Position numbers and translations under genes: made by a program
IMG/VR virus record: IMGVR_UViG_3300037400_005024
Span: 94,254 to 158,253 of that record
Direction: 5' to 3' (one strand)
Length of the DNA stretch: 64,000 bases
Source: a virus
Lineage: Duplodnaviria; Caudoviricetes
Notes under the pieces: model-generated
Databases searched by the model: none
Told to the model about the DNA's origin: nothing
What the model saw: the letters and a program-made list of their open reading frames with translations, nothing else
Shown: piece by piece, positions 1 through 64,000 of the stretch
Layout of the letters: the number at the start of each line of letters is the position of its first letter
How positions within the stretch are numbered: the stretch's first letter is position 1

Positions 1-160
1 TTCCATCAGTCACGGCAGAATCAACTTGAGAGATATAAATTGATCCAGTGTTAGGGTCAGGAGTTAAATTGTTTACAGACTTGACATATTTTGTACCATC
101 AAAAACCGCTGTACCATCTGCTGTTGGAAAAGCAAGTTGCTTAATTTCTTTTGTTGCCAT
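1..160 (-). CDS. partial (5' part) late protein, probable tail-fibre-associated
   Basis: ATG at 160 reads MATKEIKQLAFPTADGTAVFDG... open to the window edge; TATAAATA on - at 183-190; N-terminus resembles ORF 1554 (MATKNIK). Confidence 0.55.
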   Translation of the reverse strand, partial: MATKEIKQLAFPTADGTAVFDGTKYVKSVNNLTPDPNTGSIYISQVDSAVTDG

Positions 161-253
161 AAATCTAAAAAAATTTTTAATATATTTATATGGTGAATGA
201 GTACAAAATTAAAGCGTATTCTTAAAAATACGCTTATTTGTGAAAATTAAAAA

Positions 254-553
254 TTATTTTTTCATTTTACCAATAAGTGACTCAATTTTGAGAATGAGGA
301 ATTGGCCATCATCAAACTTAAAATCAAGACCATCAGTTGATGGAAACACTACAGTATCACCTTTTCGATATTCTGTACTTTCACCTATTGAAATAATAGT
401 ACCTGTTACTGGTCTTGAATCCATCATAGTTTTTGATAAACCAATAACAATACCTAATTTTGTTTCTTCAATTGGATCGGGAATTACTGGTTTAACTAAA
501 CAGTACTTTTTGCCTGCAACGAATTTTTCTGAATTACCACTCATAATATGCAT
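254..553 (-). CDS. GroES/Cpn10-like co-chaperonin (gp31 analogue)
   Basis: LVKP..EETKLGIVI..GTIISIG..GDTVVF..G..FLILK..LIG pattern of Cpn10. Confidence 0.8.
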   Translation of the reverse strand: MHIMSGNSEKFVAGKKYCLVKPVIPDPIEETKLGIVIGLSKTMMDSRPVTGTIISIGESTEYRKGDTVVFPSTDGLDFKFDDGQFLILKIESLIGKMKK

Positions 554-577
554 TTTACGTATCCTCTAAATTATAAA

Positions 578-820
578 TTATTCTGGCTTTACTTTTCTAG
601 GTCTACCACGACGTTTTACTGCCTTCTTTTCGGTGTTAACAGAATCTGCAGTCTTCTTAACTGTCTTTGTTAATTTTAAAGCATTAACTTCAACGTTTTG
701 AGAAGTTTGAACTTCTTCAGACTTCTGTTCAGAAGTTTCATGAACTTCAACATGAACTGGTTTACGTACCTTAGAGATAAGTGACTTTATAAAATCAACA
801 ATTATATTTAAAATTTTCAT
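578..820 (-). CDS. small basic late protein with C-terminal AT-hook
   Basis: KRRGRPRK motif; TATAAATA on - at 879-886. Confidence 0.6.
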   Translation of the reverse strand: MKILNIIVDFIKSLISKVRKPVHVEVHETSEQKSEEVQTSQNVEVNALKLTKTVKKTADSVNTEKKAVKRRGRPRKVKPE

Positions 821-891
821 TAAACACTCTCGGTTGTTAAAACATTGTTCATTTTAGAACAATAGAAATTTTCAAATATATTTATACAAAA

Positions 892-948
892 CTAACAGAT
901 AAAAATATGAACCTTTAGGTTTATATACAGCCGTTGATTTTATATAAA
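892..948 (+). mobile_element. IS200/IS605-like left end, copy 1
   Basis: AACAGATAAAAATATGAACCTTTAGGTTTATATACAGCCGTT: inner hairpin plus outer stem; close copy at 37006-37066. Confidence 0.6.
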
Positions 949-978
949 GTCATATAAAAATATGACTTTTAAAAACTT

Positions 979-1401
979 TTAAATTTTCTTTTTAATCTTC
1001 TTTAAAATCTTTTCTTTATTTAAAGGCTTTTCATAAATTTTAACATCTTTTAAATCATAAAAATTGTGTAATGTGTCTTCTATAACAAAGTATAAGTTTA
1101 AAACACCTCCAGAATGAACTGCTAAAAAACCACCAGTTTCTGATAATTGATGTTTAACAGCGTGTTCTAAACAGCGCTGAGCAGTATTTTTAAGTTCTTG
1201 AATATCTGGAATGTACTCTTTAAAATCAGAAGTCCAGTACTTCCAATTTAGTGCTTTCATTGCTTTCTCAACACGCCCAAAGTCAAATTCTTCTAAAATA
1301 TTTTTAATCTGTTGTGTATAATTAAAGTTTCCTTCTAAAACAAGAAGTTTTGAAGACTCATTAGAATGGTCGTACTTAATATCAAATTTAATTTCTTTCA
1401 T
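979..1401 (-). CDS. hypothetical phage protein
   Basis: 140-aa ORF with SD (GAGG) and its own upstream promoter. Confidence 0.7.
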   Translation of the reverse strand: MKEIKFDIKYDHSNESSKLLVLEGNFNYTQQIKNILEEFDFGRVEKAMKALNWKYWTSDFKEYIPDIQELKNTAQRCLEHAVKHQLSETGGFLAVHSGGVLNLYFVIEDTLHNFYDLKDVKIYEKPLNKEKILKKIKKKI

Positions 1402-1483
1402 AGTTTTATTCCTCTTTTAAATATTATAACAACTTTTCTTTAATTGTTCTATATGTCCAAAAATTACATTTTTGAAATGTTTA

Positions 1484-1516
1484 GAAGCTATTGGCTTAAA
1501 GGTCAATAGTAGTTCA
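1484..1516 (+). mobile_element. IS200/IS605-like right end (orphan copy)
   Basis: GAAGCTATTGGCTTAAAGGTCAATAGTAGTTCA, aligns ungapped with the 33 nt following tnpB (30389-30421). Confidence 0.7.
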
Positions 1517-1524
1517 TATAAATA
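1517..1524 (+). promoter_or_regulatory. T4-type late promoter TATAAATA (representative of about 16 sites)
   Basis: Same octamer on + at 28987, 31232, 50521, 60162, 63129 and on - at 183, 879, 16325, 17976, 20800, 38006, 41171, 48212, 50489, 54511, 60130, mostly upstream of structural genes. Confidence 0.85.
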
Positions 1525-1553
1525 ATTAAAATCTTCAAGAAAATTTTAATATT

Positions 1554-1835
1554 GTGGCCACTAAAAATATAAAGAAAATTCTTTTAAATAAAGACGGGAA
1601 TAATTTTGTTGCTGATATCGAAGATATAGAAAACAGAATTACTCAAAATAATTCTAATTTAGAAACAGCTAAACAAGAACTGTCTAATAAATGTAATGAA
1701 GCTTTAAGTGCAGCTAACAATGCTAATAATAATGCTAATAGTAGAGTACATTTAACTTCGGCACAAACAATAACAGCACAGCATAATTTTAGTAATGGTG
1801 TTAATATATCAGGATATTTAGTAACAATAGGATAA
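1554..1835 (+). CDS. short tail-fibre-like protein
   Basis: GTG start; coiled-coil then AQTITAQHNFSNG fibre-type motif; late promoter. Confidence 0.55.
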   Translation: MATKNIKKILLNKDGNNFVADIEDIENRITQNNSNLETAKQELSNKCNEALSAANNANNNANSRVHLTSAQTITAQHNFSNGVNISGYLVTIG

Positions 1836-1839
1836 GATA

Positions 1840-2559
1840 ATGGCAACCATTAAAATTCCCTATGGTGGTACAACTTATCCACTGTTCATGAACGGTAATA
1901 AGATTACCACACCTAGTATTGCAGTAGGAGGACAGGGTTATATACCTTTATGTGAAGGAGGTAATATAGGTGACCCCGTGTTACTTTGGGGACAGCATGT
2001 CTTAAAGAAAGCTCCTATGAAAGTAGCAGGTAATGGTACTTGGTATAGACCTACTTGGTTACATGGTACATTAGGTAGTGCTACCTGTGATGTTTATTAT
2101 AAGGCTTCTTATACTCTGCATGAAGGTACTCAAGTTGTTACAGTATGTACTGCATATAATCAGTATGGTCAGTGTATTTCTTGGGGTAACCAAACCCAGT
2201 ATAGATACTATTGGGATACTAATAGTAATATTCACATTAATAACTTCGCTATTGCTAATGGTGATATGCGTATAGTAATGAGTAACTTTACTTGTAATGG
2301 TCATAATGTATTAAATACATGGGCTGGTTGGTATAGTACTAATAGTGGCTGGGGTGGTTGGACAACAAATCGATGGTCTAATTATCCGGGTAAGGCAGGA
2401 TATACTTTAAATACATCAGCTTCCGGTTCTTATTCATTACAGATTAATATTAATGGTACATGGGTTACTATTAAAACAGGAACAGCTTCATGTAGCTTTA
2501 GTGTTCCTATTAATAATGAGAACCAACAGATGGTAAGAGTGGCTTTGAATTTATCATGA
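1840..2559 (+). CDS. putative receptor-binding / tail-fibre tip protein
   Basis: G/W/Y/N/T-rich beta-type composition; in late operon with a DUF4376-like chaperone. Confidence 0.5.
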   Translation: MATIKIPYGGTTYPLFMNGNKITTPSIAVGGQGYIPLCEGGNIGDPVLLWGQHVLKKAPMKVAGNGTWYRPTWLHGTLGSATCDVYYKASYTLHEGTQVVTVCTAYNQYGQCISWGNQTQYRYYWDTNSNIHINNFAIANGDMRIVMSNFTCNGHNVLNTWAGWYSTNSGWGGWTTNRWSNYPGKAGYTLNTSASGSYSLQININGTWVTIKTGTASCSFSVPINNENQQMVRVALNLS

Positions 2560-4046
2560 TGAAAGTATACATTAATATTACAGAAGCAGCTTCAGAAGAT
2601 ACTTTAAAAGCCTTTAAAGCTGCTTTCTTTTATTTAAATAAAAAGCATCAGTATTCTTTTACTAAAGAAGAAAATACTGATATTACTATTAACTTAACTA
2701 CACAATTCTTTCCTTTAAAGAGTTTAGATAATTATCTAGATTCTTATAAAGATAAAGAACTGACTTTAACAGAAGATTCTCCTTTAGTCTTTAAGGGATC
2801 TGTATACATAGAGAAACCTCAAGATAAGCATTTTATTTGGTTCCCTAAACCTATAGATAATTTATTAGATATAGTAGAGATCAATAAAGATAATGCTAGT
2901 TATTTATCTAACTTAGCTTATGTCTATATGTTTGGTTCCATAGCAAATAGTAACCAAAAATACTTAAATAAGTGTGAAGGAATATTAAAGCTTATTTATC
3001 CAAATATCTTTTCTAACTATAAGTTATCCCTTTCAGGTATAGAATTAGTTACAGCTAAAGCATATGGAATACAGCTTATATATGATAAGTTAGGTGTACT
3101 AGCTAAGCCATCTAATAGAAGCCTAATCAATAAGAATATCTGCTTTGCGTGCGTTACTTCAATAGAATACACAGAACCCACTTATGTATTCTTACATAGT
3201 ATGTTTGCTTTTAATGATATTAAGATCTTTAAAGTTTACTATGTTAATGGAACCGAGAAAGCAGTAAAAGAGTTGCAAGAAAGATACAGTAAGATCTCTC
3301 CTAATATAGAGGTAATTCAGTACTCTTATCATACTAAAGCTAAAACAAAGTTACATTTTAATAGAGATTATGTAGATAGTAAGATGAGCATCTTAGATGA
3401 GCTTACTCCTAATTATGATCTAACAGTTATGTGTGACTGTGATATGCTATGCCAAGGTAACCTCAAGAGTACTCTATTAACAGCTAGTATTTCACAAGGT
3501 AATATCTTTGGTAGCAGGGATATCTTAGCAATACACGGAGCTACCTTAATTAATTGTTTTAAGTATATTAATGGTGGCTTTATTATTTATAAGAAAGGTA
3601 ATTATCATTTTAAAGATCTGTACTATAAATGGAAGATTACACCTCATAAGGGTGATGTAGGATTCTATAACGAACAGGACTTTATTAACTATACTTTCTA
3701 TAAACAGATTACATACCTCTTAGATATAAATAACTTTACTGCTCATCATAGATCTGTAACCAGTAAAGCTTCTCCTATTATCTATCACTATTGTGGTCCT
3801 ACTAAACCATACCAAAATGTAAGGAATGAGCACTGCAATACTGTTCATAAAGTAATTCAAGGATACATTACTGCAAGTATACCTGAGACTATGTTTTTTA
3901 CTTTGTATTATAATTATGTAGATACAATTAAAGAAAACTTAGACCCTATATTTTTAAAAATTATTGATTATTTAAAACACAGTAGTGAATTAAATAGATA
4001 TAATAATTTAGTTCTTAAATATAACTTAATTAAACTAGGAATTTAA
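2556..4046 (+). CDS. glycosyltransferase family 8 (C-terminal GT-A domain) with N-terminal extension
   Basis: DCD (DxD), YINGGFIIY, EQDFIN, IYHYCGPTKP motifs. Confidence 0.85.
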   Translation: MMKVYINITEAASEDTLKAFKAAFFYLNKKHQYSFTKEENTDITINLTTQFFPLKSLDNYLDSYKDKELTLTEDSPLVFKGSVYIEKPQDKHFIWFPKPIDNLLDIVEINKDNASYLSNLAYVYMFGSIANSNQKYLNKCEGILKLIYPNIFSNYKLSLSGIELVTAKAYGIQLIYDKLGVLAKPSNRSLINKNICFACVTSIEYTEPTYVFLHSMFAFNDIKIFKVYYVNGTEKAVKELQERYSKISPNIEVIQYSYHTKAKTKLHFNRDYVDSKMSILDELTPNYDLTVMCDCDMLCQGNLKSTLLTASISQGNIFGSRDILAIHGATLINCFKYINGGFIIYKKGNYHFKDLYYKWKITPHKGDVGFYNEQDFINYTFYKQITYLLDINNFTAHHRSVTSKASPIIYHYCGPTKPYQNVRNEHCNTVHKVIQGYITASIPETMFFTLYYNYVDTIKENLDPIFLKIIDYLKHSSELNRYNNLVLKYNLIKLGI

Positions 4047-4047
4047 T

Positions 4048-5019
4048 ATGGATATGAATATTTCATACTTATCTGCTAAATGGTGTTCTAACGAAAAACA
4101 AGCCATCCTCTTTGAAGGTTTGATTGTTGAAGGCGAGGACTTTGGCAACTTTATTGCAGATACTACTACTGATATTGGTAAAGCTTTATTACAATATGTT
4201 AAAGCTCATGGTTGTAGTATTACTGAAGTACAACAAGTAGATATTGCTCCAAGTATCAATATCTCTCAGAACCAAGCAATTAAGAATATTACTTCTTGGT
4301 TCTATAACTATGTAGATACTCAAGCACAGACCAAAACATATGCTAATGCAGATAACTGTATTTCTTATTTATTCTCTACTAATGAGACATATAAAAAAGA
4401 AGCCAATGTGTTTTTAAAGTGGCGTGATAACGCTACAGCTATTCTTAATCAATTTATTGAAGACTTTAAGCTTGGTAAGATTTCTATTTTAGATTTTAAT
4501 ACCGAAAATTTATTAAAGAAACTTCCTCCATTTAATTGGGTAGCTAGTGATAGTTTATATGCTGATTTAGAGTCTTTCCTGCAGGATACAGCAGTACAAG
4601 AAGATACTTTCTTAGATAAGAAAGCTGCTAAATACAATGATATTAAAAAAGAATATTTACGTCTTAAAGGGTTAAATTGTACTGATACTTATTTTAATTC
4701 TAGTGTGCAGAATCTATATATTAATGGTGATCTGCAGGCTAAAGTAAATATTGAGGCTCTTCTAGCTACAGCAGATAACACTGAGAAGATTCATTTTAGA
4801 GCCTATAGTAATTTCTGGGTAGATCTAACTAAGAGTGAGCTACAGACTATTTATAAAGAGTTACTACAGAATCAGATATACCTAACTAATCAATATTGGG
4901 AAAAGTCTCAGCGAGTTATGGAAAGTGAATCCGAAGGTGAACTAGCCAAGATAGATACATCTTTTGAGATGGCATATTTCGGATCAAGGGCTAAAGAAAG
5001 CGATTTAAGATCGGAGTAG
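4048..5019 (+). CDS. tail-fibre assembly chaperone-like protein (C-terminal DUF4376-like)
   Basis: C-terminal NGD..NI..L..FRAYSN..L..I..E..QN..L..QYW aligns with ORF 63157-63624. Confidence 0.6.
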   Translation: MDMNISYLSAKWCSNEKQAILFEGLIVEGEDFGNFIADTTTDIGKALLQYVKAHGCSITEVQQVDIAPSINISQNQAIKNITSWFYNYVDTQAQTKTYANADNCISYLFSTNETYKKEANVFLKWRDNATAILNQFIEDFKLGKISILDFNTENLLKKLPPFNWVASDSLYADLESFLQDTAVQEDTFLDKKAAKYNDIKKEYLRLKGLNCTDTYFNSSVQNLYINGDLQAKVNIEALLATADNTEKIHFRAYSNFWVDLTKSELQTIYKELLQNQIYLTNQYWEKSQRVMESESEGELAKIDTSFEMAYFGSRAKESDLRSE

Positions 5020-5022
5020 TAA

Positions 5023-5865
5023 ATGTCTTGTGAAGTAAAACAATTAGTATTAAGTCCTGTCTTAACTACAAGATGTAATTTAAGATGTAACTATTGTGGT
5101 TATGGCTGTTCTTCTAAGAATAGTAACTTTGATGCAGACCCAGAGAAAGTAGTTAAAGGATTTGCTCATTTACATTCTCTTAGGGAAAAATATAAGGGAG
5201 ACTATAAGGTAGTATTAGGCTTACTGGGAGGTGAGCCTTTACTATATCCTCATCTTATAGAAATAATGACTTATGTACATGACCATTTACCACTATTTAA
5301 TAGAGATATAGTTACTAATGGTCTTATGGCTCCTAAGATGTCTAATAAGCTTATAGACGCTATTCTAGCTAATGATTATCAGTTAGATATTAGTAGATAT
5401 AATTTACCTAATTATGACTATGATAAGTTAACTAGATACCTAACTTCATTAGGAATTAAATGGAGCTATAATCATTCTCCTATGCAGGAGTTAGATGTAA
5501 AACAAATACCTGGAGTTCATTCATGGTTCCACCATCATTACTATATATTAAATGGTCAGGTTCGTCCTGAAGGTTGGACTGCTGCCGACTGCAGAGTTTT
5601 TCTTAAAGGTATGACTTGTGTGCCTTTATGGGAAGATAAGTTATATACTTGTAGTAATGTATTTGAAGTACAGAATATGCAATGGTCAGATAAAACTCAT
5701 ATGGATATACCTATTGTAAAAGGTAGTGAGTTGTTTAATATATCTGACTTTAAATCTATAGAAGATATACTAGCTGTATTAAATACTAAGTATGCTTTCT
5801 GCGACCATTGTGTTGAGGGAGATTTAGTTCCATGGTCAACTAATATTAAAGTTAAGAGTATCTAA
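5023..5865 (+). CDS. radical SAM protein with C-terminal Cys cluster (SPASM/twitch-like)
   Basis: CNLRCNYC, LGGEPLL, VTNG, C-terminal Cys residues ending FCDHC. Confidence 0.9.
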   Translation: MSCEVKQLVLSPVLTTRCNLRCNYCGYGCSSKNSNFDADPEKVVKGFAHLHSLREKYKGDYKVVLGLLGGEPLLYPHLIEIMTYVHDHLPLFNRDIVTNGLMAPKMSNKLIDAILANDYQLDISRYNLPNYDYDKLTRYLTSLGIKWSYNHSPMQELDVKQIPGVHSWFHHHYYILNGQVRPEGWTAADCRVFLKGMTCVPLWEDKLYTCSNVFEVQNMQWSDKTHMDIPIVKGSELFNISDFKSIEDILAVLNTKYAFCDHCVEGDLVPWSTNIKVKSI

Positions 5866-6845
5866 TGAAAGTATTATATTCAAGTATTGCTGTAGGTAAG
5901 ATGTATGGGTGGTTTGCTTATAATTGCCTATCATCTTTTAAAGAGTTAAATACTGAACCAGTAGACTGGGAAATACAGACTGATTCTAATGAATCTATAG
6001 AATATTTTAAAAAACTACTATCTCCTTTAGAAGATAAGAATCTTCATTTTATATATTCTTTAATGCCTCAGGCTTATAAAGAAGTGGATGTTAATAAATA
6101 CGTTACTTTAGGTTGGGCTTCCTATAAATCTGCTTGTTTTTTTATAGATAGAATTAAACATATAGAAGATTTAAAGAATCAAGGTAAATATAACATATTA
6201 GTTACAGTGGATTTTGATTCAATATTTAGAAGAGACCCTTCAGAATTAGTTAAGGCTTTTATAGAGAGTAATAAAACTTATGGAGGAGCCAGAGAACCAT
6301 ATGATATTGTTACTAGCTATAAAATGTTTAATAATGGTCAATATTTAAAAACAGATAAAACTTTTAAGTATGAGTCTTATTTTAATTTAGGTATGGGTTT
6401 TTTAAACTTAAGAAAATTACCTGATAATATTTGGAATACTTTTAAAGAAATGTCTAAAGATTGTGAGGAATTATTTAATGTACAAGACCAATCATTTTTT
6501 TGCTATTTAATACCTGAAGAAGAAAAATGCATTTTAGATGACGCCCAATTAGTAGTACATTTACTATGGAAAAAAGAATATAGAATTAAGCGTAACCCTT
6601 ATTTAATACATTTTTCCCCTGATGTTCATCTAATGTTTGAAAGATTTAATATTAATAACATTAATCCGCGGCATATACTTAAAATAAAGTATTACTATTT
6701 ATTTGCTAAGTATGCTCTACAAAATAAGCACTTATTACCAGATAAAGTAATTGATAATATTAAATATAATTTATGTTTTATTAAATTTATATACAAAAAT
6801 AAAGCATATGCTATAAAGATTCTAGAAGACCTCTATAAGATATAA
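5865..6845 (+). CDS. glycosyltransferase family 8-like
   Basis: VDFD, YFNLGMGFLNL, QDQSFF, LIHF motifs. Confidence 0.8.
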   Translation: MKVLYSSIAVGKMYGWFAYNCLSSFKELNTEPVDWEIQTDSNESIEYFKKLLSPLEDKNLHFIYSLMPQAYKEVDVNKYVTLGWASYKSACFFIDRIKHIEDLKNQGKYNILVTVDFDSIFRRDPSELVKAFIESNKTYGGAREPYDIVTSYKMFNNGQYLKTDKTFKYESYFNLGMGFLNLRKLPDNIWNTFKEMSKDCEELFNVQDQSFFCYLIPEEEKCILDDAQLVVHLLWKKEYRIKRNPYLIHFSPDVHLMFERFNINNINPRHILKIKYYYLFAKYALQNKHLLPDKVIDNIKYNLCFIKFIYKNKAYAIKILEDLYKI

Positions 6846-6971
6846 TCTTCCTTTCTAATACGCTTAATTGTATGTGGTATCCATTTATATTGTTTGGTTA
6901 CATCTATTAGTTAAGATGACATCCAGTTTAAGTTTGCCTTGTTTATAGTATTCTAAATTGAATTTATCCAT
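6833..6971 (-). pseudogene. internally deleted radical SAM gene remnant
   Basis: ATG 6971 gives MDKFNLEYYKQGKLKLDVILTNRCNQ (start of CxxxCxxC), abutting an out-of-frame C-terminal-like QYKWIPHTIKRIRKEDYIL*. Confidence 0.5.
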
Positions 6972-7654
6972 TGAATTTCCCTTAATATAATATCTTTATC
7001 TAATAGAGGAACACCAAAACCTTTAAAGTTATAACATACATCACTCTGATAGTTATCCTTAACATTCCATAGAGCTTTAATCTCTGATGTCTTAATAGGT
7101 ACTGAAGCCAACATAGCTTTATGAATACCATTATCAATACAATGCTGTATATCCTGCTCTAAATGACTGACAGGATAAAGCTGATAGGTACCACCATTAT
7201 AGAAATTAAAGTTACCATGTATAAAATCATATACCATTCCTTTTCTAGCTTTAGAACCAAAGGTCATACCTAAATACATAATATATAAATCAGTATTTAG
7301 TTTCTCACATACCTTTTCCATTAAGGTATTAAAGTACAATCTATTCTGACCATAGTCGGTAGTAGGATTAAGAGTATCATTAGAAGAAATAATTACCATT
7401 GTCTTAATACTCTTAAAGTATTTAATAATATTTCTAGCTAATGATAAACAATTATCTAGATCTGTAAGAGGGTCTTTATTAGCTAAGTATTTAACTCCAG
7501 AAGGTGCAGCTATAACTAATTTTTCTACATCTATTGGTTCTAAAATACTATTCCAATTCTTACTATTTAGTTTTAAATTAAATTGGTCTTGGTTCAGAGA
7601 AGAACCTATGAAACCTGTATAACCAATCAATACATTCATTCTAAATTTCCTCAA
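6953..7654 (-). CDS. NAD-dependent epimerase/dehydratase-like (short SDR)
   Basis: LIGYTGFIG Rossmann motif; YGQNR; likely start at MNVLIG. Confidence 0.75.
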   Translation of the reverse strand: MRKFRMNVLIGYTGFIGSSLNQDQFNLKLNSKNWNSILEPIDVEKLVIAAPSGVKYLANKDPLTDLDNCLSLARNIIKYFKSIKTMVIISSNDTLNPTTDYGQNRLYFNTLMEKVCEKLNTDLYIMYLGMTFGSKARKGMVYDFIHGNFNFYNGGTYQLYPVSHLEQDIQHCIDNGIHKAMLASVPIKTSEIKALWNVKDNYQSDVCYNFKGFGVPLLDKDIILREIQWINSI

Positions 7655-8603
7655 TTTGGTTTAAAATGTCAAATATATTAGTTAGTTTACCTGAAAATAC
7701 AGACCAAATATTGTTATACTTAGTTATGCTAGCTTCTCTAGAATTAGTTAAAACGTATTTTTCTACGGTATCTATCTGGATAAGTTCAGCTTCTAATTCT
7801 GGAATATAAACTTTCATTAAGTCTAAACTTTTATTCCAAACGTTTTCTGTTTCAAGATTAAATTTATTAGTCAACAACTTATAATCTTTTAAAGAGATAG
7901 AACTCCAGAAATCACCATCTACTACAGCATGACAGTCTTTAGGAAGATTATCTCTGAACTTAATTACAGGAATCTTGTAATTATTGAAACTAGGAACTTG
8001 ATATCCTAGGTCTTTTAAGAATTTGAAGTTATTTCCATACGATGCAAGAATAAGTTTATCTACTGTAATAGGATTATTAAAAGTTAAATCAATTTTAATT
8101 TCAGAACCATTTTCTGTTATTCTTGAAACATAATCTTTAATAAAAGTAATATTGGAGTGATTTTTACATTGCAAAATTAAATTAGAAAGTAACTCAGAAG
8201 TGTTGATGCTGAATTCATTAGTCTTCAGAATACCTTGAACTGAGTTAGAGTTTATATAATCTAACTTTACTTCTTTTGTTTTTAAACCATTATCTTTGCA
8301 AATTTTCTTATAAGAATCAAAGTCTACTTTAGAGTTTTTATCTATCAGATAATAAGAATTAAATTCTGAATAAATATAAGGTTTAAAAATCTTAAAGAAT
8401 TTAGTGAAATTTCTAGTGCATGATAAAAGGTCTTTAATAGATCTTACATAGAACATTCCACTATGTAGTCTAGCTTGACAATGCAACGTTGCTGAACTTT
8501 TATCTTCTGGATCTATCAATGTTACTTTATGGCCTTTATTAGCTAATTTTAAAGCTATATATGATCCATAAAATCCAGCTCCTACAACAACGATATTTGA
8601 CAT
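7641..8603 (-). CDS. FAD-dependent oxidoreductase
   Basis: VVVGAGFYG, QARLHSG, C-terminal SGK. Confidence 0.85.
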   Translation of the reverse strand: MSNIVVVGAGFYGSYIALKLANKGHKVTLIDPEDKSSATLHCQARLHSGMFYVRSIKDLLSCTRNFTKFFKIFKPYIYSEFNSYYLIDKNSKVDFDSYKKICKDNGLKTKEVKLDYINSNSVQGILKTNEFSINTSELLSNLILQCKNHSNITFIKDYVSRITENGSEIKIDLTFNNPITVDKLILASYGNNFKFLKDLGYQVPSFNNYKIPVIKFRDNLPKDCHAVVDGDFWSSISLKDYKLLTNKFNLETENVWNKSLDLMKVYIPELEAELIQIDTVEKYVLTNSREASITKYNNIWSVFSGKLTNIFDILNQIEEI

Positions 8604-9223
8604 TAAATCTCCAAAGTAAATCTAGTTAAATTTTCAAGCTCTTTATAATATTTTAAGTACAATTCAAATGAAATATGACAATTCTTAACTCTGTCGATAT
8701 ATTTACAGAAATCATCATGATTTATTTCAGTGTTTTTTAAACAAAGATGTAAATCTTTTTCACCGTACTGTTCCTGCAATTTTACAACTTCTTCGAGTGT
8801 TCCTGGAAATGTACCTTTTAATGGCTCTAATAAAAGATGTCTGTTGTACTTTTTAGCTAATTCAAAAAACTTTGAATAATCTATTTTATTCTTAATTCTT
8901 ACCTGGTAACCGCCAAACATTAAGTATTTTATATTAAGATCTTTTGCTAAAATACAAGAGTCTTCAAATTGTTGATAAATATCTCCTTCAGGATCTCTAA
9001 TTAGAGAACCAAGAGTATAACATGGATAATCTTTAATGAGCTTACTCATTATTTCTCTATCGTTTATTCCTTCGATAAAATCAAACTTTGTCAAAGAACT
9101 TAGTTCTTTAAGTTTATAAATTACATCATCATAACTCTTAGGTTGTAACGACGCAATACAAATACCTAGTTCATGATTATGATGAACTGCATGAACTGTA
9201 TTAAACGAATTCAATTTCAACAT
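8603..9223 (-). CDS. sugar-phosphate isomerase/epimerase-like TIM barrel (xylose isomerase/AP2 family)
   Basis: A..L.IKYLMFG, LLLEP, HIS motifs; typical partner of the two neighbouring genes. Confidence 0.55.
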   Translation of the reverse strand: MLKLNSFNTVHAVHHNHELGICIASLQPKSYDDVIYKLKELSSLTKFDFIEGINDREIMSKLIKDYPCYTLGSLIRDPEGDIYQQFEDSCILAKDLNIKYLMFGGYQVRIKNKIDYSKFFELAKKYNRHLLLEPLKGTFPGTLEEVVKLQEQYGEKDLHLCLKNTEINHDDFCKYIDRVKNCHISFELYLKYYKELENLTRFTLEI

Positions 9224-9638
9224 TTGCTTCTTTTAGCATCTCCAAACTTAATTTTGAACTTTCTTTCCAATTATCAGTTGCCTTTGAATCAGTTATAACC
9301 TTTTTAATTCCAGCCTGAATAATTGACTTTGTACATTCTGAACAAGGAGGTAATCCGTGAACAAATAAAATACAATCTTTTACTGATCTTCCATTATATA
9401 ACGCATTCATAATGCAATTCATCTCGGCGTGTAAAATGAATTTATATTTCAATTCACGGTTATTTAATCTTTCTTCAGTATCTTCAATACCTCTTGGAAA
9501 TCCATTATAACCTGTTGAAATGATATTTCTATCTTCACTTATAATTAAAGCACCAACTTTAGTTGATGGGTCCTTTGACCATTCTGCAATTTCCTTAGAT
9601 AACTTTAAAAATCTTTTCTTCCACTTTGTATCAAGCAT
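9201..9638 (-). CDS. cd: dCMP deaminase
   Basis: SKDPSTKVGA, TGYNG, HAEMN, PPCSEC. Confidence 0.95.
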   Translation of the reverse strand: MLDTKWKKRFLKLSKEIAEWSKDPSTKVGALIISEDRNIISTGYNGFPRGIEDTEERLNNRELKYKFILHAEMNCIMNALYNGRSVKDCILFVHGLPPCSECTKSIIQAGIKKVITDSKATDNWKESSKLSLEMLKEANVEIEFV

Positions 9639-9748
9639 TTAAATAACCTTTCTAAAATCACACCAGAACACATTTAGAATGACGTTGCTAACCTTTATAA
9701 TATACTCTATTACTAGATTAGCAACATCATCTATAGGTGATTAGACAA

Positions 9749-10246
9749 TTAAATATCATCTACTTTATTCATAAGAATCAAATCACCTTGATTTAACTCT
9801 GAAGAATGAACTCTAATAATGTTATTATTTCTAACAATCTGGAAATAATCATTTTCTGTAAATGTTAGGAACTGATTTGAATCAGTTAAAGCAAAGAACT
9901 CACCATGTCTATTTTTTCCAACAAGAGTTATCTTAATTGCTTTAGTATCTTTATTAAACTTTGATTTTAAAAGTCTGTAATAAGCAAAACCTGATTTAAT
10001 TTCTTTAGCACTTAAGAACTTAAACTGATTATCGCGTGTATCATAAACCTTTAATCTATGGTTTTCACCACATAGAACATCACCTGATTTTGTTTTAAAA
10101 TGAATAACATTTTTAAGTGAAGTACTAATACCAGAAACTTTTACAGGTCTGAAATTTTCATCTAAAAGTGTTTCGTTAACTCTTAAATTTCTAATCTTTT
10201 TAGTTGTAAAATCAGACATCATAACGTCTGTATTCTGTTCTAAACA
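9749..10246 (-). other. N-terminal split intein (IntN), 165 aa
   Basis: CLEQNTDV block A after VEGE; LCGENHRL block B; no HN-S terminus before the stop. Confidence 0.8.
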
Positions 10247-11482
10247 TTCACCTTCAACAATCAGAAGATATTTAGACTCACCAATAGCAGGAAGATATTT
10301 GTCATTTTTAATCTTTTTAGGAGTATTTAAAGACTTCATTTCCTGGCGTCTTTTTAACTCTTCCTTGATTTTGTAAACTTCTGTAATAGGATCAATTATG
10401 TCCTTATTTCTAAGAATCTTCTTAACAAAGTTTTCGTAATCAATTTCACCAAAATAATCATTCATCTCAGTGTTAGAATTTGTGATTTTCTCTTTTGACT
10501 GAGAATTGAACTTAGGATTTGGAAACTCTTTTAAAAATGCTATAATAAAAAGCTTATTTTTAATATCACCTGGCTTAATTGATTTAAACTTTTTAACTAA
10601 CTTATCACGAATTCTGTTAACGATATTCATTGAAATAATATCAATATGAGTTCCACCGTCATTTATCTTAAGTCCATCAACATAAGAGAACTGTCTGAAA
10701 TCATCATTTTCATTATGCAAAACAGCAAAGCTATAATTTTCTGTTTCATAAATTTCAGGATTCTCTCCGAATAATGAAACGTACTTTTTAAAAGAATTAA
10801 TGTTTATAGTTTTGCCATTAAACTTAAATGAAATTTCAGGATAGGTTAAGTTTAAATTTATAAGTCTCTGTTTAATAATTAAAATGTGATTTTCATCAAT
10901 TTCTGTAAGTCCAAATCTCTTAAGATCTGGTTTAAACGATACTGTAACACCAGTATTTCCAGTAGAATCTGAAACTGTTGTTTTACAATTCTCTGCATTA
11001 TCAGAAAAATGACAAGTAACTTTCTTGTTACCATCATCTGAGATACCGTTAAATTTTACAGAGAAACAATTTGTACAGAAAGATCCTACACCATTCATAC
11101 CAATCTGAGTTCTGTGAGCATCATCTTCAAAGTTTGAACCAGATCTCATGGTACCCCATGCAACTTCTGCTGAAGTTTTACCATTGATTAGATCGTAAGG
11201 AATTCCTGTTCCATCATCTTTAACTTCTACAGTATCAGAAGTCATTTTAACAGAAATATGAGTTCCTTTTGTAAACTTTGATTTAATGCAAGCATCTACG
11301 GAGTTATCAATAATCTCATTGATAATTTTTATCAGTCCAGGAACATATGAAATTTCTTTATTTTCAATTTTATTATTTTCAAAAATGTACTCTGAAAATG
11401 AGCTGCTATTGACAGCTCCAATGTACATTGCTGGTCTTTTTAGGACGTGATCACGATCAGTTAAAACTTGTACTTTCATCAA
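9749..11482 (-). CDS. gp39: DNA topoisomerase II large subunit (gp39 ATPase/transducer part) ending in an N-terminal split intein
   Basis: HVLKRPAMYIG, EIIDNSVD, DDGTGIP, GMNGVG, GGTHID, FNSQSKEK, LIVEGE then C-initiated intein; ATG start likely 11479. Confidence 0.9.
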   Translation of the reverse strand: MMKVQVLTDRDHVLKRPAMYIGAVNSSSFSEYIFENNKIENKEISYVPGLIKIINEIIDNSVDACIKSKFTKGTHISVKMTSDTVEVKDDGTGIPYDLINGKTSAEVAWGTMRSGSNFEDDAHRTQIGMNGVGSFCTNCFSVKFNGISDDGNKKVTCHFSDNAENCKTTVSDSTGNTGVTVSFKPDLKRFGLTEIDENHILIIKQRLINLNLTYPEISFKFNGKTININSFKKYVSLFGENPEIYETENYSFAVLHNENDDFRQFSYVDGLKINDGGTHIDIISMNIVNRIRDKLVKKFKSIKPGDIKNKLFIIAFLKEFPNPKFNSQSKEKITNSNTEMNDYFGEIDYENFVKKILRNKDIIDPITEVYKIKEELKRRQEMKSLNTPKKIKNDKYLPAIGESKYLLIVEGECLEQNTDVMMSDFTTKKIRNLRVNETLLDENFRPVKVSGISTSLKNVIHFKTKSGDVLCGENHRLKVYDTRDNQFKFLSAKEIKSGFAYYRLLKSKFNKDTKAIKITLVGKNRHGEFFALTDSNQFLTFTENDYFQIVRNNNIIRVHSSELNQGDLILMNKVDDI

Positions 11483-12532
11483 TTATTCCTTATATGTATT
11501 AAAAGTATCTGAAATTCTAATAAGTTCTGCAATTACTGCATCTTTATTTGGAACATCAACTTTATAAGTAAATGCTAAAGAATGTCCATAATTTGCATCT
11601 CCGCAAAGCTTCTTTCTGATTTTCGTTAAAGCATTTTCTGAAAAAACACCTTCTTTAACACGAATTTTGAAAATTCCATATTTTACACCAATTACAACAT
11701 CTTGACCAGATTTCATTTCAAAATATGTAAAAAGTGGAAATAAATCCCATGAAAGAATAACTGTTGTTTTAACACCTTTATTAGAACGAATGTATCTCTT
11801 TTCTGATTTTAAATCATTTTTGAGTTTTTCAAATTCATCTCTATAGGTGAATTTAAAATCACCTAGTAAAGTGTTAACATTAAAGTTGTTTTTCTTTGCT
11901 TCTTTAGTATATAATAATATATTTTCAGATTTTTTATTTACGAATCCAAAAAACTTTTCATTTAGTATCAAACTATTCAAAAAATCTGGCTCATTTTTAA
12001 GATAAATGTCAAACAAATTTACAGTTCTGATAAAGTCAGACATAAAATTTAAACTATTTGATGTATTAAAATAATCAAATAAAATTTTAGATGCACATCT
12101 AGATTTATCAATATGAATTTCTGCAGTTACACCATGCCAAAAGTTATCATCATATAAATGATGGTCAAAAATCTTAAAATCAGAATTAGGAGAAATATTC
12201 TTTAAATCTCTCTGTAACTGAATTAAAGAATCTCTGCATTGAGATAAAGATACATCAGCAATAATAACATTTGAAATCCTATTTTCTTTACAGAATTCCG
12301 TTAACTCAAAAATCTTTTCATGAAGATCTGCATAGTTTGTATAAAAATATTTAATTGGTTTTAATGTTTCTTCAAGAACTGCTACACAACCGCATGCATC
12401 TAAATCATTATGTGTTAAACAAACATATTTTAAAGGTTTTGAAAAGTTCTTTGAAATAGCTTGAGATTTGTTTTCCATTCTTCTTAAGTTACCAACATTA
12501 ATTCGACCAATTCCAGTAATTGACTCTATCAT
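11483..12532 (-). CDS. DHH-family phosphoesterase
   Basis: THNDLDACG, IADVS, FDHH, CASKI, GHSLA. Confidence 0.85.
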   Translation of the reverse strand: MIESITGIGRINVGNLRRMENKSQAISKNFSKPLKYVCLTHNDLDACGCVAVLEETLKPIKYFYTNYADLHEKIFELTEFCKENRISNVIIADVSLSQCRDSLIQLQRDLKNISPNSDFKIFDHHLYDDNFWHGVTAEIHIDKSRCASKILFDYFNTSNSLNFMSDFIRTVNLFDIYLKNEPDFLNSLILNEKFFGFVNKKSENILLYTKEAKKNNFNVNTLLGDFKFTYRDEFEKLKNDLKSEKRYIRSNKGVKTTVILSWDLFPLFTYFEMKSGQDVVIGVKYGIFKIRVKEGVFSENALTKIRKKLCGDANYGHSLAFTYKVDVPNKDAVIAELIRISDTFNTYKE

Positions 12533-12907
12533 TTATCTTTCCTTTTTGTAAAGAAGTCTTAATCTGTTTAATTCGGCATTGTCTATCTCTTTGAGATATT
12601 CACTTGCAACTTTTTTATTTATTTTATAATGTTTCATCAACAATTCTTCATCAGCCGAAATTTTTAAATTTTCTGTTTTAATGAACTTGATAAAATTTAC
12701 TCTACCATTTAATGTCTTTTGAACAAATTTATACTGAATTTCAATAGGTAATTTATAATAATAATTTAAAAAATTTGCAATTTGAATAGTTTTATAATTC
12801 GAACCTAAGTATTTGCAAAATACATAAGGTGGAATTTCTTTAATCTCTGATTCAGATGAATCTTTACCAGAAATGCAATTCTGAAATGTTTTAAAAATAT
12901 TTGACAT
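12533..12907 (-). CDS. gp62: clamp loader small subunit
   Basis: PYVFCKYL..ANFLN..LP..QY.F..HYKIN..A.EYL pattern. Confidence 0.75.
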   Translation of the reverse strand: MSNIFKTFQNCISGKDSSESEIKEIPPYVFCKYLGSNYKTIQIANFLNYYYKLPIEIQYKFVQKTLNGRVNFIKFIKTENLKISADEELLMKHYKINKKVASEYLKEIDNAELNRLRLLYKKER

Positions 12908-12919
12908 TTTTAAATTCCT

Positions 12920-14569
12920 TTAAAAATCAAAAAGATCCATTGCCTTTTCTTTAACGGTGAAATTGATTGCATTAGTCATAAATTCTAAAGGTTTTATAAA
13001 TGACTTTTCAAATTGTGTATCATAGTCAATATAATCTTTAAAATACTGAATAAAATTATCATCAGTGAATGCAATTACATCTGGATAAGAACTTTTAACT
13101 GTTCTACCAGTTGTATTTTTAATTGTTTCGCCTAAGGTGTTAGGTGTTTTAAGATAAATGTATTTAATCTTATCACCAGCTTGGATTAAATTAAATGATC
13201 CTTCTAAATTGTGCTTTTTAATAAATTCATTATATATTAAAGATGCTCTTGAATTCAATGGAATTCCAAGGTCTTTTCTTAAGTCATAATCAATGCAATT
13301 TACAGTCATGTTAGAAACAATATCAGATACTGGAGCATTGATGAATTCTGTTTTGCACCTTTCAAACCATTCTCTAAGATCTTTCTGAGTTCCATCGAAA
13401 AGAATTGGAAGTGCATCACTCATGTGTTCAATTGAAAATTTAGGTGTACTTGATTTAATTAGTTCAACACCCATTGCTTTGATTTTAGGTGAATCAACTG
13501 GAAAAACTGTTGCTTCATTTGCTCTGAGTCTGCAGAGATACTTTTTCTTTTTAAGTAATAAAAATCTATCTGCGATAATTTCTCTTTTTCCACCACATTT
13601 AGATTTATCCATTGCGTTAAGATAATAACAAAATTCGTCAATATTTTCTTGAATTTTTGGCTGAACAACTTCTGTTTCAAACTTATCGCAGAAATCTACA
13701 ATTTCACTTAAAGAAGCATCTGGCTTTTTCTTTAAAAACTCTTCTACAAATGGTTCAATTGTATAATATGCAGAATTATGTAATAAAATGTCATTTCCGA
13801 AAAAGTTATGATTATCTTCTACTTCAATATCATAAACATCTAATTCTTGAATGCCTAAATCTTCAATTTTATAATTTTCTGTTATAACGTTATCTTTTAG
13901 GTTGTTTGAAATTAGCTCATCTGTTTTTAAAATTTCAGTAGGTTTTACAGAAATTAAGTTATCATTTCTGTTTATCATTACTGAGTGATCTTCAGTAATA
14001 ATGACAGATTTATTATTTACAGATATTTTAAACATTCTTTTGTTTACTTCATGTTTCATCACGTAAATAATTTTTTTATCCTGAATTTCAAAATCTGAAT
14101 TCATAGATTTAGCTAAAATCTTTTCATCTAATCTTTTAACAAAAGAACCATTTTCATTTTTTACAATTTCACCAGATCTTTCAAATAAATCTTCAATTTT
14201 AATTTTGCCTAGCGATGTTGAAATTAAAGTATCTCCAACACAAGAATCCGTATCACTATAAATGTAATATGGTTTATTCCAGTTCTTTAAACTCTGAAGA
14301 TGATTTTCAATTCTTCTTCCAAAAGATTTAATGAAATATCTACCATTTCCTGTAATAGCCTGTGCTATCTTTTCGTTAATTAAAATAAATGCTTTGTTAC
14401 CTAAAGCACCATATAAAGAATTGATTAAAGTTTTTAAAGAAATCTGAAGAATATGAAATTCATTACTCTTATCTTGAGTAAATTTTAACAGAGATTCAAG
14501 TTCTGAATCAGATAGCTTTTCAAGATCTTCTCTTGAACAATTTAAAACATCGAAATTTGTAGAATTCAT
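12920..14569 (-). CDS. gp43: family B DNA polymerase, C-terminal half (gp43B-like) with mini-intein
   Basis: KTLINSLYG (motif B), YSDTD-S (motif C), KKKY, GVELIKSSTP; no exonuclease domain or motif A. Confidence 0.9.
   Translation of the reverse strand: MNSTNFDVLNCSREDLEKLSDSELESLLKFTQDKSNEFHILQISLKTLINSLYGALGNKAFILINEKIAQAITGNGRYFIKSFGRRIENHLQSLKNWNKPYYIYSDTDSCVGDTLISTSLGKIKIEDLFERSGEIVKNENGSFVKRLDEKILAKSMNSDFEIQDKKIIYVMKHEVNKRMFKISVNNKSVIITEDHSVMINRNDNLISVKPTEILKTDELISNNLKDNVITENYKIEDLGIQELDVYDIEVEDNHNFFGNDILLHNSAYYTIEPFVEEFLKKKPDASLSEIVDFCDKFETEVVQPKIQENIDEFCYYLNAMDKSKCGGKREIIADRFLLLKKKKYLCRLRANEATVFPVDSPKIKAMGVELIKSSTPKFSIEHMSDALPILFDGTQKDLREWFERCKTEFINAPVSDIVSNMTVNCIDYDLRKDLGIPLNSRASLIYNEFIKKHNLEGSFNLIQAGDKIKYIYLKTPNTLGETIKNTTGRTVKSSYPDVIAFTDDNFIQYFKDYIDYDTQFEKSFIKPLEFMTNAINFTVKEKAMDLFDF
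13775..14245 (-). other. 157-aa mini-intein in Pol motif C
   Basis: YSDTD|SCVGDT...TEDHS...VYDIEV..HNFF..LLHN|S; no homing endonuclease. Confidence 0.9.
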
Positions 14570-14592
14570 TTACTTTTTCTCCTTTTTGTTCT

Positions 14593-14628
14593 ATTATAAT
14601 CTATTTTAACACAAAATAAAAAAGGTCC
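14593..14628 (-). promoter_or_regulatory. putative middle-class promoter GGWC-N26-TAWAAT (representative)
   Basis: Same architecture at 1423-1458, 16571-16606, 19250-19285, 20811-20846, 25357-25393, 28928-28963, 44732-44768. Confidence 0.6.
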
Positions 14629-14667
14629 TAAAAACTTAGAACCTTTTTCAAAATTTAAAATTTTAAA

Positions 14668-16257
14668 TTAAACGTACATAGAAGCAATTCGTGCCCAAGA
14701 TTCAACACCAGCATCTTGTAATGCCATACCTATGACTGCTGAACGGATTGTTAAAGGCTTACGTTTACGTGCAATTTCAGGAGTCATATAAGTAACTTCT
14801 TCATCAGCATCTGGAATAGCCATACCTAAAGCTTCAAAGAACTTATCTAACTGCTCATCACTCTTATTAGGATACTTAGCCTTCATAATAGACTTTGTTC
14901 TGTTATACATATCTCTTGCACATAAGTAAACATCAATAAAGATTGAACGTGACTTAATTGCATCTTCAATCTGAGAAGCTCTCATGTTAGAAATGAAAAT
15001 CATCTCACCATCAAAATAGAACTTTGATGGAACAACCATTTCGCCATCTTTTACTTTATTAACATTCTGTGTAAACACTAAAGAATCAGCGTCATCACAT
15101 TGTGCACAGTAATCTCTAATCTCTGCTTCTGATTTACCGTTCATAGGATAAGTACCAGTTATGTATTCCATAGCTGGCTTACCTGAAGTATCTAAAGCAG
15201 GCTTTAGCATCATGATTGTATCAGGTTGTGATAAAATGTCATCTGCTTCATCCCAAACCTGTAAAACATCACGCTCTCTAAATACTGTAGAATAGAATGA
15301 ACGAGGAGCTATTTTTGCACCTGAATGATATGTGTACTTATCACCTGCTTCACCTAGAACTCTCTTAAGTGTTGAAGTAACCTCGTAAGTTTTACCAGTA
15401 CCACCCTCACCACAGATGATAAGTGACTTAGAACCACCCTTAGCAACGAACTCAGTTACTGTCTTAATATCTTCAAAAACATATTTTGGATCTGCGTAAA
15501 CATTATCATCAAACTGCTTCTGAGTACTTATTACATTATTCTGAACTGAGTTAGTTTCTTTCTTACCCTTTTCTAAAGTAGCATAGAACTCATTCCACTC
15601 GTCTTCTAAACCCTCTTGCTCAACGTAATCTGCAAATTTACCAGGTAAAGCTGCACTAACCTTCTTATTACGATCTCTTAAGAAATTCTGACGTTGGACA
15701 ATTGTTGATCTTCCTAAATCAACTGCTTCAGTGATAAAATCATCAAGCTTGAAAGTACCAACTTTCTTCTTTCTTAATAATTCACATAACTTCTCATAAA
15801 TCTGAACAACATTGCAAGATGATGAGAAATTACATGTGATTGTTGGACGATCTAACTCGTGGTTATCCTTATCCCAGTAATCTAAAGAATCAACAATAAA
15901 GGTATCACGCTTAGGTGTCTCTTTAAAAGCAGTAATATTACCCTTTAAGAAACCAAAACGTAACTGATAACCATGCTTGTTAAATAAACGATAACCGAAA
16001 CCCTTAGTACCATCTTGACGTTGGAACTCTTCAGTAAATGTAACCTTGAACTCACCGCCAAACTTCTTACCAAACAACTTGCCGTATAACTTAGTTACCT
16101 TATCTAACTTATCACTGGTAAACTGTGCCTCTGTTAAAGGCATTCCGACATCAACTGAATCAGGATCTAAAGATCTTTGTGGATTATATAAAATATTTGA
16201 CTCAGTTGTCAAATGAGGTGCGTTAATTTTCTCGAGAAAATCAATGAACGTTAACAT
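14668..16257 (-). CDS. P-loop (AAA+-like) ATPase, late-expressed, possibly packaged
   Basis: GEGGTGKT Walker A, VWDEAD Walker B, FISN, SRS; N-terminus MLTFIDFLE; TATAAATA at 16325-16332. Confidence 0.75.
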   Translation of the reverse strand: MLTFIDFLEKINAPHLTTESNILYNPQRSLDPDSVDVGMPLTEAQFTSDKLDKVTKLYGKLFGKKFGGEFKVTFTEEFQRQDGTKGFGYRLFNKHGYQLRFGFLKGNITAFKETPKRDTFIVDSLDYWDKDNHELDRPTITCNFSSSCNVVQIYEKLCELLRKKKVGTFKLDDFITEAVDLGRSTIVQRQNFLRDRNKKVSAALPGKFADYVEQEGLEDEWNEFYATLEKGKKETNSVQNNVISTQKQFDDNVYADPKYVFEDIKTVTEFVAKGGSKSLIICGEGGTGKTYEVTSTLKRVLGEAGDKYTYHSGAKIAPRSFYSTVFRERDVLQVWDEADDILSQPDTIMMLKPALDTSGKPAMEYITGTYPMNGKSEAEIRDYCAQCDDADSLVFTQNVNKVKDGEMVVPSKFYFDGEMIFISNMRASQIEDAIKSRSIFIDVYLCARDMYNRTKSIMKAKYPNKSDEQLDKFFEALGMAIPDADEEVTYMTPEIARKRKPLTIRSAVIGMALQDAGVESWARIASMYV

Positions 16258-16327
16258 TGTTTTAAAAACTCCTAAATTTAAAAGTTAGATTCAAAAATTT
16301 TTGAATCTAAAAGAATGTTTAATCTAT

Positions 16328-16543
16328 TTATAATCTTTGAAAAATAAACGAATCAATTTTGAAGAATATTAAAGCACCAATGATTTGTCCTAAAATCAAA
16401 TTAAGTGCAATTGAAATTCCAAGTTGTTCGAATAGGATCATGAAAGGCATCATTACAAATGCTGAAATAAGCCATCTAAATAGATAAACTGCAAATTTCT
16501 TTGTTAAAAATGATTTGAAGAATTTTTTAAAAGTGAGTTTCAT
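16328..16543 (-). CDS. small membrane protein, weakly GtrA-like
   Basis: Two hydrophobic helices ending F..D.FIF. Confidence 0.5.
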   Translation of the reverse strand: MKLTFKKFFKSFLTKKFAVYLFRWLISAFVMMPFMILFEQLGISIALNLILGQIIGALIFFKIDSFIFQRL

Positions 16544-16661
16544 ATTTTAAATGCTAAAAAATTTGTTTTAATTAAAACATATTTGAGTGAAAATTTTCAA
16601 ATGACCAACAAATTTTAAAGGAATTAAATTTCAGTTAAAGTGTTTCTGAATCATGAAATTT

Positions 16662-16737
16662 TAGAAAGTCCTTTAAAATCAATAACTTAGTTAGAATAAT
16701 ACTTTAATTAAGTTATTGATTTATAAGGAGATTTCAA
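16662..16737. repeat. dispersed palindrome copy 1 (inverted AATCAATAACTTA boxes)
   Basis: Boxes 16677-16689 and 16709-16721, 19-bp spacer. Confidence 0.9.
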
Positions 16738-16852
16738 AAATATGAATAATAGTAAATGTACTATATTGGAGAAAGTTTTGAAAAGTTGTGTTTTAAAATG
16801 AGTTAAAAAGTTTTTAAAATATGCTTTTTATATAAAGAGATGAATAAAAGTT

Positions 16853-17224
16853 TTATGAATTTTCAACGTTTTTATTTTCTTTTTCTTTAGTCTCTTTATT
16901 CTTTTTTCTTGTTCTAATGTACGCATTTGCTCCGAAAAATACCATGATAATTGCAGAAACAGATGCGAAATAAACTGCACTCATTCCAGAAATCAGATCA
17001 GAAGCGTGCGGAATTCCAAAATAATCTCCTAACAAAACTAAAAATGGGTACATCAACATTCCAAGTAATGCTATCCAAGTCATTCTTCTTTGAGCATCAT
17101 CTTTCTTATCGTTGTTATCAATATCAACTAAATCTTTAATGTAACTTAAATCGGCTTGACAATCTTCTTTTTTAGAAATTCCGTATCGTTTTTCGATCTT
17201 TGAAATGATAGAATCTATATTCAT
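16853..17224 (-). CDS. two-TM membrane protein, holin candidate
   Basis: DAQRRMTWIAL + 2 TM helices + basic tail; start taken at MNIDS (17224) because the longer ORF overlaps gp13. Confidence 0.55.
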   Translation of the reverse strand: MNIDSIISKIEKRYGISKKEDCQADLSYIKDLVDIDNNDKKDDAQRRMTWIALLGMLMYPFLVLLGDYFGIPHASDLISGMSAVYFASVSAIIMVFFGANAYIRTRKKNKETKEKENKNVENS

Positions 17225-17225
17225 C

Positions 17226-17948
17226 TTAAAATACCTGTGGTAACACTGGATCACTCCACTTATCCAGCAATTCTTGGTCTAATTTTTCAATTTCAGACTG
17301 TGCTTCAGATTTAATATCACCATAATTTATCTGAGCACCACCTACTAGAGATTGTGAGTATTTTCCAAGAATTGAACCCCAGATCTCCTTTGTTTTAGCT
17401 ATACAATATGCTTTTATCCATTCATGATTATAAATTAAATCATTTTCTTCATTTGCAATGTACTCATACTGATAATGAAGCACTGCAGGACCTTCATACG
17501 GATCAAAAACTTGAAGAATCTTTCTATGTTGATTGAAGTTATAATAAATATCTGTTCCAAAATACTTATCTAAAACTGATGTTGTTGCAGAAATCATCAT
17601 GATATTCGGAATAATATCACCAGTTAAAGAATTTGAGAAATACATATCAGACCAGAGATTTGGAATGTAATCACCAAAATTCGAAGCAAAGTCTGTTAAA
17701 TTACCAGAAAGACCTGTTTTTAAAGAAATAATATTAGTGATTTTATCTGGAAGTGGATATTCTTTAGCACCATGCAGCTGAATAATAACTGATTGTTCTA
17801 AAGTGTAACCACAATATTCTGTGAATTTTTGAACGGCAGCATCAATCATTTCGCTCATTTGAAAGTCTGTAACTTCGACTTTAATGATTGGCTCACCAAG
17901 CTGCGAACGAATATAAGAAATTAAATCTTTTTTGGAGCGAATACGCAT
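17226..17948 (-). CDS. gp13: neck protein
   Basis: LISYIRSQLGEPIIKVEV, WIKAY..A..K..WG..LGKY, LVGG..IN. Confidence 0.9.
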   Translation of the reverse strand: MRIRSKKDLISYIRSQLGEPIIKVEVTDFQMSEMIDAAVQKFTEYCGYTLEQSVIIQLHGAKEYPLPDKITNIISLKTGLSGNLTDFASNFGDYIPNLWSDMYFSNSLTGDIIPNIMMISATTSVLDKYFGTDIYYNFNQHRKILQVFDPYEGPAVLHYQYEYIANEENDLIYNHEWIKAYCIAKTKEIWGSILGKYSQSLVGGAQINYGDIKSEAQSEIEKLDQELLDKWSDPVLPQVF

Positions 17949-18061
17949 TTGTAAATAGCTTAAAACATTTTAAACTATTTATACTTTTAAATGAATTCCG
18001 AGATGTCTTGAACAATTTAGCCTGCATTTTTGAACAAGACATCTAAAAGTTTAACTTCTAG

Positions 18062-19222
18062 TTAGGTAAAACCTGTGATGTTTTCTGATAGATTTGATGA
18101 AATACCTTGTACATAGTTAAAAGAATTTGTTTCTGAGTTATTTAAACTCTTTTCTGAGTTATTTGAATTTATTTCAGAGTTATTTAAAATATTTTCAGAG
18201 TTCTGCAAACTTGTTTCAGAGTTGTTTGATAAGTTCTCTGAAACTTTTTCAACTTTTTCTGAGTTGTTTAAAATATTTTCTGTTTTTACAGAAACCCTTT
18301 CAACTATATTTGCAATTGCCTGAGTGTTATCATCTAATTCTGTTTTATCACAGAACTTATGAAGTGCTTCAGAACGTGAATTTTTACTTATTATCTTTTT
18401 ACAAGCACTCATTAAAGACTTAACTGTTCGAATCAACTTTCTGACATAAGAATAATTTTCAGGAGACATTTTTCCGAGTAAATTAGTATTATTGAAAATA
18501 TACTTCTTAAACTTTTCAAAATGTTTCTCGATATTCGCAGAATCAGAAATGCATTCTGAACCTAACTCTTCAATCTTTTCAAGACATTCTGTAATCTTCT
18601 CTTCTTCCGACTTTTCATTAAAAACCAGATTGTACAACTTTTTAGAAATTTCTTCATCAGAAGCGTTGTCATCAATCTGTCTAGCTAAATTCAAGACATC
18701 AAGATCTTCGGAGTCCTCAGGAACTTCTTCGTTATCACTTGATCCTTGTGCTATAAACTCGATTGCTTTCATTAGTTCAGGATTGTTCAGAATAATCTGT
18801 TCATATTCCTTAACTAACTTTTCTTCTTCATCTGGAGACATTTTAGAAGTTTTTCTTGGTGTATTTTTTAAACGTTTGAAATACTGTACTTTAACTCCCT
18901 TTTCTCTTTTTGGAAAAAGTGTTATAGAATCATCTGTCTCAGAAATAATCTTAAGATTTGTTTCAGAATCTTTAAACTTTTCAGTTTTACCTGTTAAAGT
19001 TGTTGTTAAGATATATGAAATTGTAACTGGACTTGATACACTTTCAAGTTCAATATCTTTCATAAATCTCTGACCATTGTAACCAGTGCATTTAAAAGGA
19101 ATAATTTTTGACTTTCCATCAATAGTTAGTTCAATAACTGCTTGATATACTGTTTTCTCAGGCAGAAAATCAAACATTAAAACGGTATTTCCAGTTTTTC
19201 TACTTTTTCTTGATGTAATCAT
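18062..19222 (-). CDS. hypothetical protein with C-terminal NNSE heptad repeats
   Basis: Long ORF with SD; imperfect 21-bp repeats at about 18125-18285. Confidence 0.7.
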   Translation of the reverse strand: MITSRKSRKTGNTVLMFDFLPEKTVYQAVIELTIDGKSKIIPFKCTGYNGQRFMKDIELESVSSPVTISYILTTTLTGKTEKFKDSETNLKIISETDDSITLFPKREKGVKVQYFKRLKNTPRKTSKMSPDEEEKLVKEYEQIILNNPELMKAIEFIAQGSSDNEEVPEDSEDLDVLNLARQIDDNASDEEISKKLYNLVFNEKSEEEKITECLEKIEELGSECISDSANIEKHFEKFKKYIFNNTNLLGKMSPENYSYVRKLIRTVKSLMSACKKIISKNSRSEALHKFCDKTELDDNTQAIANIVERVSVKTENILNNSEKVEKVSENLSNNSETSLQNSENILNNSEINSNNSEKSLNNSETNSFNYVQGISSNLSENITGFT

Positions 19223-19336
19223 AAATAATTCCTTTTTTGTTATGTGTAAATTATAAAATATATTTTAAAATACTTTTAAATGACCAAAAAAAAAAAGCAT
19301 CTATAAAAGATGCTTTTTTCTAAAATAATTTAAAAA

Positions 19337-19639
19337 TTAGTTATAAATTCTAGGGTCAAAAATCTTAATATCGTATTCTTCACAAACATTATGAATAATT
19401 CTACACTTTGGGTTGTTTTCCCAGTCATCAATGAAAAATACCGCATCAACGTCACCCATATGTAAAAGTGCAGAACCTAGTGATGAAATAATTGCATCTC
19501 TTGGTGCACCGCTTTCATCACGAACATAATCATCAACAACTGTATGTCCTAATTCTTGAACTCGTTTGATAGCATATGCTCTGCTTTCTTCTAATTCCTT
19601 ATATGGCTTATCTAATGGCTGACAAATGTAAACTTGCAT
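19337..19639 (-). CDS. DUF4406-like (nucleoside deoxyribosyltransferase-fold) protein
   Basis: VYICQP...DAVFFIDDWEN..CRI.H. Confidence 0.7.
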   Translation of the reverse strand: MQVYICQPLDKPYKELEESRAYAIKRVQELGHTVVDDYVRDESGAPRDAIISSLGSALLHMGDVDAVFFIDDWENNPKCRIIHNVCEEYDIKIFDPRIYN

Positions 19640-19672
19640 ATTTTTATATCCTCTTATTTCTGAAGTTCAAAA

Positions 19673-20584
19673 TTACTTAGTGAACTTAAACTTATACAAC
19701 ATTGGATTATTTTCACAATGGTTAGGATTCATTGTGAGACCGAAACGGTTATAAATTACAATTACATCATTTGCAGTTTCAGGATCTTTTATGGTCTGTA
19801 ACTGAGAACCATAATCACCAAAAAATGCACTTGAACAGAATGGATCTTCTGGACTCCTTAAACCAACATATGCGGTTTCTGAATCATAATCAGGGTTTAC
19901 ATAATACTTCATTAAAGCAAAGTCTGCAACTAAAAGATTATCTGTATTAGTTGTATTCTTACCAGTATTATAAGCAAATGATGTCATAATTGCTGCAACA
20001 TACCTATATGGAATAACAGCATATGAACATAATGTTCTCTTTGTCTTTGAGTTCATCTTTAATGCTAATTCCTGAACTCTCTGAGTAATTTCGAACATCA
20101 TTGTTTCTGCATTTGATGAATCAGAAATTGAAATTGATGGAGTTTCAATAGCATTATTTTCTAAGAATTCTAATGTTTTCTCATTTTCATAGTTATTGCA
20201 AAGACCACGTAACATTTTAGCAACGTAAGTTCTTGCTTTATCTGGTCCATACATTGCTTCTAAATCATGAATTGCTTCAACAGTTAATTCTGTCATAATT
20301 GGCTTTGAAGGAAATGCTGTTAAATTACTTCTCTTCAAAATCAATCTTGGCTTATCAGGATTATAATTTCCTGAATTATCTGTTGTATGATGTGAATCAG
20401 TTAGTGTAAAAATACCAGCTAATGGTCCATTTGGCTTCACATTTGCAAAAATTGATCGACCTAAAGATGGTAAATCAGTCTGCTGAAAAACATCGTTTAA
20501 CGGAAACTTCGAATCAGTTGTTGCAATGTTTGGTGCATTTGAAGTGTTTAGACCAATTGGTGCTCTTTCTTCATTTAAATTCAT
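19673..20584 (-). CDS. capsid vertex / gp23 paralogue (gp24-like)
   Basis: I..V.P.GP..IF, T.EAIHDL.AMYG, DPET...V.YNRFGL parallel gp23 motifs. Confidence 0.75.
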   Translation of the reverse strand: MNLNEERAPIGLNTSNAPNIATTDSKFPLNDVFQQTDLPSLGRSIFANVKPNGPLAGIFTLTDSHHTTDNSGNYNPDKPRLILKRSNLTAFPSKPIMTELTVEAIHDLEAMYGPDKARTYVAKMLRGLCNNYENEKTLEFLENNAIETPSISISDSSNAETMMFEITQRVQELALKMNSKTKRTLCSYAVIPYRYVAAIMTSFAYNTGKNTTNTDNLLVADFALMKYYVNPDYDSETAYVGLRSPEDPFCSSAFFGDYGSQLQTIKDPETANDVIVIYNRFGLTMNPNHCENNPMLYKFKFTK

Positions 20585-20605
20585 CTTTAATTCTCTTTGA
20601 AAAAG

Positions 20606-20788
20606 TTAATCAACGGAACGTTGCTCATTAATTAAAATTTTAGTTAAATTATCAATCTCTTTTTGAACTTCTTCATCTAATTGTTTTAAATGTTCTTCTA
20701 AAACGTGTTGATGATTTAGAGCTTGAAGATATTTAACCATTTTTGAAATTTTATTTAAGTTTAAAATGGAATCTTGAAGTGATAACAT
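20606..20788 (-). CDS. small hypothetical protein
   Basis: ORF directly downstream of TATAAATA (20800-20807). Confidence 0.6.
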   Translation of the reverse strand: MLSLQDSILNLNKISKMVKYLQALNHQHVLEEHLKQLDEEVQKEIDNLTKILINEQRSVD

Positions 20789-20854
20789 TTTTTTTTAACT
20801 ATTTATAATAATTTTAACACAAATTAGAATACCTTCTTAAAGGTCCAAAAACTT

Positions 20855-21529
20855 TTAAAAAACTGATCGTAATTCAGTTAACAACATTTCATCGCATTTC
20901 TCGCTAAATTGACACCAAGAGCAATGTTTTCCACAATTTCTTTTAAAAACTTTATCTTGTAAAATAATATCAGATGTTTTTATAATAAAGTTTTGAGCAT
21001 TTTCAATATCTTCCTTTGTTACAATTTTTGAATTTATCTTGTTATGTTCAACATAAAGATAATTGATTTTGATTTTATTGTACTTTTTAAAAAATATTGA
21101 ATAAGTTAAAAGTTGTGAAAAATCTTGATTTTCCTTGAACTTACCAGTTTTGTAATCACAAAGATTTAATTCGTCATTTTCAAAAAAGATAAGATCTATA
21201 ATACCATGGAAAAAGGAATCTTCAAATGTATCATTTTCAAAATTCTTTGTTAAACCAAATTTAAACTCGCGAGCAGTTTTCTTATTAAGAAGAACATCTT
21301 TAAAATAATTTCCTATTTCTGAATTTAAAAAGTTTGAAACAATTGAATTTTCATGAAACTTAAATTCTTTACTTGCAATAAAATCAGGAAACTTTTCAAG
21401 AATTGAATGAACATTTGAACCCTTAACAAGAGCAGTACTTCGAACAGGTTTGATTTTATCGATATAAGAAAGCTTATATGCGAACGGACAAGTATTGTAT
21501 AAACTCAATGATGAAAATGAAAATGACAT
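20855..21529 (-). CDS. Cas4/RecB-like PD-(D/E)XK nuclease
   Basis: N-terminal CP, G..VH, GIIDLI, DYKTG, Q...Y, C-terminal CSWC...C Fe-S staple. Confidence 0.85.
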   Translation of the reverse strand: MSFSFSSLSLYNTCPFAYKLSYIDKIKPVRSTALVKGSNVHSILEKFPDFIASKEFKFHENSIVSNFLNSEIGNYFKDVLLNKKTAREFKFGLTKNFENDTFEDSFFHGIIDLIFFENDELNLCDYKTGKFKENQDFSQLLTYSIFFKKYNKIKINYLYVEHNKINSKIVTKEDIENAQNFIIKTSDIILQDKVFKRNCGKHCSWCQFSEKCDEMLLTELRSVF

Positions 21530-21551
21530 TGTATTCCTTTGTTAAATTAGT

Positions 21552-21824
21552 TTAAAAATTAAACTGATAATTAAAGATGTTTTCTATAGAAATTTCGCAG
21601 TGCTTTAAAACTGGATCTAAAACAATTTTAAATTCATTTAAAAAATCAGAGCTCTGATTATCAACATTTTTAACTGATTTAATCGTTGCAAACGACGTAT
21701 AAACACAATTTTCAAAAATTACATGTTTTGAAAGGTATCTCAATAAATCACCCTTTGATAATGGAAAATTAGAACAAATAGGTGTTTCATCAATGTTGTT
21801 TAAATCGATATTTAGCAATTCCAA
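21552..21824 (-). CDS. hypothetical protein
   Basis: ORF in operon with GAAGGG SD-like site. Confidence 0.5.
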   Translation of the reverse strand: MELLNIDLNNIDETPICSNFPLSKGDLLRYLSKHVIFENCVYTSFATIKSVKNVDNQSSDFLNEFKIVLDPVLKHCEISIENIFNYQFNF

Positions 21825-21895
21825 ATGCCCTTCTAAATAATTTAAAATTGAGTAAAAAATGGAATATCTAAAAAATTAGATATTCCTTTTAAAAA

Positions 21896-22273
21896 TTATT
21901 CTTCTTTAGACATAAGATCAGCAATAGCTGTCATACAATCAGCATCGTTTTCAATGATATTCTGGACAAAGTCAATTTCCTCTAACTCTGAAGCACTTGA
22001 CTTCTTTGAACGTTTAATATTGTTGTACGCCTTCAGGGCAATCTTAGTACTTAGTCCAGTAAGTTCAAACTCATGTTTGAGTTCCTTAATATCTGCCTTA
22101 ATTGTCTTAATCTGCTTTTCAAGATTAGCATATCGCTTTACAAAACTTGTAATGTTAAGAACATTATCTTCAGTTGCAACTGGCTTAATCGGTGTTTCTT
22201 CAATCTTTCCAAAATTTTCAATGTCTTCAATCTTTAAAGTTTCATTTGTATCTGACATGTTTTTATTCCTCAT
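21896..22273 (-). CDS. dsDNA-binding protein (T4 DsbA/GapR-like)
   Basis: FVKRY.NLE...IKADIKELK....GL..K helix pattern. Confidence 0.65.
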   Translation of the reverse strand: MRNKNMSDTNETLKIEDIENFGKIEETPIKPVATEDNVLNITSFVKRYANLEKQIKTIKADIKELKHEFELTGLSTKIALKAYNNIKRSKKSSASELEEIDFVQNIIENDADCMTAIADLMSKEE

Positions 22274-22290
22274 CTAATTAAATTATTTAT

Positions 22291-22857
22291 TTAAGAAAAA
22301 AAGCCCTTTTTAATCTTACTGTTCCTTTCATTAAGTAACATACAATTATCGATGTTCTCAATATTTGAACGAACAATTTCTAATTCAGGTTCTGGAATAT
22401 CAATGTAAATCCATGCACCAGTTATCTGATCTTCTGAAACTGACTTATCTGTAAATGTGATTGCATTATCAAAATTTAAAATAAGTCTTGGCTTCTGCAT
22501 AGTTGGATCATCTTTAATCTTTATAAAAGTTAAATGATCTAAATTTACAAAATAAAATCTTGTTCTTTCATCATCTGCTAAATTCTTAACTTCTCTGAAA
22601 TTCAATAAACCATTTGAGGTCATCTTTTCAATTTTATCTTTTAAACTGTTAAAAAATTCAGAGTACTCTTCATAAGAATCGAAGTCCTTATACTTATAAT
22701 CTGAAATTGTCTTAAGTGCACCAGATGGTGTTTTAACACGATTTAATTTTACTGAATAATCATATAAAAAGATCATTCTTAAGTTAACTGGATCACACTC
22801 AATATTTGAAACAGTCTTTAAATTGATAAAATAGTTATTGTTTAATTTAATTAGCAT
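22291..22857 (-). CDS. hypothetical protein (internally duplicated domain)
   Basis: YFINLK..I and YFVNLD..I halves. Confidence 0.65.
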   Translation of the reverse strand: MLIKLNNNYFINLKTVSNIECDPVNLRMIFLYDYSVKLNRVKTPSGALKTISDYKYKDFDSYEEYSEFFNSLKDKIEKMTSNGLLNFREVKNLADDERTRFYFVNLDHLTFIKIKDDPTMQKPRLILNFDNAITFTDKSVSEDQITGAWIYIDIPEPELEIVRSNIENIDNCMLLNERNSKIKKGFFS

Positions 22858-22859
22858 AT

Positions 22860-23129
22860 TTAATCCTTTTTTAATTTTTCAATTTCGTCTTTAAGAGATT
22901 TATTTTCATCAATAAGCATTTCAATGAGTTTCATAAACAAATAGTTTTCGCCAGTTTTAGGTTTGAAATATTTAAGTGAAAACATAGGAACATCATTCAA
23001 TGTTCTAATTTCAGAATCAATTAAAAATTTCTTTGCTTCAAAATCATTAAAACACATATTGATTTTTTCCTTATCAAATTCATCATTTGATATATTTATA
23101 TTGTAATTTGATTTTAGAAAAAATTTCAC
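22860..23129 (-). CDS. hypothetical protein
   Basis: ORF in operon. Confidence 0.55.
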   Translation of the reverse strand: MKFFLKSNYNINISNDEFDKEKINMCFNDFEAKKFLIDSEIRTLNDVPMFSLKYFKPKTGENYLFMKLIEMLIDENKSLKDEIEKLKKD

Positions 23130-23141
23130 ACAACCTTAAAA

Positions 23142-24152
23142 TTATAAAATAGTTTTAATTTTAACTTGTGCTAACACACCTTCATATAAATTGTTTAAAA
23201 TAATTTCTTTAACATTCTTTCCAGCTTTTAACATTTCGTTACAGTCCTTTTCAGGTTCTGAATGAATTAAAACTTTATAACCTCGCTTTGCGTATTTTAA
23301 CATATTTAGCAATCCTGTTCTATCATTATCAAGACAAAATACAGGTTCTTTAAGTTCTTTTAGTCTCTCATCAGGAAGTTGTGCACCTAAACAAGCAATG
23401 CAATTACTTAAACCAGACTGAATCGCACTTAAAGCATCAAAAATACCTTCAAAAATATAAACAGGCTTTTCTTTATCAACATTAAAGAAATTCCAAACTT
23501 TATAAGAATTATTTTCAGGATTCATGTAAGTACAGAATTTCTTTTCAGAAATATTTCTTGAATAAAAGCCATACCATTCAAAGTTTTCGTTGTACAACGG
23601 AATAATGATTGAATTTCTAAGATTGTGTTCTTTTTCACCGATTTTTAAAACTGTATTTGAATAAAACAATTTCATTGAAGTGTTGTATTTAAAACCGCGA
23701 CTTTCAAAATAGTCAAGTGCTGGTTTATAAGATTCTAATGGTTTGAAATACTCTGAAAAATCTTGGTAAATTAGTTTTACACCACTTGAAGCGCTTGAAT
23801 TATTGGCAGCGCTGTCATTATTTTTACTTTCGTTACTTTCAATTTTAAAATCTTCTAATATATTAAACAAAGATTTTCTTTTATATTCAGAAATATACTT
23901 GTCATATAAACTAGGATAAAATTCTTTTAGAAAAGAAAATATGTTTTTGTTGTGAACTGGACAATCGCCATTAAAACAGTTTACAAATGAGGCATTGCAT
24001 GCGCTGTATAAATGCAATCTAGCTTTGTTTTCAGATTTTCTTGAATCACCACAAACAGGACATCTTGCAACAATTTCATTTGGTGATTCTTTTCTAATTC
24101 GTTCAGTACCAACTGCGAGTTTAAAGTACTTAACATCATTTTGATCAAGCAT
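23142..24152 (-). CDS. gp61: DNA primase
   Basis: RCPVCGDS..K.R, CFNGDC zinc ribbon; EGIFDA, LDND TOPRIM; KDCNE. Confidence 0.92.
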   Translation of the reverse strand: MLDQNDVKYFKLAVGTERIRKESPNEIVARCPVCGDSRKSENKARLHLYSACNASFVNCFNGDCPVHNKNIFSFLKEFYPSLYDKYISEYKRKSLFNILEDFKIESNESKNNDSAANNSSASSGVKLIYQDFSEYFKPLESYKPALDYFESRGFKYNTSMKLFYSNTVLKIGEKEHNLRNSIIIPLYNENFEWYGFYSRNISEKKFCTYMNPENNSYKVWNFFNVDKEKPVYIFEGIFDALSAIQSGLSNCIACLGAQLPDERLKELKEPVFCLDNDRTGLLNMLKYAKRGYKVLIHSEPEKDCNEMLKAGKNVKEIILNNLYEGVLAQVKIKTIL

Positions 24153-24215
24153 TTTAAAATTTTCCTTTTAACTTAATTTCAGCACCTTTTAACAAGATGC
24201 TGAAAAAAATTTAAT

Positions 24216-25328
24216 TTATAAAAAATCTTCTAAAGTTAATTCAGCTTTAAAATTACTTGGTAAATTTTCAAGTAAATTATCAAAATTATTTTCGTAAATG
24301 TAATTTCTAAATTCTTTATTATTATACTTTGGCTTTTGATTTTCAAAGTTTTCAACAATATTTTTAAAAATATTTTCAGGAATATAATCAGCTAAAACTA
24401 ACTTCTTATTGCGTTCATAATTCAATCTATATTCTTTATTTGAATTTAGCCAATTTTCTAAAGATCCATATTTTTTGATTTCTTTTCTTAAAGTTGTTTT
24501 ACCAAATCTTTCTTTCTTAAAGACTGAAGGTAACATTGTTTCAGGAGCATCTTTACGTTTTGAAGAATTTTTGACTGGTAGTCCAAATTCTGAATGATAA
24601 AATTTATCAATTAGATTAGAACGTTTTTCATCTGAAAATTCATAATTAAACTGATATGTATCAATATTAGTATTTTCAGTTTCTAAGAATTTCTTGAATT
24701 CATCTGAAAATACTGTAAAATCGACAACCTTAGGAACTTCGTCACATGCATCACCTAAGATAACATGATCTAGTAACCAATCATCAAGTGATTCTTCATG
24801 CTTTGTTTCTTCAGTTATATATTTTCTAGTAAATAAAGAATATTGTGTTACATCACCGTATTTCTTTGCTTGTAACATATCTTTATCTGAACTGATGATT
24901 AAAATTCTTTCAGATTTTGCAAATTTCTTTGCAAGACAAAGAATAACATCATCACCTTCAGCACCATCTGACTTTACAATTTTAAATGGAGTATATTTCT
25001 TTAAAATTTCTAAAACTGAATCAATTTCTGGAAACACCTCATTATACTTGATTGGTGACTTTTCACGAAATGCTTTTCTTGAATTTTTATAATTGCTGTA
25101 AATATCTTTTCTCCAATTTTTCTTTGAATGGTCATCTAAACAAATTACAATATCACCAAACATTGCAAAATCATTTTGAACATTTAAAATTTCTTCTAAA
25201 ATTCTATACTTAGTATATTGAATAAATTCTTTTGTTTCGTATTGTCCGTCAACTTCCTTAGGTTTAATTGCTGAAATTGCAGAAAAAATGCATTGATGCA
25301 TTACTGCAGAAAAATCTAATAAAATCAT
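24216..25328 (-). CDS. rnh: T4-type RNase H (5'-3' exonuclease)
   Basis: MILLDFS, WRKDIY..YK..R, EGDDVI, SSDKD, GD..D.VP. Confidence 0.92.
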   Translation of the reverse strand: MILLDFSAVMHQCIFSAISAIKPKEVDGQYETKEFIQYTKYRILEEILNVQNDFAMFGDIVICLDDHSKKNWRKDIYSNYKNSRKAFREKSPIKYNEVFPEIDSVLEILKKYTPFKIVKSDGAEGDDVILCLAKKFAKSERILIISSDKDMLQAKKYGDVTQYSLFTRKYITEETKHEESLDDWLLDHVILGDACDEVPKVVDFTVFSDEFKKFLETENTNIDTYQFNYEFSDEKRSNLIDKFYHSEFGLPVKNSSKRKDAPETMLPSVFKKERFGKTTLRKEIKKYGSLENWLNSNKEYRLNYERNKKLVLADYIPENIFKNIVENFENQKPKYNNKEFRNYIYENNFDNLLENLPSNFKAELTLEDFL

Positions 25329-25466
25329 TAAATATCCTTTTGATTAGGTTCATATTATTTTATATTTTTTAAATGTACTTTTTAATGTAGTCCTAAAAAT
25401 AAAAAAAAAAAGATGTTCACATGGAACATCTTTAAAAATCTTAGGAGGGAGTTTAATTATTATAAT

Positions 25467-25787
25467 TTATGCTTTTTCTTCTGCAAATCTTAGGAGATCA
25501 CGACCTAAATCAGTTAAGTGATACTGTCTATTTTCAGGGTAATAGTGATAAAGATTATCATTTCGCATTCTAGTAAAAATTGTTGAACGGTAACCTGGAC
25601 GATGACCTTCAATTCCGTCAACTTCAGTGTTAATCTGATCACGGGTATATGATGGGTGCATTTCAATTGCTTTTAAAATCTTGTAATTGACATGTTCTGG
25701 CTTAATCTTTGAAAAAGCAACCTTTGCATGATAAGCGTCGTGATAAACTGAACGAACTGACAACTCTGGTAATTTAATTTCTTTCAT
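25467..25787 (-). CDS. early hypothetical protein, possibly winged-helix
   Basis: Behind early promoter; C-terminal YHLTDLGR. Confidence 0.6.
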   Translation of the reverse strand: MKEIKLPELSVRSVYHDAYHAKVAFSKIKPEHVNYKILKAIEMHPSYTRDQINTEVDGIEGHRPGYRSTIFTRMRNDNLYHYYPENRQYHLTDLGRDLLRFAEEKA

Positions 25788-25824
25788 AATGTTTTCCTTT
25801 TTAAAAATTTGTTTTTACATATAC

Positions 25825-25854
25825 ATTATAACACAAAAAATTTAAAATGTAAAC
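25825..25854 (-). promoter_or_regulatory. T4-like early (sigma70) promoter GTTTAC(A/G)-N17-TATAAT (representative of 6)
   Basis: Also at 31126-31155, 41861-41890, 42042-42071, 45841-45870, 63068-63097; exact 17-bp spacer each time. Confidence 0.9.
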
Positions 25855-26106
25855 AAATTTTTTAAAAAAAAATTATACGAACGTTTCAGTTTTTTAAAAT
25901 TTAGGTCGTTCAATTAGAAATACAGTAATTAAAATAAAAATTACAGAAAATATAAAATATGTTGTCATGAACTGCTCCAATTCACTCTAAATCACATTCA
26001 GAACACTCGTAATATAATTACTTTTAAAATATTTAAAGTGTGATTAAAGTCATTTCTCTATTATTTAAACCTATTGCAAAAAGAATGCAATAGGTTAAAA
26101 TATATC

Positions 26107-27039
26107 TTAAACTGCCATTTCAAACTTTAAAGGTTCGTCATGAACATAATTCTCTAAGACAAAATCCGATGTCTTAACTGACTTTAAAATATCATCTAAA
26201 CTCATATTCTGATAATCCAAATCTGGCATTTTCAGTTGAGGCAATTGATGAGGAATCCTCTTCAACTGAACTTTAGCAGAGTCAATGTGATTTTTATAAA
26301 TGTGAGTATCACCAAAATTGCCAATGAGTTCTAATGGAATTTTACCTGTCATCTTTGCAATGATGTTTAATAAAAGTGCATAACTTGCAATGTTAAAAGG
26401 TAATCCTGTGCAGGAATCGATTGATCTTTGATTCCACATTAAACTCAAGTACTGATTTTCAGGTCCTGAAACATAGAACTGAAAACTGTAATGACAAGGA
26501 GGTAGTGCCATATTTTCTAGTTCAGGAACGTTCCATGCACTTACTAGTAATCTTCTAGAATGAGGATTGTTTTTAATCTCATTTATTACGTTAGTTAACT
26601 GATCAAATTCTTGAATTGCGTATGTTATTGTTTTGCCTAACTTTGAATGACCATTTCCAGCAAGTGCTTTCCAATGTCTCCAGTTATAACCATAAATTGG
26701 ACCTAACTCACCATTGCCATATCCAAGATTCTTGCCTTGATTTTGATAATTTAAGGTCCAAATTGTTTTCTTCTCCTTTTCAGTTAACTGATCATAAGGT
26801 TTGTTATCGTTCTTAATTTCAGCTAAACGATGTTCATTAGTAGAACCTTCTAAGAACCAAAGTAATTCCGAGACAACCGAACGCCAGGCGAGCGATTTCG
26901 TTGTAACAGCTGGAAAGCCATCTTTTAAATTGAACCTAAGTGACCTTCCAAAGACTGAAATTGTACCAACTCCAGTTCTATCGTGTCTTTCTTCGCCGTT
27001 TTCTAAAATGTCTTCTAATAAATCTAAGTAATTTTTCAT
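26107..27039 (-). CDS. td: thymidylate synthase ThyA
   Basis: DRTGVGT, ELLWFL, SRR, LPPCH, QRS.D, PFNIASY, HIY. Confidence 0.97.
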   Translation of the reverse strand: MKNYLDLLEDILENGEERHDRTGVGTISVFGRSLRFNLKDGFPAVTTKSLAWRSVVSELLWFLEGSTNEHRLAEIKNDNKPYDQLTEKEKKTIWTLNYQNQGKNLGYGNGELGPIYGYNWRHWKALAGNGHSKLGKTITYAIQEFDQLTNVINEIKNNPHSRRLLVSAWNVPELENMALPPCHYSFQFYVSGPENQYLSLMWNQRSIDSCTGLPFNIASYALLLNIIAKMTGKIPLELIGNFGDTHIYKNHIDSAKVQLKRIPHQLPQLKMPDLDYQNMSLDDILKSVKTSDFVLENYVHDEPLKFEMAV

Positions 27040-27063
27040 AAGAAATTCCTTTAAGAGATTAAA

Positions 27064-27405
27064 TTATTCAAAAAGTTCTGGAACCATTTCTGGATTGTCT
27101 AAAGCGTACTCTAAAAATTCACGTTCATGTAAATTTAAAAGATGATCTTTTAATTCAAATTTGTTAAAAGAAATTAAATGCCCATAGTTGTCAATTGTAA
27201 AATAGTCATCGTTCAGGTCAACATCTCCGTACACAACACTTTCAACAATGTCATATACAGAAAATCCATGGAAAAGACTTCCATAATCACGCGAATATTC
27301 TTCATCACTAATTGCAGTTACTAGAAACAGTAAAGTATCTAAATCAGAATTTTCAAGTCTTTCCTGAACTCTTGAAATTTCATCTTCTGTCAGTTCTCTA
27401 TCCAT
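27064..27405 (-). CDS. acidic hypothetical protein
   Basis: ORF with SD; DDYF..D.YG.L.S motif. Confidence 0.65.
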   Translation of the reverse strand: MDRELTEDEISRVQERLENSDLDTLLFLVTAISDEEYSRDYGSLFHGFSVYDIVESVVYGDVDLNDDYFTIDNYGHLISFNKFELKDHLLNLHEREFLEYALDNPEMVPELFE

Positions 27406-27424
27406 CTTCCTAAGTCTCCTTAAA

Positions 27425-28726
27425 TTATAAACGTTTAGCCATGTCTCTTAACTGAATAACTTTTTCTAAAGTATCAGTTTCGTCTTTGTCGTTTCGCATC
27501 TCGACAAAGCGTGGATGACTCAGCGCATAGTAATCATTATTTTCAGATTTTACAATATCATTAAATTCAACTGAAATAATTTTTCCGATTAGATTATCTT
27601 TATTCTTTGTAAACTCATCTAACTCTGCGTCTGAAAAACCTGAGCACTGACCTTTTACAGTTCCTTCATCATTACTGAACTGAATTGCTCCAATTTTACC
27701 TTCACGTTTAGTACCAACTGTACCTTCAGTGAAACCAGTAATTCTCATTTCAGCATCGACTTTTAACTTGATTTTTAACTGAGTTCCTGAAGTTCCATTC
27801 TTAAAACAGTTTTGCTTGTCCTTCAAAACTCCACCTTCAAGTCCATGTTCCATCCATTCTGAAACATATTCAAGTGCTTCATCGATTGAATTTACTTCAT
27901 AGTTAGGTACAAGTTTTACCCTGTTAGATTCATGTTTTTCTATAATATCTGATAAAGATTCAAATCTAGAATAATAAGGAGTTTTTGTCTTTTCAAGATA
28001 ATCATCATCAGTTAGGTAATCCCATACTGTAAAAGTTATCTTTTCATAAGGTGGATTCAACGAATTGATCAATCCATTTCCAGTAAATCTTGACTCACCA
28101 TCAATTGTAAGTTCGCCGGTATAATAACCATTGGGAAAATTCATCATTTCCTTAAATAAAACTGGATTAGAGTATTCTTCGCCTGAACGCGTTTTACCTG
28201 TAACTTGACCGTCAGCTACATGAATTTCTCTGTAAGTTCCATCCATTTTTAACTGAATGAATGCAGGAAATTTGATTTTCTTCAGAGTCTTTTCAGATAA
28301 AACTGCACACCTCATGTAATTTGGCTTTGGAATTAAATTTTTAAAAATCTTGTTTATACTTTTAATGTTTAAACCGATTTTTAAATCTCTACCTAAAACG
28401 TTTAAAAGAATTTCTTTATTTTCAGAATCAAGATTCTTTAAAAGTTCATCAACGAACTCATGAGTTTTATTTCCTCTGATGTCACCTGAACCTAAAGTTT
28501 CAATTTCAGTTAAAACATCTTCAATGTTTTTATTGCTGTGAACATTTAAAAACTTTGAATTTTGAACAATGTAGTTTTTAGAAATATTAAAATTGTACTT
28601 ATTTCTGTTGTAGGTGAGTTCTAGCAACTTTTTAAAAATGGAATCATCTTGATATTTCTTTAAAAGATCAAGTTTGTAATTTGATGAATTTGATTCATTT
28701 AATTCATTTAGAATATCTTTCAACAT
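27425..28726 (-). CDS. gp30: ATP-dependent DNA ligase
   Basis: QLKMDG, GEL, EGGVLK, KIK, HPRF..R.DK. Confidence 0.95.
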   Translation of the reverse strand: MLKDILNELNESNSSNYKLDLLKKYQDDSIFKKLLELTYNRNKYNFNISKNYIVQNSKFLNVHSNKNIEDVLTEIETLGSGDIRGNKTHEFVDELLKNLDSENKEILLNVLGRDLKIGLNIKSINKIFKNLIPKPNYMRCAVLSEKTLKKIKFPAFIQLKMDGTYREIHVADGQVTGKTRSGEEYSNPVLFKEMMNFPNGYYTGELTIDGESRFTGNGLINSLNPPYEKITFTVWDYLTDDDYLEKTKTPYYSRFESLSDIIEKHESNRVKLVPNYEVNSIDEALEYVSEWMEHGLEGGVLKDKQNCFKNGTSGTQLKIKLKVDAEMRITGFTEGTVGTKREGKIGAIQFSNDEGTVKGQCSGFSDAELDEFTKNKDNLIGKIISVEFNDIVKSENNDYYALSHPRFVEMRNDKDETDTLEKVIQLRDMAKRL

Positions 28727-28742
28727 TTTGAAATTCCTTTAA

Positions 28743-28904
28743 TCAAATAGCTAAAATCATTTCACAAAACAAATACTCATCTAAATTATTATCTATGAGT
28801 TTGTTTATGTTGTCAATTAAATCAGCACAATCAAAAACTAAAAAATCATGTGTTTCAGTTTGATTTACTAGATTCATTAAATTAAACATTTCTAATTCAA
28901 ACAT
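28743..28904 (-). CDS. 53-aa hypothetical protein
   Basis: MFELEMFNL...ILAI*, GAGG SD, between promoter and ligase. Confidence 0.55.
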   Translation of the reverse strand: MFELEMFNLMNLVNQTETHDFLVFDCADLIDNINKLIDNNLDEYLFCEMILAI

Positions 28905-29060
28905 TTTGAAATACCTCTTTTGTGTTTATTTTATATTAGAAACGTTTAATTTTTTAAATGACCATAATTTTTTTAAAAATTTATTTTATAAATAAAATAA
29001 AAATCAATATTTTATTTTTTAATAATTATATTATAAACAAAACAAAAAGGACATACTACC

Positions 29061-30379
29061 TTGAAAAAGAAAATTTCTGAGAAAAATATCAAAGGATTAG
29101 TGTTAACACTAAAGCCTGATAATGCTCAGAAATTGCTTTTAGATAAACATTTGAATGATACCAGATTCATTTATAATCAATATGTCGAAGAATATTTAAA
29201 AGCTATTAAAGAAGATAGACTTCCAGATTATAAAAATTATCAGGACCTACGTGCTGAACACGAATTTCTTAAAGGTTCTTATTCATGGACTCTTCATTGT
29301 GTTTTATATAAATTTAAACAGACTAATAAAATAAATAGATCTAAAAGATCAAAAGGTCAAAAAGTCAAAAAGTAGGTCTAATTAAATTTAGATCTAAAAA
29401 GTCTCATTCAGATTATTTTTATACCAATAATGTAAAACTTTCATATGATATTGCCTCTAAGTCAAATTCATATGTTTATATTCCAAAAATAGGTAATGTT
29501 AAATTCTTATGTAAAAATATTAAATCTGAATTTTTAAATGGTAAAATTAAAACTTGTACTGTTAAAAGATCTAAGACTGGAGTTTACAAGATTTCGTTAC
29601 TTGTCGAGATCGACAAAGTTTACGAAGAACGTAAAGATAATAAACATATTGGATTAGATTTCTCTTTAAGAGATTTCTTCGTTGACAGTTTTGGTGCGAA
29701 AGCACCAGAGTTCTCAACAAAGAGATCTAAGTTAGAATCACTTCAAAAGAAAATTGATTCTTTAAATACTCTTATTTCGAAGATGAGAAACAAGTCTGAG
29801 AAAAAGCGTAAGGTCTCTGTTAAAGCTCATCGCATAGCGATGAAACGTAACAAACTCTACGAAAGAGTTCATAATGTTCAAGTTGATTATATAAACAAGT
29901 TATCAAGAGATTTGTGTAAACACAATGAATTGATAGTACTTGAAAATTTGAATCTTCAAGAAATGTCTGAAAGAACTTCTTATAACGATCCAGAAACTTC
30001 CACCAAAGGTGGTAATCATGGAAAATCTGTAAGTTTGTTACAATGGAGTTATTTTCTCAAAAAGTTAGAAGAGAACTCTGAAAAATTTGGAAATGTCATT
30101 GTCCTCGCGGACAAATTCTTTCCAAGTTCACAGATTTGTTCTAAGTGTAGAGAAAGACACCCAGAAATGAAAGATGTTACCAATCGTACACTAAAGTGTA
30201 AATGCGGTAATATAATAGATAGAGATTATAACTCAGCTCTTAATCTTTTAAAATTCGGTGAGTCTGTTGTTTACAACAAATCTTACCAAACTCTTGGAAA
30301 GGAACTTTCGGAGTATAAAGCTTTTAAGTGTTTAGATTTTTCAAGATCAAAAGCACTTAAACTGGAATTAAGTATTTAA
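29061..30379 (+). pseudogene. tnpB: TnpB (IS200/IS605 OrfB) RNA-guided nuclease, frameshifted
   Basis: HTH (RFIYN), IGLDF (RuvC-I, in the gap between the two track ORFs), IVLENL, FPSSQICSKC...CKCG, DRDYNSALN; 8-bp duplication at 29356-29371 breaks the frame. Confidence 0.88.
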
Positions 30380-30421
30380 TTCTAAATAGCAGTTATTGAC
30401 CTAAAGGTCAATAGCAGTTCA
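30268..30421 (+). ncRNA. putative omegaRNA scaffold and IS right end
   Basis: Overlaps tnpB 3' end; stem-loops; terminal hairpin TATTGACCTAAAGGTCAATA then GCAGTTCA; second copy at 37068-37191. Confidence 0.7.
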
Positions 30422-31087
30422 TAAATCGAACTTACCAATTCTATCATAATAATCAAAAATAGCCTTGTTAATTCTACGAGTTGAATCAAGTTTTTCAAGG
30501 TAATCTTCTGAAGTTCTATCAGATGGGTTGTCAAGAGGCATTGAACCGTAGGTCGAACAATAAAATTCACCTAAAACACCTTTAAAAGTCCAACCTGTTT
30601 CATCATCAGTTAAATAGATAACTACATCAGGAAGTTCTTCTAAAATAGTTTCGCCATTTAAAGAAATTTTAGTAACTAATTTTAAAAGACTGTCAGGTGT
30701 TACAATTTTCTCATAATTCTCTTGGTAATTTTTAACAATTTCCTCAAGCTCGGCCTTTAACATCTTGTTTAACTTCTTAATAGCTTCTACTTCCCAGTAA
30801 GAAATTTCTACTGGACGTCTAACTTCAGCATTGAATGTTTTTAAAAGACCAGATTCACGAATTACGATTCTAATGAAGCACTTGTAAACTTTATCTTTTA
30901 CATCCTCAGAAACATTTGAAATATCTACGGTTTCAAAAGTTTTAGAATTTCTAAACTGATACTTTTTAAATAAATCTTCTCTTAAATCATAAAGTCTATC
31001 ATATAATGCATTTGCTACTTCTGAGAATGTAATAGGGGTACTATTACGAGCTTTGATGATAAAATCTTTTAATTCTTTGATAGTCAT
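30419..31087 (-). CDS. early hypothetical protein
   Basis: Behind early promoter; TGA stop coincides with terminal TCA of the IS right end. Confidence 0.7.
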   Translation of the reverse strand: MTIKELKDFIIKARNSTPITFSEVANALYDRLYDLREDLFKKYQFRNSKTFETVDISNVSEDVKDKVYKCFIRIVIRESGLLKTFNAEVRRPVEISYWEVEAIKKLNKMLKAELEEIVKNYQENYEKIVTPDSLLKLVTKISLNGETILEELPDVVIYLTDDETGWTFKGVLGEFYCSTYGSMPLDNPSDRTSEDYLEKLDSTRRINKAIFDYYDRIGKFDL

Positions 31088-31263
31088 ATACTGTTTTCCT
31101 TTATTTAATTTGTTTTTACAGTATCATTATAAACCAAAAAAATTAAAATGTAAACTATTTTTTAAAATATTTTTGATACGTCCGTTACAAAATTTTAATT
31201 TGTGAAATTTCTGAGATTTCATCAAAAATAATATAAATAGTTAAAATTAGAATCTAAAGCCAA

Positions 31264-31623
31264 ATGAGTGCACTGTACACTGACTTAAAAACACCAACTT
31301 ATCCGTCGTATAATGTTGAGGCGATAAATAATTCTATTAGAAATATTTTAACAACTCAACAAGGCTCATTGGAAGGTATGCCAGAATTCGGTTCACGTTT
31401 GAACGAATTGGTATTTTCACAAATTGACCACATTACAATTGATTTGTTAAAAAACCTTATTCAAGAAGCGTTACAAAAATGGGAAGATAGAATAATAATT
31501 TCAAATATTAACGTTTCAAGCGTCCCTGAGTACAACAGACTTCTTGCAACAATTTCATATAGATTAAAAGATGATGTTTTAAATAACAATTATAGTCTTT
31601 CAGTGGAACTCAACCAAGGATAA
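31264..31623 (+). CDS. gp25: baseplate wedge subunit
   Basis: AINNSIRNILTT..G...PEFGS....F..WE.RI. Confidence 0.92.
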   Translation: MSALYTDLKTPTYPSYNVEAINNSIRNILTTQQGSLEGMPEFGSRLNELVFSQIDHITIDLLKNLIQEALQKWEDRIIISNINVSSVPEYNRLLATISYRLKDDVLNNNYSLSVELNQG

Positions 31624-31625
31624 TT

Positions 31626-34436
31626 ATGACTCAAATAATAGAAACAGTACCATTTAATTACAACGAATTAAGAACAGAGATTGAAAACAAATTCAAAGAA
31701 GCAGGTTATGATACATCTCTTGGTTCGAACGTTTCACAACTTTCAAACATTATGGCATACGTTGCTTCAATGTTGAACGTGAATACTGCTTTGAATATCA
31801 ATGAAACAATTTTACCTTATGCAACAAAACGTGAAAACGTTTTAGAAGTTGCAAGAAATTTATCATACGAAGCATCCAAAAAACGTTCATTTGTTTATGA
31901 TGTTCAGATAACTTTTGATTCAGGTGATAAGTACCTTCCAAAGTATACAGAATTTACAGCAAATGGTAAAAGTTATTACATGATAACTGATGATATTTCA
32001 ATAAGTGAAAAGACAAAGCAACGTACTTATAATATCATGGTTAAAGAAGGAACCAGATATACTTATGACCAAGATCCAGATTCTTTAGTTGTAACTACAA
32101 CTCAGATAACTGAAAATGGTCAAACTGTAGATCAATATTACATCGATGTTCCGTATACAAACATTGAAGAAAATGGTGTTGAAGTTTTCGTTTCGTACTA
32201 TGATGAATATGGTGTTTATCACGATAAAACTCAATTCTATAAAAATGATTCGGTTTTTATTGAAAGTACTGATACTTTAAAAAGAAAGTTTATTAGAATT
32301 GATAATACAGAATATAAAACTCCTAGAATTTATTTCAAGTACGCTGGTTCTGGAAAAGGAATTCCATTAGGTTCTGATGTTTATATCAATTTATTAGAAT
32401 CTTCAGGACGAGATGGTGCATTAGACACATCTAAGCCAGAAGATTTAAAATGCAACGTTACTGGTATTACAATTGATAAAATTACTCTGAATTCTTATGG
32501 TCAAGAAGAAGAATCAATTGAGAGTATTAAGCAGAACGCTCCAAAAATTTATAATTCTTCAAATCGACTCATTACAGCTGATGATTATCGAGGAGCATGT
32601 AATAAAGACACAAGAGTTTTAGATTCAATCATCTGGGGTGGTGAAACAGAATTTCCAAAATCTCCAGGTCATATTTGGTTTAGTTTCTTACCAAATATTC
32701 CAAATAAAAACTATTCTCACGATGATTTAAATCTGAAATACGTTAGAGAATATTCTGATTATGTTTATGATTATCAGTTACCAACTGATGATACTTCAAA
32801 TGAAGCTGAACTTCAGAAATATACTGAATTCAATTATATTCCTCAACAGACTATCAAGTCAAATACTAAAGACAAATCTGGAAATGTTGTAAATCCAGGA
32901 ATCTGGGATAATCTTGAAGGTTATAACGTTCCATCTTTGATTTATCATCACAGAAATCCGTTATTCTGTGAATTTGATTATACTATAGATGTTTTAAAAT
33001 ACACTCTTTATGATAATCAACCTCAGATTCGTCAAGACATTTTTGATATTATAAACAATGCTTTTACAGGTACTGAAGATACAATTCAATATCAATCATT
33101 TAATACAGAATATTTCAATGCTTCTTTAATTAAGCGTATTGATTCAAGAATCACAGATATTTCTGGCTTCAAAATGAAAGCAAATACTCATATCATTTTA
33201 AATCAGAATACTGTTTTAAATGAAAATGAAGATCAAAATTGCAGAGATATTTACATTCCGTTATCAGTACCTTATGAAAATTACTTTGACGATAATGGTA
33301 AATTGATGTACGAGCAGTTACCATCTATTGATACTAAAAACTTCATGAGATATATAGATGGAAATGCACATTACGATGCAGATATTTACACTGATTGGAG
33401 TTTTGTTGATAAAGATGATACAAAACAGAAATTAAAACCTTTAATTATTGCACCAATTAAATCAAGACAAAAACTTGCTAAAGAATTATCTGATGTAGAT
33501 GATGCTAAAGTTTTTGAATTACCTTTCAGAATTTATCCAGATGGATTCGTTGAATTGCCTGAAGATTCTGAAGAAAAGTACAAGTATTCAGATACTAAAG
33601 TTTATATTTACAATAAAGAAGATGAACTTATCAAAGAACGTTTTGAAGTTCCATACGATGAAGAAAATGGTTGGTACATGAACCCTGAATATCCAAATCG
33701 TTTAAGACTCGGTGAAAACGTTGAAATTCCTGATGGCAAGATATTAGAAGTTGATCATAACGGATTCTGTGGTTTTTATTACTTATTTAATTCTTATACA
33801 AAAGAAATTTTAATTCATCTATTCGTTGATGGTACTGTTTCAGGTTACCGAGATGAAGCACTTTCATCAAATGCACACGATCCGAATGCAGATTATAAAA
33901 ACTGTTATTTCTATACAACTACAGATAACTATTTGCATTCTAATACTCAGCATTATTTCTATTCTGAAGCAAAGTTGAAAGATGTTCAAAATTACGCTGA
34001 ATTAGCAAACTTTGTTCCTAAAGGTGGAATGACCTATGATTTTAACAGAGCAAATTCAGTAAATCAAGATCCTTCAACGGTTATAACTGGTGCATCTGGT
34101 AATTTCTCAAGTTCAGACTATTCAATGGATAATAAATCTATTTCTTATTTGTACAGTAATAATGAAAATACATATTATTCAAATGAAACAAATTATATAA
34201 CTCTGAATGGTTATACATTAGATTCTGACGAAAAGACAAATGTTTATACTGGTGCTATAGTTAAAGCAATAAATAAAACAATGTACAAACGTTCTGCTTT
34301 GAAAATGGATCTTTTCAAGAATAACAGAAATTTAAACTTAGTTTATAAATCTCCAAACTTTAAAGTTATTAAAAATGTTATTCCAAAACTTAGATCTGTA
34401 ACTTTTGAAACTATTGATGATACACTTAACAGCTAA
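31626..34436 (+). CDS. gp6: baseplate wedge protein
   Basis: GSN.S.L...AY, NE..L..A..R.NV, ESIESIKQNAP, RLITADDY, WGGE. Confidence 0.88.
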   Translation: MTQIIETVPFNYNELRTEIENKFKEAGYDTSLGSNVSQLSNIMAYVASMLNVNTALNINETILPYATKRENVLEVARNLSYEASKKRSFVYDVQITFDSGDKYLPKYTEFTANGKSYYMITDDISISEKTKQRTYNIMVKEGTRYTYDQDPDSLVVTTTQITENGQTVDQYYIDVPYTNIEENGVEVFVSYYDEYGVYHDKTQFYKNDSVFIESTDTLKRKFIRIDNTEYKTPRIYFKYAGSGKGIPLGSDVYINLLESSGRDGALDTSKPEDLKCNVTGITIDKITLNSYGQEEESIESIKQNAPKIYNSSNRLITADDYRGACNKDTRVLDSIIWGGETEFPKSPGHIWFSFLPNIPNKNYSHDDLNLKYVREYSDYVYDYQLPTDDTSNEAELQKYTEFNYIPQQTIKSNTKDKSGNVVNPGIWDNLEGYNVPSLIYHHRNPLFCEFDYTIDVLKYTLYDNQPQIRQDIFDIINNAFTGTEDTIQYQSFNTEYFNASLIKRIDSRITDISGFKMKANTHIILNQNTVLNENEDQNCRDIYIPLSVPYENYFDDNGKLMYEQLPSIDTKNFMRYIDGNAHYDADIYTDWSFVDKDDTKQKLKPLIIAPIKSRQKLAKELSDVDDAKVFELPFRIYPDGFVELPEDSEEKYKYSDTKVYIYNKEDELIKERFEVPYDEENGWYMNPEYPNRLRLGENVEIPDGKILEVDHNGFCGFYYLFNSYTKEILIHLFVDGTVSGYRDEALSSNAHDPNADYKNCYFYTTTDNYLHSNTQHYFYSEAKLKDVQNYAELANFVPKGGMTYDFNRANSVNQDPSTVITGASGNFSSSDYSMDNKSISYLYSNNENTYYSNETNYITLNGYTLDSDEKTNVYTGAIVKAINKTMYKRSALKMDLFKNNRNLNLVYKSPNFKVIKNVIPKLRSVTFETIDDTLNS

Positions 34437-34442
34437 AACATT

Positions 34443-37001
34443 ATGTTAAATTCTCTTAAAGATATATTTTCAAAATTAACTCCAACGAATATAAATGATA
34501 TTCCGTTGATTAAAATTGCTCAGTCAATCTTCATCGATGCAATTGAACGTAATTCGAAGGTTGCAAAACGCATTACAAATATTTTTGATGTTCAAGAAAG
34601 AAATGAAGATTCTGAATTATTAAATAATGCTAAAAGAAATTTAAAAGAAGGACTTTATCAGACATATTTAGCAATTCTTTTTAAATATCTTAAAAGTATT
34701 GTATCTGATGAAAGACTTAGAGATGACTTGAAAAAGTTTGGTTATACCGATGCTGGAATTTATCAAGATATCTATAAAGTAATCAATACAGAATTTCTCC
34801 AGACTAATAAGATTTATACTGAAAAGGTTGGTAATAATTCTGCAACTAAGTACATGTATGCATTTTCAAAGTATCTTGAGTCTGGAGAACTCACAGATGA
34901 CTTGGATATTGCTCCAGAATCACCATTCATTGTTCACAAGGAAGGTTCTTTAGGAAGAAGAATGTATCGTGAATTTACACAACCTTTAGAACATCAAATT
35001 GGATTCGTTGATAACTATGAAACTGTTTTTAAGTTAAATCTCTTTGATTATTTCGGAGTTGAAATTGAAGAAGGTTTTAACAGAATTGAAGTAATTTGTA
35101 AAGATTCTGGATATATTTTCATTAAAGATTCAACAACTGAAACTACAATTCAATATCTCGAAACAAAAATAAATCCTATAACAGGTAAAGTATTTACACG
35201 AGATGAAATTCTTCAGAATTTTTCAATTTTTCCTAATAAAAACATTTTAACTTGGAGAAAATATAGAAACGAAGATGATCAGTTGATTATTGTTTTCGTT
35301 TTTACAGACCAGACAGTTCTGTATCATAACTATTCAGATCCTAGACATACTTATTTTACAACTTATGAAGATTACCTGAATGGTTTTATAAATCCTACAC
35401 TTTCTTTAGGCGAATGTTATGAATTAACATTTGATAAAGCAAACAACTTCAAATTTTTATATTCTGACTCTCTTGAAAACTTTGTAAAAGATCATTATGT
35501 TACAATGATTAAAGAAGAAAATAAAGGTGGAGTTGGTCTAAGTTGTTATTCAGAAGTTGATGAAACAAATGTTTTCAAAGTTACAGGTAAATCAAAAAAC
35601 TATTCACTAGGATTATCAGATTTTGGTTACGTTACAAATTATGATGAAACACAATTTTATAAGAATAAATTCATACCATCTTTGACAACTAGAATTCCAA
35701 ATGAAGGTACTATAAAAATTTCTGATAATATTGATAATAACGTAGTTATAGATTACTATACGGGAATTGAACGTTATAGAGTTAACACATTCTCTTTAAC
35801 TGGAGATGTTTATAAAATTCTTTTAGATGATTATATTTTTCCTAAGTTTACTGTTGAAGCAACTGGTCTTAACAATACTAAAAGACCATTTAAAATAACT
35901 GACTATTATTCAACATTTGGAAAAATTTCATTTTCTGGAAATGTAAATGGAACAGATACTGATAAAGTTTTAACTTTATCAGATTTTAAAGATAAAGCAA
36001 ACACTGATTATTTTATTAAAATCGTTTATAAATCAAAAAATTCAAATATTTCTAAATACTTAGATTATTCCGAAGATCTTAAATTTAAGTTTAACCTTGA
36101 ATTTAAAACTTTTGATACAGACACAGATTGTGAATTTCATTTAATGCTTATTAAGTACGGAACAAAACCTGTAATTGATGAGTACGTTAAAATTTCAGAT
36201 GTTTTTAGATACACGGATTTTAAACCAAATGTTTCTTTACTGCATTTTGATGATATAGAATATGTAAAATATGAAGTTCAAACTGTTTCAAAACCATCAG
36301 AACTTCCAGAGTATAACGATTTTCCACCTGATGCTCCTGGAAGAATTGGTGAAAGAGGAGATGGATCATTTTATGGTGAAATTATAAATCTCAGAGATTA
36401 TCCTCAAGAAGAATGGGACAATTTAAAAGAAATTTCAAAAGATGCATTTTCAGATGGTGTTTTGATATTTCCAGATTCTAAAACAGCAGACTTCAGAAAT
36501 TATGAAGGCGATCATGTCTTTGTTAACATTGGCTTTAGAACCGTTTGTGTTGACACATCTGACATGAATGTTATAACATCACCTTATTTCGCTAATGATG
36601 GAGACTTTGATTTAGATGGAGATTCAGACAGTTTTGATGGTGGTATAGAAGTTGACTCAACTGTAGATGGTTATTATCTATTTTCTGATTATGAACCTGA
36701 AAAAGATGGTAACTGTTATTTGTTCTCAAGAGATTCAAATTATCTCTATGCTCGTAAAAATGATATGGTGTTTTCAACTCATACCATAACAACAGAATTA
36801 GACAATGGAGTCGGAACAACATCTTACACATTTAAAGGTAAAAAGACTTTTGAATTTGTAAGAAATAAATTAGGTATTCCATATAAAGAAGGAAATGTAT
36901 TTTCAGGTTGGTCTATTCAGCCAGGAACAAATAATTTTATAGATGACAATGAAGTAATTGAATCTGATATGACAATATATGCAATTTATGTTGAATTATA
37001 G
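34443..37001 (+). CDS. large baseplate protein (gp7-like position) with C-terminal InlB B-repeat-like domain
   Basis: Follows gp6; C-terminal P.KEG.VFSGW...I.SDMTIYA.Y. Confidence 0.55.
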   Translation: MLNSLKDIFSKLTPTNINDIPLIKIAQSIFIDAIERNSKVAKRITNIFDVQERNEDSELLNNAKRNLKEGLYQTYLAILFKYLKSIVSDERLRDDLKKFGYTDAGIYQDIYKVINTEFLQTNKIYTEKVGNNSATKYMYAFSKYLESGELTDDLDIAPESPFIVHKEGSLGRRMYREFTQPLEHQIGFVDNYETVFKLNLFDYFGVEIEEGFNRIEVICKDSGYIFIKDSTTETTIQYLETKINPITGKVFTRDEILQNFSIFPNKNILTWRKYRNEDDQLIIVFVFTDQTVLYHNYSDPRHTYFTTYEDYLNGFINPTLSLGECYELTFDKANNFKFLYSDSLENFVKDHYVTMIKEENKGGVGLSCYSEVDETNVFKVTGKSKNYSLGLSDFGYVTNYDETQFYKNKFIPSLTTRIPNEGTIKISDNIDNNVVIDYYTGIERYRVNTFSLTGDVYKILLDDYIFPKFTVEATGLNNTKRPFKITDYYSTFGKISFSGNVNGTDTDKVLTLSDFKDKANTDYFIKIVYKSKNSNISKYLDYSEDLKFKFNLEFKTFDTDTDCEFHLMLIKYGTKPVIDEYVKISDVFRYTDFKPNVSLLHFDDIEYVKYEVQTVSKPSELPEYNDFPPDAPGRIGERGDGSFYGEIINLRDYPQEEWDNLKEISKDAFSDGVLIFPDSKTADFRNYEGDHVFVNIGFRTVCVDTSDMNVITSPYFANDGDFDLDGDSDSFDGGIEVDSTVDGYYLFSDYEPEKDGNCYLFSRDSNYLYARKNDMVFSTHTITTELDNGVGTTSYTFKGKKTFEFVRNKLGIPYKEGNVFSGWSIQPGTNNFIDDNEVIESDMTIYAIYVEL

Positions 37002-37005
37002 AAAA

Positions 37006-37191
37006 CCAACGGATAAAAATATGAACCTAAAGGTTCATAAATATAGCCATTTAGAATTTATATAAACTGTTTATAACAAATCTTATCAAACTCTTGGAAA
37101 GGAACTTTCGGAGTATAACGCTTTTAAGTGCTTTTAGTGTTTACACTAAAAGTGCTTAAACTAGAACTAAGTATTTAATTCTAAATAGCAG
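37006..37191 (+). mobile_element. non-autonomous IS605-type remnant: left end fused to omegaRNA scaffold
   Basis: 37006-37066 matches 892-948; 37068-37191 matches 30268-30392. Confidence 0.75.
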
Positions 37192-37192
37192 A

Positions 37193-37786
37193 TTAAACAA
37201 TTTTATTGTGTTCTTTAATTTGTTTGATTATATCTGCAGTTGTTGCAATTAAGTTTTCTGCAGGATTTTCAGAAATATTAGTTATATTAAGATTATTAGT
37301 AGTTTTATTAAAACCAGATTTAACTTTTTCTAAGTTAGTGATAATAGTTGAAATGTCTTTATATGCTTGAATAAAAAGTTTTAAAGTATCTGTAATTGAT
37401 TTGTTTAATTCTGCGTAAGAGTTTATAAGTTCTGCAAGTTCTTCTGGATCTGATGCAGTAATATCAATGCCTAAAGATTTTATGATATTTCTGCCTTGTT
37501 CTGCATTTTCTCTAAGTGTTTTTCTAATATAATCAAAATCTTGTAATAAAGTATTTAGATTTATTAGTTCTAGATATGAAGAATCATCTAAAGTTTTAGG
37601 CAAATCTTTTGTCTTGTCTTCAGCATATTCTAAAATGTCATTTCCGCTGATATCCATTTCATCAGCTATATCTAAATTTTCTTTAAATCTAGCTGTGATT
37701 TTATTCATTTTATCAGCTAGTTTGTTAGCTCTATCTTCTGTAGGCTTTAAATCAATTGTATTCATTATTCTGGAAAACTTCTCCAT
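37193..37786 (-). CDS. gp16: terminase small subunit-like
   Basis: DFDYIRKTL....EQG...I and TTNNL...TTADIIK resemble T4-superfamily gp16 motifs. Confidence 0.6.
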   Translation of the reverse strand: MEKFSRIMNTIDLKPTEDRANKLADKMNKITARFKENLDIADEMDISGNDILEYAEDKTKDLPKTLDDSSYLELINLNTLLQDFDYIRKTLRENAEQGRNIIKSLGIDITASDPEELAELINSYAELNKSITDTLKLFIQAYKDISTIITNLEKVKSGFNKTTNNLNITNISENPAENLIATTADIIKQIKEHNKIV

Positions 37787-37995
37787 CTGTGATATGTTTT
37801 ATCTAATTTTAAAAAGTTTAACTCTTTAATTCTTGAGAAATCAATGTTATAATCTTCATCAATATTCATTTTTTCTAATTCATATCCAGACGGATTCTTT
37901 AAATTAAAATCATATCTTTCGCTAAAAATAAATTTTAAAAACACAGCTTGTCCGCAAAGATATAAAATGACAGAAAAGTACAATAAAAATTCCAT
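37765..37995 (-). CDS. small late protein with N-terminal TM helix
   Basis: TATAAATA at 38006-38013 directly upstream. Confidence 0.55.
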   Translation of the reverse strand: MEFLLYFSVILYLCGQAVFLKFIFSERYDFNLKNPSGYELEKMNIDEDYNIDFSRIKELNFLKLDKTYHRWRSFPE

Positions 37996-38082
37996 TTTTT
38001 TTAACTATTTATAAAAATTGAGGTAAGCGTTGAAAAGTTATTAAATAAGTAAATGTACTATATTGAATTTTTGAGTTAAAAT

Positions 38083-38156
38083 AAAAAGTCCTTATAAATC
38101 AATAACTTAGTTATAGTGATATTTTAATTAAGTTATTGATTTTAAAGGACTTTCTA
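38083..38156. repeat. dispersed palindrome copy 2
   Basis: Boxes 38097-38109 and 38129-38141. Confidence 0.9.
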
Positions 38157-38182
38157 AAAATTGATTAAAAATTCCAAATTTC

Positions 38183-38200
38183 AGGTCAACAGCAGTTCAC
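38183..38200 (+). mobile_element. 3' half of IS right end
   Basis: AGGTCAACAGCAGTTCAC versus AGGTCAATAGCAGTTCA after tnpB. Confidence 0.55.
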
Positions 38201-38211
38201 AAGTATTTGTC

Positions 38212-39453
38212 CTATCTGCACAGATACCAATCAGGTTCATTGCCTTCAAGTGGAGATTCATCAAACATATCACTCATATCTCTAAAATTTGAAACATTCC
38301 ATTTTGAGATATCACCATTGAAGTCAGATCTATAGAACATATATTCCATATTCTTAACTTTTGAAACATTCCATTTTGAGATATCAGTGTTGAATTTAGA
38401 TTCGTAAAACATACCTGTCATATTTCTAACATTTGAAACATTCCATTTCGAAATATCACCATTGAAGTCAGATCTATAGAACATACCTTCCATATACTTA
38501 ACTTTTGAAACATTCCACTTTGAGATATCTCTATTGAATTTAGATTCTGCAAACATAGCACTCATATTTTCAACTTTTGAAACATCCCATTTCGAAATGT
38601 CTCCATTGAATTCAGATTTACAGAACATACCTTCCATATCATTAACTTTTGAAACATTCCATTTTGAGATATCACCGTTGAATTTAGATCCTTTAAACAT
38701 ACCTTCCATGTTTTCAACACTTGAAACATTCCATTTTGAGATATCACCGTTGAATTTAGATTCTCCAAACATAGCACTCATATCATTAACTTTTGAAACA
38801 TTCCATTTCGAAATGTCACCATTGAAGTTAGAACCGTAAAACATGCAGAACATATTTCTAACATTTGAAACATCCCATTGTGAGATATCTCCATTAAAGT
38901 TAGATTTATCAAACATAGCACTCATGTCTCTAACATTTGAAACATCCCATTTTGAAATGTCTCCATTGAAGTCAGATTTGAAGAACATGCAGTACATATT
39001 TCTAACATTTGAAACATCCCACTTTGAGATATCACCATTGAATTCAGATTCATCAAACATGCCTCCCATATCTTCAACTTTTGAAACATCCCATTGTGAG
39101 ATATCACCATTGAAGATAGATCCTTTAAACATGTTAGCCATATCTTTAATGCGTGAAACATTCCATTTCGAAATATCGCCATTGAAGTTAGAATCTGAGA
39201 ACATATATCTCATATCTTCAACTTTTGAAACATCCCATTTTGAAATGTCTCCATTGAATTTAGAATAGCAAAACAAAGCACTCATATCGGTAATCTTTGA
39301 AGTATCAATAAAGTTAAGGTCACAGTCATAACCTTGTTCTTCGATTGTATCTTCAATAATTTTTTTCAGTTCATCTTTAGTTTTAGGTTGAATTGTATTT
39401 TTAGGTTGAATTGTAGTTTTAACAGATTTATTTAAACAATATTTAAATTTCAT
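38212..39453 (-). CDS. DUF285/BspA-type repeat protein, 14 x 24-aa repeats
   Basis: FNGDISKW(D/N)VSKV..M..MF..S repeats (72 bp); DLNFIDTSKITDM cap. Confidence 0.9.
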   Translation of the reverse strand: MKFKYCLNKSVKTTIQPKNTIQPKTKDELKKIIEDTIEEQGYDCDLNFIDTSKITDMSALFCYSKFNGDISKWDVSKVEDMRYMFSDSNFNGDISKWNVSRIKDMANMFKGSIFNGDISQWDVSKVEDMGGMFDESEFNGDISKWDVSNVRNMYCMFFKSDFNGDISKWDVSNVRDMSAMFDKSNFNGDISQWDVSNVRNMFCMFYGSNFNGDISKWNVSKVNDMSAMFGESKFNGDISKWNVSSVENMEGMFKGSKFNGDISKWNVSKVNDMEGMFCKSEFNGDISKWDVSKVENMSAMFAESKFNRDISKWNVSKVKYMEGMFYRSDFNGDISKWNVSNVRNMTGMFYESKFNTDISKWNVSKVKNMEYMFYRSDFNGDISKWNVSNFRDMSDMFDESPLEGNEPDWYLCR

Positions 39454-39479
39454 TTTTTTTTTTAACCTTAAATAAAAGA

Positions 39480-39509
39480 GTGAACTGATATTAACCTAAA
39501 GGATATATC
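39480..39509 (-). mobile_element. degenerate IS right end on minus strand
   Basis: Reverse complement GATATATCCTTTAGGTTAATATCAGTTCAC. Confidence 0.45.
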
Positions 39510-39650
39510 TATCTGAATGTTAGATTGTATTTAAAAAAAAATATTTAAATTTTTTGTAGAAATATTCGTTTTCGTATTTTAGGACGAAAATTCTGTCGTA
39601 TCCTTTACATGAAAAGCTCTTAACTGAGCAAGAGCTTTGTGAAATTTTAA

Positions 39651-40376
39651 CTAGTCAATAAACTTAGGCTGATGTTGAGGATTAACTTCTAATGGACAGT
39701 CATTAAACATACTGATATGGTCGTCAACTTTCCAAACATTCCACTTTGAAATGTCACCATTGAAATCAGAATCATAAAACATATAATCCATATTTTTTAC
39801 ATTTGAAGTATCCCACTTTGAAATGTCCTGATTGAACTTTGATGCAAAAAACATGTTATTCATATCTTTAACATTTCGAACATCCCACTTTGAAATGTCA
39901 CCATTGAAATCAGAATGGAAGAACATTGCACTCATATCTTTAACATTTGAAGTATCCCACTTGGAAATATCTTTATTAAAAATAGATTTTTTAAACATCG
40001 CATACATATTTTCTACATTTGAAGTATCCCACTTTGAAAGATCTCCATTGAATTTTGACCATTCGAACATGCCTTCCATATTCTTAACTTTTGAGATATC
40101 CCATCCTGATATGTCACCATTGAACTTAGACTGAAAAAACATATATTTCATATCTGTAACATTTGAAGTATCCCACTTTGAAATGTCACCATTGAAATTA
40201 CTTTTTTCAAATAAATAAGCCATGGATGTAATCTTACTTGTGTCGATGAAGTTCAAATCACAATTTGGACCCTTTTCTTTAATTGTATCCTTAACTAATT
40301 GTTTTAGTTCTGCAAGTGTCTTTGGTTGAACAGTACCTGCTGATTCGTTTAATCTTAAAAACTCTGTAAATTTCAT
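39651..40376 (-). CDS. DUF285/BspA-type repeat protein, 7 repeats
   Basis: Same repeat; N-terminus MKFTEFLRLNES. Confidence 0.9.
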   Translation of the reverse strand: MKFTEFLRLNESAGTVQPKTLAELKQLVKDTIKEKGPNCDLNFIDTSKITSMAYLFEKSNFNGDISKWDTSNVTDMKYMFFQSKFNGDISGWDISKVKNMEGMFEWSKFNGDLSKWDTSNVENMYAMFKKSIFNKDISKWDTSNVKDMSAMFFHSDFNGDISKWDVRNVKDMNNMFFASKFNQDISKWDTSNVKNMDYMFYDSDFNGDISKWNVWKVDDHISMFNDCPLEVNPQHQPKFID

Positions 40377-40421
40377 TTTTTACCTCAAAAAATCCCTTAA
40401 ACAAGTGGATTGTTAAATTAT

Positions 40422-41138
40422 TTAACCTTTGTACCAAGCAGGTTCATTGCCTTCAAGAGCTGAGCGTGTAAACGCACCACGCATCTTTTTAACATTTGAA
40501 ACATCCCACTTTGAAATGTCCTTATTGAATCTAGAGAACTCAAACATGCATTCCATATTCTTAACTTTTGAAACATTCCATTTTGAAATGTCTCCATTGA
40601 AAACAGAACCTGAGAACATGTTTTCCATATTTTCAACGCTTGAAACATTCCACTTTGAAATGTTACTATTGAATTTAGATCCTTTAAACATACTATCCAT
40701 ATTCTCAACTTTTGAAACATTCCACTTTGAAATATCACCATTAAAGTCAGATTTACAGAACATCCAAGACATATTTCTAACTTTTGAAACATTCCACTTT
40801 GAAATGTCACCGTTAAATTTAGATTCTGTAAACATAGCACTCATATTTTCAACTTTTGAAACATTCCACTTTGAAATGTCACCATTGAAGGGAGTACCGC
40901 CGAGCATATGATCCATATCCTTAACTTTTGAAACATCCCATTGTGAGATATCTCCATTGAATTTAGTGTTGTAGAACAAATAACTCATGTCAGTAATCTT
41001 TGAAGTGTCAATGAAGTTAAGATCACAATTAAAACCTTGCTCTTTAATTGTATCTTTGATGATCTTCATCAATTCAACCTTATTTTTAGGTTGAACTGCA
41101 GTTTTATCTGCTTCATTTAAAAAATATGTAAATTTCAT
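40422..41138 (-). CDS. DUF285/BspA-type repeat protein, 7 repeats
   Basis: Same repeat; N-terminus MKFTYFLNEA; TATAAATA at 41171-41178. Confidence 0.9.
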   Translation of the reverse strand: MKFTYFLNEADKTAVQPKNKVELMKIIKDTIKEQGFNCDLNFIDTSKITDMSYLFYNTKFNGDISQWDVSKVKDMDHMLGGTPFNGDISKWNVSKVENMSAMFTESKFNGDISKWNVSKVRNMSWMFCKSDFNGDISKWNVSKVENMDSMFKGSKFNSNISKWNVSSVENMENMFSGSVFNGDISKWNVSKVKNMECMFEFSRFNKDISKWDVSNVKKMRGAFTRSALEGNEPAWYKG

Positions 41139-41285
41139 TTAATTACTCTAAATTAAAAATAACATTTAACTATTTATAATCTGGAAAATCGAAACATCGT
41201 ACTTTTCTTTTAGGTCTTCTTTTAATTTGTTATACCGACTGATGTACTTGTTTCTTTGGTGTCATCCTCACCTGAAATAAAATCT

Positions 41286-41834
41286 TTATTTATATGATTG
41301 CATAAACCAAGCATCTCGTGAGTGGTTGAAATTATTGTTGATTTCTCTTCCAATTTTTCTGAATCTCTTGATATCAGCTGGAGTAATTTCATTACGAACA
41401 CATGAATTATAATAACCTTCGTAAGATCCAAAATATTTCATAATAAGATCAATTATTTCCTTATAATATTCTTCGTGTTCTTTAAGAAATTTAATGTAAT
41501 AAACGGAAACACTTTGAATAACACATGATAATAAATCAGCTTCTTCTTTGCTTATTGAGTAAGCTTTTTCAATCATTTCACGATGATCGTAAACACTTAG
41601 AACTCTGTTTATGACATCGCCAAGGTCATCTTTAACACAAGAATTAAAGAATGCATTTATGTTATAACGGGTTGGAGCTTTTTCGATTGAAGAATCACCT
41701 AAAAAAGTTTCTTCAGATGAATATTTTCGATAATCTTTGTTTCTAGAATTTTCCCAGTAACCATCTGAAAACTGACCAAGAATCTCTGAAACAAAAACAG
41801 CATAAAGACCAGCATCATTAAAATTAACTTTCAT
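41286..41834 (-). CDS. early hypothetical protein
   Basis: Early promoter and SD; GQFSDGYWENS motif. Confidence 0.7.
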   Translation of the reverse strand: MKVNFNDAGLYAVFVSEILGQFSDGYWENSRNKDYRKYSSEETFLGDSSIEKAPTRYNINAFFNSCVKDDLGDVINRVLSVYDHREMIEKAYSISKEEADLLSCVIQSVSVYYIKFLKEHEEYYKEIIDLIMKYFGSYEGYYNSCVRNEITPADIKRFRKIGREINNNFNHSRDAWFMQSYK

Positions 41835-41893
41835 ATTGTATTCCTTTTTTTCTTTTTTACATTATAATCCAAAATTTTTAAAATGTAAACAAA

Positions 41894-42004
41894 TTAATGT
41901 GTATAATACCAAGCTAATAACATTATAACAGGAGTACCAATTATAACTAAAGAACCAATGATAAGAACTAATCTTAAAAATAAACCTTCTAAAAAACTTC
42001 TCAT
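41894..42004 (-). CDS. 36-aa early membrane peptide
   Basis: MRSFLEGLFLRLVLIIGSLVIIGTPVIMLLAWYYTH; own early promoter and AAGGA SD. Confidence 0.6.
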   Translation of the reverse strand: MRSFLEGLFLRLVLIIGSLVIIGTPVIMLLAWYYTH

Positions 42005-42170
42005 TTTCTTATTCCTTTATTTAATTTGTTTTTACATATACATTATAAACCAAAATTTTTAAAATGTAAACAAATTTTTTAAATTTATTTGACGAACGTA
42101 TCAAAATTTAAAAATAAGGAATGATGAGGTCTAATGTTACTATTTAGATTTTTTAATCAATTTTAAAATT

Positions 42171-42229
42171 GTCTTTAAAATCAATAACTTAATAAAAGTA
42201 TTGTTTTAACTAAGTTATTGATTTATAAA
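42171..42229. repeat. dispersed palindrome copy 3
   Basis: Boxes 42179-42191 and 42211-42223. Confidence 0.85.
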
Positions 42230-42272
42230 ATAATTTTTAATTTCCTTTGAAAATTGTCGATTTTTGTGAAAT

Positions 42273-42836
42273 TTACCAATCTATATTATTGATGAAATTT
42301 AAAACTTTATATTTAAATCTATTTTTCAAAAAACTAAATAAAGACAAATCACTTTTTAGATATCTTAGAAATACTGCATTAAATGCTCCAGCTTTATCAA
42401 AATCATAAGAATCAATTTTAAAATTCCTTGGAATTCTTGGAAACTTTTTGTCACCTTTAACGTTCCTTAAAATTCTTGTTAAAAGAATTTCATCCGCATA
42501 CTTAAGGCCAGCTTTGTAAACACTTTCACCACCAATTAAAAATACTCTATTTGCTTTATTATAATAACACATTTCAAGAGCATTTTCTAATGAGGTCGCT
42601 CTGGTTACATTACTATCACTAATTTCTGAACTTGAAATAACAATATTTAAACGACCAGGTAGTGCTTTTCCAAGAGATTCGAAAGTTTTTCTACCCATTA
42701 TAACAGGATAACCTGAAGTTACATTTTTAAAGAAAATCAAGTCCTTTGGATAATACCACGGTATTTTTCCGTCAATTCCTATCACAGAATTCTTAGAAGT
42801 GCAAGTGATAATACTAACAACAACATTATTGAACAT
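42273..42836 (-). CDS. frd: dihydrofolate reductase
   Basis: VIG..G.IPW..P.D..FF, IMGRKTFES, LPGR.NIV, IGG. Confidence 0.95.
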   Translation of the reverse strand: MFNNVVVSIITCTSKNSVIGIDGKIPWYYPKDLIFFKNVTSGYPVIMGRKTFESLGKALPGRLNIVISSSEISDSNVTRATSLENALEMCYYNKANRVFLIGGESVYKAGLKYADEILLTRILRNVKGDKKFPRIPRNFKIDSYDFDKAGAFNAVFLRYLKSDLSLFSFLKNRFKYKVLNFINNIDW

Positions 42837-43338
42837 TCAGGTCTCCGTAAACTTTATACGCAAACTCTAAAATTGATGAATCTTTCTTAGTATTGTCAAA
42901 GATGTATTTAAAACATGAATCTGGTATTTTATCAATTCCAGACTCAGAAATGTGAGAATCTAAGCAAGGTGAATCTAATTTAATTATGAAACCACCTTTT
43001 TCTAGAATTGCATCAACTTCGTGCTGAAATCTAACATCTGCAACAATTAAATCATCATCCTTTAATACTAAATCAGCCCAAACTCTTTTTCCGCAGAACC
43101 TTTGCATAACGTCTGTTCCAAATGTCTGTAAAATAGAACGCATGTTTGTTCCAAGAATTTTAGAGTCTTCAGAATTCTTAAGTTCATTTAATTCATCTTT
43201 ACTAATCTTGAAAAGATCACACAGAATATCCTTTATAGGATCAGCAAAATGAACAACTTTAAATCCTGTAAATTCTCTTAAAATAGCACTTAGATAATCC
43301 TTTCCAGAACCTTTATGACCACAAATTCCAATAATCAT
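42826..43338 (-). CDS. gp1: deoxynucleoside monophosphate kinase
   Basis: GICGHKGSGKD, FADPIK, R.ILQ.FGT, DVRF..E, H.SE. Confidence 0.92.
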   Translation of the reverse strand: MIIGICGHKGSGKDYLSAILREFTGFKVVHFADPIKDILCDLFKISKDELNELKNSEDSKILGTNMRSILQTFGTDVMQRFCGKRVWADLVLKDDDLIVADVRFQHEVDAILEKGGFIIKLDSPCLDSHISESGIDKIPDSCFKYIFDNTKKDSSILEFAYKVYGDLNVQ

Positions 43339-43652
43339 GAATGTTTATCCTTTCGAGTAAAAGTTCAATTAAAAACAAAAAACACGTTATGAAATTCAGT
43401 ATTAAAAACATTCCAAACTTATCTGGAAATGCAACCATTGTTAAAACAGAAAATAAAATGTCTAATTTAATGATGTATTTTCTGAAATTTGAAATCTTAG
43501 TTAAACAGAGAACAAAATCTAATATTATAAGAATACAGAATAATATAAAACTTTGTTCAACTGTAAATAAAACATATAAAGCGCTTAATTTATAAAAAAA
43601 TACATACTTTCAAAAATTCAAAAATTAAAGCACGAATTAAACTACTTTGCAT
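43313..43652 (-). pseudogene. membrane protein gene frameshifted in a T7 homopolymer
   Basis: MQSSLIRALIFEFLKVCIF then, after removing one base at 43594-43600, YKLSALYVLF...WNLWS*; fills the operon gap exactly. Confidence 0.55.
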
Positions 43653-43974
43653 TTTCTTTGTTTACTTGAGTTTGTTCTTTGAACTCATTAAAGTGCTTTT
43701 CTCGCTTAGCTAATTCATCTGAAGAAATTAGTTTATCATTAAATTCCTTATTATACTTTTCCTCAAATTCCTTAGAAAAAGCAAGCGCTTCTTTAAGGTG
43801 TTTAATCATGTTGTTAAAACTTTCATCATTCTTTAAGTCATCCGGAGCGTTCTTGATAGAATCTTCAAAGCATAAAGAATTTAAAATTGTTTGCTTACAT
43901 CTATCTTTAAAAATTCTAAATTCATCAGCAGTGAAAGTTAATGTATAAGAATCATTTGTCTTTTTAATTTTCAT
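43642..43974 (-). CDS. hypothetical protein
   Basis: ORF in early operon. Confidence 0.65.
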   Translation of the reverse strand: MKIKKTNDSYTLTFTADEFRIFKDRCKQTILNSLCFEDSIKNAPDDLKNDESFNNMIKHLKEALAFSKEFEEKYNKEFNDKLISSDELAKREKHFNEFKEQTQVNKENAK

Positions 43975-44304
43975 TTAATAACTACCTTCATAATAATATT
44001 TTTCATGTTCTGAATTTGTGTACATTGTGCACAAATTCTTATAAATTTCTTTTGCTTCGTCTAAATCATCTTCAGTATAACGCGGAAACATTATTCTTTC
44101 ATCATTTAATTCTCTTTCTATATTTTTAATGAAAGATTCCATATCTTTTATAAGTCTACTTAAAACACTTCTAGTTAGTTCACAATTCAAGTAACCAGAT
44201 TCTAACTCTGGAAAAATGTTTGAAATAAATTCATGAAGATACCACTTATTTCTTAGATAAACTATTTCTTTGTCTTTAGTTTTGATAGTTGCATCTAATC
44301 CCAT
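43975..44304 (-). CDS. hypothetical phage protein (MGLD... family)
   Basis: MGLD start, Y.R....LH, C-terminal YY..S. Confidence 0.65.
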   Translation of the reverse strand: MGLDATIKTKDKEIVYLRNKWYLHEFISNIFPELESGYLNCELTRSVLSRLIKDMESFIKNIERELNDERIMFPRYTEDDLDEAKEIYKNLCTMYTNSEHEKYYYEGSY

Positions 44305-44318
44305 AATTGTAACTCCTT

Positions 44319-44519
44319 TTATCTAAAGTATCTTTCAATAACCTTTAAAAGATCGCACATTGATTCCGCATTTCTGATCATTTCTCTAAGCAATTCAAGA
44401 TTATTCGAGTAATCATCTGAGGACTCAAGTGTTTGAATTGCTTCTAAGTTTGTTTCACTGAATTCTTTATAAAGTTTAATTAAGTTTTTAATTTCCTGAG
44501 TTGTCATTTTCAATTCCAT
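44319..44519 (-). CDS. hypothetical protein
   Basis: ORF in operon. Confidence 0.5.
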   Translation of the reverse strand: MELKMTTQEIKNLIKLYKEFSETNLEAIQTLESSDDYSNNLELLREMIRNAESMCDLLKVIERYFR

Positions 44520-44685
44520 TTGGATATTTCTTTAACATTTCTTTATCAATTTGCTTTTTGATTTTTTCGGCTAACTTTTTAGAATTATCCATCTGAAAAA
44601 CAACTTCAGCAATATCTTCAATTTTTCTACCAATCACTCTATTTAAAATAAAGATTGCTTCTTCAACGGTTAAATTAAGTCTCAT
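44488..44685 (-). CDS. hypothetical protein
   Basis: GGAG SD; upstream GGAC-N27-TATAAT. Confidence 0.5.
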   Translation of the reverse strand: MRLNLTVEEAIFILNRVIGRKIEDIAEVVFQMDNSKKLAEKIKKQIDKEMLKKYPNGIENDNSGN

Positions 44686-44776
44686 TAGTTACTCCAAATA
44701 GTCTTTAATGAATTTTTTAATAGTTTTATATATTATATAAAAATCTATAAAAAATTTTTTATTTGTCCAAAAAATT

Positions 44777-45202
44777 TTAAAATTCATTATGAACTTTAAC
44801 TGCTTTGATGTTATGCCTTTTGAACATTTCTATATTCTTTTCTCTATCATCATAAGCACAAACAATATTGTATTTCTTCTCTAATTTAAGAAGTTCTCTT
44901 TCTTTAATTATAAAATCTTTTTCATAGTTATAGTCAGGTCTCATAATTAGTAAATCAGATTTAATATGATTAAATGCTAACCAACAAGAAGTTCTAGTTC
45001 TTAACCTCTCAGGTCTTCCTGTCAACATAATGATTTTGATTTTGTAAGTGTTAAGAATATCTAAAACATCTTGAAACACCGGATCTTCAGTGCATAAACT
45101 GTAATAGAGTTTATGGTCGTGCTTCTCAATTAGATACTTAATTCGGTGAGAATGATCCGATAATGTTCCATCTATATCAAATATAACTGCGTCTTCCTTC
45201 AT
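44777..45202 (-). CDS. HAD phosphatase (PseT/PNK 3'-phosphatase-like domain)
   Basis: IFDIDGT, LTGR, LIMR, DDR. Confidence 0.85.
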   Translation of the reverse strand: MKEDAVIFDIDGTLSDHSHRIKYLIEKHDHKLYYSLCTEDPVFQDVLDILNTYKIKIIMLTGRPERLRTRTSCWLAFNHIKSDLLIMRPDYNYEKDFIIKERELLKLEKKYNIVCAYDDREKNIEMFKRHNIKAVKVHNEF

Positions 45203-45247
45203 TATTATCTCATTTTAAAAACATAGATTGCTTCTTCAACAGTTAGA

Positions 45248-45787
45248 TTAAGTCTCATCAGTTACTCCAAATGCTCTGAACTCGCCTTCAACCTCAATTT
45301 CATATTTGTTGAAGAGGTCTGTAAATGATAAATAACCTTTAGGCGAAACTACGACTTTTACATAATCATTTATGTCTTTAGTGATTGTTGAAATTGTTGT
45401 AAAGTATTCTGTCCCAGTTTCTTTATTTCTAAAATGAATATTGACACCTAATAATTCATTTATATAAAACTCAGTATCAGCTTTACTCTTTCTGTTAAAA
45501 ACAAGCTCGTAAAATTCTCTAATAGTTTTGCAAGGTCTGTAAGTATTTTTTTCTATAACTGATTCTACAGGTAATGCACATGCTGAGTAACATTCGCCTA
45601 CGTCATTCTCAAAAACAAAAGGTGTATCAATAAGACCTTCATCAACTCTGATTAAAGTGTGAATAGAATTATTTTTAATTCTAAACTGTATTCCGTAAAG
45701 AGTATTACTAAAATAATACTTATTACCAACGATGGCTTTATCACAGTTAACCCATGTGATCAAGTCATTTGTATCGAATGTTTTCAT
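45248..45787 (-). CDS. early hypothetical protein
   Basis: Early promoter 45841-45870; GAGG SD. Confidence 0.7.
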   Translation of the reverse strand: MKTFDTNDLITWVNCDKAIVGNKYYFSNTLYGIQFRIKNNSIHTLIRVDEGLIDTPFVFENDVGECYSACALPVESVIEKNTYRPCKTIREFYELVFNRKSKADTEFYINELLGVNIHFRNKETGTEYFTTISTITKDINDYVKVVVSPKGYLSFTDLFNKYEIEVEGEFRAFGVTDET

Positions 45788-45953
45788 CTTTTAATTCCTC
45801 TAACTCTTCTAACTCTGTTTTTAAAAATTTTTACAATATCATTATAACACAAACTTTAGAAAACGTAAACAATTTTTTAAAAAATTTTTGATATACGTAA
45901 CATTTTTTATAAAATGAAATCAGTTAAATGAGGTTGAGGAAGAGACAATAAAA

Positions 45954-45977
45954 AAGGAATCTCTTTCGAGATTCCTT
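45954..45977 (-). terminator. intrinsic terminator after gp23
   Basis: 10-bp perfect stem AAGGAATCTC/GAGATTCCTT, GAAA loop on -, U-tract. Confidence 0.85.
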
Positions 45978-45999
45978 CTTATTTGTTTAGATGTTTAGA

Positions 46000-47382
46000 T
46001 TATGCTAAAACAGTCTTTGAGAAATCAATACCGTAAGTAGTTGCATAAGTCTGAGCACGGTCTAAAGCATTTGCTGACTCAACACCAGGAATTGCAGTTA
46101 ATGCATAACGAGTTGAAGCAACGATAGCTGGCTGTGCAGTATCAGGGTTTTGAACTCTAGTGAATGAAATTGGTACATATGGAGCATAGAAACCAATAGC
46201 ATCAGTTCTCTCATTACCCTTATAAAGAACAGTGCAGTAATCATTTGCAGCATACTGATCAACGATAACCTTGTAACGACCATCGAAGATACCAGCAACA
46301 CCACCAGCAGCAGGAACATCTAACTGATTGAACTTAGGTGATAATGCAAAACCATCTAACTGACGTAACATTACAGCAACCTTAGGTGAAACAATTAGAG
46401 TATTACCACCATTACCATTCTTAACGGCCTGGCCGATTAAAACAGCTTCCTTATCAATTCGGATAGCTTCAGCACGGTAACGCTCAATCTCCCAACGGCC
46501 TGACATATCCTTATAATCAGTACCAGTGATGATATTTGAATCAGGAGCTACTCTAGCCCAGCTGTTAACAGCCTCAACGCACTCACGATCAATTTCAGCC
46601 TGTAACTCGTAAGAAGCTAAGTTGATTAACTCCTCATCAGCTAATTGACCATGTTGAGCCTTCAAATCTTGGTACATTTCCATTGTGAATGGAGTCTTTA
46701 CCTTACGGGTTTGAACTTCGATAGCTTTCTTGGTAACCTCGAAGCCAAGCTCTTTCATATCCTTACCAAGAACCTCACCAGCAGCAGTGCTGTAAGCACC
46801 AGTGTAATGGGTAAGAATTCTTAAGAATGAAGCTTCGTTAGTATATACTGCCTTAACCTTAGCATTTGAACCAACAGCAGTATCAACATCGGTCTTTGTA
46901 GGATTTGCTACTAAAGCGAAGAAACCATTCTTGTTCTCTTCCTTATGTAATAAAGTACCACCAACACCATCAACTGCACCATTTAAAGTAGCATCAGTTA
47001 GAACATCGGTCTTGATTAAAACAACTCTCTTACCAGCAGTATCTGCAGGACGATTGCCATCGCCAATGTACTTGTTAACCCATGCATAAATATAACCAGT
47101 TGGCATGCTCATAGGCTGAACACCTAAAATCTCGTGAGCAATTAAGTTAGGGAATACACGACGAACGATAGGTAAAAGAATTGGGGTGAACTGTGCAACG
47201 TCAGATGACATTGTACCTTCATTGATCTGTGATGCATTATAGAAATTCTGAGTATTCTCAAAAAGCTTTAACATATCTGCTTTCTGAACATCAGAAATTT
47301 TTGCATACTTGCTTGACTCGAGTAATTGACGCTGGAAATCATTGTCAAAACTCTCAGTAAGAATTTCATTGATTGACTTCAT
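46000..47382 (-). CDS. gp23: major capsid protein
   Basis: PILLPIVRRVFPNLIA..I.GVQPM..PTG.I, E..QDLKA.HG, EIDRE, FYAPYVP, TRY. Confidence 0.97.
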   Translation of the reverse strand: MKSINEILTESFDNDFQRQLLESSKYAKISDVQKADMLKLFENTQNFYNASQINEGTMSSDVAQFTPILLPIVRRVFPNLIAHEILGVQPMSMPTGYIYAWVNKYIGDGNRPADTAGKRVVLIKTDVLTDATLNGAVDGVGGTLLHKEENKNGFFALVANPTKTDVDTAVGSNAKVKAVYTNEASFLRILTHYTGAYSTAAGEVLGKDMKELGFEVTKKAIEVQTRKVKTPFTMEMYQDLKAQHGQLADEELINLASYELQAEIDRECVEAVNSWARVAPDSNIITGTDYKDMSGRWEIERYRAEAIRIDKEAVLIGQAVKNGNGGNTLIVSPKVAVMLRQLDGFALSPKFNQLDVPAAGGVAGIFDGRYKVIVDQYAANDYCTVLYKGNERTDAIGFYAPYVPISFTRVQNPDTAQPAIVASTRYALTAIPGVESANALDRAQTYATTYGIDFSKTVLA

Positions 47383-47413
47383 AATTTTATATTATAACTC
47401 CGGTAGTTTAATT

Positions 47414-48193
47414 TTATACGAATCTCTTCCAAGCGGTTGAAGACTCATTTGAAACTTGTACATTTGAATCTGTCTCAGACTCATCTAAAGAATCTGACTC
47501 TGAATTATCTACAGCAGAAACAGCTTCAATACTATTCTTAATCTTTAAAATTGACTCTTTAATATCATTTAAAGACATTCTTGATTTTTCAGAATCAGAA
47601 ATGTTATTAAAGTGCATCTCAACTAGTGATTTGAATGCTTGAGTCTGAGGTAATGTTAATGACTCAGAAATTTCAGCACATAGTGCTGCTTTCTTAACAT
47701 CGAATAACTCATTCTTTAAAGCAACATTCTCAGACATTAAAGAATTACACTGATTTCGAATGTCTTCTGACTCATCAATGTTTGATGGCTTGATAACATC
47801 ACCAATCTCTTTACCAACAAGATTTGCTGATTTTTCAAAAAGAGCTAGTAAAGCATCTGCCTTGTATGGTTTAACTAAAGAATCGATCTTTGAAGCATTC
47901 TCATTTACAAAATCGTCAACGATTTTAGATAAATAAGTGTTAAGATTTTCAACAAGCTGTTGCTGATAATCATCTGTATACTTTTCAAATGCTTCATCAA
48001 GCTGTTGCTTGTAAGCCTCTGCTTCTTCATTCAGCTGTGACTTAATCTCAGCGCTCATATCTTCGGCAATTAAATGAGATTTTGCCTCTACAGCATCATT
48101 GAATGCTTCGGTTAACTTCTCTTTCATTGCTGGTGTGAACACTTTTTCGTCAACAGACTCAAAAAGGTTTTCTAGCATGATTTCTCCATTCAT
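47414..48193 (-). CDS. gp22: prohead core scaffold
   Basis: Acidic coiled coil between gp21 and gp23; F..AV, L..YL..IV. Confidence 0.8.
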   Translation of the reverse strand: MNGEIMLENLFESVDEKVFTPAMKEKLTEAFNDAVEAKSHLIAEDMSAEIKSQLNEEAEAYKQQLDEAFEKYTDDYQQQLVENLNTYLSKIVDDFVNENASKIDSLVKPYKADALLALFEKSANLVGKEIGDVIKPSNIDESEDIRNQCNSLMSENVALKNELFDVKKAALCAEISESLTLPQTQAFKSLVEMHFNNISDSEKSRMSLNDIKESILKIKNSIEAVSAVDNSESDSLDESETDSNVQVSNESSTAWKRFV

Positions 48194-48281
48194 AAAGAAT
48201 TTTTATATTTATATTTATAACTTTAAATTTGTTTTCTTAACAAATTTTTATTATTTCTATTTATATTTTTCCAACTATCTT

Positions 48282-48995
48282 TTAAAGACTTTTGAAAAAA
48301 TCAGTTAATTTTTTTGTTAAATGATCTTGTACGTCTTCAAGATTTTCTGAAATTAAAGTATCAATGTTTTCAGAATCAGTGGAATCAGAATCTACACTTT
48401 CTGAAATCTCAGAACTCTTGATAATGTTACCATTTCCGTCGTACTCAAAGTGTAAGTCATCAATTACACCTTCATTTAACTGATATGATTCACAAACACC
48501 ATTCATAGTTGCATTATAATCAGATGGGTTTGAAACAATATCGTATGTAATTAAGTTAAAATCTTTAACAACTGAATCAACTACAGAACCAACACCACGA
48601 GATGAAACAGAAATTTTAACACCATTATCAATTAAAGATTTTAATTGATTTGCTTTTGTGTTATTTAGCAGAACTGCTTCACCCATCACGTATTTTCCAT
48701 CAATATACAGTTTATTGATTTTTGCAACGGCTTGCATAGGATCAACATTTGAACGTGCTGGATGCTCGTATTCCATTAAAGTGTTGATTGAACCAGATGC
48801 AATCACATCTTGGTACTTCTCAACTTGCTCTTTCCAAAGTTTTTCAGGATAAATTCTACCATTACGATTTTTAGTATTGATTGTTGAAAAAATACCTTTA
48901 ATCTTGTACTTTTTCTCAACTTGACCAGTTGTCTCATTGAGTTCATCAACTTTTTCGATGCTAGAATTTGAATCGATGTCAAATATAAGTTTCAT
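48282..48995 (-). CDS. gp21: prohead protease
   Basis: IKGIF, NRNGRIYP, EHP, VSSRGVGS, DIV.NPS. Confidence 0.95.
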   Translation of the reverse strand: MKLIFDIDSNSSIEKVDELNETTGQVEKKYKIKGIFSTINTKNRNGRIYPEKLWKEQVEKYQDVIASGSINTLMEYEHPARSNVDPMQAVAKINKLYIDGKYVMGEAVLLNNTKANQLKSLIDNGVKISVSSRGVGSVVDSVVKDFNLITYDIVSNPSDYNATMNGVCESYQLNEGVIDDLHFEYDGNGNIIKSSEISESVDSDSTDSENIDTLISENLEDVQDHLTKKLTDFFKSL

Positions 48996-49009
48996 AGTTT
49001 TAAAACCCT

Positions 49010-49330
49010 TTAATCTTCATCGTCAGATTCATCATCGTCATCGTCAGAATCATCATCTTTGTCTGAATCTTTCTCTGAATCTTTTTCTGAATCTTCTAAC
49101 TCATCGTCATCATCTTCATCAGAATCATCGCAATCTTTACACTCAGACTCAGAAATTGAACCAAGAGAACCTAGAGTATCAGTTAAATTCTTGTAATATT
49201 CAATTTTACTCATTGAATTTTTAATAAAAGAATTTTTATCTAACTTTTCTTCTAAAGTCTTCTTCACTGCTTCGAAAAATGATGAAAAATCACCGTTCTG
49301 AGCGTTTACAATATCGTTCTTAGTTAACAT
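49010..49330 (-). CDS. prohead core protein (gp67-like), acidic tail
   Basis: Position upstream of gp21; D/E-rich C-terminus. Confidence 0.55.
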   Translation of the reverse strand: MLTKNDIVNAQNGDFSSFFEAVKKTLEEKLDKNSFIKNSMSKIEYYKNLTDTLGSLGSISESECKDCDDSDEDDDDELEDSEKDSEKDSDKDDDSDDDDDESDDED

Positions 49331-49353
49331 ATAAATTTTACCTCGAATTCTGT

Positions 49354-49866
49354 TTAATGTTTCTTGTTATATTTAGTTCTAGCTAAAGCATATGCTTTTT
49401 CAGCACTAATTCCAGTAAATATCGCTGTGTCCAATCTTGCAACTTTCACTAAATGCTCTGGAGGAATCACTGCACCTTTCGGAGCAAATCTGCTTCTAAT
49501 GTACAATCTTATACAAGGAGCATAGTTAAAACGTTTTAAAAATGGTTTTAATTGTTTATAAGAAAATTCAAGTGGTTTTTGTTCTTTGATATTTCTAGAA
49601 TTAAGTTTTAAAATAGCATAAATCAATTTCATTCTCATGTTTATAGGAAGCCAGTGAAAATTTAATCCTAAAACATGATTTGAATTTTTTGCTAAAACAA
49701 GAAATAAAGGGCGTGCATCGTACGGTGCTTCGTATTTAGCATCATACATTGTCAAAATAAGATTCCCTGGAATAAGATACTTTTGAACACTCTTAGAATT
49801 TCTAAGTAATTCTTTAAGCATCTTTTTAGAATCACTTTTTGATAACTGAACGCTTACGCCCTTCAT
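49354..49866 (-). CDS. gp2: DNA end protector
   Basis: YDAK...YD..PL, GLNFHWLP...R, PCIRLY. Confidence 0.88.
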   Translation of the reverse strand: MKGVSVQLSKSDSKKMLKELLRNSKSVQKYLIPGNLILTMYDAKYEAPYDARPLFLVLAKNSNHVLGLNFHWLPINMRMKLIYAILKLNSRNIKEQKPLEFSYKQLKPFLKRFNYAPCIRLYIRSRFAPKGAVIPPEHLVKVARLDTAIFTGISAEKAYALARTKYNKKH

Positions 49867-49876
49867 CTAATACCTT

Positions 49877-50458
49877 TTAAAGTGCTGTCTCATTTAAGGT
49901 TGGAGCATTAGCTGAACCAGGTTCTTGAACAGTATTACCACCAACTACCCAATCAGAGAATGTGAATGTAACATCAAATTCTTGAATAGTATCTAAAGTT
50001 TCTGCAGCAACTGAAATTTCAGCAACTTCAGATGGGAATAGATTATGGAATGTGTACTTAGCAGTTTCATTACCAGCTGAATCTAACTGAACAACAGATG
50101 CATCTACCATCAGATTTGCTGGAACTCCAGAATGTTTGTTATCCTGGTAGTGATCAATTGAAGCCATCCATGCAACAAAATCACGACGTAAATCATGACC
50201 TTCTGTATTATAGAATGTAATATTCCAAGAATTTGTAAATGTAGTATCACCAGGTAATGGTAACTTTCTACCTTGATTAAAAACTTCAATAACGCCAATT
50301 GTCATTGATGGAAAAGTTGTAGCCTTTGCTAAAACTGAAATATTTCTCTGATTAGATGAAGTTGAAACACCACCAGGAAATGATAGAGTAACTCTATATT
50401 TTGAGGCACGTGCTCCAGCACCTAATGCAGTTTTAAGTTCGTTAATTACGTTTGCCAT
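49877..50458 (-). CDS. gp19: tail tube protein
   Basis: GARASKY, A..FP, GRK..LPGD, W..TFYN, VVQLD, FP..V..I, F.VTF. Confidence 0.92.
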   Translation of the reverse strand: MANVINELKTALGAGARASKYRVTLSFPGGVSTSSNQRNISVLAKATTFPSMTIGVIEVFNQGRKLPLPGDTTFTNSWNITFYNTEGHDLRRDFVAWMASIDHYQDNKHSGVPANLMVDASVVQLDSAGNETAKYTFHNLFPSEVAEISVAAETLDTIQEFDVTFTFSDWVVGGNTVQEPGSANAPTLNETAL

Positions 50459-50550
50459 TTAAAACCTTATATGAAAGAAATTTTTAATTATTTATATTTT
50501 TTGAAAAAGTCTCAAAAAGTTATAAATAGTTAAAAATTATTTCTTTTTAA

Positions 50551-51513
50551 ATGTCAGCTACAAGTGATTTAATACATGCTGCGATAGGTGAAGGTGCTCG
50601 ATCAACTAAGTTTGATGTAGCATTTCAATTCACTAATCCGTCTATGTTTCCGAGCGCTCAGAATGTTGCTGTAATGGTTAAAACAACTACATTTCCAGCT
50701 AAACAACATCAGACAATAGATTTTAAATATGCAGGACGTTCTATTCCTATTAGAGGACAAGTTAAATACTCTAATACATGGGAATGTACATTCTATTTAC
50801 CACAAGATCATTCTATTAAAAAGGCATTTGAATCTTGGATAGATGCTTTAGATGAAACAGTTTACTTTGAAGATACTCCATCTGCTGATGTTTCAAGAAC
50901 ACGATCTCTACATAATCGTTCAGGTTATGTAAAGGATATTGCAATTTATCAGTTAGATTTTACTGGAACTCAGCAAGTTGCAAGATATACTTTACATAAC
51001 GTGTTTCCGATTGAAGTTCAGCCTTTAACTGTTCAGTCAGATGGACCTGGTGATATAGAAGAACTTTCTGTAACATTTTCATTTTCGCATTTTGAATTAG
51101 AATCTTTAAAAAGTACTTCTGGTGCTTTTGTTGATAATCTTGTAAATAAGATAAGTTCTCAATTATCTGAAGTTGGTTCTAATTTATTAAATAAACTAGG
51201 ATCTGAAATTTCATCATTTTTACCAGGATCACTTGCTGATGGTTCATTACTTGATGATATTGCAAATGCTCCTCAGAAGATTATCGATTCTATTAACATT
51301 ACACGATTGACTGATGAAGTTGGAAGTTTATTTGATGGAACAAATCCAGATTATAAATTACCAAACTTCGTTTCAAGCGGTGTTAAATTTGCTAAAGAAT
51401 CATTTAATAGTTTAGTTAAAGCTGGATCTGATGCAGTAAATTCTATTAAAGGTACTGTTTCAAATGCCGCATCTAACGTAGTAAATTCTTTTAAAGGCAC
51501 AGGTTCAAAGTAA
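50551..51513 (+). CDS. gp19-fold tail tube / tube-initiator paralogue
   Basis: GARSTKF, TTFPA, GRSIPI.G, YQLD, VFP motifs plus C-terminal extension. Confidence 0.8.
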   Translation: MSATSDLIHAAIGEGARSTKFDVAFQFTNPSMFPSAQNVAVMVKTTTFPAKQHQTIDFKYAGRSIPIRGQVKYSNTWECTFYLPQDHSIKKAFESWIDALDETVYFEDTPSADVSRTRSLHNRSGYVKDIAIYQLDFTGTQQVARYTLHNVFPIEVQPLTVQSDGPGDIEELSVTFSFSHFELESLKSTSGAFVDNLVNKISSQLSEVGSNLLNKLGSEISSFLPGSLADGSLLDDIANAPQKIIDSINITRLTDEVGSLFDGTNPDYKLPNFVSSGVKFAKESFNSLVKAGSDAVNSIKGTVSNAASNVVNSFKGTGSK

Positions 51514-51539
51514 CTATATTGAACTTTTTCTAAAAATAA

Positions 51540-51610
51540 AAAAGCCTTTAAGAATCAATAACTTAGTTAAAGCAATACTAAAACTAAATTATTGATTTAT
51601 AAAGGCTTTT
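51540..51610. repeat. dispersed palindrome copy 4
   Basis: Boxes 51553-51565 and 51585-51597. Confidence 0.85.
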
Positions 51611-51637
51611 TAAAATTACTTAAATTTTAGAACATTT

Positions 51638-53263
51638 TTAAGAATACTCTTTCAAGATATCAGAATATAAGAAATGAATTTCTTTAGGTGTATTTTGTTT
51701 AAAATACTTTTCATTGTTAATATTCGCAATAACTTTAGTTGCAGAAATATCTTCATCTGTTCTAACTAATTCTTTAACTTTCATTCCTAGAACATTTTTT
51801 AATTGTTTTTCATAATCGGAAACTCTGTCAGAACCAGCATAAACGGCATTGATGTTGAAATCAGAGTTAGAAATAATTCTTAAAAGATTTCCATTACTTG
51901 ATTTAACAATTTGAACTTTATTACCAAACTGTTTTAGTGCAACTTCAAGCATTCTTAAACGTAGGTCTTCTGTTTTTGCAGTATCTTTAGAAGAAACTAA
52001 ACAAACTAAAACTTTATCAAATTCTTTAGTAGCTAATTTAATTAAATTAAAATGTGCTTTTGTTAAAACTCTAAATTTACCAAGAACTAAACAACCGTTA
52101 TTGCCTTTTAATGATTTTAAAATTAAAGTTTTAACATTTAATTCTATATCATCTTTAATGATTGTTTCGTTTTTCTTAGAATGGCTATAATTTAATTCAT
52201 AACGTTTTAGTAAAGAACTCATTTGAGAAAGCATATCAGAAAGTGACTTTTTCTTATCTATCTTATAGAAGATATCATAAGCACTTCCTTTTACATTTTC
52301 CCAGTACTGATTCTCTGAAGACTCATCTGACTCTTTCCATTTATTCTTAATTTCAGCTCGTTTAACCTGATCTAACTGATAATCTTGCTGAATCTTTAGA
52401 ATTTTACCATCTGAAAACTTCAGAACAACGCCTTCTTCTTTTCCTCCGAAAACAGAAGGAATTCCAAGTAATAAAGAAGATAATCTGTTATAAGTATCTG
52501 TATAATCAGAAAAATCAAAAAACTCTTTGAACTTGCTAAAAGCAATCTTCAGGTCTTTTGCTAAAATTCCTCTTTCAAACTCTTCTTTAGAACTCATAAC
52601 ACCATTGAAAATCTTCAATGGAACATTTAACTTAAGCTCTTTAGCAAAAATATCGCGTTTTGCAGTTTTCATTCCTGAATTCTTTGTTTTAAGAATTCCG
52701 AATTCGGCAGTATAAGTTGATTTAGAATATCCAATTAAAACAATTCCATGTGGTCTTTCATAATTAGAGGAAAGTGTTGGCTTTCTCATTAGATATTCTA
52801 ACTGAAGTTCTGTACCAACTGGAATTGAGGTCTTTCCTAAAGATTTAAAATGGTCTAAAACAATCTTGAATTGAGAACTGCCAATTGAAGATTTTTTAAT
52901 ATTATCATCAGAGTTATAATTAAATTCTTCAGAATATAAAATGTGACCTTTATAAGCAATTATCCAATCGGATAAATCGCCATCGTCAGCAATTTTGAGT
53001 GCAGTAACTTTAACACCATCTGTTTTTGCTTCAATTTCAACTGGAGTATTAAAGAACCACTCTAGTTTTTTACTTGAATTTAAAAACTTATTCGCAGCTA
53101 AAATTGAAATATCTAATCTGTCGCCGGATACACTTTCTGTGATAAAGTCTTCTGTTTTTAATATTTCAAGTTTTGAAAAATCTTCATTTAAATCTAATTT
53201 AAAAGAATTTAATGTATTTTTAAAAGACTTTAATTTTGAATCTACAAATTCTGAAAAACTCAT
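51638..53263 (-). CDS. ligase-like nucleotidyltransferase fused to HIGH-type cytidylyltransferase domain
   Basis: AKTDG and EEGVVLK (ligase motifs I/IV); GKFRVLTKAH, AGSDRV, ISAT (HIGH fold). Confidence 0.7.
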   Translation of the reverse strand: MSFSEFVDSKLKSFKNTLNSFKLDLNEDFSKLEILKTEDFITESVSGDRLDISILAANKFLNSSKKLEWFFNTPVEIEAKTDGVKVTALKIADDGDLSDWIIAYKGHILYSEEFNYNSDDNIKKSSIGSSQFKIVLDHFKSLGKTSIPVGTELQLEYLMRKPTLSSNYERPHGIVLIGYSKSTYTAEFGILKTKNSGMKTAKRDIFAKELKLNVPLKIFNGVMSSKEEFERGILAKDLKIAFSKFKEFFDFSDYTDTYNRLSSLLLGIPSVFGGKEEGVVLKFSDGKILKIQQDYQLDQVKRAEIKNKWKESDESSENQYWENVKGSAYDIFYKIDKKKSLSDMLSQMSSLLKRYELNYSHSKKNETIIKDDIELNVKTLILKSLKGNNGCLVLGKFRVLTKAHFNLIKLATKEFDKVLVCLVSSKDTAKTEDLRLRMLEVALKQFGNKVQIVKSSNGNLLRIISNSDFNINAVYAGSDRVSDYEKQLKNVLGMKVKELVRTDEDISATKVIANINNEKYFKQNTPKEIHFLYSDILKEYS

Positions 53264-54475
53264 TTAAAATCCTCTTTCTTCAAGAAATTCTAAGAAACTC
53301 ATTTCAAGAATTCTTGACTTACCACGTTGACCATAATCAGAATAATACTGTTTTATGAACTGTTTTGACTTATCTGATAAGCCTAATTCTTTAATGAATT
53401 TCTGATAAGCCTTTTCTTTAATTTCTCTATCAAGTTCAGGGTTTTGAACTTCTAACTCCTGAGCACGCTGAGGTTTTAATCCCCAAAGTAATTCAATGAA
53501 ACGATCATGTGTACGTTCTAAAGCTTCTCTATCAAGATGCTTTTTACATAACTTTAATAAAGAAACAAATGAATTCATTAACTTAATATCTGAAGGATTT
53601 GCTCTTGGTTTTTTAAATACTAACTTATAAATTCTATTTAGATCTGTAATGAAGTTAGATGAACCGGTTGGAATCTCTTTATAAATGAATTTATCATCTT
53701 TCATGACAATATCACCATTAGGATCTAATAGTGGTTCATATGCAATTCTAAGTCCTTTATCAACTGAGAACTTTAACATTCTAGGATTTATATTTGCTTT
53801 AGAACTTGAAATCTTGTAATTATCGTAAGTACTCTTAGAAGTTGCAATTAGAATATCATCACGTTGAGAAGATGCACCAACTAGTGCTCTTAACAGATAT
53901 TTATGAGCAACTGCTTTAATGCCTTCTAAAGCATCTTCATAAGAAGAAGAATGAGAAAACTTAGCCCAGGTTGTTGCTCTACCATTCTCAAATGGTAAGA
54001 ATTCAAAATCCATCTGAACATTTACAACTTTATCTGCAAATTTCATCGCAAATACTGCATTAATCTGAGATCCAATACTTTGAATAGTAGGCTTGTTAGA
54101 ACCCATATAGAAAACACCAGGAATAACTTCAGTATCATCGATAGAATCTAAGTAAGTCCATACGTCTTCTTTGTCTTCTTCAGGAACAGTTAAATCAACG
54201 TCACCAACTGATGATTTATACGGTAAAATGTCATCATCTGAATAATCTGTATTCATAACAAATGATGTACTGCCATTGAAAACATATGCATCATCGATTT
54301 GTGATTCATCTTCCCAGATTTTTCTACCAAATTTCTTGTAAAAACCTTTATTTAGTGCTTTTAAAGTTGCTTCAACTTTTTTAATAAAATTAGATCTTCC
54401 AATCTCTTTTAACTGAACTTTTTCTGCTCTTGTCTCTTTACCAGATTTTGAAAGAGCAGTAACGTTTCCACCCAT
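53264..54475 (-). CDS. Pol-beta-superfamily nucleotidyltransferase-like protein
   Basis: MGGNV start; GS...GDVDL and QMD acidic triad; late promoter 54511-54518. Confidence 0.6.
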   Translation of the reverse strand: MGGNVTALSKSGKETRAEKVQLKEIGRSNFIKKVEATLKALNKGFYKKFGRKIWEDESQIDDAYVFNGSTSFVMNTDYSDDDILPYKSSVGDVDLTVPEEDKEDVWTYLDSIDDTEVIPGVFYMGSNKPTIQSIGSQINAVFAMKFADKVVNVQMDFEFLPFENGRATTWAKFSHSSSYEDALEGIKAVAHKYLLRALVGASSQRDDILIATSKSTYDNYKISSSKANINPRMLKFSVDKGLRIAYEPLLDPNGDIVMKDDKFIYKEIPTGSSNFITDLNRIYKLVFKKPRANPSDIKLMNSFVSLLKLCKKHLDREALERTHDRFIELLWGLKPQRAQELEVQNPELDREIKEKAYQKFIKELGLSDKSKQFIKQYYSDYGQRGKSRILEMSFLEFLEERGF

Positions 54476-54594
54476 TGAATTCTCCAGTTTTTGTTAACTT
54501 TTACTATATCTATTTATAATCCTTTAACACCAAGTTCAAACTGAAAGCACTAAGAACGTTAAATATGTTGTATTTACATTTTCAAAAATTTTAA

Positions 54595-54660
54595 AAAAGT
54601 CTTTAAAATCAATACCTTAGTAATTTTTAACATAAGTTATTGATTCTAAAAGACTTTTTT
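54595..54660. repeat. dispersed palindrome copy 5 (13-bp spacer)
   Basis: Boxes 54607-54619 and 54633-54645. Confidence 0.85.
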
Positions 54661-54669
54661 TAAACAGTT

Positions 54670-57600
54670 TTAATAAACAAATGGAATTGTCGGAGTTGTT
54701 AAATCAAACGAATCTCGTGCTGATGTTTCTGAGTTTTTGTTTGAGTTTAAACTTGGCAAATTCAAAGGAGGTTGAGCTGATGTATTAGCGTTTTCAGCGG
54801 CTTTCGTCATTAGTATATTATCAACGTTGTTTTCGTTTATATCTTGTATTGATACATTATCTCGTTTAGTTGGAGTTACGTTAAGTATTTCATGTTTAGA
54901 ATCATCTGAACGAGCTTTAGCAAGTGTATTAGCTAATTTATCTGTATCTTTATTTAACTGTTTTATGCGTTTTTCAGCTTCATCGAATTTTCCCTCATTC
55001 CTTAACTGTATAATTGTTTGAAGTTCATCTGCTTGTCTTGCTATTTCTGTTTTAAGAGCATTTTTAGATACTTCTGGCTTTGAAATTTCAGGTTCAGGAG
55101 TATTATGTCCAAGATTTTGAACTAGCGAAACATTCTTTTCAATTTCAACAGCTTTATTCTTTTCGGCACTGATTGTTTCAATATCAACATTAGAACCGTC
55201 AAAATTATCTGAAGCAACATTTTTAGTCACCTCTGAATTTTGATAATCTGAATTAGAAGCAACACCAAGTGCTTTTGATGTTTCTTTTCTGTATCTTGCA
55301 TTTAATTGTTCTTTTAAATCAGGATCTAAAGTACTTAAACCGTTTATATAATTTGAACGTGCACTGTACAACGCTCTTACAATATCTTCTGGCGTTGACT
55401 GTGGAGAAAGTTTAGAAGCTGCAGCGTCGATAATTTTCTTATTTCCAGATAATCCGTGCTGAACTGCTTGAGACCAAAGTGCTTCTTGAACTGCTCTGTT
55501 TGTAACATTAATACCAGCGCTTTTAGCATAGTTAAACACTGGCATAAACAAGTTTTTAGAAATGCATTCATGCTGTTTCTTTAAGAATTCATTAGGATAT
55601 TGTTTAGCTAGTGAAGCCCATTCTTTCTGGAATTCTGGAGAATCTATTTCAAGTTCAGCTAATTTTCCAAACTTCGGATCACCTTTCAGAGATTCAACGA
55701 ACTTAGGAAGAATTCCTTTCTTAGAATTCATTTGCCAAGCACCGTAAGCATAACCAAAGTTATCTTTAGCTACAGTACCTGGGTTTCCTCCAGATTCAAA
55801 TTCACCTGAAACAAATCCTAAATGATCAGAAGTGTTGAATTGAATGTCTTGAGCTTTAATAGAATTAAAATCTTTAATTACATCACTTGAAATATCAGCA
55901 TGATTTGAAAAGTTTGTTGCCCAGACATTATTATATGTTTTTGAATCAATTCCTTTTTCTGAAAGTAACTCAGCTTGTCTAGTATTTGCATTTATCGAAG
56001 ACTGTAAACGTTTTGTTCCGTTTTTATTGTTCTCATACTGATTATAAACGTCTGTAGCATTGTTTTCAGCATTTGGACCTTTTAAATTTAAAATAGTATG
56101 CTTAGTTTGCTGTAATTGATCAATTGCGTCCTTAGCTCGTTTAACTGCGCCTGGATCATTGTAAATCGGAACACCCATTGAATCATAAGTAACGTCCTTT
56201 TTAGCATCTTCTAAATGTTGTCTTTCAATTTTTAATGCTTCATTGATGCTATCTAAAGAAGAAATAGTACTTTGATTTTTGTTTTGAGTTTCAGATTCTC
56301 TTCTAAATTTTATTTCAGCAATTCTATCTTTATCTAAATCTGATAAAGAATACTGTTTTTCAAGAATTTTTAAATCAGAATCAGATAATGCACTTACTTT
56401 AGCCCAATCTTTAATTTCATCTGAACCGAACATGTGAGATTCAACTACACCATCATTCTCTAAACGATTTGCACTCCATTCATCTCGTTGTTCTTGAGTT
56501 GACCCTTTTTTAATTTCTTCTTCGAGTTCAGCTAATCGGTCTGCAACCGCTTGAGCGTCTTCTTCATACTTTGCATTATCTTCATAACAAGCATTATTTA
56601 GTACTGGAAGAAGTTTAGTTGTGATGTAAGCATATTCAACTTCTGGACCTTGGTTTGTAAACTTATCAGGAATTAAATCAAGAGGGGTTTTAAACTGATC
56701 TGATAACCATTGACCAATGCTAGAACCGGCAATAGCACCAATTCCAGCACCTATAGCACCACCTACGAATGCTGCTGGAACTGCACCAATTCCAAAGAAC
56801 CAAACACCTGCTGCAGCTCCTATAGATGCACCTATTTTACCACCTAATGCAGCACCAGCAGCGGCTCCAACTGTGTTTGCAACAGCATCTTGTCTGTCTG
56901 CATCGCATTCAGCGTTAACATAATCATAAACACCTTCACCAATTGTAACTGCAGCCATTGCGGTACCAGCACCAGGCATAAAACGTGCTAAGCTTTTAGC
57001 AACTTTAGTTGGTCTAAAAGTTTTCTTTGAAATATTTTTAGCATTTTCTAAAACAGCTTTTTCTTGTTGAGGAGTAAGTTTCGCAGAATTTTTAGCACTT
57101 TCTGTTTTAGCATTCTCTGTGTTCTTTGGAGTTTCTGTTTTAGCATTCTCTGCATTTTTAGCACTTTCTGTTTTAGCATTCGCAGCATTCTGAACCTTTT
57201 CAGGTGTTTTAACCTCAGGTGTTTTAGCTTTTTCAGGTGTTTTAGCTTTTTCAGGTGTTTTAACCTCAGGTGTTTTAGCTTTTTCTATTTTAGCTTTTTC
57301 AGAATTTTCTATTTTAGCTTTTTCAGAATTTTCTATTTTAGCTTTTTCAGAATTTTCTATTTTAGCTTTTTCAGAATTTTCTATTTTAGCTTTTTCAGAA
57401 TTTTCTATTTTAGCTTTTTCAGAATTCTGAACTTTTGGAGTCTTTTTAGCTTCTGTTTCTTGTAATCTAGGTTTAGGAACTTTATTCTTTGGCTTTTTAG
57501 TAGCTTTAGAATTCTTTGGCTTATTTGGCTTCTTTGAATTCTTTGGCTTCTTTGAATTCTTTGGCTTCTTTGAATTCTTTGGCTTCTTTGGCTTTTTAGG

Positions 57601-58062
57601 TCTTCTAGGTCTTCTAGGAAGTCCTGGAGTTAAATCTAGATCAAACCCCGGACCATCAGAACTTTCTGAATCAGAATTTCCATCTCCGTAATAATTGTTT
57701 ATAATAATTGTATCAGATTTGTCTTTATGCTTGATTGAAGTATCTTGCTCATCAATCTGATTTGCTTCAATCTTTTTAAGAACAGAAAGAATATTCTTAT
57801 TAGTAATAAGTAACTTATTAAACTTTGAATCTTTTACATCTAAGTCTTCAGGTTTTAAAGCAGCATTTAAGAATGTAAAATATTTTCCGAACTCTAAAGC
57901 ATTTTTAACCTTTAAAGCTGTTGCTAACTTATTGTTTGTTCCAACAGCCTTTGGATATGTCAAAGTGTCGATGTTAGGTTCTTTTAGGTGTTTTAAACTG
58001 ACATTTGACGGAATTTTAGAAACTTTAGCTTCCTTTTTTGCGTTATCAAAGTTTTTATTCAT
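54670..58062 (-). CDS. tape-measure / baseplate-hub protein with VgrG3-like peptidoglycan hydrolase domain
   Basis: G/A-rich TM zipper; LG..S..FES.G, YGAWQ, WSQAVQHG, Y.AR, RY..E; K/P-rich tandem repeats. Confidence 0.7.
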   Translation of the reverse strand: MNKNFDNAKKEAKVSKIPSNVSLKHLKEPNIDTLTYPKAVGTNNKLATALKVKNALEFGKYFTFLNAALKPEDLDVKDSKFNKLLITNKNILSVLKKIEANQIDEQDTSIKHKDKSDTIIINNYYGDGNSDSESSDGPGFDLDLTPGLPRRPRRPKKPKKPKNSKKPKNSKKPKNSKKPNKPKNSKATKKPKNKVPKPRLQETEAKKTPKVQNSEKAKIENSEKAKIENSEKAKIENSEKAKIENSEKAKIENSEKAKIEKAKTPEVKTPEKAKTPEKAKTPEVKTPEKVQNAANAKTESAKNAENAKTETPKNTENAKTESAKNSAKLTPQQEKAVLENAKNISKKTFRPTKVAKSLARFMPGAGTAMAAVTIGEGVYDYVNAECDADRQDAVANTVGAAAGAALGGKIGASIGAAAGVWFFGIGAVPAAFVGGAIGAGIGAIAGSSIGQWLSDQFKTPLDLIPDKFTNQGPEVEYAYITTKLLPVLNNACYEDNAKYEEDAQAVADRLAELEEEIKKGSTQEQRDEWSANRLENDGVVESHMFGSDEIKDWAKVSALSDSDLKILEKQYSLSDLDKDRIAEIKFRRESETQNKNQSTISSLDSINEALKIERQHLEDAKKDVTYDSMGVPIYNDPGAVKRAKDAIDQLQQTKHTILNLKGPNAENNATDVYNQYENNKNGTKRLQSSINANTRQAELLSEKGIDSKTYNNVWATNFSNHADISSDVIKDFNSIKAQDIQFNTSDHLGFVSGEFESGGNPGTVAKDNFGYAYGAWQMNSKKGILPKFVESLKGDPKFGKLAELEIDSPEFQKEWASLAKQYPNEFLKKQHECISKNLFMPVFNYAKSAGINVTNRAVQEALWSQAVQHGLSGNKKIIDAAASKLSPQSTPEDIVRALYSARSNYINGLSTLDPDLKEQLNARYRKETSKALGVASNSDYQNSEVTKNVASDNFDGSNVDIETISAEKNKAVEIEKNVSLVQNLGHNTPEPEISKPEVSKNALKTEIARQADELQTIIQLRNEGKFDEAEKRIKQLNKDTDKLANTLAKARSDDSKHEILNVTPTKRDNVSIQDINENNVDNILMTKAAENANTSAQPPLNLPSLNSNKNSETSARDSFDLTTPTIPFVY
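57283..57426 (-). repeat. 6 x 24-bp perfect tandem repeat (NSEKAKIE)
   Basis: TTCTATTTTAGCTTTTTCAGAATT x6; adjacent 15-bp and 18-bp (57524-57590) repeats. Confidence 0.95.
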
Positions 58063-58064
58063 AA

Positions 58065-58787
58065 TTATCTTCTAATCTTTTTAACTGCTTCGTTGTGCTT
58101 TTCAACTGATTCATTATATAAAGAACTAAAAATTACTCTTTCAAATGGTAATAATGAATCTATATCTTGTTTAGACCATTTTCCAGTAAAAATAAGATTT
58201 TCGTAAAAGTTATAAATTGATTCAATAGTAGATTCAGATAAAGATGAAATAACCATTTTATTAGAATTCAAATCTATATATGATTCATGCGCACATGCCA
58301 AACACTTAAATTTTCTAATAAAATTATTTGTAGTTTGATACTTTGAAATGTTTTCATAGATATTTTCATAAGTATCAATATCTAAATCTTCATAATTTAT
58401 TAAAAAGTTATTCTGAAAATCTTCCTCATTTTCTGGAAGTCGTTTTAAATCTCTGACAAAATCTGATTTTAACTCAGCTTTGTTAACAATGTTTGTTATA
58501 CTAATTTCAGTTTCAATTGGCATTCCGCAAGCTGGACAAACACATTGTATTGCAAAATTTTCATCAACTGAAACTTCTCTATATTTGTAGAGTAAAATTA
58601 CTTTCTCATCGTGAGATAGTTTAGAATATAGCTTACTATCTACTTTTAAAATATCCAGAGCTGCATCTAGAATATCATCGTTGTATTCTGGATAATATGT
58701 GTCCAAGAAAAGTAACTCTTTTTCTTGAGCAACTGTATAGGGTTCTATTTTAATTGTATATCCAAAATCTTTAAATGGTATTTTCAT
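58065..58787 (-). CDS. baseplate hub assembly protein (gp26/gp51-like)
   Basis: PYTV..EK.L, CPAC, C..C, WS...ID.L.PFER. Confidence 0.75.
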   Translation of the reverse strand: MKIPFKDFGYTIKIEPYTVAQEKELLFLDTYYPEYNDDILDAALDILKVDSKLYSKLSHDEKVILLYKYREVSVDENFAIQCVCPACGMPIETEISITNIVNKAELKSDFVRDLKRLPENEEDFQNNFLINYEDLDIDTYENIYENISKYQTTNNFIRKFKCLACAHESYIDLNSNKMVISSLSESTIESIYNFYENLIFTGKWSKQDIDSLLPFERVIFSSLYNESVEKHNEAVKKIRR

Positions 58788-59569
58788 TAGATACCACCGA
58801 TATTAAACCATGACTTAGGATAAAAATTATCAACATTCTTAAAATCAAAACGATCTTCATAATCACAATCAGGACAAGTACAATAACCGATTGTATTATA
58901 TGAAAATCTCATTGAATTCCATTGTTTAAAAATGTCTTCAAATGTTTCAATATCCATTGAATCAAAAATTTTAATCAATTCTTCAGCACTAAAATCAATT
59001 CTTGAATTAAATTCTGTAATATGTAAAATAAAATCAATAAGAATTTTTTGCTCATTATCGGTTATATTCATAATCATATTTTCATAAAATTCTTGATTTT
59101 TAATATTACCCACTTTAATTGAATAATTTCCAGATTTAATTTCTGAGTACTTTCTATCATTCTTTTCAAGAATATCAGAAAAATGAACATTACAATTGTA
59201 AACAGTTCCGCAATTAGGACATGTTACAACATACTTAGTAACGTAATTTGGAAGACTTTTATTTCTGATATTAAATAAAACATACTCATATTCTAAATAA
59301 TCAAGTGCTTCTTTAGGATTTTCTAAGCAATTAAAAACTAGTGCTTTCTTTTTATCATAATTTGTTTTAGCTTTTATCAGATTTTCTTTATCTTTAACTT
59401 TCCAAGTTCTGAATTTTATTTTTCGTCCTTGAAGTTCTAATTCATATGGAAATTCTTGAGACTTTGGAATATTTTTAACTGTTTTATCTGTTTTGTTTGT
59501 TTCTGTTTTCTTAACTTCTGATAAAGTCTGAATTTCAGATAAATTTATTTTAGATGTGTCAATTGCCAT
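58787..59569 (-). CDS. baseplate hub protein (gp26-like)
   Basis: KIKFR.W.VK, IR.KS, CPNC, CPDC. Confidence 0.75.
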   Translation of the reverse strand: MAIDTSKINLSEIQTLSEVKKTETNKTDKTVKNIPKSQEFPYELELQGRKIKFRTWKVKDKENLIKAKTNYDKKKALVFNCLENPKEALDYLEYEYVLFNIRNKSLPNYVTKYVVTCPNCGTVYNCNVHFSDILEKNDRKYSEIKSGNYSIKVGNIKNQEFYENMIMNITDNEQKILIDFILHITEFNSRIDFSAEELIKIFDSMDIETFEDIFKQWNSMRFSYNTIGYCTCPDCDYEDRFDFKNVDNFYPKSWFNIGGI

Positions 59570-59581
59570 GTATATATCCTC

Positions 59582-60106
59582 TTATAATGCGGCTGAAGCA
59601 TATTTAGTAGCAGTCATTTCAACATCAAACTCTACAATTTGAGCTTCTGTTTCATTAGAAAATTGAACCTGAGAAACACTGTCAATTAAACATTTTTCGA
59701 ATGTTGCTATAACAATATCAGATTCGTTTAAATAATCTGCTTTTTTAATTACTTTTACCGTTAGAAAAGAATCTTCCGGATAAGTGATTTTTTGAGCAGC
59801 GTACAGAATTGAAAATGCTCTGTACATTTTCATCTGGTCAAAATCTCTAACAGTAAATGAAAATGTTAAAAGATTAGGCTTGCCTACAGCTCTCATGTAA
59901 TTATCTGCGACAAATGTCTCGATAACGTCATGCGATAATTGAGGCATATTAAAATTTTTAATTGATAATTTGCAATCTTTAAATGGTATTTTATATTTTG
60001 AAACTTTTGAAACTGCATCTTTACCAATTGCATTTATTTCTATTTCAAAATTGTTAACTTGTGACCATTTAGTTTTGTAAATTTTAGAAACTAAATCTGA
60101 TAACAT
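59582..60106 (-). CDS. third gp19-fold (gp48/gp54-like) tube protein
   Basis: N.FEI, MP, FSFT, QFS...QIVEFDV; late promoter. Confidence 0.65.
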   Translation of the reverse strand: MLSDLVSKIYKTKWSQVNNFEIEINAIGKDAVSKVSKYKIPFKDCKLSIKNFNMPQLSHDVIETFVADNYMRAVGKPNLLTFSFTVRDFDQMKMYRAFSILYAAQKITYPEDSFLTVKVIKKADYLNESDIVIATFEKCLIDSVSQVQFSNETEAQIVEFDVEMTATKYASAAL

Positions 60107-60181
60107 ATCAAAAATATTTTTAATCTATCTATTTATAAAAAATCTTTAATCCTTTAATGTTTATAAATAAATATAAAAAAT

Positions 60182-60616
60182 ATGATAGACTTAAATGCAC
60201 TTAAACGGTATACAGAGTTACAACAAGAGCAATTTAAAGAAAGTATTTTTAATATCGCAAGTATAACGGAAGTTATAGGAGTTATGGGTATGTCTGATAT
60301 TGTAGAAAAAGGTGATGGTTATATAAGATTTGAAAATGGAATTCAAATTTGCTTCGGTGAATTTAACATCACTGGTTCTTGGAATGAACAAAATAACCAG
60401 GTCATTAATGAAAATATAATATTTTCTAAAGAATTTATTAACAAACCTATTGTCACAGCAAATAACAATGGTACCGGTGGTTGGTGGTCGTCTTCTGCAC
60501 TTAATATAACAAATTCTAATTTTGATTTTAGTTTAGGTTTAACACATAATTCACATAGCCATACAGGTACAACAATGTGCCAATATTTTGCATTTGGTTT
60601 TTGGAAAGAAATTTAA
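60182..60616 (+). CDS. tail-fibre tip-like protein (gp53-like C-terminal / H-lectin-like domain)
   Basis: GYIRFENGIQICFG, IIF...F...P.V, YFA.G.WK. Confidence 0.7.
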   Translation: MIDLNALKRYTELQQEQFKESIFNIASITEVIGVMGMSDIVEKGDGYIRFENGIQICFGEFNITGSWNEQNNQVINENIIFSKEFINKPIVTANNNGTGGWWSSSALNITNSNFDFSLGLTHNSHSHTGTTMCQYFAFGFWKEI

Positions 60617-60619
60617 ACA

Positions 60620-61288
60620 ATGATAGACTTAAATGCACTGAATTTATACAAAAATAAAATAAGTTCATACGTTGATGATTCAATGCCATTGCCTAGTCCT
60701 AAAGATGTTTTAATTCTAAATGATGAATTGATTGATAACTATACAGGTAATGGAATTACGCCTTATGGTAGTGTAAAAATTGATGAAAACAGCATTGCAA
60801 GTGGATTTTCAAATAGTTCTAATATTATCTTAACAAGTTTAAATTGTATGTCTCTCAATGACGGATTTGAACTTCAGGTAAAAGCAAATAATAATGTAAA
60901 TTCACAAACAATATTTTGCGAGTCAACATTGAATGGTGATTCTAACATTTGTTTCTACGTAGCACTAGGCAACCGCGATACTGACATAGGATCTTACTAT
61001 AACGGATATGTTCATGCTGTCAGGTTTTCTTTCGATACTATTCCTGACAAAATGCACTATTTTAGGTATAAGTATTTGAATGATACTATTTATTTCAAAC
61101 TTTTAGACGAAAATATGAACGTTTTATTTGAACAAAGTGCATCAATGCACATTCAATTTAGAAATAGAACGTTTATGTTTGGTAGAAATATGAGTAATGA
61201 GTATCAATCTCCTTATATATCAATAGATCTTTCTGAAACCTGGTTCAAAGATAAAGACGGAAATTTAATTTCAAGTTGGAATAAATAA
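60620..61288 (+). CDS. putative carbohydrate-binding tail accessory protein
   Basis: Shares MIDLNAL N-terminus with ORF 60182; beta-rich ConA-like composition. Confidence 0.5.
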   Translation: MIDLNALNLYKNKISSYVDDSMPLPSPKDVLILNDELIDNYTGNGITPYGSVKIDENSIASGFSNSSNIILTSLNCMSLNDGFELQVKANNNVNSQTIFCESTLNGDSNICFYVALGNRDTDIGSYYNGYVHAVRFSFDTIPDKMHYFRYKYLNDTIYFKLLDENMNVLFEQSASMHIQFRNRTFMFGRNMSNEYQSPYISIDLSETWFKDKDGNLISSWNK

Positions 61289-61297
61289 TATACGACA

Positions 61298-61326
61298 AAA
61301 AAGAGAACTTTTTCAAGTTCTCTTTT
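61298..61326. terminator. bidirectional terminator between tail genes and flagellin
   Basis: AAAAGAGAACTT-TTTC-AAGTTCTCTTTT. Confidence 0.75.
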
Positions 61327-61347
61327 AAAATTATGTTTAACTAAATT

Positions 61348-62235
61348 TTAACCAGAAATTAAACTTAGTGCTAACTGTCCTCTTACATTACCTTGAGTTA
61401 ACATTGCAGCTGCCATTTGCTGAATAATGTTTTGAGCAGTTAGATTTGCTGCTTCCTCAGCATAATCTGTATCTCTAATTTTTGATCTAGCTTCTGTTTC
61501 GTTTTCAACAATGTTTTCTTGATTAGAAATTGTAGATTCTAAACGATTTTGAACAGCACCTAACTGACCTCTAGAAGCATCAACTGAAGCAATAAATTTA
61601 TCAATATTAGCTAAAGTAGTTTGAGCAGATTGTGCAGATGAAACAGAGAATGATTTAATTCCATCATGAACGATTAAAGCTGCAGATCCAACATTACTGT
61701 GGCTTGAAATTCCGTCAATTGAAAATCCTGCTGATAAAGATACTGAAATTGTATCGTTAGCGTTAGCACCAACTTGGAATGTTACTTTACCATCAGCACC
61801 AACTAAACCATTTCCAGCACCAGCTAAAATTTTCTGTCCAGCGAATGTTGTTTTACATGAAATTCTTGTGATCTCTGAACAAAGTTGGTCAACTTGACTT
61901 TGAATTGCTATTCTTTCAGCTGAAGTGTTAGTTCCAGTAGCTGCCTGGTTAGCTAAAGTTCTAATTTTCTGAAGCATTTCAGTTGTTTCGTCTAAAGCAC
62001 CTTCAACAGTTTGAGAGAATGCTAAACCAGTTGCAGCGTTCTTATTTCCTTGTTTTAATCCTTCAATCTGAGAAGTTAAACGATTAGAAATTTGTAAACC
62101 CGCTGAGTCGTCCTTGGCTGAGTTGATTCGAAGACCTGATGATAATCTTTTATAGATAGTATCTAACTTATTATTTGATTTGTTTAAATAACGATTTGAA
62201 TTTAAAACTGAAGTATTGGTAATTGCTGAAATCAT
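61348..62235 (-). CDS. fliC: flagellin (short, D0/D1 core)
   Basis: RLSSGLRINSAKDDSAGLQI, QTVEGAL, FQVGAN, R..LGAVQNRL, S.IRDTDYAEE. Confidence 0.96.
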   Translation of the reverse strand: MISAITNTSVLNSNRYLNKSNNKLDTIYKRLSSGLRINSAKDDSAGLQISNRLTSQIEGLKQGNKNAATGLAFSQTVEGALDETTEMLQKIRTLANQAATGTNTSAERIAIQSQVDQLCSEITRISCKTTFAGQKILAGAGNGLVGADGKVTFQVGANANDTISVSLSAGFSIDGISSHSNVGSAALIVHDGIKSFSVSSAQSAQTTLANIDKFIASVDASRGQLGAVQNRLESTISNQENIVENETEARSKIRDTDYAEEAANLTAQNIIQQMAAAMLTQGNVRGQLALSLISG

Positions 62236-62272
62236 AATTTTACCTCACTAAAATACATGTTTCTTATATATA

Positions 62273-62299
62273 TTATTGACATTTTTTAGAAAAAGTTTA
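62273..62299 (-). promoter_or_regulatory. sigma28 (FliA)-like promoter of the flagellin gene
   Basis: TAAACTTT-N11-GTCAATAA versus consensus TAAAGTTT-N11-GCCGATAA; GAGG SD downstream. Confidence 0.65.
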
Positions 62300-62366
62300 A
62301 TAAAAATTTCAAAAAGTTTTTGGACATCAAATGGTGAATAACTATTTAGCTTTTAAGATGAAATTT

Positions 62367-62439
62367 AAAAAGTTCTTTAAAATCAATTACTTAGATACAG
62401 TATTATTTTAAATAAGTTATTGATTTATAATGACTTTTT
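62367..62439. repeat. dispersed palindrome copy 6
   Basis: Boxes 62381-62393 and 62413-62425. Confidence 0.85.
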
Positions 62440-62485
62440 AAAATTGATTAAATTTTTTACCAGTTTTACTATTTTTGAAATTCAA

Positions 62486-62584
62486 TTAAATTCCTGCGAA
62501 CTGACAGTAAAGGTTAAACAACATGTAGGCAATGATACCGAACAAAATTGAATAACATAGTGCATTGATTAAAAAAACTTTCAT
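62486..62584 (-). CDS. 32-aa membrane peptide
   Basis: MKVFLINALCYSILFGIIAYMLFNLYCQFAGI; AAGGA SD. Confidence 0.5.
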   Translation of the reverse strand: MKVFLINALCYSILFGIIAYMLFNLYCQFAGI

Positions 62585-62638
62585 ATTGATGTCCTTTAAA
62601 CCTCATTAGAACCATCTTTCAGATTACTTTGACATGGT

Positions 62639-63022
62639 TTATTCGTTAACTTCTACAAGTTCAATCATAACGTGATCAGTACCACGAACATCGAAAATAC
62701 CCTTAACCTTGCCAAACTTATAATGAGTACCATTTAACTGTTCCATTGCCTTTTTATTTGTCTGACATCCTGATTTATTCACTGTCTTTTTGAGAGATGG
62801 AACAATAGTTCCAACCCATTCGTCATCTTTATTAACTCTTTCGTACTTTAGAACACATTCAACCAGTGCAGTATTTTGAGAATTTATAATAGTTGAAGAA
62901 ACTGTACTTGCCATAGTTTTTGCAGAAAATTGTGAGTGACTATGTGGTACAATAAATGCACTGTGAGCAGTTAAAACGTTAGCGGCTAACATCAATCCTA
63001 AAACTAAATTACGTACTTTCAT
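62639..63022 (-). CDS. early secreted/periplasmic protein
   Basis: Signal-peptide-like MKVRNLVLGLMLAANVLTAHSA; early promoter 63068-63097. Confidence 0.7.
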   Translation of the reverse strand: MKVRNLVLGLMLAANVLTAHSAFIVPHSHSQFSAKTMASTVSSTIINSQNTALVECVLKYERVNKDDEWVGTIVPSLKKTVNKSGCQTNKKAMEQLNGTHYKFGKVKGIFDVRGTDHVMIELVEVNE

Positions 63023-63156
63023 ATTACTTTCCTTTGATTCTTTTTAATAATTTGTTTTTACAATATCATTATAAACCAAATTTTAGAGAATGTAAACTAT
63101 TTTTTAAAAAAATTTTTAATTTTTTTTTTATAAATATAGATAAAATTGGTGTTTAT

Positions 63157-63624
63157 ATGTTTGCAAAAAGAAACGAAACTATTGGTATTTTTAATGCCAT
63201 TCCACAAGGTTGGACAGAAATTTCAGAAGCAGAATACATCACTTTAAGAAATACTCCAAGTGTTGAGGTTCAAAGGGAATTTAAACTTAAAGAACTCAAA
63301 GACTGTGTAAACCGTTTAAAGGGAAACACTTCTGAAATGTATATCACTTCATCTTTAGGATTTAAGGTAAACGCTGACACAAATTCACTTGAAAATGTTA
63401 ATACTTTGATTGACTTAAATGCTAACATTTTTAGGGATTTTGATAATGAAATTCACAAGGTTTCACTTGATGATTTAAAAATCATTAAGTCAGAAATTCA
63501 GCAAAATGCCGTAAATCTGTATCATCAAAAATGGAAATACGAGGAAATCATCAAAAATGCTTCAATTTCCGAATTAAAGGAATTAAAGTTAAATTTTGAA
63601 ATGCTTGATTTCACACAGAGGTAA
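63157..63624 (+). CDS. DUF4376-like tail-fibre assembly protein
   Basis: True start likely 63157 (MFAKR) after TATAAATA at 63129; SSLGF.VNAD...N, FRDFDN, LY.QKW. Confidence 0.7.
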   Translation: MFAKRNETIGIFNAIPQGWTEISEAEYITLRNTPSVEVQREFKLKELKDCVNRLKGNTSEMYITSSLGFKVNADTNSLENVNTLIDLNANIFRDFDNEIHKVSLDDLKIIKSEIQQNAVNLYHQKWKYEEIIKNASISELKELKLNFEMLDFTQR

Positions 63625-63627
63625 TAC

Positions 63628-64000
63628 ATGCCTTTATCTTTAAACGCACTTAAAACTTATAAAGAGGTTTTAGAAGACTATTTAATCCAAATTGCAACCA
63701 AGGGAGATATTGAAAATCTTATGGCAACAGATGGCAAAGTTAATCATTTAGAAATTGTAAACGGTGTTTGTAAAATAGACACTGATTTACCTTCATACGT
63801 TTATTACGTTGAGACAGAAGGAAATTTCAAGTTTGAAATTACCAAAAATCCAAGTATTGAAAACAAGAAAATCACATTATTTGTATTATGTAAAGGTACA
63901 AACTCAAATAACTATGTTCAATTCCCAATTAATGTAAGAGGTGTTAAGAACAATGTTATTAATTATAGCAACCAAAAGAATTTTATTCACAAGTTCGATT
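63628..64000 (+). CDS. partial tail accessory protein
   Basis: MPLSLNALKTY... open to the window end; shares LNAL..Y motif with ORFs 60182 and 60620. Confidence 0.6.
   Translation, partial: MPLSLNALKTYKEVLEDYLIQIATKGDIENLMATDGKVNHLEIVNGVCKIDTDLPSYVYYVETEGNFKFEITKNPSIENKKITLFVLCKGTNSNNYVQFPINVRGVKNNVINYSNQKNFIHKFD

Follow-up and report, generated by a model that had tools for sequence, protein, structure and literature searches.

A flagellin gene behind a sigma28-like promoter in a virulent T4-like phage of Succinivibrio

Introduction

Flagellins encoded by phages have so far been known from temperate phages, where the benefits fall to the lysogen and comprise motility, lower TLR5 activation, and gut engraftment (PMC13418256). 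The Enterobacter "flagellar remodelling" phage FRphi encodes the flagellin FliC_P together with the RNA-guided repressor TldR (10.1101/2023.11.30.569447, PMC13418256). Its prophage gene fliC_P was reported to recruit host FliA/sigma28, with the product being built into host filaments (10.1101/2023.11.30.569447).

Here, we describe a flagellin gene within 64,000 nucleotides of viral DNA (the window; positions 94,254 to 158,253 of IMG/VR record IMGVR_UViG_3300037400_005024). As in FRphi, the product is a phage-borne full-length flagellin in which D0/D1 are conserved and the exposed middle part is divergent. The settings differ, however, as FRphi is a temperate siphovirus, whereas the present genome is T4-like and lacks integrase and resolvase genes. 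No nuclease-dead TnpB lies beside the flagellin, the present host has about 10 flagellin genes compared to one in the FRphi host, and any silencing of host flagellin would come from general host shut-off and not from a guide RNA. The carrier is a virulent-type T4-like phage, in contrast to the temperate carriers known so far, and any benefit therefore has to be gained within a single lytic cycle or at progeny level.

A second point of comparison is cyanophage psbA, a host-derived auxiliary gene of T4-like phages that replaces a fast-turnover host part. Both psbA and the present flagellin gene are host structural genes that purifying selection maintains in virulent T4-like phages, and both show signs of intragenic exchange between phage and host. 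Unlike psbA, which supports energy supply and is expressed with phage genes, the gene described here specifies a part of the flagellar filament, and its promoter looks less like a phage promoter than like one read by a host alternative sigma factor.

Results

The flagellin gene belongs to a complete T4-like phage genome

The record represents a closed 158-kb genome (111-bp terminal repeat; CheckV, 100%), in which the flagellin is located at 155.6 kb. An independent Logan contig of 1504 bp spans positions 61210-62713 of the window with 0 differences and at a depth equal to that of the flanks. With a closed genome and a Logan contig bridging both flanks, no chimeric junction was found. Fourteen contigs with a wholly or partly phage-type flagellin were examined (L002-L005, L010, L011, and L090-L097), with the hybrid contigs L009, L112, and L113 counted apart. 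T4-like phage genes, or neighbors common to such contigs, stand beside the flagellin in 14/14, and bacterial genes in none.

The T4-like core of the genome includes T4_baseplate (twice), a gp5-like spike (gp5/PAAR), a baseplate wedge, the major head protein, DNA polymerase, topoisomerase II, and ligase. The late promoter motif TATAAATA has 62 copies in the genome, 37 of which lie within 80 nt upstream of genes, a 13-fold enrichment (39 sites within 100 nt upstream). A profile search of the complete genome returned no match to Phage_integrase or Resolvase. Core genes, late promoters, and the lack of integrase and resolvase bear out a preliminary description of this DNA as a virulent-type T4-like myovirus; its further suggestion of a carrier-state lifestyle was not supported, as nothing in the genome analysis points that way. 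Sigma70_r2, Sigma70_r4, FliS, and FlgM gave no match in the genome at E values up to 0.1, a search that could miss very small FlgM-like peptides.

Searches for related phages among reference records were conducted with DNA and protein. Megablast of positions 54000-64000 returned nothing, and tblastn of the flagellin gave matches of at most 47% identity, many of them in short or unannotated records. A scan of viral contigs with the baseplate-hub protein found no relative. When 20 kb of the window was compared with 98 genomes of the host family, no clear CRISPR spacer was found; repeat-module homology appeared at window ~40.0-41.1 kb, along with a few matches of 28-30 nt, of which at least one (97% identity) lies inside the dispersed palindrome described below.

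A full-length flagellin of Succinivibrio descent under purifying selection

61348-62235, minus strand: flagellin gene, 295 aa (P0001), from the open ORF and its translation

P0001 consists of D0/D1 termini and a short variable middle (approximately residues 141-205). Pfam profiles matched both ends, with Flagellin_N (PF00669, 1.5e-33) covering residues 6-140 at profile positions 3-137 of 139 and Flagellin_C (PF00700, 2.6e-18) covering residues 208-293 at positions 1-86 of 86; the PHROG match was phrog_16088. Residues 3-293 are collinear with the 271-304-aa flagellins of solved filaments (PDB matches down to 6.5e-56). In length, the protein falls in the class of Succinivibrio flagellins (293-303 aa), and 118 columns are invariant in the alignment. 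The ORF, the two Pfam matches, and the alignment with filament flagellins confirm the earlier reading of an intact flagellin with both termini. The first 10 residues are unlike those of every host paralogue compared (MISAITN versus host MA(I/L)YVNTN), as is the C-terminal tail; the protein retains a FliS-binding C-terminal region and an export-signal region, each with phage-specific changes. Judged by its sequence, P0001 would be exported by the flagellar type III system and polymerized into the filament; given the terminal differences from host paralogues, unchanged export and packing are an assumption.

Related phage contigs from many samples contain ~80 protein clusters with 83-97% identity to the flagellin, found in cattle and pig gut runs from 12 studies. 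Among phage flagellin copies, dN/dS was 0.09-0.19 overall, lower in the termini (0.04-0.16) than in the middle (0.2-0.7), and dS reached 0.98. GC3 of the flagellin is 0.15-0.21 and matches the phage (mean, 0.21), with host flagellins at 0.21-0.41. The flagellin gene is old in these phages and has long been under purifying selection.

In phylogenetic analysis, the phage flagellin clade (SH-aLRT 99) nests inside Succinivibrio flagellins. Identity to host flagellins is 67-69%, with a best value of ~69%, and the best named relatives are Succinivibrio faecicola and Succinivibrio sp. The Succinivibrionaceae-like origin proposed earlier is therefore correct, and neither near-identity to a host gene nor neutral decay was found. 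We conclude that the phage is a virulent T4-like phage of Succinivibrio from the cattle and pig gut. Other flagellins, preceded by canonical sigma-28 motifs, occur in two T4-like contigs that are more distantly related. The flagellins of this second T4-like lineage group with rumen Aeromonadales, and a single origin of phage flagellins was rejected (AU test, p = 9e-5).

In three hybrid contigs (L009, L112, and L113), phage-type sequence is joined inside the flagellin gene to Succinivibrio chromosomal DNA, with phage DNA on one side, chromosome on the other, and flagellin halves that are phage-type and host-type, respectively. A phage-type stretch is therefore no proof of phage context, and these contigs indicate either that mis-assembly at the flagellin gene occurs or that real recombinants exist. 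A candidate closest host flagellin, P0080 (74%), was rejected, as it comes from hybrid contig L009. Host-type patches also occur inside the flagellins of L010 and L011; the window copy is phage-type along its whole length.

The gene forms an insulated cassette among baseplate-hub and small tail-protein genes

59582-60106, minus strand: 174-aa tail-tube-like gene, first of the baseplate-hub/spike block, with its own late promoter at 60130-60137
60182-61288, plus strand: pair of late genes for small tail proteins (144 and 222 aa), antisense to the flagellin, with a late promoter at 60162-60169
61299-61326, no strand assigned: bidirectional intrinsic terminator common to the flagellin gene (minus) and the 222-aa gene (plus), from folding
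62243-62246, minus strand: Shine-Dalgarno sequence GAGG, 7 nt before the ATG, read from the sequence
62367-62439, no strand assigned: terminator-like palindromic repeat of ~73 bp, upstream insulator of the cassette, from copies, alignment, and folding
62486-62584, minus strand: gene for a 32-aa hydrophobic peptide with an AAGGA Shine-Dalgarno sequence, upstream of the flagellin on the same strand, from translation
62639-63022, minus strand: 127-aa gene whose product has a signal-peptide-like N terminus, from translation
63068-63096, minus strand: sigma70-like promoter TTTACA-17-TATAAT (11/12 match) heading the 127-aa gene, ~830 nt upstream of the flagellin

The flagellin is a host-derived, insulated single-gene accessory cassette made up of palindromic terminator-like repeat, promoter, gene, and terminator. 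The terminator and the GAGG sequence assigned to the gene in the preliminary description were both recovered. The terminator has a 12-bp stem, a GAAA loop, and a U-run (dG -13.9, z -3.2); in L003, L004, and L011, an identical stem lies 3' of the flagellin and is followed directly by the TATAAATAG late promoter of the next gene. A purine-rich Shine-Dalgarno sequence is retained in all phage relatives compared. At the other end, the ~73-bp palindrome is one of at least 10 dispersed intergenic copies; it is A/T-rich and only moderately stable (z -2.06) and stands between the sigma70-like promoter and the flagellin, which are on the same strand. Contigs of other strains diverge or join exactly at 62430-62447, and strains differ upstream of the palindrome while the flagellin promoter stays. 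A copy of the palindrome is also found upstream of the flagellin in L002.

The surroundings had been described as a tail-fiber region with the flagellin placed antisense within it, which proved wrong. The flagellin shares its strand with the tail-tube-like, baseplate-hub, and spike genes, a block that runs on to 54670, and with the 127-aa gene, whose product had no family match in Pfam or PHROG. Only the two small tail-protein genes are antisense to it. Both of their products have an N-terminal MIDLNAL..Y motif, and the 144-aa product matches phrog_2712 (tail-fiber C terminus); the region as a whole is one of baseplate hub and small tail proteins, not a classical tail-fiber operon. In many relatives, the flagellin is located among baseplate and spike genes, and a 175-aa homologue of the tail-tube-like gene comes directly after it; in L003 and L011, the 144- and 222-aa genes are missing between the two. 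The position of the flagellin is variable, differing in L002, L010, L105, and L106.

Phage "moron"-type accessory cassettes likewise have their own promoter and terminator between genes of another transcription class and vary in position among relatives. Promoter-early stem-loop (PeSL) cassettes, in work attributed to Arbiol et al. in 2010, reportedly shuffle accessory genes in T4-type phages. As in PeSL cassettes, a dispersed intergenic stem-loop repeat here marks the limits of accessory genes and lies where the mosaics of different strains break. Unlike them, the repeat is a long palindrome of ~73 bp, and an early promoter inside it could not be demonstrated.

A conserved sigma28-like promoter precedes the flagellin gene

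62273-62299, minus strand: sigma28-like promoter TAAACTTT-N11-GTCAATAA, 38-64 nt upstream of the ATG
62292-62299, minus strand: -35 block TAAACTTT, followed by the 11-nt spacer
62273-62280, minus strand: -10 block GTCAATAA of the sigma28-like promoter

Compared to the E. coli FliA consensus (TAAAGTTT-N11-GCCGATAA), the site matches at 13/16 positions with the right spacing. The count of such motifs alone is not significant, because sites with at most three mismatches were observed once in the 64-kb window against 1.06 expected. This sole site, however, is on the coding strand and no more than 64 nt from the start of the flagellin, a placement for which our own rough estimate of chance is ~1e-3. 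A looser pattern fitted to the flagellin-promoter site has one occurrence in the 158-kb genome. Support for the promoter therefore rests on position and on conservation in relatives. The columns TTAAA.TTTTT and G.C.ATA are invariant in nine phage copies, while spacer and leader vary, and both blocks remain so even in the one of the nine that is only 53% identical in protein.

The -10 block differs among lineages and from that of the host. The canonical form TAAACTTT-N11-GCCGATAT is present in L011 and L105, a host-type TAAAGTTT-N11-AACGTTAA in L106, and GCCTATAT forms the -10 block in L003 and L004. The CG(A/T) core of the -10 is thus present in L011, L105, and L106 and absent from the window site and L003/L004; it never varies in the host promoters gathered for comparison. 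Host flagellin promoters of Succinivibrionaceae read TAAAG-N14/15-G(C/T/A)CG(T/A)TAA, and the fourth base of the -10 is G in 16/16 of those in our matrix set as well as in the Aeromonadaceae promoters seen. In sum, the window site shares with class 3 FliA/sigma28 flagellin promoters the two blocks, their spacing, and the place in front of a flagellin gene; its lineage departs from them in the -35, where the fifth base is C instead of G, and in the -10, where A replaces the invariant G. When the phage was scanned with a matrix built from the 16 Succinivibrionaceae flagellin promoters, the window site was not among the 12 best scores, and no phage site reached host scores; the top phage scores (at most 14) were at or below the maxima of most shuffled genomes. 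The phage therefore has no set of host-grade sigma28 promoters.

An A/T-rich stretch, TATATATAAG, directly follows the -10 block, reading TATAAT in some relatives, and another holoenzyme could use it as a weak -10. Both strands are free of the T4-type late promoter TATAAATA from 60170 to 63128, the neighbors' sites being the two listed above and 63129-63136 (plus). In relatives, a terminator and then a late promoter stand between the flagellin and the next gene. Of the earlier account, a retained sigma28-type promoter holds as far as blocks, spacing, conservation, and the canonical form in some relatives are concerned, with the qualification that the -10 in the window lacks the host-invariant G. 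Its observation that no phage early or late promoter lies directly upstream stands for TATAAATA and carries the caveat of the sigma70-like promoter on the same strand. The sigma28-like promoter would, we infer, depend on FliA.

RNA contigs cover the flagellin ORF

RNA contigs from two RNA libraries cover the flagellin ORF. One, a 901-nt contig from a bovine-gut cDNA library, comprises just this ORF (62243 to ~61343) at ~90% identity, compared to at most 80% for host flagellin genes. These contigs carry no information on strand, ends, or level, may include DNA carry-over, and leave uncovered parts uninformative; their start at 62243, downstream of the predicted transcription start, is to be read accordingly.

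TnpB-family genes lie far from the flagellin

Three TnpB-family genes are present at 6.4-7.6, 15.3-16.5, and 124.0-124.6 kb of the genome, all far from the flagellin. The full-length copy, T1, retains the D-E-D residues as read from its translation. Guide-like flanks of TnpB ends and mini-elements gave no match to the host flagellin loci compared, and words shared between phage DNA and host flagellin promoters, leaders, and first codons were A/T-rich and at chance level. TldR-like control of host flagellin was rejected on these grounds, as no TldR-like repressor near the flagellin and no matching guide were found. In relatives, TnpB-end mini-elements adjoin the flagellin (L002, 11153-11470; L095 and L096, just 3' of the stop). 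One 20-mer in L090 and L095 matches a host -35 region.

Discussion

The virus probably feeds its own subunits into the host flagellum during lytic infection. That it does so by means of a host-derived cassette transcribed through host FliA, with the product added to the host filament in the course of a virulent T4-like infection, is a proposal to which we give an even chance. The flagellin is not wired into the phage late (gp55-type, TATAAATA) program; under this proposal, its transcription would most likely be carried out by host RNA polymerase with FliA, active only in cells with working flagellar basal bodies. Because no FliS, FlgM, or sigma70-family sigma factor was found in the phage, the product would need the host FliS chaperone and the flagellar type III export gate. 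Growing host filaments would then take up phage subunits beneath their cap, beside the ~10 host flagellin paralogues. These subunits differ from the host's in the exposed middle part, and the infected cell would go on building filament after host gene shut-off. The benefit may be sustained motility or a surface changed against other phages or antibodies. Within a lytic cycle, only the growing filament tip would change.

The protein could meet the same fate if its gene were transcribed as an ordinary early or middle gene, by read-through from the sigma70-like promoter or from the A/T-rich -10, with the sigma28-like blocks a relic of the host gene once captured or a chance likeness; we regard this as unlikely. 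It draws on the 11/12 match of TTTACA-17-TATAAT on the same strand, on a palindrome that may leak, being A/T-rich and only moderately stable, on the missing host-invariant G and poor host-matrix score of the window site, and on several relatives with a perfect TATAAT 3 nt after the -10 block. In L010, moreover, the flagellin follows a 46-aa ORF by 13 nt and has no sigma28-like motif. A relic would have decayed, however, whereas the blocks are canonical in L011 and L105 and invariant at fixed spacing although spacer, leader, and third coding positions have diverged to the dS values given above. No -35 hexamer fits the TATAAT, and it is the region beyond the palindrome that varies between strains while the promoter stays. 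A different fate for the protein, as an intracellular regulator or decoy that binds FliS or loads the export gate and, by altering FlgM secretion, FliA activity, or export, switches motility or energy use, has an outside chance. The altered FliS-binding and export-signal regions and a phage without its own FliS would suit such a role; yet purifying selection extends across the whole of D0 and D1 and not only the chaperone-binding tail, the middle part evolves fast, as do surface-exposed parts of filament flagellins, and the host-type patches tolerated in L010 and L011 fit a subunit compatible with host filaments.

Proximity to tail-tube-like, baseplate-hub, gp5/PAAR, and small tail-protein genes, here and in many relatives, raises the thought of a flagellin-derived fiber or decoration made with the tail. 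A place in the virion is nonetheless very improbable, as the flagellin lacks the exact TATAAATA late promoter found at late genes, is set apart from the tail genes by a terminator and a fresh late promoter, and is not fixed in position. Its identity to host flagellins and the host patches are unexpected for a specialized virion protein, and flagellin normally polymerizes only at the tip of an exported filament. That the linkage is an artefact, with host DNA mis-joined into a phage contig, or that the gene is a recent dead passenger, we consider scarcely credible. The three hybrid contigs demonstrate joins of just this kind between phage-type and host-type halves; the window copy, in contrast, is phage-type throughout, is bridged by a second assembler at even depth, and lies in a closed genome. 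The flagellin also recurs with phage genes on both sides in many samples and combines phage-like GC3 with purifying selection.

A broader reading can be put forward only tentatively, and we are inclined to doubt that it holds: virulent T4-like phages that infect motile gut anaerobes may have turned to flagellin carriage repeatedly as a strategy, plugging the gene into the host sigma-28 regulon, with lytically infected cells building phage-type filament and phage and host copies exchanging segments by recombination. Flagellin carriage has at least two origins among the Succinivibrionaceae/Aeromonadales phages concerned here. If this reading is true, T4-like phages would be users and movers of Succinivibrio flagellin surface diversity, and the hybrids L009, L112, and L113 together with the host-type patches of L010 and L011 would be traces of phage-host exchange.

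For a virulent-type carrier, candidate benefits are that the infected cell is kept motile after host shut-off, that the filament surface is changed against competing flagellum-binding phages or gut antibodies, and that progeny are spared from sticking to doomed cells. If the promoter is truly FliA dependent, a T4-like phage would be sensing the state of its host through one of the host's alternative sigma factors, in addition to running its own late system. Phage flagellins, and contigs in which phage and host are joined, can be mis-binned as bacterial or give false phage-host links, a risk for annotation. Succinivibrio ranks among the major gut taxa of livestock and of non-industrial human populations, and phage flagellins may form a sizeable, unrecognized pool of flagellin variants in gut metagenomes.

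An intact flagellin gene in a T4-like phage

The 158,253-bp IMG/VR virus record, of which the window forms the final 64 kb, carries a 111-bp direct repeat at its ends (CheckV completeness, 100%) and has a G+C content of 29%. T4-like tail genes (two T4_baseplate hub proteins, a gp5/VgrG-like spike, a tail-tube-like protein, and a baseplate wedge) were detected, as were T4-like head and replication genes (major head protein, DNA polymerase, topoisomerase II large subunit, and DNA ligase). Ahead of genes, the octamer TATAAATA typical of T4 late promoters is 13-fold enriched: of 62 copies in the genome, 37 fall in the 80 nt before a start, and a limit of 100 nt takes in 39 sites. No integrase or resolvase was found in the phage genome. 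The phage is T4-like and not temperate.

Features of the flagellin locus (window coordinates)
60130-60137 (-), 60162-60169 (+), 63129-63136 (+): exact TATAAATA copies of neighbouring genes
60182-60616 and 60620-61288 (+): two small late tail-protein genes, antisense to the flagellin
61299-61326: 12-bp hairpin and U-run after the flagellin stop codon (dG -13.9, z -3.2)
61348-62235 (-): flagellin ORF, 295 aa (Flagellin_N 1.5e-33, Flagellin_C 2.6e-18)
7 nt ahead of the flagellin ATG (-): GAGG, read from the sequence
62273-62299 (-): TAAACTTT-N11-GTCAATAA, upstream of the flagellin
62486-62584 (-): gene for a 32-aa hydrophobic peptide, upstream of the flagellin
Upstream of the flagellin (-): 127-aa gene with a signal-peptide-like N-terminus
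63096-63068 (-): strong sigma70-like promoter TTTACA-17-TATAAT, heading the 127-aa gene and the 32-aa gene
63628-64000: tail-protein gene running on past the record's end (product, 439 aa)

From end to end, the 295-aa protein aligns with flagellins whose filaments have been solved, and TATAAATA is absent upstream of its gene. The ORF, Pfam matches, and TATAAATA check confirmed the preliminary description of an intact flagellin with a promoter-like motif, its own terminator, and no late promoter. Its interpretation stood in part: a phage gene in a T4-like, non-temperate phage, with a likely FliA-type promoter, but not antisense within a tail-fibre region, as the flagellin shares its strand with the tail-tube-like, hub, and spike genes and only the two small plus-strand genes are antisense. 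The cassette lies amid late tail-protein genes whose products (from 60182-60616, 60620-61288, and the gene starting at 63628) have a common N-terminal (M)xxLNAL..Y motif and unrelated C-termini. One such protein matches a tail-fibre C-terminus, and the set possibly represents alternative receptor-binding tips. A Sequestin (PF21825) gene stands directly upstream of the cassette in many relatives and is missing there in the window; 58- to 73-aa genes with this match were seen in contigs L090 (7487-7702), L092 (7483-7704), and L095 (4687-4863).

In the run that best covers the stretch, one Logan contig spans 61210-62713 with zero differences, at a depth (15.7) similar to that of flanking contigs (13.4 and 15.1); the chimeric junction considered earlier was not seen. 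A protein search returned ~80 clusters at 83-97% identity to the window flagellin. Apart from the three hybrid contigs described below, 14 contigs with a wholly or partly phage-type flagellin were examined (L002-L005, L010, L011, and L090-L097); in all 14, from many samples, T4-like phage genes, or neighbours common to such contigs, adjoin it. Typical gene orders were RtcB, flagellin, 175-aa tube-like, and two T4_baseplate genes, or RtcB ... Sequestin-like, flagellin, gp5_OB, PAAR, and 175-aa genes. The stretch was found in cattle and pig gut runs from 12 studies. Given the bridging contig, the clusters, the phage contexts, and these runs, the flagellin is a real part of the phage.

Origin, selection, and exchange with the host

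After the phage clusters, the next-best proteins were chromosomal Succinivibrio flagellins, one NCBI-named and others on a bacterial contig of 180 kb that carries multiple paralogues; they reached just 67-69% identity, not the near-identity to a host gene that had been kept in view. The best species-representative genomes were Succinivibrio faecicola and Succinivibrio sp. MAGs, with 10-14 flagellin matches each. In the maximum-likelihood tree, all phage-context flagellins grouped together in a single clade (SH-aLRT 99) that lies within Succinivibrio, and the protein search and phylogeny thereby bore out the suggested Succinivibrionaceae origin. Protein P0080 (74% identity, "host") derives from hybrid contig L009 and is no clean host reference. 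dN/dS among phage copies was 0.09-0.19 (termini, 0.04-0.16; middle, 0.2-0.7), which argues against neutral decay; dS among them reached 0.98 and was saturated between phage and host. GC3 was 0.15-0.21 in phage copies, in line with the phage mean (0.21) and no higher than in host flagellins (0.21-0.41). Judged by its sequence, the flagellin is an old phage gene under selection and not a recent passenger.

Two further T4-like viral contigs, L105 and L106, have distant homologues in common with the window phage, and their flagellins cluster with sequences from Aeromonadales MAGs of the rumen (SH-aLRT 99), apart from the window's clade. An AU test run without the long-branched L106 rejected a single clade of the window's clade and L105 (p = 9e-5); phages therefore took up a flagellin on two or more occasions, or else the current host's gene overwrote copies already resident. 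Phage genes adjoin the flagellin in L010 (both sides) and L011, and codons ~31-100 of these copies are 80-84% identical to host genes versus 66-72% to other phage copies. Hybrids inside the gene occurred in three contigs, with differing cross-over points and both polarities. In L009, phage RtcB, the phage promoter, and codons 1-125 of phage type give way to a 3' end of host type and to host prs-ispE-lolB; L112 has a phage promoter and phage-type residues 1-260, then a host-type tail with a flank nearly identical to S. faecicola; L113 runs from a host sigma54-type promoter and host-type N-terminus into phage-type sequence and gp5/PAAR. These three may be genuine recombinants between phage and host or else chimeras of assembly; for the internal host-type patches of L010 and L011, chimerism is harder to hold.

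A repeated module in the genes at ~40000-41100 of the window also occurs in many genomes of the Succinivibrionaceae, at 65-72% nucleotide identity and with several tandem matches per genome. This module, perhaps another host-like sequence besides the flagellin, agrees with the host assignment.

A probable mobile cassette and its promoter

A ~73-bp palindromic repeat (62367-62439) stands between the 32-aa and 127-aa genes and the flagellin promoter.

Copies of the palindromic repeat
Window: 62367-62439, 16653-16749, 38061-38169, 42139-42253, 51517-51647, 54562-54672
G000 (the complete record): 5720-5830, 30745-30870, 67100-67200, 89290-89410

With its core AAAAAGTCCTTTAAAATCAATAACTTAG ... CTAAGTTATTGATTTATAAGGACTTTTT, the repeat occupies at least 10 intergenic sites, often adjoins a TAATGTACTAT(A)TT motif, and looks like a bidirectional terminator. 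Sequence breaks between strains fall at such repeats, a pattern that recalls the PeSL cassettes of T4-type phages. L002 also has a copy ahead of its flagellin, with flanking genes that map to quite different G000 regions. Contigs of other strains split at 62444-62447 into three different sequences, and in one strain variant (run X1) 62430 is joined to 63055, the stretch with the 127-aa and 32-aa genes being absent or replaced. The location of the flagellin module varies among relatives. Together with the gene's terminator, the upstream repeat and break points define a module of repeat, promoter, gene, and terminator that is probably a mobile cassette.

The sole window match to the E. coli FliA consensus at up to three mismatches (1 found versus 1.06 expected per 64 kb) stands 38-64 nt ahead of the flagellin ATG. 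By number alone, such a match is what chance would give, which counsels caution over the motif. A matrix derived from 16 Succinivibrionaceae flagellin promoters placed this site outside the best 12 phage sites and gave no phage site a host-level score; the low score arises because the -35 block has C for G at its fifth base and the -10 has A where all collected host promoters carry G. All nine aligned phage copies agree in the columns TTAAA.TTTTT and G.C.ATA and differ in spacer and leader. The textbook form TAAACTTT-N11-GCCGATAT is found in L011 and in L105, a distant relative at 53% protein identity, and L106 has the host form TAAAGTTT-N11-AACGTTAA. No Sigma70_r2/r4 sigma factor, FliS, or FlgM was detected in the phage. 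Based on these forms, the invariant blocks, the position before the ATG, and the lack of such phage factors, a FliA-type promoter is the most likely reading and a reasonably probable one; the lineage of the window phage would have it in weakened or retuned form. Its chief rival is transcription that reads through from the sigma70-like promoter farther upstream.

Host flagellin leaders were observed in L006 (9880-10000), L007 (8800-8920 and 9880-10000), L008 (1-87), and L012 and L014 (upstream of 2983). S. faecicola-like paralogues have in common a conserved leader whose hairpin (GCTCATAAATTGAGC) comes immediately ahead of a GGGAG ribosome-binding site; this leader is missing from phage copies. 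Further host paralogues have sigma54-type TGGCAC-N5-TT promoters, and the host seems to divide its flagellins between sigma54 and sigma28. Vibrio flagellins are likewise split between the two.

Comparison with a TldR-associated flagellin

The closest published system is that of FRphi, a temperate Enterobacter phage in which FliC_P is reported to use host FliA and TldR to repress host fliC (10.1101/2023.11.30.569447). A phage flagellin and a sigma28-type promoter are common to both phages. Unlike FRphi, the present phage is not temperate and has no TldR beside the flagellin, and its full-length TnpB, read from translation, looks catalytically intact. Guide-like TnpB flanks gave no match to host flagellin promoters among the collected loci. 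A TldR-fliC_P module was rejected on these four grounds.

TnpB-family genes (three, one truncated)
G000 6380-7561 (-)
G000 15263-16495 (-)
Window 29783-30379 (+)

TnpB-end or omega-RNA-like mini-elements lie directly 3' of the flagellin, in opposite orientations, in L002 (11153-11470) and L095 (~6020-6100); no link between such elements and flagellin control was found. In L090 (16053) and L095 (13673), 20 nt within a 67-aa ORF (AAAAAAATATTAAAGAATTA) are identical to sequence in the -35 region of one host flagellin promoter; the match is A/T-rich and may be due to chance. Full-text literature searches returned no paper describing a virulent phage with a flagellin or a flagellin from any Succinivibrio phage.

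Expression and proposed role

A bovine-gut cDNA library yielded a 901-nt contig over the ORF alone (62243 to ~61343), ~90% identical to the window with a diverged middle, and in a second RNA library three contigs, all shorter, map to the ORF. No 30-codon window of a host gene exceeds 80% identity; these contigs are therefore of phage type. They lend weak support to expression, as DNA carry-over is possible and contigs do not give strand, ends, or amount.

Several accounts of the gene were weighed. Ordinary early transcription, with the same fate for the protein, would suit the strong sigma70-like promoter and leave the invariant FliA-like blocks aside; we consider it unlikely. A role inside the cell as decoy or regulator is more doubtful still, and incorporation into the virion, for a gene amid late tail-protein genes yet without TATAAATA, is slightly less probable again. 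Least credible, and very unlikely, is an artefact, against which the bridging contig stands.

We instead favour, with about even confidence, FliA-driven expression of a phage flagellin that joins the host filament during infection. The cassette would be transcribed by host RNA polymerase with FliA, and its product would be handled by host FliS and the flagellar export gate and added to the growing filament. Production of filament, partly of phage type, would then go on in infected cells after host shut-off. The gain may be sustained motility or an altered surface, and the fast-evolving middle part of the protein is compatible with both.
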